Source of the DNA: Nemertoderma westbladi | Taxonomy: Eukaryota > Animalia > Xenacoelomorpha | Direction of reading: 5' to 3' | NCBI GenBank assembly: GCA_032718475.1 | Contig: JAUCBJ010000814.1 | Span: forward strand, 1 to 45,011 | DNA length: 45,011 nt | Part shown: positions 1-45,011 of the stretch, one piece after another | How the letters are laid out: the number at the start of each line of letters is the position of its first letter | Position numbering within the stretch: position 1 is the first letter of the stretch | Translations under genes and position numbers: made by a program | The notes under the pieces: generated by a model | What the model saw: only the letters and a program-made list of their open reading frames with translations | What the model was told of the DNA's origin: nothing | The model's database searches: none

Positions 1-56
1 TAGTTACACCATGTTTCTCTAGTTACACCATGTTTCTCTAGTTATGCACCATGTTA
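1..56. repeat. Short 19-bp tandem repeat (TAGTTACACCATGTTTCTC), possibly truncated by the window edge
   Basis: Two exact units at 1-38 plus a diverged third unit. Confidence 0.7.
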
Positions 57-1204
57 CAAACTAGCCACAAACCCAGGCATCCAGCCACAAACAAACAAAC
101 TAATAATAGCTACAGGAACACGAGCTAAATGCTTTAAGAAAACAATGGAATTGTAGCAGCCAGTATGATGTTTTATAATGAATTTCAATACAAACTGAAA
201 GTTTAGCCAACCATTTATTCTCCGGACTACAGCCGGAATATAGGCCTACACTGGCAAACTATGTTAAGTCATCGATTTGGCTTTTTTGCCATACCAAGTT
301 TGGGCTTTCTAAGCAAAAAATACACTTGTACAGTAACATGACAGAAGCGACAAGTGCGATTTTATCAATATCTTGCACTTTGGCGTTTTTACCACAACTC
401 CTACTCTTAATTTGCAATTCTCACTTTGGCTAAGACACATCTCTTTTCTGAAGCAGTGGATGTTAGTATCACTTTGACGTTTATATCACACCTCCCTAAG
501 GTACTCTAGTACAAATTTCAGTTAAAACCTCATTTTAGCCAAAATGGCACTTTGGCTGTTCGCCATATCACCGACGATATAAACACGAAACAGGTAGATT
601 ACACAGTGTGTAATTTTATTATCGAATTTTTATATTAATTTACTTTTACTTCATTTAAGTAATAAAAATTTTAACTTTACTTAACGCCGTTAGTATTAAC
701 AACGAATTGTTGTTGTTATATAGCACTACTTGTACAGTAGCACAAGAGTAGCACTGGCCTAATATAATATATTTGTAAATTCAAGAGAGACGATACATTG
801 CTAGGGAGCTTTACAATGAAACTGAACCTAAACCTGAATCTTCTTTACATGGCTTTACCATTTGGTTACCTCGCTAAGAATATAATTATAAACTATAACT
901 CATGTAGTTTCTGACTAATTAGTTGTTATATGTAGGCCTACTGTACTTTACCACTATCGATCTCTGGATCACTTGGAATAGCACTAAGTAAAGTGCTACT
1001 TTATAATACAGGTATAATGAAAATAGTCAATTAATATCGGTTCTCATAAAAATATCTATGTATTAATTAATAATTACATTAATTTAGGATTAATTTGTGC
1101 CAAAGAAAGAGTGAAAACTCATGAAAATGGAATCGTATTTACTATTGCGGGTTGCGTGGCATTTCAAAATGATGTAGTATTTGGATTGGTACTGCATTTT
1201 TTTT

Positions 1205-1445
1205 TCCAATTCAAGGTTCTGTTTTCAGCTACAATATCTAAGAGGAGCATCTGTAAATCTGCAAGAGCCCAGCAAGGATTGCCATAGAGCCGCAAAATTA
1301 CTAGTTGTAATTTCCTCCACAGCTGCACGGAAAAGCTGCAATTTAAAGAGCTTTAAGGATGCTTTCATTTTGCGGATGCAGGGGTCATCTACCGAACATC
1401 TTTCTCAACCATGAGCACAGATAAAAGAAATAATTGCTGTAATAT
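1205..1445 (-). pseudogene. Decayed non-LTR retrotransposon (RTE-like) post-RT fragment
   Basis: Mixed-frame minus-strand translation gives YFFYLCSW, LKLFKLQLFRAAVE and RLYGNPCWAL. These resemble the RTE motifs FKYLGSW, LKIRLFRATVE and LLYGCESWTL. Stops and frameshifts are present. Confidence 0.35.
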
Positions 1446-1547
1446 TGATGTTGAAACATTGAATTAGACAGATAGGCGGACATCCCACAAGGATTTTATG
1501 CTTACTAAACGTTATAGAAGAGTGACTTACATCATAGTCCCATATGC

Positions 1548-1603
1548 TAAATATAATTTGAAAATAAGGTAGCACTTTGTGACGGTTTGTATTGTAAACA
1601 TAT
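1548..1603 (+). repeat. Left half of the dispersed AT-rich repeat (copy A) interrupted by the LTR element
   Basis: AAATAAGGTAGCACTTTGTGACGGTTTGTATTGTAAACATAT aligns with the uninterrupted copy at ~21440-21480 and continues at 20327. Confidence 0.8.
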
Positions 1604-2781
1604 TGTAAAAGCTTTTGCGTCATTAACCGGTTATTTTCCCTTAAAGTACTCTGTGGTTGGTTTACCAGGCATAAAAAGGCCGTGTCCTTGCTGTACTGGT
1701 GTTTTAGAGGACATAAACGTCATTTCTTCTGTATTTGTACTTTAGAGGACATAATCCGCAATCTCGTGACGCGATAAGCTAGATACTCTTGAAAACAGTG
1801 TCGCTACCATGACGACGGCTAGCAGCTGATATTGCCACGTCGACATTTCTTTGTTTCTTTGTTCTCTCGTTGTTCGGTTGACCAATCAGAGCGTTTTTTG
1901 TCTCTGTGTTGGAGGTGTATACAGAACTCAGTAGTTCAGTGTTATGTTTTTTGCCCAGAGCCTAAGAACACCGGCTTTTGGCACCTCCATATATCAGCAT
2001 TCTTTAGCTTTACATTAGTAGGCTTAATTATAGAACGTATATCTGTTATCATACTAACCAAACGACTAACTCGAGTTACTGAGTTAATTCACTCACTTAA
2101 TAATCATTTATGCATTAACTTTACTGCTTTTACTGTCGGTTATTCATTATATTGGTTGATGAAATATTATATCGGAATACTGATCAATAATCAGACACCC
2201 AACCTTCTTGATATACTAAAGGTTAGAGAGACCGGTTACAGATAAACGATTGCGACCTATGTTAAGTGGTTTGAAGTGAATCTAATGCTATTTCATATGC
2301 CCAACATAAATTGTCTGTTGCTCTCTTTATACGTGACTAAATTTAGTGAAGGTCGGCAGATTAGTGTGCAGTATTGTGCAGCATTGTGTATGAGTGTAAC
2401 TGATAACAAAGCATCTCCTAAAGAATGCGCCATATACGTGAATCTATAACCTTTTCGTTGTGTCTAGTTTAAGCCATAACTCTGTTTACATATTTAGAGC
2501 GCCACGTCCTAAAGGAACTGTTAATATTTCCCGAAAGTGAATAATATTTGTCAGAGATTATATATTACGATCAGTCGAATAATACAGTAGGCTTACATCA
2601 TCAATCATTAAGCTCCGAACTCAGTCTCCCGGGTATATCCAACGGGTGAATGATTGCGCATAGACTGGCTTCGGCTAATGTAGTGTATCAAATACTCGTC
2701 ATAGGCTAAAGACTATCTATCATCCAAAAGACATTCTAATTTTGGCAGGTTAAACTGTCAAAGGTCTTAAAAGCGCAAACA
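1604..2781 (+). repeat. 5' LTR
   Basis: TGTAAAAG...GCAAACA. Direct repeat of 19149-20326 with 3 substitutions seen by eye (~1989, ~2333, ~2464). Confidence 0.97.
1878..1945 (+). promoter_or_regulatory. Putative LTR promoter and transcription start region
   Basis: CCAAT box (GACCAATCAG) at ~1880-1889, weak TATA-like GTATACA at ~1916, and two initiator-like TCAGT motifs at 1928 and 1936. The start site is inferred, not shown. Confidence 0.4.
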
Positions 2782-3051
2782 ATAACAGTTATAGCTTCTG
2801 GATTGCGGTGTAAGCAATCTAGTCGAAAGTACCGGTCAACCGGAAACCTGACTGCCTGATCATCCGAACCGGTACTTATAGTACAGGTACAGCAGTATTA
2901 TTCGATTTGATTATTATATGCCGGTAGGTCTTAATAATTAATCGGGGACGCCTGGTTTTTATTGGGATTTTACTTAGGCCTATTTCTGTCAGTTTTATTT
3001 ATTTGTAGGCCAGTATTGAGCAGAAGGCGTGTAAGCCTGCTCAGATTGTAC

Positions 3052-3625
3052 AGATAATTTGTAGGCTTGACTGTTGGCTAACTGTTGATTAGGTCTGAAC
3101 GGATTGCAGTGCATGTAGAGTGTATGTCCGATAAAGAACGGTTAGGAAGTAGGGGCAGCCATAGCTGTAAGGTAAACCCCCATCTAAAGAATAAGTCGTA
3201 CTACTGGGTTAGAACGCATACTACTTAACCATTTCGGAGTCTGCATGTCCTGTGGTTTATTTAGGCTTGATAGTAGTCTGCCATCGTTTAGTCTGTACTT
3301 TGTTTGTGTAGTCTGTACGGGTAGCGTATAATTTTATTTAGATAATTCGTAGGCTGGATAGTTGTCTGGCTGCTGTTGGGTTTGAGGAAATTTCGGTGTG
3401 TGTAAAGCATCTGTCCGATAAAGAACGGTTAGGAAGTAGGGGCAGCCATAGCTGTAAGGTAAACCCCCATCTAAAGAATAAGTCGTACTACTGGGTTAGA
3501 ACGCATACTACTTAACCATTTCGGAGTCTGCATATACCGTAGTTTGTTTAGGCTTGATAGTAGTCTGTCAGTATTTGGTCTGCATTTTGTTTGAGTAGTT
3601 TGTACGCGTAGCGTAATATTTATTA
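3052..3625 (+). repeat. 287-bp tandem duplication in the 5' leader with an identical ~120-bp core
   Basis: TGTCCGATAAAGAACGG...TTTCGGAGTCTGCAT is identical at 3125-3246 and 3412-3533. The flanks are alignable but diverged. Confidence 0.9.
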
Positions 3626-4580
3626 TTCAGAGTTTATGCTATTATTCGCAACATTCATTCCCCAAGTTTATTCCTACAGTAATTGTGTTTGTTATACATA
3701 CTGTTATAGTTAAACTAACCCCGGTACTACATCAGGGCTGCTCGGCGTAGGTAAAGACTGGAGATTTTGTGCTTTGGTCACTCCGGCAGATACCGTGGTT
3801 CTTTTAGCTGTTCAAGTATTTTTAACTACTGATTATTTGTTGTACAAGTACTTGTACCTAATTTAGGGTTTAGTGTACAGTACTTTCCGAAGGTGATTAG
3901 TGTGTAGGCAGTGTATTTGTGTTGTAAAGTGGTTAATAGGCACGTTGGTTCTGGTAGACCGCGGTAATTAATCTCTAGGTAGGGACACTCCGTGATACAT
4001 AACGTAGTACCTATAGCGATACGGTTATAGGTCGTCAGGCGGTGGTATTTTCCTATCTGGACAACGCAGTATATTTACTACTACTTATTATTTTCAAATA
4101 CCGTAGTAACCTGTCCGTTGTAATAACCAGATATTATAACCCTTTGTTAGGCTGGTTAGTAGACTTCTTGTAAAATTACCCTAAAAATTTGTATTTGTGT
4201 ATTTGTAATTAAATTTTTGTGTTTACTTAGAGATTGTAATCTCAACCCGAATTGTACGTAATTTGTAGTATTAAGTAACTTAGTTAAATTAGAATTATTT
4301 GTTTTAGTGTCCAACAAGTAGCACTCCACTGAGAGCGCACAGCTTATGTGTAGTGACTCCCCCAGAAATAATAACATTTATTTCAAACATTGACAAAACC
4401 CATTAAACGGGTATATATATATTATAAATCAACTCAAACGATTTATAAATAGTAGGCCTGCCATATAATAATTAGGTCTCAATATCAGTTGGACTACTGC
4501 TTAAATAACGGTAATAAAGTAAGTTAAAGTAACCAAGTAACCATTAAAATTCAGAAATTCAATTATTTAAAATAATTGAT

Positions 4581-4825
4581 ATACCGGTATTTACAATAGG
4601 CTTATTACCTTTATTTTCATAAACTTAAGCTGAAATCATACCGGTATTCTGTAATTAATTCTAGTTAATAATTATACTTATATATACTATAAGTGTAAAC
4701 TGCATACCGGTATCCACGATAGGCCTATTATATATTTATATATATTTGTGCTAAAATTATATACCGGTTTCTGTGAAAAACCTAGTCTGTAATAATACTT
4801 ATATATACCATAAGTATACCGGTAT
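4581..4825. repeat. Array of five ATACCGGT(A/T)T palindromic motifs at ~55-66 bp spacing
   Basis: Motifs at 4581, 4638, 4704, 4761 and 4816, with a ~120-bp higher-order duplication. Confidence 0.75.
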
Positions 4826-4956
4826 TCTAATATTATATATCACGCTACACTGAGTAGCAGTATCGGTAATTAATTACTAGGCTAGCAGTTAACACTGAAT
4901 TCCTAGACTTGCTTAGACTGTAATATAGCAGTAGACATTCAACTGTGTAAACAAAC

Positions 4957-5235
4957 ATGTCTGATACTAAGCAGAACATGTCAGACAGTTTATTAGATGT
5001 AACTATCTGCGACTCAGATAAGGGTGTAGAACCGTCTAGTCCTAAGTTCAGTTCACCTCCCACTGTGAGGAAGGTCATCCCTCCAGTAGTAATAACAGAA
5101 CCGAGGCTGGTCCAACATCGTAGGTCTATCATAGGCACTCGAGCTCAGGTCAAGCGGGACCAAGAAGCAGCGGAACAGCAACAACCCGCGAGCCAAGAAC
5201 TTATTTCTCAGCGGCCCAACAGCTCCAGTAGTTAG
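4957..5235 (+). CDS. ORF0, 92 aa, Ser/Pro-rich; probable N-terminus of ORF1 (same frame, one TAG between them)
   Basis: Same frame as 5272-7077. The 12 codons between the TAG (5233) and the ATG (5272) are open. Base composition changes to coding-like at ~4957. Confidence 0.6.
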   Translation: MSDTKQNMSDSLLDVTICDSDKGVEPSSPKFSSPPTVRKVIPPVVITEPRLVQHRRSIIGTRAQVKRDQEAAEQQQPASQELISQRPNSSSS

Positions 5236-5271
5236 GATACTGTAGAGCTGACACCCGAGCGCGGAGCAAAG

Positions 5272-7077
5272 ATGACGGATGCGGTTTATTCGGATCCCCT
5301 TCTCATCCTTCCTGCAGCCGTACTCACTAGGTTATTGATCGCTGTGGAAGAACACCAGATCGATTGGGCGAGAAGTAAGCGATCAACTAAAGATAGTTAT
5401 GAGGGATACACAAGGGAAGAACTGAAGTCTATGGTCGAGTCGCAATGGAACTTCCCCGGACCCGGACTCCCGTTTGAATTATCAGAAGCTGCCTGGGAAG
5501 ACATACACCGGATGGGAGTAGCCAAGGAAACCATCGATCCAGCTGTGTGGAAGAGGTCCGCAGCCGGATACGCACAGGGATTCTTCAGCTCTATGGAGCG
5601 AGTAAAAGAACAACTGTTTCAACAACCTCAAGGACCTCAAGAGCAGGGACAACTGCTTTATCAAGTTAGAGAAAGAATTCTGCGAATTAGGCTAATCTTA
5701 TCGGCCTTCGAGGAGGCTTCTAAAAGAAGACAAGACACGTCGTTGCAAGTTGCCGTAAAGACTTGGTTTCAACGGGTGAGTCGCCAGGTTCAAGGAACAG
5801 CTCAGTGGAAAGCTCAGCTGGAGGAGCGCTCAACCCATGGAGAATCAACAGACGCTACTTTTTCCCAAGTGGAAAGTGAAGCGACGGCAGAGAAACCGCA
5901 TAAGAGGGATGCCATTGACATCTATCTGTCAGACTATCAACGTTTTTTAGGTGATGAAGAGTTGAGGAGAAGGTTAGAGGGGCTTAGCCCTAATAGTGAA
6001 GGAGCCCAGCGTGTGTTCGACGCAATCGATGTGGATAGGTTAGCTGCGAACCAAGCTAAATTCAATGAAAGCATCCGCATCGCTAAGGTTCAAGAAGAAC
6101 AAGTAAAGAAAAAACGTATAGAAGATAGAAAGAAAGCGGCAGAGGCAGCGGCAGAGGCAAAAGCGGCAGCGGCAGAGGCAAAAGCGGCAGCTGCAGCAGT
6201 AGAAGCCAAAAGAAAGGCGGCCGAAGCGGAAAGAAAAGCGGCAGCTGCAGCAGTAGAAGCCGAAAGAAAGGCGGCCAAAGCGGAAAGAAAGGTGGCAGCT
6301 GCAGCAGTAGAAGCCGAAAGAAAGGCGGCCGAAGCGGAAAGAAAAATAGCAGTGGCAGAAGCAGAACGGAGGGCATCTGAAGAGACAACCCAACTAGAGT
6401 TGGAAAATCTTCAAGAGAGACAAGACAACTTTAATAAACAGTTAACAACTAGTAATATGCAGATGATGAATAGATCTACTCCCAAAAGACAGGGTTATAC
6501 ATCATCTGAGGAAGGCGATACCACCGATCCTGAAGGAGGAGGAAATCGATCTCGCCTAAGCAGACGTAAAAGAACATCCCACTGTCAGAAATTGCCTGAT
6601 TTGCCTCCAGCTGTTAGAAGGCAACTAAATAACACCAACTTAGGCAGTACAGAACCCACAGACCAAATAATTACAATAGAGAGACTCCCTACTATAGTAG
6701 ATGAGCCTGAAATAGTTAGGCCTGTTCCCGAAGCCACCCTTTCGGTCGTAGAGACACCTGTACTCCCTGAACCTACCTCTCAATTCCCGTTGCACAGCAC
6801 TAAGCTACCTGTGCCCAGCAGAACAGCCCATGAGACAGTTCATGCCCTGGACTCCGAGCGAAATATTCATGATTTGTCGCCCGTTGTCCCTCGTCCGCCC
6901 GCTACAACGTTGGCGGATCCCGTTTCGGCGGTTGATTGGGTGGACGAGAGACGGCGGGGGATGGACATTGGACATTCTCCTCGAAAAGATGGAGGAGAAT
7001 CGAGTACGCTCCTCCCAACAGGTCCGAGAGTTAGAAGGGACTGTTCAACAGTTAAAGGGAACCGTAAAGGAAAGTAG
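5272..7077 (+). CDS. ORF1, 601 aa, helical/coiled-coil protein with Ala-Glu-Lys repeats; probable extended N-terminal part of Gag
   Basis: Long ORF inside the LTRs upstream of the Gag core, overlapping ORF2 in another frame. No catalytic motif recognised. Confidence 0.8.
   Translation: MTDAVYSDPLLILPAAVLTRLLIAVEEHQIDWARSKRSTKDSYEGYTREELKSMVESQWNFPGPGLPFELSEAAWEDIHRMGVAKETIDPAVWKRSAAGYAQGFFSSMERVKEQLFQQPQGPQEQGQLLYQVRERILRIRLILSAFEEASKRRQDTSLQVAVKTWFQRVSRQVQGTAQWKAQLEERSTHGESTDATFSQVESEATAEKPHKRDAIDIYLSDYQRFLGDEELRRRLEGLSPNSEGAQRVFDAIDVDRLAANQAKFNESIRIAKVQEEQVKKKRIEDRKKAAEAAAEAKAAAAEAKAAAAAVEAKRKAAEAERKAAAAAVEAERKAAKAERKVAAAAVEAERKAAEAERKIAVAEAERRASEETTQLELENLQERQDNFNKQLTTSNMQMMNRSTPKRQGYTSSEEGDTTDPEGGGNRSRLSRRKRTSHCQKLPDLPPAVRRQLNNTNLGSTEPTDQIITIERLPTIVDEPEIVRPVPEATLSVVETPVLPEPTSQFPLHSTKLPVPSRTAHETVHALDSERNIHDLSPVVPRPPATTLADPVSAVDWVDERRRGMDIGHSPRKDGGESSTLLPTGPRVRRDCSTVKGNRKGK
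6130..6370 (+). repeat. Coding minisatellite: 21-nt (AAAEAKA) and 54-nt (AAAAAVEAERKAAEAERK) units
   Basis: Three near-identical 54-nt units preceded by 21-nt units, all frame-preserving. Confidence 0.9.
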
Positions 7078-10000
7078 GTTAGAGTTGCAAGAAGTACAGC
7101 AAAATATCGCGCTAGAACGTGATAAATTAGTAAATTTACAAAAGGGTATACCACCACTCCTTGCAACAATGTGTCAACCTGTTAGGTCTGAAGTATCTCA
7201 TGCGCAAGGTGTGGAGCCTACACGCATCTATACTGCTAGCGAAGTAGAAACTCCTATAGTGAACCCTATTAAGGGTAATTATAGACCTGTTGATAATGAT
7301 ATTCCCTATAGACCGGATCATAATCCGAGAAATTTATATACCGATAACTCGATATTAAATAACACGATGGCCCAAGAAAGTTTTACGCGTCAAATGGCTA
7401 GAACCGAAGCCCGGCAAGCGGTAAAGGTGGGAGAGATCGTCAAGTTCAATGGAAATGAGATGAAATGGTTACCTTTTGATGAATATTACAAAGATAACAT
7501 ACAGAACTCTGTGCTATCTAATGGAGAGAAACTTAGATTCCTCATCGAGTGCTTGGAAGGATCTCCCAAGTTAATGGCGTTAAAGTTTATTGGACATCCT
7601 GACGGATTAAGACAAGTTTGGGATACACTAAACATCAGGTATGGTAATAGGAATAACATAGCTGGGTATTTGTATGCAAAGTTGGTAGCGCCCCGAAAGT
7701 TTATTAGCAGCGGAATTATAGAGTTTTCCGATGAGATTCAGGAGATCTGCAGACAATTAGATTGGCTAGGTAAGTCTCATGAGTATCAGAATGCTATGGT
7801 TATTAGAGCAGTGGCTTCTACTTTACCGAAGGGTGGAGTAGGTACACGCTGGGATAAGAAAGTGCTATATATGATGGAACAACAACGACGAGACCCTACC
7901 ATGGCTGATCTCATGTCATTCCTAGATGGAGAAGTGAAATTACAGCTCCTGAAACTGTCCAGAGAGAAGACACCGGAAAACAAGGTAAGTGAAAAACCCG
8001 TCGCTAGGAGAAAGGTAACACCAGTGTGTTATACAGATGATGGCGAAAGCCAGACTTCTCAAGGAGAAGATAGCGGGAAAGACACTGACAGATCTTATTA
8101 CGTAAATAAAATGCCTAAAGATCAGGTAGGTAAATTCAAGTCTCGAACAAATGACAGGAGAGGACAGGTAAGAAAAACTCCTCCTACGTCTCCCAAGAGA
8201 ATTCAGGTGAGAAAGCCCAAAGAAAAAACAAGTGTACACAATGTTACTCAGAGTAAGGTGAGTAACATCAAACCGAAATGTGCGCTATGTGATGGGACCC
8301 ATCGCTTAAATATGTGTGATGAATTTCTAAAGAAATCATTAACTGAGAGACGTGAAGTCATGTGGGATAAGCGGTTGTGTTATAATTGCCTCAGACATGG
8401 ACACCAACGGCGAACCTGTTACTCTGACACAAGATGTGCCAAGTGCGGTGCGAAACATCATATCTTGTTGCACACTGAATTCGAGCGAAATAGTCCGAGT
8501 CAGGTAAGTGATTCCGAACTACATGTCCAATTCAGTGATGTGAACGACACTGATCAATCTGAGATGGAAGGATTCTATACGGACGAGTTCTCCGACGAAA
8601 ACGAATCCTGTTACACGATAAATACCACAGTGTATCGAGCACTCACATATGAAAGAGATACGGACAGCGACCTTACCCTAACTACTTCTGATCAACAACC
8701 ATTTTGGAAAGCGCCAACTTCCAATGTAGGGATTAGAGAATTTCCTGTGGTACAGGTAAGGGTCCACGGACCAAAAAGGAGTTATGTAGTGAACGCCCTC
8801 CTTGACTCCGGTAGTACAGGAACATTCCTCGACAAAGAGCTAGCCGAAGACATATTCGATGGACAACCCAAGTTCCGAACTAAGCTAAACATGTCAGGAA
8901 TTATGCAAGTTTGGAAATCCACAGTAACAGCGGATTATTATGTAGGTGCGTTGTCCACCCCCCAGGATGAACTAGGAGAACGTAGCATAAGGTCAGTGAA
9001 AATGGTGGCTATAAAGAATTTCGCTACTACTCAAGCAGACCTTTATAATTGGGACGAGGATGAGAGCATTCAATATCTTAAGATACCTCGATTCCAGACT
9101 GATTATCCTGGAGTGCAAATACTCATCGGCCAAAACGCGCATGAGGTGCTCGAGACATTGGAGAAACGGCCTGCTCAACCGCAGCCACTACAGACCTATG
9201 CGGTAAGAACTAGAGTAGGTTGGTACTTTACTGGCCCTTCCCGTAGAACTCTCATGGAAAGATTACCGAAAGATCAGGTATATCAAGTGCGAGAATGGGA
9301 AGTTGAGAACAGTGAGTTCGACGATCCAACTGAGGGAACTCCATACTCCTCAGACAACGACGATATACATCAACTTTTTGATGAGGAGAATGCCATCGAT
9401 CACCTTAAGGAAAGCGAGACTTGGCAAAATCAAGTGAACTTATGTCAACTCCTTCACCCATCTGAGCGAGACGACTATAACGACGAGCTTAATGACGTCA
9501 TTGAACGTTATAATGCCAAGACTCGGGATGAACATGCCGTGAGATTCTTTACTCAAGAGGTCGTAGAGCCCAACTCCTACGATAAGGCCCTATCGGTGGA
9601 GGAAGAAAGAGCCAAGCAGATCCAAGCGACAACTACTCGTTTTCTTAAAGATCAAGGTAGGTATGAGATCGGACTTCCTTTCCAAAAGCGAGAACCAAAG
9701 TTTATTAACAACAGACCTTTGGCGGAGAAAAGAATTGCTCAATTACATCGACGCCTTACGGCAAATTCTTCAGCTAAAGAAATGTATAAAACACAGTTGA
9801 AGAAGTTTATTAGCAAGGGATATGCGGAGCTAGTACCGGAAGAAACCCCTATAACTGAGAGAACGTATTACTTAACTCACCATTACGTTCCCAAACCCGG
9901 TAAACCCCATGAAGTACGAGTGGTGTTTGACGGTTCCGCCCTTTATATGGGCCAATCTCTTAATTCTGAATTGTTACCCGGACCCAACTTACTCCAATCC

Positions 10001-13000
10001 TTGTTGGGAATATTATTAAGATTAAGACAATACTCCATTGCTTTCGCCTCAGATATAGAAGGCATGTTCTTACAAGTCAAAGCGCTGGATAGGGATCGAG
10101 ATAGCCTACGATTTTTGTGGTGGCCTGAAGGAGACCTCAATAAGAAACCGGTGGAGTACTGGATGACCATCCAAGCTTTTGGGATAATCTCGAGCCCTTC
10201 AAACGCCTGTTCCGTGGTGCGCACCACTGCGGATGACAACCGAGACGCCTTCTCTAAAGAAGTGATCGACAATATCAAACGAGACATCTACATGGACGAT
10301 AATCTGAAGTCCCTTCCATCAGTCGAAGAAGCCATTGAGGTCGCTAAAGGAACGGTAGCATGCTTAAAGAAAGGTGGATTTCGATTAACTAAATTCACCA
10401 GCAACTCCCGTGAGTTTCTGGAGTCGATCCCGGTAGAAGATCGAGGAACAAAAGACCTAGATCTAATAAAGGATGATCTCCCAGAAACTAAGACCCTTGG
10501 TTTGAAATGGGACACAGAAAGAGATATCCTGTTTTTCCAACTAAAACAGCGAGATAATCCAGTTCGGACTAAACGGATTTGTTTAAGTATCCTGAGCACT
10601 TATTTCGATCCATTGGGATTTATTAGCCGAGTTATATTGATTGCTCGGAGTTTAGTACAACAAATGTGGCTTGAAAACCACTCATGGGACGATCCACTTA
10701 AGGGAGAATTATTAAAGAAATGGATGAAATGGGAAGATTCTCTACCAGCCATCGAAAACTTCATAATTTCCCGTTCATATTTTGGTCATGTTCTCCCTAC
10801 GTATTCATATCAACTCCATGTGTTTGGAGACGCCAGCGATATGGGAATCGGTATAGTAGCCTACCTAAGGGTGGAAACTCCGGACGGAATTAAAGTCGCC
10901 TTGGTTACCTCTAAGGCATTAATAAACAACAAGTTGAAAGTTCCTCGAGCGGAGTTAAAAGCGGCTCTATACGCTACAGCCATCGGCCGGAATGTAACAG
11001 AACAGATCGACTATCCTCTGGAGAAAACTGTCTATTGGACCGACGCTTTACTCGTGTTGGAGTATATAACCAATGAAGTATGTCAGTTCAGCGTCTTCGT
11101 TACCAACAGAGTAGCTATTATACTCAGTCGCACGACGATGGATCAATGGAGACATTGCCCCGGAACGATTAATCCAGCAGACATCGCTTCCAGGGGAGCA
11201 ACTCCGCAAGAACTGGTAGATACTCCAGACTGGTTAGGTGGACCCGACTTCCTCTACAAAGAAGAAGAAGAATGGCCTCCTCATCTTACTACAGCAGAAA
11301 TTAGACAGGCCAAGGGAGCGGAGAAAGTCAAACCTAAAACTCAGGCGAGTAAATCGAAGTTATTCAAACCCACAGTAGATCTGACTGTACTACATACTTC
11401 CGGAGACGAAGCTTTGGATCAGAAACCTACAGCCACAAATAAACTCGTTGTGGAAATCCGTGATAAGGATTGGAAATCTGGCATACCTGACATCTCGCAA
11501 GGACTCTCACCTCTTCTGCAGAGAGCGATACATCACTACAGTTCTTGGAATCGGCTTTGTAAGGCCGTTACATATTTAAAGAGATGTTTTCACCATCACT
11601 ACTCTGGGATGAAAACAAAGGGTGATACCGCTCCAATCACATCAGTGCAGGTCCATGTTATTAAAGACATTCCCAAATATAAGGTACCCGACAAGTTTCT
11701 GAAGGAGAAGATCAGTTATCAGGAGCATGAAGAAACCAACAAACAGATGCTGAGACTCTTACAATGCTATGAAGATTCCGATAAGTATTTCCTGTTGTTG
11801 AGAAATCCACAGATGCGCTTAAGGGATCGTTTCTCTAGCACAATGATAGATGGGTTGATACGTGTTGGAGGAAGGTTAACGAATGCCCCATTATCCTTTG
11901 ATACTAAGTTCCCCATACTCATTAGAAATCTTGAAATACAAGTCAAGATGATTGTAGATGTTCACAGCAAACTTTATCATGCTGGTAGAGAACGAGTTCT
12001 TAGCGAAATTCGAACTCGCTATTATTTTTATAAACCCCGTAGAGCTCTGAACCAAGTTCTTAGGAACTGTATACCATGTAGGAAAGCATTCAGTAGGCCT
12101 TTAACACAGAGAGAGGCAGAATTACCTAGGGAACGAGTAAGCTTTTATGAACCACCCTTTACTAATACCGGTGTGGATTTATTTGGCCCTATTGAAGTAT
12201 ATCGTGCTAGGACTATAGTCAAGAGATGGTGTGTAATCTTTGTTTGTATGACTTGTAGAGCTATCCATCTCGATATGGTGAACGATTTATCTACCAACAG
12301 CTTTCTATTAAGCTTACGACGACAGATCGCTCGCTTTGGCACTAGTAACACGATGAGATCTGATAAGGGAACAAACTTCATTGGTGCCAACAATGAAATC
12401 AAAGCTTACGTCAAAGATTGGAACCAAAGACAGGTGGACGACCAACTACGAGTAACAGCGTCTAGTTGGACCTTCAACGCCGCCGACGCCCCTTGGTGGG
12501 GAGGAAGTTGGGAGAGATTAATAAGAAGCGTGAAGACAGCATTTCATTTTATAGTGCCTTGTCGCGCTTATCTCACCGACGAACTTTTGCGGACGTTAAT
12601 GGAAGAAATCGCCGCCTATCTCAACGAGAGACCGCTTATGCCAGTGTCATCGAGTCCCGATTCCCTGGAAGCGCTAACACCCGCGCACTTCCTACTGAAG
12701 AAACCTGTAGCCATGCTCCCACAATCGGAAATCACAGACGGAGACGAATACTGCCGACAAACTTGGCAACTCATGCAGTTGTTATCCCGTCGCTTCGCTG
12801 ACCATTTCGAAAAACATTATCTGCCCACGCTACAACTTCGAACTAAGTGGTTTGCGCAGCAAGAAAACGTCAGCGCTGGAGACATGGTTCTTATTGTGGA
12901 TGTAGATCTTCCACGTAAGAGGTGGCAGACAGGTCGTATAATCGAGACCCACATCTCGGATGACGGTTTGGTGCGATCGGTAGAACTCGTCGTCATGCGA

Positions 13001-13174
13001 CTTAACTTCAAGAAACCGGGAATTGTCTTCGAGACGCAGCAGCTCAATCGCCCGGTGGGACGTTTATGTTTACTGGAAAGAGACAGAGAACTCTCCGGAA
13101 ACTATGGGAGACAAGATACTCTTCCCACGACCACCTCCCTAATCCAACAAACATCTAGGGACTCCCCAACTTAA
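6830..13174 (+). CDS. gag-pol: Bel/Pao Gag-Pol polyprotein (Gag core, 3 zinc knuckles, aspartic protease, RT, RNase H, integrase)
   Basis: Gag core KFNGNEMKW...EKLRFLIECLEG...RYGN. Knuckles CALCDGTHRLNMC, CYNCLRHGHQRRTC and CAKCGAKHHILLH (8279-8474). Protease ALLDSGS (~8804). RT VRVVFDGSA, SDIEGMF and YMDD (10289). RNase H LHVFGDAS, VPRAEL and NPADIASRG. Integrase HHCC, GVDLFGP, SDKGTNF and WERL. Confidence 0.97.
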   Translation: MRQFMPWTPSEIFMICRPLSLVRPLQRWRIPFRRLIGWTRDGGGWTLDILLEKMEENRVRSSQQVRELEGTVQQLKGTVKESRLELQEVQQNIALERDKLVNLQKGIPPLLATMCQPVRSEVSHAQGVEPTRIYTASEVETPIVNPIKGNYRPVDNDIPYRPDHNPRNLYTDNSILNNTMAQESFTRQMARTEARQAVKVGEIVKFNGNEMKWLPFDEYYKDNIQNSVLSNGEKLRFLIECLEGSPKLMALKFIGHPDGLRQVWDTLNIRYGNRNNIAGYLYAKLVAPRKFISSGIIEFSDEIQEICRQLDWLGKSHEYQNAMVIRAVASTLPKGGVGTRWDKKVLYMMEQQRRDPTMADLMSFLDGEVKLQLLKLSREKTPENKVSEKPVARRKVTPVCYTDDGESQTSQGEDSGKDTDRSYYVNKMPKDQVGKFKSRTNDRRGQVRKTPPTSPKRIQVRKPKEKTSVHNVTQSKVSNIKPKCALCDGTHRLNMCDEFLKKSLTERREVMWDKRLCYNCLRHGHQRRTCYSDTRCAKCGAKHHILLHTEFERNSPSQVSDSELHVQFSDVNDTDQSEMEGFYTDEFSDENESCYTINTTVYRALTYERDTDSDLTLTTSDQQPFWKAPTSNVGIREFPVVQVRVHGPKRSYVVNALLDSGSTGTFLDKELAEDIFDGQPKFRTKLNMSGIMQVWKSTVTADYYVGALSTPQDELGERSIRSVKMVAIKNFATTQADLYNWDEDESIQYLKIPRFQTDYPGVQILIGQNAHEVLETLEKRPAQPQPLQTYAVRTRVGWYFTGPSRRTLMERLPKDQVYQVREWEVENSEFDDPTEGTPYSSDNDDIHQLFDEENAIDHLKESETWQNQVNLCQLLHPSERDDYNDELNDVIERYNAKTRDEHAVRFFTQEVVEPNSYDKALSVEEERAKQIQATTTRFLKDQGRYEIGLPFQKREPKFINNRPLAEKRIAQLHRRLTANSSAKEMYKTQLKKFISKGYAELVPEETPITERTYYLTHHYVPKPGKPHEVRVVFDGSALYMGQSLNSELLPGPNLLQSLLGILLRLRQYSIAFASDIEGMFLQVKALDRDRDSLRFLWWPEGDLNKKPVEYWMTIQAFGIISSPSNACSVVRTTADDNRDAFSKEVIDNIKRDIYMDDNLKSLPSVEEAIEVAKGTVACLKKGGFRLTKFTSNSREFLESIPVEDRGTKDLDLIKDDLPETKTLGLKWDTERDILFFQLKQRDNPVRTKRICLSILSTYFDPLGFISRVILIARSLVQQMWLENHSWDDPLKGELLKKWMKWEDSLPAIENFIISRSYFGHVLPTYSYQLHVFGDASDMGIGIVAYLRVETPDGIKVALVTSKALINNKLKVPRAELKAALYATAIGRNVTEQIDYPLEKTVYWTDALLVLEYITNEVCQFSVFVTNRVAIILSRTTMDQWRHCPGTINPADIASRGATPQELVDTPDWLGGPDFLYKEEEEWPPHLTTAEIRQAKGAEKVKPKTQASKSKLFKPTVDLTVLHTSGDEALDQKPTATNKLVVEIRDKDWKSGIPDISQGLSPLLQRAIHHYSSWNRLCKAVTYLKRCFHHHYSGMKTKGDTAPITSVQVHVIKDIPKYKVPDKFLKEKISYQEHEETNKQMLRLLQCYEDSDKYFLLLRNPQMRLRDRFSSTMIDGLIRVGGRLTNAPLSFDTKFPILIRNLEIQVKMIVDVHSKLYHAGRERVLSEIRTRYYFYKPRRALNQVLRNCIPCRKAFSRPLTQREAELPRERVSFYEPPFTNTGVDLFGPIEVYRARTIVKRWCVIFVCMTCRAIHLDMVNDLSTNSFLLSLRRQIARFGTSNTMRSDKGTNFIGANNEIKAYVKDWNQRQVDDQLRVTASSWTFNAADAPWWGGSWERLIRSVKTAFHFIVPCRAYLTDELLRTLMEEIAAYLNERPLMPVSSSPDSLEALTPAHFLLKKPVAMLPQSEITDGDEYCRQTWQLMQLLSRRFADHFEKHYLPTLQLRTKWFAQQENVSAGDMVLIVDVDLPRKRWQTGRIIETHISDDGLVRSVELVVMRLNFKKPGIVFETQQLNRPVGRLCLLERDRELSGNYGRQDTLPTTTSLIQQTSRDSPT

Positions 13175-13699
13175 CAACGGCTGGAGTGGGTGTGTGACCA
13201 TATTATTTATATTTGTATTTGTTTTATTTTTATATTTATGTATGTATTATTATGTAATTTTATTTTAATCGTTTTATTTAATTTTATTTAGTAGTATGGT
13301 ATTTTAGAGATTATTTAGTAGATTAGTGCAATATATACTCACGTTTATTATTTAATTACGTATATTATATATTTAGTGCGACGGCGAGAAATAATTATTT
13401 TTCTCTTTCCTTACTGTCCGTATCATATTATAAATACGTGACTACAGTAAGATGAAATATCCGTACTTATTAAAGTACAATAAAGCCACTACTATATTTA
13501 AGTATTATTGGTAGGCAGAGTATTAGGAATGCAAAGTTCAGATCCTCGTGTCTCGGCTAAACCAAGCTCTGGGTAGACCTTGGAAACGACTTGCCTCTTC
13601 ACACTGACATTGCTTCGTGCGATATTGCTCTCATACCGTATATTAAATAATACATATAGTAGCGTGATGTCACTTTAACAGTAGCGTATAACGCAAAAT

Positions 13700-14020
13700 A
13701 AATCTGTTAAACCCTTTGACCATCTGTAATTCTAGTCGATTAAGATATCGCGGCACCCACCGATATACTTGAAAGACAAATTTCTAGAATCAATGGTTAA
13801 CGTCCCCAGACAAGTTCTGGAATAAACTGGTGCCCATCCTAAATATTAATTATTAATATTTACAAAAATCTGTCAAATATCAGATCCTTTAACAATTCTA
13901 GTCGATTAAGATATCGTAGCATTTACCGATACTCTTAAAAAGACAAATTCATAGAATCAAGGATCCCAGTTCCCAGATATGCTCTGGAATCAAATTGTGT
14001 CAATTTAACTATTAAATAAT
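13700..14020 (+). repeat. 166-bp tandem duplication in the pol-ORF3 spacer; each unit can form a hairpin
   Basis: AATTCTAGTCGATTAAGATATCG at 13728 and 13894, with alignable downstream sequence. Confidence 0.8.
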
Positions 14021-14816
14021 AAAATTTACGGGAATAAATTTAAATTCATATATTTCAATGAATTTAATAAATTGTCATTTTATACAATTTATAACATTCC
14101 CAAAATTCCATTAATTAATAGATCATGGGAGCGGAGATTCACTCTATTAAGTGTATTTGTGTGCGAGAATCTTCAATGTATAGTCAATAGCCGATAAAAT
14201 TCATAGAATCATGTATAAAGGGGATATTGACCATTAAAGAATTACTATTAAATAGCATCCGAGATCTGTATGCATGAGAATTACCCTAATTCTACCGCTA
14301 GCTTTCCATAATGTCACCATAGCAACAACCACGCTAGAATTAGAAGTGAGTTAAAAGAACAATAGAAAGCATACCCCATTGAATAGCATAGGGAATAAAT
14401 AGCGCACTGCTAGTATCCAAGGATACATAATAAATACAGTGACATTCTGGAAGGTACTGACTAACGGACAAATGGCCCGAATGTGTGCAGTTTGTTGCAG
14501 TTGTGTTGAATTTGTGCGTTTGTAGGTGAATGTTACTACTAAGGTGTGATTACAGTAGCGAGTCGCAATTGTGAAAGTAACCCTAACTCTCCAAGAAGAA
14601 CCTGCAGTACATCTAAGCCCTTGGGACGGACAGTTAAGTGACTTGTGCCGGTTATCGTTGTCGTTGTGTAGCTACATCGTTGGCGAAAGCACAGCGACGA
14701 CGGTACATCGGCGCTGAGGATCTTATACTGTCCGGGGGCAAAAGAGGGGTAGGCAGCGACGCCCGCTAGCCTAATATATATAGACTCATTATAATATTGA
14801 TAAACTCATAGCAGAT

Positions 14817-17800
14817 ATGACTGAGCTGATAGAAGATGATCTTGGCATCAGGGAGCGATATACTCTACCTTTACAAGCGTTTGTCGATAGCTTGATACGC
14901 GGCGACGCTGGTCCAACTACTACGGAGGATGATGGTCGTTATATCGAACCGTCGATGTCCCCGGAGCAACTTACGCGTGAATTGGACTATAGAAAGTTCA
15001 CCGCTCGCTATACGCATCGTAATGGTACGTATATGGACTTCTTAACTACCGGCCACCCTATCGATTTACACGATACGGATGATGTGGATACCGAAAGGGA
15101 AATGGTTTTATTTAAATATCATACCCAACGGAATCGGAACGATAAGCCAAGAATAGAACACGAGAACTCTATTCGAAACCGACTCGAAAGAGAAGACGTT
15201 GAAGAACCGGATAAACGCAACGACTTCAACGATTATCTGGAATTCTTGAGAGAAACATACCTCAATATTGCCAGTCAACAAAATCTCGAAACTCGATATC
15301 CTCAAGGTATACATCATGATCCTATGATAGAACTCAAACGACTCTATTTCACTATGATGTATCTTACCGCCGATCGACCGCTACCTGTTGTCCCAGATAG
15401 CTTCGAACAGATGGAGGAATATTGTAAAACTGGAGAACGATCACCCGCGTTTCCTCTGCAGGACATGCGTCTTTGGTATTACTATGACGAATGCCCTAGA
15501 CCCAACCAGCAAACGGAAAGACATAAACATCCGCGGAGACGTTGCGCTAAACACAGTTTTACACGATATACTTACGGGAGTTTCGAGCGAAACCTGTTCG
15601 ACGTGTCCCCTGCGGTCGCTCGACTCAAGCGATCCTTGAACAAACCGATGATCAGAGTTCCGGAATACTCGGTCAGACCTCCGCATTCCTCAGTTAGACC
15701 TCAAACTCTTGACCCTAATAGTATCACGGATCCTCCCGAACTGTACTCACTGTTCAAAGATCTAGTGTTACCCGAACAGTTGATCGGTGGCACTCCGGTA
15801 GTAGTCTCACGAGACATTCGCCAACCCTACCTAGCTGGATTGGGACGTGGTCATCTAATATCGCCGTTTAACCCATACAACCGTCCCGGCTTCACCTCTA
15901 TCCAACCCGTTACGGAAGTCGAAGAGAGCGTCGTACGAAACGCATTAGACGCTATTCGGCAGAAAATCGGAAAGGGAACGTACGATTGTTTGGAGAAGCG
16001 TAAATTGCAGCAACAAGTCCAAGTGGTGAAGGAATTAGCTTTACCCCAGTTCGATAGAGAAATACAAAATCTCGAGGAGGACATCGAACGTGGACGAACC
16101 TACTCTTTACAAGAGTTTCTAGATGAGCGTCTACAACAACAAGCGGAGGAGAATCAGCTCGAGGAGAGACATATAGAACTGGATGAGAGAGAAGAAGCGG
16201 CTTTAGCTCAACCCGAAGCGCAAATCCTTATGACGGATCTCTACTCTAAAACCATTCTTCATCCCTCGATGGTTCCCCATTTCGGAGACAAACTTTTTGC
16301 GACGGCACAACCCCAACCGGTTGATATCAACCTAAGATCTCGCGATCTTATCGCCGACGCTCCTCTGTTGCAGCGTCCGCCCATCGAACCCGCTCGTGTC
16401 GATGGTATACTCGTTGAACCTCCGGACAATAGAGCAGATCTTGTCCGTCGCATGGTACACGATGTAAACATACACGCTAGACCTTTACCAGACTCGTTTT
16501 ATGGGATCAAAGATCACCCTTATTACGTCAATCTAAAACAATATTACATGGTAAAACCGGAAGATCCTACACATAGTCTGAAGTTTCTACCGTTAATAAA
16601 TCCTCTCGATCTTGTCGAACTCGAACAACTGCAGAAACATCTGGATCAGTTAGTTAAAGTAAACTCGTTTCGAAAACCATATAATGTTTCCAGAATAGAG
16701 AAAGAAACAATACCTCCGTATAATCTTGATGGATTCATAAAAACTCGTTTAGTGCACTGGAATCTTGATGTGTTATGCGAGGAGGAAAGAATACAACGAT
16801 ATGGAGATGTGGAAACATATACCACACAATGTTTAAAGTATAAAGACCTGCCTAATGCTAGCGAATGTGCTACCTTGTGGCATCCTGTGGGAATGACACT
16901 CGAAAACGCCACTAAAGAGTGGAACGAAACTCTTAACGTTATCGAGATGTATGGAGTTGTCACTTACGATAACGAAGGTAGCGTTCCGGTTGGAGAACTT
17001 GGAACTACGCGGATGATACACATACGAGGACTCGCTGGTTCTACCCACGTATTTACTCGAGCGTGTTCCGACGTTATTGATTATTCTTTTGAAACTCTTA
17101 CTGAGATACAAAAGAAACTCCGACATGGACAATTTGAACTCGCGCAGCGTTACGTCACCGACACCGAACGCAAACCGGCCATGGGTATCGATGGATCGAT
17201 GTTACCCCAACCCATGCTCGAGATGTTGTTTAACGAAGGAATCCTTAAAATCGGCTCAGCTGTTTATGGAGACCTACAGAACGACTTTTGGAATATGGAG
17301 AACATTCCATACCCCTTCGTTGATACTCAGCTGATTGCTCCTTGGGCAGAAGGCCGAGGTTTCTTCCACACTACGTATGCCAATACACCCAGCGGAATTA
17401 CCAAAGTACAACGAACCTCCATCGGACATCTTGCCTTTCAAGAATACGGATGGAATTTCAAGGTTGGAAATCCTATAAATTACCAACAAGTATACGGAGA
17501 TCATTATTCTCGTTTATACTTTGATGGACCATTGACCGCACCTGGCGCCGTGTATAGCTTTATGAGTGTTCCACTTCGTCCCTCCTTAGCTATATACACG
17601 ATCTTTGAAAACGCAGCACTTGCCGGTTGGCTAGCCGATGTGTGCAGTCGTACCATACGCGCCCATCCCTTAATACTTGGAACCAAACTCGCCAAGTTAG
17701 ATGAACACAATAAATTCATCCGCTTTGAATGTTTCAGGTGCTTTCTGACTCCGTTCCGTAACGTTGATAGTCAGTTCAAGGACCGCGCTCTGACCAAACT

Positions 17801-17906
17801 CAGCCTGAGAGACTCAGCGGCGGAGAAGCTAAACAGCGCGGGATTTGCCCTTTTTCAGGACGTTTGTATACAGAACTTGCACTCATCTGTTATACAAAGA
17901 CCCTGA
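14817..17906 (+). CDS. ORF3, 1029 aa accessory protein with a C-terminal DEDDy (WRN/EXD/RNase D-like) 3'-5' exonuclease-like domain
   Basis: ExoI VVTYDNEG (D718/E720). LPQPMLEMLFNEGILKIGSAVYGD (ExoII D819). FVDTQLIA and SIGHLAFQEYG. ExoIII-like PLRPSLAIYTIFE (Y927/E931). No signal peptide or transmembrane segment seen, so it is not env. Confidence 0.8.
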   Translation: MTELIEDDLGIRERYTLPLQAFVDSLIRGDAGPTTTEDDGRYIEPSMSPEQLTRELDYRKFTARYTHRNGTYMDFLTTGHPIDLHDTDDVDTEREMVLFKYHTQRNRNDKPRIEHENSIRNRLEREDVEEPDKRNDFNDYLEFLRETYLNIASQQNLETRYPQGIHHDPMIELKRLYFTMMYLTADRPLPVVPDSFEQMEEYCKTGERSPAFPLQDMRLWYYYDECPRPNQQTERHKHPRRRCAKHSFTRYTYGSFERNLFDVSPAVARLKRSLNKPMIRVPEYSVRPPHSSVRPQTLDPNSITDPPELYSLFKDLVLPEQLIGGTPVVVSRDIRQPYLAGLGRGHLISPFNPYNRPGFTSIQPVTEVEESVVRNALDAIRQKIGKGTYDCLEKRKLQQQVQVVKELALPQFDREIQNLEEDIERGRTYSLQEFLDERLQQQAEENQLEERHIELDEREEAALAQPEAQILMTDLYSKTILHPSMVPHFGDKLFATAQPQPVDINLRSRDLIADAPLLQRPPIEPARVDGILVEPPDNRADLVRRMVHDVNIHARPLPDSFYGIKDHPYYVNLKQYYMVKPEDPTHSLKFLPLINPLDLVELEQLQKHLDQLVKVNSFRKPYNVSRIEKETIPPYNLDGFIKTRLVHWNLDVLCEEERIQRYGDVETYTTQCLKYKDLPNASECATLWHPVGMTLENATKEWNETLNVIEMYGVVTYDNEGSVPVGELGTTRMIHIRGLAGSTHVFTRACSDVIDYSFETLTEIQKKLRHGQFELAQRYVTDTERKPAMGIDGSMLPQPMLEMLFNEGILKIGSAVYGDLQNDFWNMENIPYPFVDTQLIAPWAEGRGFFHTTYANTPSGITKVQRTSIGHLAFQEYGWNFKVGNPINYQQVYGDHYSRLYFDGPLTAPGAVYSFMSVPLRPSLAIYTIFENAALAGWLADVCSRTIRAHPLILGTKLAKLDEHNKFIRFECFRCFLTPFRNVDSQFKDRALTKLSLRDSAAEKLNSAGFALFQDVCIQNLHSSVIQRP

Positions 17907-17942
17907 ATACCCACGGGTTATTCTGTCGTCGAAGTTCAGACA

Positions 17943-19070
17943 GTGGGTCCGCTTGCGGAGACAGCCGCACCTACCTCAGCTATGCAATTGGAAGACGAAC
18001 CAATATGCTTAGAAGCTGAAGTGATTCAGCCTACAGCGCCCCGGAGCAGCGATAACGACTACGTCTTAGAGTGGTATCAAGGTCCACAATGTCTCACCGC
18101 ATACGATTATCGACACGCTAACTATGTTTCTCGAAAACGTTGTCGATTATGCGCATCGAGAGACCATTTCACTCCTATGGACTCAGACGTACCCTGTTCC
18201 TATTTCCACGAACAACCAATGATGGAGATATATTGTGCGTATTGCAGACTTAATAACTCTCATATTTTTGCAGTCTGCCCCCAATTTATGACTCAATGCC
18301 ACCACTGTCAACTTAAAGGACATGCCAGTTATAATTGCCCCTTTAATCACGATTTAGAGAGCGTAGATGAAATGATTACCCTGCGCTACATCCGAGCTTG
18401 GGAAGCTAACGCGGATTTACACTGTGAGTCCCGTCATCGATACTACCCTGGACGCTCTTACGAGGGAGTTTACGCGTTCCATCCTTATTTATTAGCGTCT
18501 GTAGAACAAAAAACACGCATACCGAGTTACGAGCTAATGAAGCGTGTTGGTGAGTGTATTTCCACTAAATTTGTTCAAAAATACCTTAGGAACGTCAATC
18601 CTAACGATATTACTTCATACCATTTGATCAATTATATCCGTCAAGACCCTGAGTATGGCGATTTATTTATCAACTCGCACCCTGAGTTACAGGAAGTATC
18701 TCGACGGCCCTACGAATATCGAGCCCGAGAACGCGAGCTGGAAAGAACTATTAAACCAAGGAAGTTTCTTACCACTCACGGTCCGCCTACCGCCATTGCC
18801 CAGACAACCCGTCAAGGACCCGTAGGAGCTGCTGTCCTGAGGCGCGCCCTAAAGGCTGTTAGACCTCGCTCCACGGAAGTTGATATCGATCAACCAGGTA
18901 CCTCGACCGGCGGATACACCGATCGCAATCCGAAACCTTCTGATGCAATTGTATTGCACCCTTCACCCAGGAGTTACAGCCCTCCTAGTAAAGTGGCTCG
19001 CCCCAAAGAGAAAAGGACTCTTGCTAGCCTCAAAAAACTGCGTAAACGCCGTCCGCGTAAGAAAGACTAA
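17943..19070 (+). CDS. ORF4, CCHC zinc-knuckle protein with a basic NLS-like tail; probable C-terminal continuation of ORF3
   Basis: CRLCASRDH...C, CAYCRLNNSHIFAVC and CHHCQLKGHASYNC (18141-18338); tail KKLRKRRPRKKD. Same frame as ORF3, with only the TGA at 17904 between them. The listed start is GTG; the first ATG is at 17982. Confidence 0.8.
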   Translation: MGPLAETAAPTSAMQLEDEPICLEAEVIQPTAPRSSDNDYVLEWYQGPQCLTAYDYRHANYVSRKRCRLCASRDHFTPMDSDVPCSYFHEQPMMEIYCAYCRLNNSHIFAVCPQFMTQCHHCQLKGHASYNCPFNHDLESVDEMITLRYIRAWEANADLHCESRHRYYPGRSYEGVYAFHPYLLASVEQKTRIPSYELMKRVGECISTKFVQKYLRNVNPNDITSYHLINYIRQDPEYGDLFINSHPELQEVSRRPYEYRARERELERTIKPRKFLTTHGPPTAIAQTTRQGPVGAAVLRRALKAVRPRSTEVDIDQPGTSTGGYTDRNPKPSDAIVLHPSPRSYSPPSKVARPKEKRTLASLKKLRKRRPRKKD

Positions 19071-19138
19071 CTGTTTAGAGTATTTTTATATTTTAGAAAC
19101 TGTGATTTGTTATATTTTATAGACTTAAATCCCATTTT

Positions 19139-19148
19139 CTGGGAGCGG
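19139..19148 (+). other. Polypurine tract (plus-strand primer)
   Basis: CTGGGAGCGG directly before the 3' LTR TG. Confidence 0.7.
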
Positions 19149-20326
19149 TGTAAAAGCTTTTGCGTCATTAACCGGTTATTTTCCCTTAAAGTACTCTGTG
19201 GTTGGTTTACCAGGCATAAAAAGGCCGTGTCCTTGCTGTACTGGTGTTTTAGAGGACATAAACGTCATTTCTTCTGTATTTGTACTTTAGAGGACATAAT
19301 CCGCAATCTCGTGACGCGATAAGCTAGATACTCTTGAAAACAGTGTCGCTACCATGACGACGGCTAGCAGCTGATATTGCCACGTCGACATTTCTTTGTT
19401 TCTTTGTTCTCTCGTTGTTCGGTTGACCAATCAGAGCGTTTTTTGTCTCTGTGTTGGAGGTGTATACAGAACTCAGTAGTTCAGTGTTATGTTTTTTGCC
19501 CAGAGCCTAAGAACACCGGCTTTTGGCACCTCCGTATATCAGCATTCTTTAGCTTTACATTAGTAGGCTTAATTATAGAACGTATATCTGTTATCATACT
19601 AACCAAACGACTAACTCGAGTTACTGAGTTAATTCACTCACTTAATAATCATTTATGCATTAACTTTACTGCTTTTACTGTCGGTTATTCATTATATTGG
19701 TTGATGAAATATTATATCGGAATACTGATCAATAATCAGACACCCAACCTTCTTGATATACTAAAGGTTAGAGAGACCGGTTACAGATAAACGATTGCGA
19801 CCTATGTTAAGTGGTTTGAAGTGAATCTAATGCTATTTCATATGCCCAACATAAATTGTCTGTTGCTCTCTTTATACATGACTAAATTTAGTGAAGGTCG
19901 GCAGATTAGTGTGCAGTATTGTGCAGCATTGTGTATGAGTGTAACTGATAACAAAGCATCTCCTAAAGAATGCGCCATATACGTGAATCTATAACCTTTT
20001 CGTTGTGACTAGTTTAAGCCATAACTCTGTTTACATATTTAGAGCGCCACGTCCTAAAGGAACTGTTAATATTTCCCGAAAGTGAATAATATTTGTCAGA
20101 GATTATATATTACGATCAGTCGAATAATACAGTAGGCTTACATCATCAATCATTAAGCTCCGAACTCAGTCTCCCGGGTATATCCAACGGGTGAATGATT
20201 GCGCATAGACTGGCTTCGGCTAATGTAGTGTATCAAATACTCGTCATAGGCTAAAGACTATCTATCATCCAAAAGACATTCTAATTTTGGCAGGTTAAAC
20301 TGTCAAAGGTCTTAAAAGCGCAAACA
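19149..20326 (+). repeat. 3' LTR
   Basis: Near-identical to 1604-2781 and followed by the TSD CATAT. Confidence 0.97.
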
Positions 20327-20810
20327 CATATATATAAATTATACATATAGTGAGACACAAAATGTAACATAGGGGTCAGCTATTCATACAAGCCGTACTA
20401 TTCTGACAAAAATTTACAGAAAATGGGCATCCTGAAAATTTAAAAACAAGCGCATCTCTTAGAAGACATATTAAGTTGTACGGATATTAAGTTTTGTTAA
20501 TTTACTATGTATTTAAATGGTAAAATAATTAAAAAAATGTAATTTCTAAAATTATCGAAAAATGACTTACACATTTATTTTAAAAGATAATTTAAGTGGA
20601 TTTATATGTTTAATATGAGAGAATAAATGCTAAAAATTACTTATCAAACCAGATAGCGGTTATTGTTATTAAATTTTGCATATGTAGATTCAAAATGCAA
20701 AGGTAGCAGTACCGTCATTATTTAACAAATATTAATTGATTTATTCGAAATCTAACAATTTATTATCACAACTTTTTTATTGAAATAGTATTATTTTTCC
20801 CCGTGGAAAC
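20327..20810 (+). repeat. Right half of dispersed AT-rich repeat copy A
   Basis: Colinear with 21476-21960 (e.g. AAAGATAATTTAAGTGGATT, CATATGTAGATTCAAAAT, AAGGTAGCA.TACCGTCA). Confidence 0.85.
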
Positions 20811-21397
20811 ATATTAACCATAAAAATGTAACAGAAGCTATTATTCTGAAACATTAATATTTTATCATTTTTCCAGAAGTAAATTTTCAGATTATGTATT
20901 TAATAGGTATTTCTTTCAGTTTCATGATAATTTCCTAAATTGTTGTTTATTAATTAAAAGCATAAAACGTTTTACATCTCTAACTGCTATTAGAAAATCA
21001 ACGCTACTTTCTGTTCAATTATTCAAGTCATATTCAAATTATTTATTTACTCAAACAGCCAATTTATTATTGAAGTATGAAAATCTTGGGGATATGGCAA
21101 TGGTGCATAGAAGGTAATTGCTTTCCTTGATATCGTAAAGTACGGAACGCCAGTAGTAGCTATCCAGTTTACCCATAATAGGTACATATATATACCTATT
21201 ATAGGTACACATAAAGGTAAGACAAACTGAAAGAGAAAATAGCTACATCGAGATGAATTAAATTTACTGATAGCCAAACCCTGAAGGCTTACACTAACGC
21301 ATGACTCGCCCCTTATGCTTCTGTGTCTGGCACAATTTACCATTGCACATAATACTGATGCCTGGCATGTATTTGATTCACCTGAATCAACAAAACC

Positions 21398-21960
21398 GCT
21401 TTCTCAAATAAGTATTAGTCAATGACGCTAAATAAAACAATAAGGTAGCATTTTGCGACGGTTTGTGTTTTAAACATATATACAAATTATACATATATTG
21501 AAACACAAAATGTAACATACATGTCAGCTACTCTTACAAGCCATATTATTTTCACGAAAAATTTCACAAAAATAACATCCTGATAATTTAAATCGAGCCC
21601 ATCTATTAGAAGAGTTGTTAAGGTGTATGAATATATAAGTTCCGCAGCTTTTCAATGTATTTCAGTAGCAAAATTATTCAAAAATCAAAATTTCAAAAAT
21701 TATCAAAAACATAACTTCCCCTTTATTTTAAAAGATAATTTAAGTGGATTCATAAGTTGAATGCATAGGAGAATCTAAGCTAAAAATTACTTATCAACCC
21801 ACTTAACGTTTAATATTATTAAATTTTCCATATGTAGATTCAAAATACAAAGGTAGCAATACCGTCACTATTTAACAATTTATAATTGATTTATTCATAA
21901 TTTAGCAATTAAGAAAACATGCAGTTTTAATTAAATAGATATTAATTCTTCTCAATAAAA
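21398..21960 (+). repeat. Dispersed AT-rich repeat copy B (uninterrupted); probable non-autonomous element
   Basis: Aligns with both flanks of the LTR element and with the reverse complement of 26797-27268. Confidence 0.85.
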
Positions 21961-23548
21961 CAATTAATGGGTGGGTATGCGAAATATACAGTATACTGTA
22001 ATATGATTTGCAAACAAAAATATTAAACAATTTACATGACTACGAATTGTATATCGTCTTTGTATATCAAGCAATAAAGTCAATTATTATATTATTAATT
22101 GGCAACAAAGATAAATTATTTTATTCCAAACTTGGATTCTATTGCAAGGGATTGATTTGACCGCACTGGTGTGAACTACAGATTGATTTCTCTACGATTT
22201 CTTGTGAACTCTTTCATTTTCTGTGACAGTTTACTGTGCGCGATATTGCTCTCGAAGATCCAGTAAGCAACCGAGGGTGGACTCTCTATTGCCGAGGGGC
22301 ACTTGTATAATAACTAATAATCACGAACCCCGTCCTCTTATAATATACACCTAACTCTGCAGTAGTCAGTAGTAGTAGTAGTAATAGTAGTTAGTAGTGG
22401 TAGTAAGTAGTTATAAAGGAGATGAGTTTAAACCAAAGTGATAAAGTAACATTATTATATAACATAACCATATAGACAAAGTAGAATAAGATACGGATTC
22501 ATAATTATTTTATCAAACTCATGTACTACTTACTTCAATGTGCCAATTGTAACAATAATTAAACATATTATTCTGATTAATCTGCGTTTGGCCCCATAAA
22601 ATATTATACTGAAGTGTTTTATATCAATATATCCATGCGAGTAAACAAGAACTGAAGTAAATGTTTATTATTATAGTTTTAGAAATTGAATGATATACCC
22701 AAGATAGTGAAATAAATAATTTACCAGAAATTGCCATTTGATCAGATATATCAAAGCAGAGTCTTTACTATAATACCGTAATAGTATCAATTCACTCTGT
22801 TATACAATGTAAATATACTAAATCTATTTATAAATATATTATGAGCCCTACATTGTATATTTCTCCCACAGGTAGACAATGTAGTATGTTAAAACTTGAT
22901 ATAATTTGGTATAATGTATAACATATTACAAATAAGACTGAGGCAGCTAAACTATATTGCAAAGAATTCAAATATCCTAAAGTAATATACTAGACCCTCC
23001 CTCAACCTTATAAATAGCGTTCACCACCTACCCCACCCACCGCCCTTATTACTATATAATAATGAAAGATAGTACTGGCGCTCCGGTCACTCCGTTCCCT
23101 CCGCTGGGGGGGTTAAGTTGTAGGTTTTGACACTATGCAAATTCCGAGCACAGAGTTAGAAGCGCATTGGATAGGCGAACATTTCTTGCAGTGAAAGTAT
23201 TTCCATACCTGTTATAGTTTTCGAGATAATCAGACATGAGTAGCTAAAATTTAATTTTTTTTCGGTAAAGTCTGATTTCACCGGTACCTGTCATCCGAAA
23301 TATGGATTGTGATATATCGTTAGATGCCTGTCCACTAACTGTACATTCACATATTTTCAAGGAGAAAATTCGATCAAGGGTTTTCGAAATATGTTCGAAT
23401 TACCGGAAGCAGACTTTGGACGATCATATCTCCAGTACCAGTAGGCCTATTGAGTCGAAATTTGTTTTAATCTACTTAGAACACTTCAGTGAATGTTTTT
23501 TAGTTTGAAAGTTTTGCCCAAAAATGCTCAGAAGTAATTTCGAAAAAA

Positions 23549-24680
23549 CTGATCATTTCGCGATCATGATCTTTTGACCCCCTAGAATTGAACTTTTTTA
23601 TGGTCAAATTTTGGCTACCCCCCCTAATTCGAGGGTGAGGAATCTTTTTGTAATGTTAAGTTTTTTCATACGGTGAACTCACAGGACTTGGTCTTCGAAA
23701 TAAAACCGAAAACATGATCTTTCTTGATCATGGCCTGATTAAATCGCTTTTTGAAAATTTCGAAATGCTCAAAAGTTGCCCCTTCTTAATAGAAGTCGAT
23801 TATTAAAAAAAATCGGGGGTCTCAAACAAAGTTTTCGAGAAAATCGGGAAAAACCGAAAAACACAATCTTTTATGATCAGGAAGCTGATCTCGAGAACTG
23901 GTTGACCGATCGAGCCATTTTTTTTTTAATCAACTCAGAATAGACCATTGCACATTTCTTACAATGAATGTTTATTAGAAAAACGCTTAGATTCGATTTT
24001 AAATATACTGATCTTTTCGCGATCATGATCTTGAGTTTTGACCCACTAGACTTGAACTTTTTAATGCCCAAATTTTGGCTACCCCCCATAATTCGAGGGT
24101 GAGGAATCTTTTTGTGATGTAAAGTCTTTCCATACAGTGAACTCCCAGGACTTGGTCGTCGAAATAAAACCGAAAACACGATCTTTTCTGATCGCGGCCT
24201 GATCAAATCGCTTTTTGAAAATTTCGAAATGCACAAAAGGTGCCCCTTCACCATAGAAGTCGATTCGTAAAAAAAAATTCGGGGGTCTCAAACAAAGTTT
24301 TCGAGAAAATCCGAAAAAAATAAAAAATCTGATCTTTTATGATCAGGTATCAGATCTCGAGAACCGATTGTCCGATCGAGCCAATTTTTTTTAATCGACT
24401 CAGGGCGGTGTTCTGAACGTTTCCTACAGTAATTGTTTATATCCAAAATGCTTAGTTACAGTACGATTTTATGAAGTCCGATCTTTGCGCGATCATGATC
24501 TTGCGTTTTGACCAGGAAGAATTCACTTTTTTTTTAATCTTTTAACGGGAATCATGACTATTGTGGGGTCGCTGAATCTCTTTGTAATGTTAAGTTTTTC
24601 GATTGGAGCAAGCCTTGAGTGTCCGATTGCTGATCAAAACTGATCTTTGCTGATCATGGTCAAGATCATGATCTGATCGC
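23549..24680. repeat. ~460-470-bp GATC-rich tandem repeat, 2 full units and 1 partial, probably internal to a non-autonomous DNA element
   Basis: (C/T)GATC...CGCGATCATGATCTT..TTTTGACC starts at 23549, 24008 and 24478. Units 1 and 2 are highly similar. Confidence 0.85.
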
Positions 24681-26796
24681 TCCAAAAAAAGATATTTGAA
24701 GGTAAACCCATATGCTGCCTATCGATTGGCGCCGGTCCCAAGTCCGTAGCATTAGCGGTTCTGGAGATATGCGCATAGCAACGCAGTTGCTAGGGAAGCG
24801 GACTTTTTGACTCAAATTGGTCCTAGACGGAGAACCGTAGACTTTTTTAACACATTATGTATGGCGAAAAGTTGTCTCGATAAATTTGGGGGGGGGGGTC
24901 TAGGAACATCCTATTGTTCGTTTTCGCTTAGTTGCTGGGATCCTCTCGTCCCCCAAATCCCAGGATTCTATAAAGGCATTCTGCTGGACTAGTTCTGTGG
25001 CCGGAAAAGTTGTCGGTGTTCTGCGAACAGAGAACCTAATCGGTTTAGGGCCCTGACCGTCCAGCTCTCGAACCGGGAAGAAACTTCGTGGTTTTCTTTA
25101 CAGACACGTGACTTTCCTCTCTGAAGCTGATAATTCCACTTCCAACAGGTTAAATAATAGTTGTTTTAACTTTTATTTATTTTCTTTTAAAACGTTTATA
25201 TTTTGATTGTATAAAGGTTGGCTGGCAGCTGACATTGGCTAATTGTACATTGTATATATTATTAAACTTACTCTAGAACGAAATAATTAATTCATAATAA
25301 TTCAGATATGGCAGACTTTCGACGCGACGACAGAAATCATCCCTCCTCCTAGTGGAAAATCGGCGCTGATTACTCCCAAAATTAAAACTGTCACCTGTAC
25401 TAATGACTTTAGTTTATTGTTTTGGTTAGAATAACGCATCACTGCAACCCGCTCTTTTCCCTAGTAGATAATTTAACATTGCAACAAGATATAAATATAA
25501 ATGAGGACTACTTGCGCCAATGTATATGTTTGATTTAATGGTGCAAATTGATTGCAAACATATTTTAATAATAATATTAATAATAAATAATTAGTAATCC
25601 AATATGAAGCTGTTACAAATAATATTTAAGTACAATATTTACATTACGTGCTAATAAATTCCTTTCCCAAGCCAATATTTTTCTTACTACAAACCACATA
25701 ACAGCATTTGGTTAATTAAATGCAGCTTATTTACTGTTCTCTGATTGGGCGAGACCAGACGTCTATTAAATGGTTGGCGTATAAGACATTTAAGGAAAGG
25801 TGGGTTGACTCATTGTATTGTGTTATCAAGGTGTAGGGCCTACGTACACCTTATGTGTTATGCATTGTATTGTGCATTCTGTCCAATTGTTCGTTGCCAA
25901 GCAACCACATACAGTCATAATAAACTCGAATAAATAAACAACCTGTTAGGCCTACCAAATGCAGTACTCTACTACCACTACCACACATCAACAGATGGGC
26001 TTGAGTTGGTATTAATTTTTTTATTTACAGTTTGTTGGTAGTAGGCCTACTGTAGTACATAGTCGATGTTGAAGCGCAGGCGATCACTGAAGGCACTTTT
26101 GGCGCTACTTTAATGTGAGATTCACTTACAATCTGCCTTTCGCTCTGGCGAAACACACTCGGAATACCGATACCCAATGCTGAACTTTTCAACTGTTTCG
26201 AGACATCTGATTACGATTCTTCTACGACCTGCCGTTCCCTGAATAAGACTTCGCTATCAAAAAAATGTGGTCTTGGCATCTTAGAATCGAAGTTGGTAAA
26301 GTCAGGTAATCAGCTCCGGTGAGAAGAACAACTGAAGTAAACAACTGACTGACTGAGTTCCTCCGCTGTTAGAGAGCGCTATATCGCGCACAGCAAATTG
26401 TAAGAGTTCGAGAAACTGGAAGAGTTCGCGAGAAATCGTAGATAAATTGTTCTGTAGTTCAACAGCGTGGTGGCCCACTCCCTCCCGATAATTTCTTCAT
26501 ATTTTTAATAATAATTTTAAACTAAAGATAATTTCTTCGATTGAGTGTTTGGAATAAACGTATACGCACGTATACTGAGCGGCCCGGAGGCTGACCTCTC
26601 AGCATATGGATTCTGTCGCCGCCGCCGTAACGAACATGCATCACATAGACTCCAAGAAACAGATGGGATTGGAGGATGAAAACCAATAATGACTTACATC
26701 AACCAAACAATCTGCCGTCTAATGTAATACACAGTCGCCTAAGCAGACAACTCACAATCACATCCTGATCCGCAACCTGGGAAATTGTTATATATT

Positions 26797-27268
26797 GTCG
26801 GTACTGCTACCTTTGTATTTTGAATCTACATATGCAAAATTTAATAATATTAATCGTTAAGTAGGTTGATAAGTAATTTTTAGCTTTGATTCTCCCATAT
26901 ATTAAACTATTATAAATCCACTTAAAATATATTTTAAAATAAAAGGGAAGTTATCTTTTTGATAGTTTTTGAAATTTAAATTTTTTAATTATTTTACTAT
27001 TGAAATACATTGGAAAATTAACAAGACTTAATATTCATACACCTTAATAACCGTTATAATAGATGGGGTTGATTTAAAATTATCTGGATGTTATTTTTGT
27101 GGAAATTTTCGTAAAATAATATGGCTTGCATGAGTAGCTGACGACTATGTTACATTTTGTGTTTCAATATATTTATAATTTATATATATGTTTAAAATAC
27201 AAACCGTCGCAAAATGCTACCTTATTGTTTTATTTAGCGTTATTGACTAATACTTATTTGGGAAAGCG
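26797..27268 (-). repeat. Dispersed AT-rich repeat copy C (inverted relative to A and B)
   Basis: Reverse complement of 21398-~21870, e.g. CAAACCGTCGCAAAATGCTACCTTATTGTTTTATTTAGCG. Confidence 0.85.
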
Positions 27269-27539
27269 ATCCAGCAACAATACTATACATTGGCTTATAT
27301 TAGAAGCGAAATACAAATACATTTTTTTTACGATACCTGTTTTAAGTAACACGAATTAATTACAACTACTCTATCTGTTTCGAAACAGGTCAGATAAGTA
27401 GGGGGGGGGGGGGGGGGTTGGGTGGGGGGGGGGGGGATAAACACCCTCTGGTTAAAATATTAGTTTGTTTTTCTTATCTTTTCTGGTGTATAATTTGATT
27501 AGTATCTACGGTTTTCACTTTCAGGCATGTCGACCCTTA

Positions 27540-27880
27540 GTGACAGGCTGGTGCACTGCCGAATAATATACGTCCTCCCAAACACGCAACCGCCTGTGGT
27601 GTAATCTATATATGCCATGCATCAGCTCGAAAAGATTAAAAACAACAAAAACGCAGGACTTTTTCACCTTCAGACATTCCACCTACTACCGGTAGACTGG
27701 AGAACTTCAGCTTCCTCCCAAACACGAATCCAATCTTGTAGTAGATCTTTCCCCAGTATCAGCTCAAAAACAATAAAATTGGTGATGGGAATGGTTTCAC
27801 TCTCAGAGATTACACACCCAAGCAGCAGATTGAAGAACTGTAGGCTGGTCGGCGTCCTCTCACTCAAACAGGCAGCGTAA
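27540..27880 (-). pseudogene. Possible decayed 3' end of a non-LTR retrotransposon ORF2
   Basis: SETIPITNFIVFELI...LLQDWIRVWEEAEV loosely resembles the post-RNase H region of I/LOA/R1-type LINEs. Flanked by a (TACA)n microsatellite and a poly-G run. Confidence 0.25.
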
Positions 27881-28180
27881 GATCTCTGTGGTACATACAT
27901 ACATACATACATACATACCTGCAAAGTTTCAGTTAGAACAGCCTTAGTCTTAGTCTAATGGTGAAACTGCAGTTACAAAGTCGCCTGAGTCCTGATTGCT
28001 GACCAGTAATATATTTTGGCCTAAAACGATGCAAAATAATCCACTTTGACCACATTCGATTCACGCAAACAAATACTTAAAATATGACGAGATAGTGACG
28101 TTGCTCAAGTTAGCTTTCTATTATTGTATCGCGAGACAGACAGACTGAGATTTATAAGACTTAAAGTCAGAGATTTATAT

Positions 28181-28651
28181 TGGACGGATCCATCATGGAT
28201 GTTGGACGGATCCATCATGGATGTTGGACGGATCCGTCATGGATGTTGGACGGATCCATCATGGATGTTGGTCGGATCCTTCATGGATGTTGGACGGATC
28301 CGTCATGGATGTTGGACGGATCCGTCATGGATGTTGGACGGATCCATCATGGATGTTGGACGGATCCGTCATGGATGTTGGACGGATCCATCATGGCTGT
28401 TGGACGGATCCATCATGGATGTTGGACGGATCCATCATGGATGTTGGACGGATCCGTCATGGATGTTGGACGGATCCATCATGGATGTTGGACGGATCCG
28501 TCATGGATGTTGGACGGATCCGTCATGGATGTTGGACGGATCCATCATGGATGTTGGACGGATCCATCATGGATGTTGGACGGATCCGTCATGGATGTTG
28601 GATGGATCCGTCATGGATGTTGGACGGATCCATCATGGATGTTGGATGGAT
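28181..28651. repeat. 22-bp minisatellite TGGACGGATCC(A/G)TCATGGATGT, ~21.4 copies
   Basis: Head-to-tail units with no spacers. It accounts for the three overlapping repetitive ORFs here. Confidence 0.97.
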
Positions 28652-30789
28652 ATATTTCGAATAATTTTAGATAGATTTCGATAGATAGATTTCGTAATTT
28701 GCGTCATTATCAATGCATACTACACATAGTTCTATCGAAATACGAAAATAAGTGGCCTAATTTGTAATGATTGGAAATTGCAGAATAAAACTAGCACAAA
28801 ATCGCACAGACTAAATACTGAAATAGCACGGCGGTACTCTACTACTATAATAACAGTGGCCTTCTACGTCCTACATACAGAAGCTAGGGACCCCCAATTA
28901 TTCTACTACATTATATATTTCTCAATAGCAGTCTTACATATGTTTCCTTACATTTTCAGATATCACTAAATTCCATATAGTAATTTCACTTTGCTACTAA
29001 TGGGCTACAGTATTATTTAATATAATTAAGGATAACAAAATGTAGCATTTTATAGCGGTTTGCATATTCGCTATATGTACAAATTCTATATATAGAAATA
29101 ATCTGTGTTTTTAAAGATATCTCGAAATGCTACCATCACCACTCCCAAAGTTTAATATATATAAGTAGCATAGCCGTCAAATCTTCCCATTAACTGAAGG
29201 GTTTTTGTATATTCAGTTTCAGAATACAAAAATTATATGTATATTGACCATAGCAGCCGAACCATGATGATTTGCAAAAAGCAATTTGTTTCTAATGTTA
29301 AACATTTTGATTTATTTAATAATAAAATAGTTAAATAAAATGTATTAGGTAATAAAATTAAAATATAAGAAATGTTAATATAAAACCATATGTATGTCTT
29401 TGAAATATATATTAGTGACGGTTCTGCTACATTTTGTATATATATATATATATATATATAAAACAAAAAATATACATATTGTTATGTATGGCCTATTCAA
29501 TACCTCAGTACCTGTATCTAACATAACCAAAATACTAAATCACACGAATGATACCAAAACACATAGGCCTACTGCTGTTGTGCTGTACTGACATAGGAAT
29601 CCTAGCCCTATAACACTAACAGTATAACTTTATCAGTTACCCTAATACCTATTTATAGGATATGAATTATTTTTGTCTTTTTGGATAAGTTTTTTGGGTA
29701 AGTTTAATAATTGTGTTTTTTTGTGTATTTTTGGGTAATTTTGTCTTTTTTTTGGTAATTCGTAGGACCATGAATCTCGAGATATGGAGTCTGGAAAAAT
29801 TGACCAATCACAGCACCTACCTCTTTAACAGGTGGTGCGACCGCGATGGTGTTTTCAGCAGCGTGATGGGGATGGTCAAGGGAACATTCTAAACTTTTAT
29901 TCAACGCTCCAAAGTTAATAGATCTCAAGATATCGGGTTTTAAATTTTCGACCAATTACAGGCTATGTAGCCAAAACCGGTAATCCAACAGCGATGAAAC
30001 ATCTTCAGTCAGCTAGGGGACGTTCCATAGAATATTCCTAGCCTTTAAACTCCGCCACAAAGTGAATAAAACTCGAGTTATTAACGTTGAAATATTCAGC
30101 CAATCAGAGGCCGTATCTGGTGACCACGCTCTTGTCGCGACCTGAGACCCAGACTGCAGCTTCAGATTACCGGCCAAAACATATTCACATTATATTATAT
30201 CAAAAAATGTTATTGCCTATAGGCAGGACACCTACCGGTACACGGTCAGTAATGATCATGTCCTGACTGCATGATTTCGGTCTGATGAAATTTTCTGTCG
30301 CATGCATCAGATACCCATCAATGGCCTCTACCCACCTTGCTGCCTTGATGGTCAAAATCCATTTCGTCAGATAGCCCTGGGTGAGGTATTGAAATAACGC
30401 AATTACATAGGCCTACAAGTTGGGCAACTTTTAACTGCACCAAAAAACCGTAATTTAGGCATTCAGAGTGCGCCCGAACATGGGGAACATTATTGCCAAC
30501 CTTGGGCATCTGCCTGCTACAACCTGACAACGTTTTAAATAACTGCCAGAAAGCATAAAGCGTCCCCTTACATCTGTACATGCCTTAAGAACGGACAACA
30601 GGTACCCGGTACCGCGGCGCTGTACTGCTGTACCGGATGTGGTTGTTCTAGGCAAGCAGTGCATACAGCTCGGACTGACATTACTCATTAGCTACATACA
30701 GCTGTACAGACAGAGCTAGGTAGTAGCTACCGGCATAGGTCAGTAGTATGAACACAGTTTTTTTGAGCATACTACCAACTGCTGACTTT

Positions 30790-31611
30790 TGCTGAACCAG
30801 GCTGACGACTCAGCTGTTTAATTAATTGCAGCCGGATTGGATAAATTATTAATTAATTTGCGAAACTTTACTAATTAGTAAAATCGTTAATTAGTTCGAT
30901 TCAAAAGATTTTAGAATAATTATCATTTGTAAAATAGTAAACCGCTTTGATACACCTTGTGAATAAGGATTTGGGGGACGAGGGGCAAAGCCCCCCCCCC
31001 CCCGCCAATTAGGTAATTAAGTAATTAGTTAATTACTAATTGACGATAGGAGATACGGCATCGGCGCCAGAGACTTTTTTGTGTAGAATAAAATTCCGAA
31101 CAACTTTGTGATGTTACGTTTTTTCATAGCTCTTAGTATTTTCGAGTTACGACGCTAATTAGTTTTCGGCTAATTAGTACTAATTAACAGTAATAGGAGG
31201 GCCATAGCGATGACTGAACTTTTTTTAGATCTTACCGAGATGAACAAAAAAAACACCGTTGCTAGGGGAAAAACCAAATACTTTTCGAGAAAAATCAATT
31301 AGAAATCTTTAATCGCTAATTACTAATTAATTAATTAACATATTTTTGCCAAATATTTCTCTGCTGTGCGCGCTCGGGACATCTATAAGATCGCGCAAAC
31401 AGAATCGTTCTAGCTTTCGCCGTTCTCCTGGAAAACTCCTTTAAAAAACCACCTAAAAAAGATCAAAGCAAAGTGCCTACTTCTGACCACTGGCGATATA
31501 ATGCTATCTTATGAGGTTTTACTTTGGTGTTTATTTTAGTTTGCTAAGTTCCGTTAAAAAGGCTGCATTATTTATTCCTCATAAGACTCTGTCGAGCCTT
31601 TGGCTCTCTAG
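30790..31611 (+). mobile_element. Possible non-autonomous Helitron/Helentron-like element
   Basis: 3' hairpin GAGCC-TTT-GGCTC (31594-31606) followed by TCTAG|T, and a TAATTA-rich body. The 5' boundary is uncertain. Confidence 0.35.
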
Positions 31612-31959
31612 TGGCAGCCTATTGCTCCAGCCCATTAATTATTATTTTATTAATTTTACTGTTATTTAATTAATATTTTACTGTGCTAAGGTGCCTATTT
31701 GGCTTTTATTATTATTAAATCAAATTTAGTACGCAGAAACCGTAACATTGATATTGACCAGATCAAAGCAGTGATGAGAAACATTATTCGTGGTTCGGGG
31801 TTCAGCTTCGCCTATGGAAGACATCAGTAGTTATAAAGATCGTCAGTCTGCGTTTAGGAAATATGTTTAAATACAAAACAGGACGAGCACAATGACGTTT
31901 ATAATAATGAAGACGAGTACTGCCTACTGCGTTGATTATATACCTATAAACCATACCTG

Positions 31960-32795
31960 GTGTGAGTGGATTCAATTCCGCCTCACCATCCTAATAAAGT
32001 TGGGAAGTGGCGTTTTCAGCAATATTGGGGATACGAGGTTAATCACAGATTAATCTCGTATCACACCCAATAACGGGGACAACACACGGCCCCGAAGGCC
32101 ACACACAAAAGAGGTTAGAGGTCAAGCTACCTCGAGAAGGGAAGTAACAGCAGCGGGGGGGAAACACTCCAACAGAGGTGGGAACCGAGAATTAGTATGT
32201 TAGCCAATAAGGGGCGAGGAAAGCATCCGCTAGATAGGGAGGCCAAAGTACTGTAGGAGTGGCAATTATATATTATATTGCATGATACCGGTCAGTTCAG
32301 TTATTTCAGTCATCCAGTGCAGATCGGTGACATTTTCGTACCGTCACTGTCATTACTGGTATAACGGGAAGATAGCATGGGGGGGGAGTGTGAGCGGATT
32401 CAATTCCGCCTCACCAACCCCCATAAAGTTGGGGAGTGGTACCTTTAAGCAATATTGGGGATACGAGGTTAATCCCCAATTAACCTCGTATCACACACCC
32501 AATAAACGGGGACGACAAACCCCGAAGGGCCACACAAAGGGAGGTCAGAGGTTAAACCTCCGGGAGAGGAAAGTGACAGCAGCGGGGGGGGGGGGGGGGG
32601 GGGAACACTCCCACAGAGTTGAGGGCGAGAATTAGGTTATTGGCCAATGAGAGCCAAGAAACGCATCCGCTAGGTACAATGGCCATAAGTAATGTAGCTA
32701 ACCAATATATATATTACCGGTCAGTGCCCAACATTCAGTTTACTCAGTCACTTAGGGCAGTACGGTGACACTTTAAGACCGTCACCGCCGTCACC
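31960..32795 (+). repeat. 428-bp diverged tandem duplication rich in stem-loops
   Basis: GTGTGAG(T/C)GGATTCAATTCCGCCTCACCA at 31960 and 32388. A 14-bp stem GATACGAGGTTAAT/ATTAA(T/C)CTCGTATC is present in both copies. Confidence 0.9.
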
Positions 32796-33787
32796 AATTA
32801 GTTACCATATCATTACCGGTCAACTGTGCTATCTGCTATCACCTATATTATATATATATTACCGTTCAAGTTTATTAACAACACTGGAACAACAAACTCT
32901 CTTTTTCCATCACACGGTGCGGCTGATGCGTACATAAACCAAACTGGTCGGGATCCTCTGATCCCGTCACACACACGCTAATTACATTCCGAACACAGTA
33001 ATTTGTTTGGATTGCAGGCGACTTCAGGCACATATATTTATTTATAACAACATTATTTGCAGGAATAACCTCAGCAGCATTCGCGTTTGAGACTGAAAAA
33101 AAAACTTCCACACATTATTTGAGTGCCAGTGATTTATTGTGATTCGCAATTTAATCCACCTCAAGGCGATTTACATCTCGCCCCTCGACGACATACCATA
33201 TCAGACAGCTTGTCGGCAAACGGCTTCAACTCAGACCAAAACCCCTTTGTTTAACCTACCTAGTTGTGACATACTAAATTCCATTCCCATCATTGATGCT
33301 GCTAATTCTCCTTGTACTAGACGTAATAAATCCCTGTCACCAATAATACACAACGGTGGTTGGGTATTACTTACATTCATTGGCTTATCCAATTCGTGGA
33401 ATTCAGATCTCCCCACCTTTCACCAAACAATCACTCATACCTGACATTCTTGAATACCATCATTAGGTAGACAGCAACGGACAGCAGTAGTTACTGGAAT
33501 CACTGTAGACAGTTACTACTAATGGAGAGATCGGAATTGCATAAAGGCTTCTGCGATACCTGTCACTCCCATTTTCTTTAGCAGGGCGTTTTAATTTGTT
33601 AAAAATAATACCACCCAGCGGGAGCAAAAGTCATCACATCTCCCAACAATAGTCAAATTATTTATTCTCTAGGTGGCGCAAGTAGAAAATACCGATAACA
33701 ATTAATTCTTTGCTTTACAGGAATAATATTTAGTAAAAATCTATTTGTAGCTACTATACCTATCTTGTATAAGAGATAAGATAAGAG

Positions 33788-35096
33788 GGACCCCCAAAAC
33801 AGATGGCTGCAAGATATGTGGGCCATGTAGATGGCATTAATACCGTTTGGGATACTTTAAAAGAGCGATATGGAAATGAAGAAAATTTGGAACGTAACAT
33901 GTATGACAGATTAATCTCTAAAAACATATCCACTCAAAACGGGATCGTAGAGTTTAGGGATGAAGTGGAGGAAATCTAAAGCCAGCTTGATTGGCTTGGG
34001 CAGAAACAGGTATACGATACTATTATGATGGTCCAGTTTGTTTCCAGTAAAAAAAAAAAAAAAAAAGTAAATTTTCTTCGGCCGCTAGGCCAGGGATTAC
34101 GCACAAAGTCTGACGACTTATTTCCAGTGCGGTCCCCCCAGAACTTTACTCCCCAGAGGAAACTCCAGTACTCATTTAGCTACCACTTAAGGATGCAAGG
34201 CAGAGATGCGCCCTGGCTGGTCCCTTTAAAGCATTCGTGCCGAAACGAAAACTGCCCTGGCCCATGTGAGGATCGAACCCACGACCTACGGGAGATGTGA
34301 ATTCAATGCAACCACTACACCAAGGTGGAACCTAGTGGAACCTAACCTTCAGTGCATTGCCCAAGGGCTCCACGGGAACCAGATGGGATAGATATATTTA
34401 CAACTATAAGTTAAAGCATGGATGCTTTCCAGATATGGACTCGTTCAGAAGTTTCTTAAAGGCTGAAGCCTCTACTTAACTTATCGCAATGAACCGGGAA
34501 AAAAGCACCCGTTCCAACACTAAAATATCATATAAAATAATGACAAAGAAACAGTATGCTTATGTCACTAGCTACGAGGAACGCCCTTCGGATTACACTG
34601 ATTCAGAGATGGAAGGACACGACAGTGTATACCTTAGTGATACAAGCTCAAAGGGACAGAGAAAACGTAGACGTAAAAACACAAAAATGCATACTGTAAG
34701 CACCCCCATAATTCCAAGGTGTCCCCTTTATAAAACCACTATACACTCCCTTAGAAAATGTCCTGTTTCCTGAATAAAACAAAAAGGGAAAGACGACAGA
34801 CAGTAAGAGCTTTGTTAACATGCTCCCTGTGCCTTAAACCAGGACACATAAGACGTAAATGTCACTTAAAGGACATTAAAGCATGTCCCATGTGTCAAGG
34901 CCCTCACCACGCTCTACTGCATCCGGACCAGACCCCTAAGGAAGAATCAGTTCATTTCACCGACTACAAGACCGACTCATCTGACGAGGGACCAGATGTA
35001 TTCCTTCCCGGTGAGTTTTCTGACGACAACGAGTGCTCTAACCACGTCAGTGCATATGAGGCCTTTATAAGCAAGATGTCAAGCTGTCAGTCTTGA
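33788..35096 (+). pseudogene. gag: Decayed Bel/Pao gag related to the intact element, interrupted by a SINE
   Basis: GPPKQMAARYVGHVDGINTVWDTLKERYGN...GIVEFRDEVEEI*SQLDWLG...VSS[SINE]ALPKGSTGTRWD...CSLCLKPGHIRRKC...CPMCQGPHHALLH...EFSDDNE aligns with the ORF2 Gag. Stops and frameshifts are present. Confidence 0.9.
34049..34347 (-). mobile_element. tRNA-derived SINE inserted in the gag relic
   Basis: Minus-strand A box TGGTGTAGTGG (34312-34322) and B box GGTTCGATCC (34270-34279). 18-nt homopolymer tail. Flanking TCCAGT/TTCAGT is TSD-like, and removing the insert restores VSS-ALPKG. Confidence 0.85.
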
Positions 35097-35269
35097 CTTA
35101 CTTTGTTGTAATGTTAACTCCTAAGTGACATTTGAGTGCGCTGCATATCACATTCAAGCGTGGGAACGGGTTATGTGTAGTTAACCACTGACCCCCTTTT
35201 TCAAAAATATGCCATATATTTAGCTTAACAGGCTAACAAAATTTATCCCTGTATTGCTTTGTCCCCAAA

Positions 35270-35510
35270 AACAATAGGACCATGGGATGTTTCATGATAA
35301 ATCGTTTTATACACGGTGCATGAAACTTGATCTCAGTTCTAGAACAACTATAAGTAAAATGACATAAACAATAGGACTATGGGATATTTCATGATAAACT
35401 GTTCTATACGCAGTGCATGAAATTTGATCTCAGTTCTAGAACATGCCAGAATATACTAATGGGAGGTTCATGATAAGCCGTTATACACACGATGCATGAA
35501 ACCTGAACCC
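35270..35510. repeat. ~97-bp tandem repeat, 2 copies plus a partial third
   Basis: AACAATAGGAC.ATGGGAT.TTTCATGATAAA...TGCATGAAA.TTGATCTCAGTTCTAGAACA at 35270 and 35367. Confidence 0.8.
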
Positions 35511-38000
35511 AACATCAATAACATGTTGCGATAAGTCATTATTAAACATGACGCGCAGCCAACCAAAACCCTTTAACTGTATGATGACGGTGATAATACA
35601 ATTGAATGCGGAATCCATATCCTTTATTTGGGTTAAACCAAACTCTGGGTAAATTCTGGAGACGGCCCGCCACTTCTTGTATAACCCGAGTACAAAGGGA
35701 GTAACAAATAAAATTATAATAAACCGTAATAGTCATGGTAAGTCATTATTTAACATGGCGCATGTGTATTGATTTTGTGTCGGTACTTAATTTGCTATTA
35801 ACAATAATTGCTTAATAATAGTAGAATTTTTAGTAAATGGAAATATTTGCCATGATTTATACTATATCACTTATGAATAGGAAGTGAAGTATATTTTTAA
35901 GAACAACCATAGTCGCACGGATACTAATAGTCAAGGGAAGTCAGGTTAGAGTATCATTACGAGTAAATGGGAGAAACATTTATCAGGTGTAGGTCATCAA
36001 CTTTAGCTGTCTTACATTTCACCAGCCTTACAAAATTTAGGACACCTGTATGAAAATTGAACAATCCGCACAGCGAAGCAAAAACACACACAACGCAACA
36101 GCAGAAAATAAGCCAATAGTTATTTATAGGTGAATAATTCTATACCTCAGTTTAGCGTAGCCTTGGCAAGGTATTATAGGAGTTCAATTCGTGGTTGCTA
36201 TGCGTGAGCCGACATTTGATTGGTTGTTGGGTTCCAGGCAGCATCAGTTGAGTTCCTTTGTTACTGTGCAGGTGTTACTGTTTACTTATACATAATTATG
36301 TGTTCTGGAATGTCATATTCTGGAATGTTGGAATATATTCTGCTGTGCATGACTGACAGACTGTTAGGGATTATTCTATATTAGGTGGAAATTAGTTATT
36401 TGCCACTATACGACTAACTTGCGCTATGGACAATTTAGGCACTGTATCCTAGCTGACAAGGACAATTAGACAATTATTGCCGAGATATTTGCAATTTTTA
36501 GAATTACGGTAAGTCTGATGTAAATTTAGTTAAACAATTTGGCGTGAATTTGTTATCCATTTATTGTCACTGTTACATATTCAGCAATTGCTGTTCATAT
36601 GGGAAATGATTTCTATAAAAACCTGAAATATTTATTGAACTCGAAATTATCAATAGATTATCCTAGAAAATACACAGTCTGGGGAGGCTGTTTAGTAGAT
36701 CATATAAGGACCCGCTATAGCGGTAAATTATATTCGTGTGGAGATCTCGACCCGGGAATCGTTGATTAGTAGTTCACATATAGATCTGCCTGGTCGGGGA
36801 TTCTTATGCAGATAGTTTTACAGCATGACAATAACAAACCTTGGTCTTACTGTATTATGACGGCCCAATCACACTTGAATGCCGAGTCTTATTATTACTC
36901 CCGCTTCTTGTCAATTGCCAGAGTACAGTAAGAGATGTCAATTGGTTGGCTTGAAACTTCAAGAACCAACATAGCTCGAAATTGATTAATACAATATCAC
37001 ATCCATATAAATCCGTTCAAGTCACAGTAATAATGAGCATTACGGGAACGGTCGGGGTCCATTTGTGGCTCTCTCCCAAGGGATGAGTAAACTTAGTTTA
37101 AGTCACCAGATTGCGTAAATCTTTATTATGTTATTTACTAATAGCTTAATACCATCAACCCCTACTTATGACATAAATATCACGATAGTACAAACACCGA
37201 TACTATACAGACAAACACTACATTCAAATAAATAAATTAAATAGTAACCAACAAAGACATAATAATATCACAGTAAACCCAGATCTGTATGAATGAGCAA
37301 TACCCTATCCTACCGCTATATTTACCGAATGTTGATCTTCGATAAATTAATAATTAATTTAGAACATTGGGACGCTGGTGTGTCGCTTGCGCAACCCCTG
37401 TTTCTTATTAAAGTTCTAAAGTTTGTCGTATTTGCTAAATTTAATATCTTTAAATATATTTGGTGAGTATCCAGGAAACTAATATCAACATTCGGGAAAT
37501 AGTAGATTTGTGATAAACATTTCATACCGGTCAATGAACGGTATGATGTCGGTTTGCATGACAGTATGAATAGCAACTACTTTACGTGTGTTTACTGAAG
37601 CGAACCGAAGCCTTATTGCTGACTAACTGCAATTACATTGCGATATAAGTTACCCCGACGAATAGCCCTTGGATAAGACGGGCCTCGAGCTTTTCCTGCG
37701 TGTTAGCCGTTGCGTCATCCACCCGTTCATCCACGCCTGTTGGATAGGGAATTGGCATAGCGGCGCTAACGTGGCCTGGGGCAGCTCGGGTCCGTGTCGG
37801 GCTGGGGGATAGAGGGCGGCTTGCCATTGCCAACCCGCGCGAACTTTGATAACTATACCAATAATTAACTTTGGTTTGCCTTTGTTGGATTGATAACATA
37901 TTTGTTTCTTACAATAATAACAATGGATACTTCTAATGATGATCCAATGGATAATATCAATATACAGTGACAACAGCTTTCAGAGGAATACCGTCGAGGT

Positions 38001-38810
38001 ATGCAAGAGATAATGGAGGATTTGTTGACACCCGGAGTACCGCAACAGTATACTGAACCTCTAATGTCCCTGGTAGAGATATCAGAGCGACTGCATCACC
38101 GTGTCTTTATGGACAGGTATGCTAATATAGATGGATCTTATAAACCGTTTGTCATATCTGGGTACCTGAGCAATCATATATACACAGAAGATGTTCATGA
38201 GCGACAAGACATGGAAATGTGGCGTTATCATGTACAGAGACAACGGGAGGATACCGCTCGGATGGATAAGGAAGACAACATCCGAGATACCATTTCAGCA
38301 GGCAATGTGGAAACCAGCATTAACGCGGCTAAAATTCAAGGACTTAGTTACGTTCCTTCGAGAAACTTATTTAAATATAGCGGCGGCCCAAACTCAACAA
38401 ACTCATTATCCCAAAGGTATTCGCCCCGAACCGATAGCGCTTTCCCTGCCTTGACTGCTTATCAACGCCGTGTGAGACATCAACAATTTGTAAAAGCGGA
38501 GGCTTATGTCAATGATACACATCGACACCCGGCTATAGGAATCGACGCTACTTTGTTACCGTAACCGATGTTAGATATTCTGTTGGATGAATCCATCTAC
38601 AAACTCGATTCAGCCATATATCGGGACTTAACGGATGATTTTCCTATTGTCCATGATATACCATATCCCTTCGTCGACACTCAAGTTATCCTTCCTTGGG
38701 CGCAATCTCACGGCTCCTTCCGAGTTATGTATCGACGCAATGCTAACGATACGTATAACCAAGTTGATCGTACTTCCTCTGGCCATATCGCCTTCCAGGA
38801 GTGCGATTAA
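38001..38810 (+). pseudogene. Decayed, internally deleted homologue of ORF3 (exonuclease-like accessory ORF)
   Basis: Shares FLRETYLNIA, PA(I/M)GID, (R/G)DL, IPYPFVDTQ and RTS.GH.AFQE with ORF3. Frameshift at ~38330, stop at 38562, and ORF3 residues ~175-760 missing. Confidence 0.92.
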
Positions 38811-41429
38811 CCTGTCCCCTCCAGACCAGTGCAAACCACCGTGCGGAAGCGCTAAGCCGCTCCCCTGGAACCGGGATTCCTTCGACCGGCTGTCGACTCA
38901 TGCGACACAAAACCGGCTGAGTTCCCGTCCTTATCTGGCACCTCCACCGGAACATATACTGATCGTCCGAGTTCTCCGACACCTGATGCGGTGGATATGC
39001 ACACGGGTCTCGATGAGACAATTTTGAGCGACGATCTCGCGGTACCTGCACCCCCGACACCCGCAAAAGGGAGGAAACGACTCTTTATGCCACTGCAAAC
39101 GAAAGCGATAATATAAGATTATCATTAGTTAGCCTGCCGAACTTTATAAAATCCCCCTACCTGTTAGCAAACTATCATATTTGTAAATAATTAACAATAT
39201 GTATTTCTTATAGTAAGACTGATAATATTCAGTATATTAGTACCTAAAGAGATAATATGACTCATATTGCTTACTTACGTACCCAGAGAATATTAGTAAA
39301 TGTGTTGAACCCTAGTGTTATTTGAAAGTTGTTTAATACTTACCTAGTTTCACCGGAAGTACCTAAAGAGGTGAGGTCTCTATAGGGTGCTTTCAACAGG
39401 CGGCGGCCGACTCGTGAGGGTCAGTTGGCTTGGGGCTTGGATGGGTTGCACTGACCTTCAGCTGTTCCGTTTTTTTGATACTATATGTTATTGTCTCCAT
39501 GTTCAGCTAATTGGTCTTTGGGATTTGTTTGGGTCTTTGAGCTTTCTGTTGATGTGGGTACGTGGTACACGTGAGTGTGTGTATGGCCACTACGAGTGAG
39601 TGTGGGAAACCTTGCCAGTTGGTTCTGTCGCCACTGGTATTAGTAGGACCATATCTTTACTGCGCCCCAGCATACTTTGTGCACACAAAGTTATTTTGCC
39701 CTGATGGCAAAATAAGGTACTCTCAACTTTTTTATCAGTCGATACAATTTTGTCCCCTGCGATTTTGACACTGATTTTGTCTTTTCCAATTATGTCCTCT
39801 GTGTGTGCATGGTATGTGTCCGATTTTGTGTTTACAGTTGTGTACTTGATTTCGTGAACATCTGTTTAGTACACGTGTACAGTGACTGGTAAGTGGTTAC
39901 TTGTTCTTAGCTTTTGAGCTAGACAGTATTGTCTTTTCAATACTGCCGGCAAGGCGGGTGAAAACGAGTCAAAATTCCATGTTGGGTACCGCAAGCCCAC
40001 GTGGGAATAGACCGTCGGTTAGGCTCAAGGGCAACCTTGATGCTCGATCGCTATCGACTGGTCCACCTGCCGGTTGACTCTCTGAGTTGGCTCAATGTAC
40101 AGTCAGGCCACAGTAAGGTGACAGTAGCCGACCATCTGGCTACACATGCGACGAGCTGTGCTGGTGTGATAGGGGGATTGAAAATTGAATCCGGGAAGCA
40201 TCGGGCTACCCTCCGGCCCGGTCTGATAAAAACATCAGTCGGACTGGCCCCAGGGGTGGTGGAAACACGTCCGCCTCGTGGGTGCGCCTCGGGGAGGAGA
40301 CCAGAAGGATGAAATCGGACCTAACAGACTTCATTGTTAATATGAGAAAGTTAACCTACCATAATTAACTCTGTTTAATTTAGTTGGATTGTTCATTATA
40401 TTTAATTGTATGTAACGAGTATTTGATATCAACATGATTTAATTGTTGAAAGTTTATATACCTCTTTCGGTGTAAATTTTAGAAAAAACTTAATATTATG
40501 TCATTTAACATATTGTGTTGGATTGTGTTGGGAACTTGTACGTGATTTTAGGGAACGGTTTTGCTGCCACTGCTAACTGTATACAGAAATCTTATATTTT
40601 CATCGGGTTATTATTCGGTTTCAGTGCATATAATATTTGTACTTCGAACGTATTAAATAGCCCAAAAGGTTGTTTATATTGTTGCCTAACAACGGTTGTA
40701 GTGTTGCTGAACTCTCATTGGTAGCTACAGAATATTCTATATAGCTGGTATTCTTACGTCTTATTGGCTGTTCTATCTTTACTGAACATTGTGAATTCAT
40801 ATATAACTGTTGTTAGCCTCGCTAAGGCAGGGCTTAACCTGATAACATCTCAGGTAATTTACATTGATTTTATAGCCTAGTAAGTCACGTTAGTTATAGT
40901 GGCCTATGATATTTTACCTAATCACTTGTATTAACAACTAATTGCTTGCATTAACAACTAATCATTTGCAATCTATTATATTTGCACTACTTGTTGATGA
41001 AGATATTGGACTAAAGATCAAACCAACTTGATTTCCACCACACTTTCGTGAGTGTTCCTGCTATATGCGGCAGGTATCCCGAGGCATTGATAACACTCAT
41101 AACTACATAACGGCTTACTAATCATCTTCGGGTTAGCCTCCCATAAAGATCTCGACAGAAATTTACTTTAGTTTACTATACTGTGCCATTCAGGTGAATG
41201 GATTTGAGTAATTGCCAAGTTACAGAGTGTAATCTCTCTCTCTGACCATAGGTAAATAATACTTTTCTTCAGACCATAGGATAACATTGTTGTGATGAAA
41301 TTTTCACAGCAGCTTGATACCGCGATTCTAAGGTCCCTGGCATGATCGGCTACTCCGTCCATAACCTCTGGGCTCAAAAAATAAACGTAAATGAGAAATC
41401 GCCATAGGTGCAATGGTAAAATAATACCA

Positions 41430-42261
41430 ATGACAGCTGGTGTCCTGATGAAATATGGCTTATGTAATGCATTTCTACACAAGGCTTAGTAATAAATCAA
41501 TGAGGTTGCCAAGATTATTATACTTAGTACACCCATACTGTTTGTTTAGGCCCTAGCACTCTCTGTCAAAGCAAACATTAACTGGTTGGTTTAGTTTGAA
41601 ATCTATTATCGCCTCAGCTGAATTACTCTTCCCAATGCATTCTATGGGAATATCTCACTCTGCTAATGTAAGCTGAATGACTGTTAGGCTGACTGCCTTG
41701 CATTCAAAATGTTTTATAGGTAATTGACATTTAGTGCAAGCTGATTAACTGTTAGTTACTTATTACTGGTTGCACATGAATTGATGGTGTTTTCAATTTA
41801 TTAACTAAACACGATATCGCGCATTGCACCAGCGTAGTTTCGAAATTCCAAAACGAGGTCTTCAGTAGTTGCAGGTCGATTTTGTTCTAGAATTGTGCAA
41901 CTAAAAATAGATCGAATTTATTAATAATTATTGTATGAAATATGAATGTATTTTTACATAATTATTAGTTCTATACTAATTCTCATTGTCTCTTTTAAAA
42001 TAACACCTATGACAGCTGGTGTCCTGATGAAAAATGGCTTATGTAATGCATTTCTACACAAGGCTTAGTAATAAATCAATGAGGTTGCCAAGATTATTAT
42101 ACTTAGTACACCCATACTGTTTGTTTTGGCCCTAGCACTCTCTGTCAAAGCAAACATTAACTCGTTGGTTTAGTTTGAAATGTATTATCGCCTCAGCTGA
42201 ATTACTCTTCCCAATGCATTCTATGGGAATATCTCACTCTGCTAATGTAAGCTGAATGACT
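41430..42261. repeat. 253-bp near-identical direct repeat (41430-41682 and 42009-42261)
   Basis: ATGACAGCTGGTGTCCTGATGAAA...GCTGAATGACT occurs twice. A second ~75-bp repeat pair lies at ~41160 and ~42363. Confidence 0.9.
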
Positions 42262-42460
42262 TAAGTACACAGTGTGTTGGCTACATTAATGCCAACATTA
42301 TTGCAAAATGTTTCATTGTTGGATTACTCTCTGTCAGTCAACCCTTCAGAACATTGTATAGGGAATTTACTTTAGTTTACTCTACTGTGCCATTCAGCTG
42401 AATGGAATTGAGCGATTGCCAAGTTACAGAGAGTAATTTAAAAAAACATCCCAAGAATTA

Positions 42461-43303
42461 GTGTTATACAATAAAATATTAAATAGTGAAGCAGGTAAAC
42501 ACGCATTCGGAAATTTATCAATTGAATGGAAGTTCAATGTTGAGAGGTATCCATCTGCGTATGGCTTCATAGAACGGCTGGTTGGCAGTGTAAAATCCAA
42601 CCTACGTAAAGTAATGGGACGGGCTGTACTAACAGATGACGAATTTGCAACCTTACTTGTAACTTGTGAAGGAGTTGTAAATAGTAGGCCGCTGACTTAT
42701 ATACATACTGACGACACAGAGTGTTTTGATGTCCTTACTCCAAGTCACTTCCTGGTTGGGAAGAGGCTCTGTGCATTACCCCACCCGTTTGTCAAATCCC
42801 AAAATTTAGAAATAACCACAAAAACCCTCAAAAACAGAAAAAATATCAAGAGATTGCGGCTAATTGCTTTTTGCAATTTTGGCGTGACCACTACTTAAGA
42901 GTTACGCGAAAGCCACCGCACCAATAATCGGTCTGAATCGAATTTGATCAAACCCGCCATAGGCGACATTTGCTTATTGTGTGACAAAAAATTACCCCGT
43001 TGTTTGTGGAAAATCTGCAGGGTCGACAAATTATTCGAAAGCAGAGATGGTGAAATTCGTTCAGTACGAATTAAAATAGCAAAAAGAGACAAAGAGGCTA
43101 CATATTTGACTCGCTCTATTAAACATTTAATCCCCTTGGAAGTTCCACCAAACCCAACAGGACTAGAAAATGTAACCATTAGCATGGACAAGATTAAACC
43201 AAGAACTGATTCAAGTGTAGAACAAAAAATTGAGTCTACTCTGCAATCAAAACATCCCCGCAACGCCAAACAAAACAAAATAGTTGGTGTTTACAAAACT
43301 TAA
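42461..43303 (+). pseudogene. pol: Truncated Bel/Pao integrase C-terminal fragment from a different family
   Basis: WKFNVERYPSAYGFIERLVGSVK...VNSRPLTY...LTPSHFLVG, a frameshift, then GDICLL...LPRCLWK...DGEIRSVRI...TRSIKHLIPLEV. Confidence 0.9.
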
Positions 43304-43901
43304 CTCAAACAACCCGAATCTTGTCTTGGCATGGGTGACGTTAGTTAATATACAGTAGGTACAGTAGTATATATAAATTGTATTTCTTGTATTCACATAA
43401 CTCGTTATTAACACCGTAGCGTGCTTATACGGTAGGGTGTGTCATAAAAATCAAAAGTCCGCGAATTACTTAGGAACTCACCCAAAAGGTGAGGTTATGT
43501 GTCCATAACACGTTGGAACACGTGACCCCAGTAGCACTTTGTTTTTCACTCATATTTAATCTACCGTGCAAAAAATATTATTGAAAATTTACATTATCTT
43601 CACTTCTGCTGGGGCTAACAGGTCATGGGTGAGCTCATTAGAAGCGCAATTGTCGAATTAGTGGGGGTAGAAAGTAGAAAGTGCAAAAAGGACCAAAAAA
43701 TTGATTAATAAAATTTAAAATGGATTTTATTTAAATTTTAATCAAATTTCACCAAAAAGAGCAAATACACTAAGTTTAACATCTATTATTATCTTCACCT
43801 TACACTATTGCACTTGAGTTTTAACTAAAGATTGAAATTAAAGTCCATATTACTGTACTGAGTACTTCGGCTACTAAATCACACTTTTTTTAATCATAGG
43901 C

Positions 43902-43954
43902 TGAACTAGTTAGTGCTACTGATGAGGCCGAATCGTACGTATAGCGCTGGTTCA
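43902..43954 (+). ncRNA. Degenerate type I hammerhead ribozyme copy
   Basis: AGTGCTA-CTGATGA-GGCC-GAAT-CGTACGTA-TAGCGCT. Stem II is collapsed and GAAA has become GAAT. Lies 361 bp upstream of the intact copy. Confidence 0.6.
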
Positions 43955-44262
43955 AACCCTGGTGACGTGCTTTACTTCTTCAATTTCCGAACAAAACCAT
44001 TTACATTACATTATTAATTACAGTTGCCCCCCAACAGCTCAACTCCAATTTATTTAATTAACATCACCTGGGGGGGGGGGGGGGGGGGGGGCAGTAATAA
44101 TCGAGCTGAATATTTATTTATTTGTACTTCCCTCCTGTTTCACTCTACCATACTTGAGGCCATTAGATTAGGTCCGCAGTTAGAGATATGATTATGTAAC
44201 TTAAAACTGCCTGTTCAATAGAAGTGGATTAGGTGGGAGAGATAATGTCAGGGGCAAGTGGC

Positions 44263-44324
44263 TGAACTGGTTAGCGCTACTGATGAGGCCAGATAGGCCG
44301 AAACATATGTATAGCGCTGGTTCA
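44263..44324 (+). ncRNA. Minimal type I hammerhead ribozyme
   Basis: Stem I TGAACT..AGCGCTA/TAGCGCT-GGTTCA. Core CTGATGA (44280). Stem II GGCC-AGATA-GGCC, then GAAA. Palindromic stem III ACATATGT. Cleavage triplet GTA (44309-44311). Confidence 0.9.
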
Positions 44325-44382
44325 ACCCCCAGTGTAGTGCTTTCTCATTTTTTCCATTTCTGAACAAAACCATTTACATTAC

Positions 44383-44709
44383 ATCATGAGTTCGGCAACG
44401 CAGATCGCACTATCTGCCCGTCATGGCTTCATTGGCTGCTTGTTCTACTCTCTCTAGTCACCTGTTAACTCCAGCAATGACCGAGTCCTTCCCAACACCA
44501 GACCAAGTGTCTAACCAGGCCCCAGATCTCTGGAACTCTTCAGTAGAACCGGGAGCAGCAATTCCATCATCCAGCATACATAAATTGTGGACAGTTTCCA
44601 TAAGTGAACACTCGTTCTCCCTCCTCAATCTGCTGTGCTGCAACACCCCTCGATCTAGCGCATCTAAACTCCCTGGAGGATACAATGGCAGGTTATTGGC
44701 TCAACGCCA
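44383..44709 (+). pseudogene. CRE-clade-like non-LTR retrotransposon fragment (post-RT region)
   Basis: SSATQIALSA...ASLAACSTLSSHLL...LDLAHLNSLEDTMAGYWLNA resembles the CRE-type GIRSA..LAPSAFLAS...ARL......SG.WL.A. Confidence 0.7.
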
Positions 44710-45011
44710 CTGTTGTTCTACACCTAGCACAGACATGGGGTTCGATAACCCGGCAGCCGAGATGAGTGGCGATGGCTATTCTGAACTGGGCGTTATTAAG
44801 CTTCAAACTCAACGAACTACATGGGATGGCGTTGAGCCAACAACCTGCCATTGTATCCTCCAGGGAGTTTAGATGCGCTAGATCGAGGGGTGTTGCAGCA
44901 CAACAGATTGAGGAGAACGAGTGTTCACTTATGGGAACTGTCCACAATTTATGTATGCTGGATGATGGAATTGCTGTTCCCGGTTCTACTGAAGAATTCC
45001 AGAGATCTGGG
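44710..45011 (-). pseudogene. Inverted second copy of the CRE-like fragment, running off the window
   Basis: AGCWLNAIPCSSLSLKLNNAQFRIAIATHLGCRVIEPHVCARC matches the CRE-type WL.ALP.SSLGL.L....FR.A...RLG..... 44827-45011 is the reverse complement of 44521-44709. Confidence 0.75.

Follow-up and report, generated by a model that had tools for sequence, protein, structure and literature searches.

A Bel/Pao retrotransposon in the 45,011-nucleotide stretch of Nemertoderma westbladi DNA analyzed here (the window) carries, in the env position, a gene (ORF3) whose product contains an RNase D/DEDDy-like domain, as supported by several weak, concordant sequence tests. In the frame shared by the family, this exonuclease-like domain is followed by C-terminal CCHC-type zinc knuckles, the frame being open across a stop codon that truncates the copy in the window, and the only relative found in protein databases, P0001, displays the same layout. 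Judging from its sequence, ORF3 is a real, conserved and long-standing accessory gene of this Bel/Pao family.

The element occupies positions 1604–20326 (18,723 bases, 18.7 kb) and is bounded by two 1178-bp TG...CA direct repeats on the + strand, the 5′ LTR (1604–2781) and the 3′ LTR (19149–20326), which show 3 differences. A 5-bp target-site duplication (1599–1603 and 20327–20331) flanks these LTRs, as expected for a Bel/Pao LTR retrotransposon, and a short purine-rich tract adjoining the 3′ LTR (19141–19148, + strand) is the likely PPT. The gag-pol frame (6752–13174, + strand, 2140 codons) has the Pao-type domain order: DUF1759, three gag Cys/His motifs, protease, RT (YMDD), Pao RNase H (Peptidase_A17), integrase, and DUF5641. 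The element was already assigned to Bel/Pao in the initial annotation, and we retain this assignment because of the Pfam matches above cut-off (Peptidase_A17, E 8e-35; DUF5641, 5e-19; DUF1759, 6e-10; Integrase_H2C2, 9e-7) and the three gag Cys/His motifs. An upstream frame of 613 codons (5236–7077, + strand) shares 326 nt with gag-pol in a different frame; it had no family match in a Pfam search and may be a putative N-terminal part of gag placed behind a frameshift. Contigs from the public runs X1 and X3 contain the empty site, with the flanks joined and 18,728 bases (18,723 + 5) absent, so the insertion is recent and unfixed.

Between pol and ORF3 lies an AT-rich non-coding spacer of 1.6 kb (13175–14816, + strand) that contains a 137-bp direct repeat, 19 ATG triplets, and 8 AATAAA motifs. 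Because this spacer with its 19 ATGs separates the two genes, ORF3 is likely expressed from an RNA of its own, produced either from its own promoter or by splicing.

No tRNA-type primer site was found 3′ of the 5′ LTR (no TGG start). This is a hint in favor of an improbable alternative for the function of ORF3, in which an active nuclease would process the RNA of the element itself, for instance an unusual primer 3′ end or the transcript ends. RNase D trims the 3′ ends of structured RNA, and 3′-end processing of element RNA is among the proposals made for rotifer elements in the consulted part of PMC5408684. A self-priming or element-encoded primer was nevertheless rejected: the best complement of the LTR is 8 contiguous nt, and 9 nt are reached across a GT-AG gap, but 85 of 300 shuffles reach at least 9, and the best duplex is at the level of shuffles. 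Moreover, to our knowledge most Bel/Pao elements replicate without an exonuclease-type gene.

In the initial annotation, ORF3 was described as an intact sense ORF of 1029 codons inside the LTRs. This frame is present (14817–17906, + strand), but it is not intact, as it continues in phase for 387 codons past a single stop (17907–19070, + strand), giving a family frame of 1417 codons with a basic tail at its end. The stop is absent from the other copies in four of four runs: the contig depth, which is not equal to copy number, differs from the window at the first stop base in 114,430 of 114,508 for X1 (50 contigs), 128,070 of 128,070 for X3 (36 contigs), 1,275 of 1,275 for X4 (7 contigs), and 6.3 of 6.3 for X5 (1 contig). 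Since any change at this base yields a sense codon, the family frame has 1417 codons and the copy in the window is truncated. Programmed readthrough of the stop was rejected for the same reason, the stop being missing from the other copies. The earlier reading of a DEDDy-like domain in the env position is supported, but the extent of the gene has to be corrected: because the stop had been taken as the gene end, the C-terminal third with its zinc knuckles and basic tail was overlooked.

The N-terminal region of ORF3 (about 694 residues, 14817–16898, + strand) has no family or PDB match; a search of PDB, Pfam, and NCBIfam with the N-terminal 699 residues gave nothing significant, in keeping with the initial description of some 700 unrecognized residues. 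A segment around residues 400–475 is rich in Glu and Gln. Searches for env-like features found no signal peptide or transmembrane anchor, the maximal 19-residue hydropathy values being 1.19 and 0.59, and ORF3 is not considered an env gene because no 19-residue hydrophobic segment exceeds 1.19.

The family of the element is young, multi-copy, and abundant. Contigs matching a 19.2-kb stretch number 142,152 in run X1 and 38,772 in run X3, and they are mostly 90–99% alike; the stretch is covered in 30 of 30 bins in each of four runs. One of these four runs carries a second organism code. Deletion derivatives devoid of the exonuclease-like domain were seen in all four runs. As such derivatives exist and the recently inserted copy is itself truncated, the full ORF3 protein is not needed in cis; for the truncated copy, the 1417-codon protein would be supplied by other copies.

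The window also contains a decayed sister element with internal deletions (33785–39002, + strand), in which a gag relic (33785–35066) and an ORF3 relic (38046–39002) are recognizable. Pieces of the gag relic are 30–45% identical to their counterparts, with the best piece at 45%. The pieces follow the same order as in the intact element, and those of the ORF3 relic are 34–54% identical, with 48% identity over ORF3 residues 738–876 and 34–54% for the part corresponding to residues 41–170. The relic retains the ExoII Asp, D819, and the DTQ motif, while the ExoI and ExoIII regions are deleted. Since the sister ORF3 (48%) is as distant as gag (45%), the gene has been carried by the lineage since the gags diverged and was not captured recently. 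None of the findings listed in the initial annotation as speaking against its reading, such as absence of the gene from sister copies or capture of a host gene, was obtained.

Differences among copies point in the same direction. In the interval 17560–17960, 32 of 39 differences, judged singly, are synonymous versus at most 0.31 expected (p 4.5e-11), this set consisting of the 40 listed of 83 differences minus the stop site. Six of the listed differences fall at or before residue 960, of which 4 are synonymous, and 33 belong to the linker spanning the stop, with 28 synonymous. In the whole-element list, which holds 40 of 3198 differences, synonymous changes account for 6 of the 9 differences located in ORF3 and for 17 of the 25 located in gag-pol. 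The synonymous excess and the presence of the gene in the sister element at gag-level divergence both argue against ORF3 being a recently captured host gene carried as a passenger, or its motifs being a chance series, as does the fact that the exonuclease and knuckle parts each match P0001 independently. A possible host paralogue, and P0001 being known from a single 9.4-kb contig only, are the points in favor of this explanation, which is largely refuted and which we hold to be barely credible.

The exonuclease-like domain spans residues 695–950 approximately (16899–17666, + strand). The motifs reported in the initial annotation start at the following residues: YDNEG at 717, LPQPML at 796, GSAVYGD at 813, FVDTQ at 834, SIGHLA at 868, and SLAIYTIFE at 923; D718, E720, D819, Y927, and E931 are the residues then named. 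They provide a candidate ExoI (D718/E720), ExoII (D819, followed by DTQ at 836), and ExoIII (Y927-x3-E931). The insertion noted earlier between ExoI and ExoII amounts to about 35–45 residues, and the long helix predicted with low confidence at residues 753–781 approximately in both AlphaFold runs fits it.

Pfam gave no match for ORF3, and the domain, searched by itself against NCBIfam, has rnd TIGR01388 as its top match (E 0.022, below cut-off); neither the ORF3 domain nor P0001 has a match that reaches a curated cut-off. With ESM features, 24 of 30 matches fall in DNA_pol_A_exo1 clusters (best 0.91) and rank 1 is an unnamed cluster (0.92), Atlas feature scores of 0.86–0.92 being leads only. 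When PDB was searched with a three-row profile made of ORF3, P0001, and the sister relic, E. coli RNase D ranked first (E 0.0032). In profile-profile comparison with 30 proteobacterial PF01612 domains, a probability of 90.4 and a score of 47.1 were obtained over a match of 64 columns around ExoII, versus maxima of 5.2 and 24.1, respectively, in 100 column shuffles. The ExoII Asp, D819, and the following DTQ strand-helix are conserved in ORF3, P0001, and the sister relic. RNase D-type homology of the ExoII region is therefore well supported at the sequence level.

In multiple alignments, D819, Y927, and E931 are located on the columns of the ExoII Asp, ExoIII Tyr, and ExoIII Asp, respectively, Y927 being placed elsewhere by one aligner setting. 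The ExoIII Asp four residues past the Tyr is replaced by Glu in both ORF3 (E931) and P0001, and we file the domain as DEDDy-like, rather than canonical, because of this Glu at the fourth acidic position. The placement of ExoI is less firm. Under two matrices, the helix-strand-hairpin module of P0001 finds its best place within residues 685–795 on D718/E720, but this placement is not above chance, since equal or higher scores occur in 23% and 13% of 500 shuffles. Default MAFFT alignments often choose a register near D755, which lacks the Glu. The registers at D755 and D782 were considered and are disfavored, at low confidence, as both are in or just after the predicted helix and D782 is too near ExoII. 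Of the motif series first described, ExoII is well supported, ExoIII (with Glu for Asp) is aligned, and ExoI is a candidate whose placement does not rise above shuffles.

The single-sequence AlphaFold model has a pLDDT of 32 and gave no fold match, and the clustering of D718, E720, D819, Y927, and E931 anticipated in the initial annotation was not observed in it. When the model was seeded with RNase D C-terminal halves, the ExoII-ExoIII half folds (pLDDT 81–87 around ExoII), whereas ExoI is unfolded (pLDDT below 50 at model residues 24–78). The fold matches of this model have a best Z of 6.4, and rows 1–49 are all proteins with a DnaQ-like exonuclease domain; the matches include EXD1, EXD2, Nibbler/Mut-7, WRN exonuclease, and Egalitarian, and the best Foldseek E is 0.065. 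As the alignment behind this model had been seeded with half-domains of RNase D, these matches are circular and indicate compatibility only. Altogether, the domain very probably adopts a DEDDy-type fold, and the balance tips slightly toward the family protein being an active nuclease.

An inactive or weakly active DEDDy fold associated with the knuckles could alternatively serve as an RNA-binding adaptor, comparable to EXD1, Maelstrom, or Egalitarian, that would localize, package, or shield the RNA of the element. Dead DEDD derivatives operate in piRNA biology, according to the discussion of PMC5408684. The Glu at the fourth acidic position and an unproven ExoI that carries an insertion are consistent with this possibility, and the long N-terminal region could supply partners. 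Dead DEDD domains usually lose the acidic residues and the Tyr, whereas ORF3 and P0001, at 28% identity, both retain the Tyr and four acidic residues in order. We consider the adaptor a rather unlikely alternative.

The continuation frame contains three CCHC-type zinc knuckles (18141–18338, + strand), the H-C spacing being long in the first, and three knuckles occur at the corresponding position in P0001. The knuckle region itself is without significant matches in PDB, Pfam, and NCBIfam. P0001 was the sole relative in a scan of 1.84 billion proteins (E 1.5e-4); it was found through the exonuclease part alone, and its three knuckles match the continuation frame when aligned (E 5e-5), so exonuclease motifs and knuckles are united in one protein. 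It also has the Y-x3-E-N ending of ORF3. Its top Pfam matches, zf-CCHC and DNA_pol_A_exo1, do not reach the cut-off, and its best Atlas match is a euglenozoan cluster (0.86, for P0001 only) in which PF01612 is present in 100% of members and zf-CCHC in 61%; phmmer found no match to the PDB chains of euglenozoan RND. Other searches yielded almost nothing: a word-based search with ORF3 residues 660–1029 retained 0 of 1810 candidates, P0001 as a query retrieved itself alone among 7989, the profile retrieved P0001 alone among 7991 longer proteins, and no relatives were found in viral contigs, metagenome contigs, or phages. These results say little about the range of the gene because the searched collections are poor in animal repeats.

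The knuckles also bear on the substrate. A DNA 3′–5′ exonuclease that proofreads or trims the cDNA ends of an oversized genome might be envisaged, as both WRN and the proofreading domains of polymerases belong to the DEDDy group and the element reaches 18.7 kb. ORF3 is, however, a separate frame, 1.6 kb past pol and unfused to RT, and the CCHC knuckles attached to a domain of this type in TbRND, the RNase D of Trypanosoma brucei, bind RNA, according to the consulted part of PMC7797062. By analogy with the TbRND knuckles, an RNA substrate would be favored, and proofreading appears very unlikely.

In the mechanism that we propose, and that we judge as likely to be right as wrong, the conserved env-position gene would combine an RNase D-type exonuclease with three knuckles and trim RNA 3′ ends to blunt host silencing. 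The protein would be made from a separate RNA and imported into the nucleus via its basic tail; the knuckles would grip single-stranded RNA, as suggested by the TbRND analogy, and the DEDDy-like domain would trim the gripped RNA from its 3′ end, catalysis relying on the ExoI residues D718/E720 and on a Glu where the fourth Asp would be expected. Such trimming would most likely serve to weaken the silencing of the element by the host, be it based on small RNAs or on tails. Counter-silencing as the job of the ORF3 protein is, taken by itself, a tentative assignment. In a more speculative and still less probable version, this Bel/Pao lineage would possess a TbRND-like active exoribonuclease (D-E-D-Y-E) that destroys or de-tails the small RNAs of host silencing and thereby enables high copy number, with full-length copies providing it in trans for truncated and deleted ones.

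ORF3 can be compared with several known systems. The DEDDy motif order is common to ORF3 and to EXD1, EXD2, Nibbler/Mut-7, WRN exonuclease, and Egalitarian, but no significant sequence match links them. Among Bel/Pao elements, those of the roo and Cer types carry env. Env-bearing Bel/Pao (Belpaoviridae) resemble the present element in their gag-pol, their LTRs, and a third gene placed after integrase and before the 3′ LTR, and differ from it in that this third gene lacks a transmembrane or signal-like segment here. In the consulted part of a Bel/Pao survey (PMC3118150), env is the only extra gene mentioned and full-length elements are bounded at 2–15 kb, which the 18.7 kb of the element exceed. 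The initial annotation knew of no DEDDy ORF in Bel/Pao, and our literature search, with Repbase, GyDB, Dfam, subscription journals, and supplements outside its scope, found no exonuclease gene there. We found no description of the exonuclease-zinc-knuckle arrangement for this group, a nuclease-like ORF3 as such being known from rotifer elements.

The closest layout is that of TbRND, a cellular enzyme trimming guide RNAs, in which an exonuclease domain precedes a C-terminal CCHC array, a combination called "very unusual" by its authors, and whose CCHC fingers bind RNA for trimming (PMC7797062, consulted in part). The order of the RNase D-type domain and CCHC array is the same in the ORF3 family frame. 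TbRND has D80/E82/D145/D230 and four fingers near the domain, whereas ORF3 has three knuckles about 160 residues beyond it, a Glu as fourth acidic residue, an insertion, and a 690-residue N-terminal region; the shared layout may be convergent.

The nearest parallel in position is offered by the DEDDy ORF3s of bdelloid rotifer elements, the Juno and Vesta LTR elements and the Athena/Terminon elements, with the motif DEED (Rodriguez et al. 2017, PMC5408684; also treated in PMC6431247 and PMC6338049). In the consulted parts of PMC5408684, their activity is undemonstrated, they show no significant departure from neutrality, and neither a C-terminal CCHC array nor a coiled coil is described, a Cys-His-Cys motif being present in two families. 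Both groups have an RNase D-like gene with an altered acidic motif at the ORF3 position; as compared by description, the rotifer hosts are gypsy-type and Penelope-like with DEED, whereas here a Bel/Pao element has D-E-D-Y-E, 1417 codons, and differences that are mostly synonymous. Nuclease-like third genes are otherwise described, in the same source, in rotifer gypsy and Penelope-like elements, with neither a selection signal nor activity shown. The conservation among copies, the retention across gag-level divergence, and the fused RNA-binding array seen here in Bel/Pao suggest that unrelated retroelements have repeatedly recruited 3′-end RNA enzymes. With ORF3, there is a concrete protein on which to examine the possibility that retrotransposons of animals bring anti-silencing enzymes of their own.

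Contigs from public sequencing runs contain joints of three internal deletions of the Bel/Pao element. A deletion in the integrase region (11328–13045) is represented in all four runs, and two others, 15185–17990 and 16178–18936, each of which takes out the exonuclease domain of ORF3, the extra gene in the env position, have joints in two of the four runs apiece. Such internally deleted copies are likely to be non-autonomous derivatives of the family.

The leader of the element (2782–5235) is 2.4 kb long and contains two direct repeats, at 3052–3631 and 4581–4818. No tRNA-type primer-binding site was found in the 30 nt inspected after the 5′ LTR of this active family (2782–2811), and no self-priming complement exceeded chance. 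The leader is followed by a 613-codon frame (5236–7077), which carries an Ala/Glu/Lys-rich repeat and overlaps gag-pol (6752–13174) in another reading frame, with a G run nearby, at ~6957; it is either a separate ORF or part of a single frameshifted gag-pol. Just before ORF3 (14776–14819), a TATATATA run lies ~35 nt upstream of the ATG and a TAGCAG pair 2 nt upstream; these are candidates for an internal promoter or a splice acceptor.

Several other repeats are present in the window. Long inverted repeats of ~490 bp (89%), spaced about 4.9 kb apart, occupy 21397–27268, with a third copy at 20326–20760; they probably represent a family of DNA transposons or MITEs that was the target of the Bel/Pao insertion. 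A minisatellite (28180–28651) comprises 21.5 copies of a 22-bp unit with 95% matches, and the window ends in a near-perfect fold-back (44521–45011; 189-bp arms, 95%), either a palindrome or an assembly artefact. At 42437–43303 lies a piece of another Bel/Pao-like integrase C-terminus, 27% identical to the pol of the 1604–20326 element.

The single relative of ORF3 found in protein databases, P0001, is a singleton protein with exonuclease motifs; it also carries three CCHC knuckles, and its C-terminus is basic.
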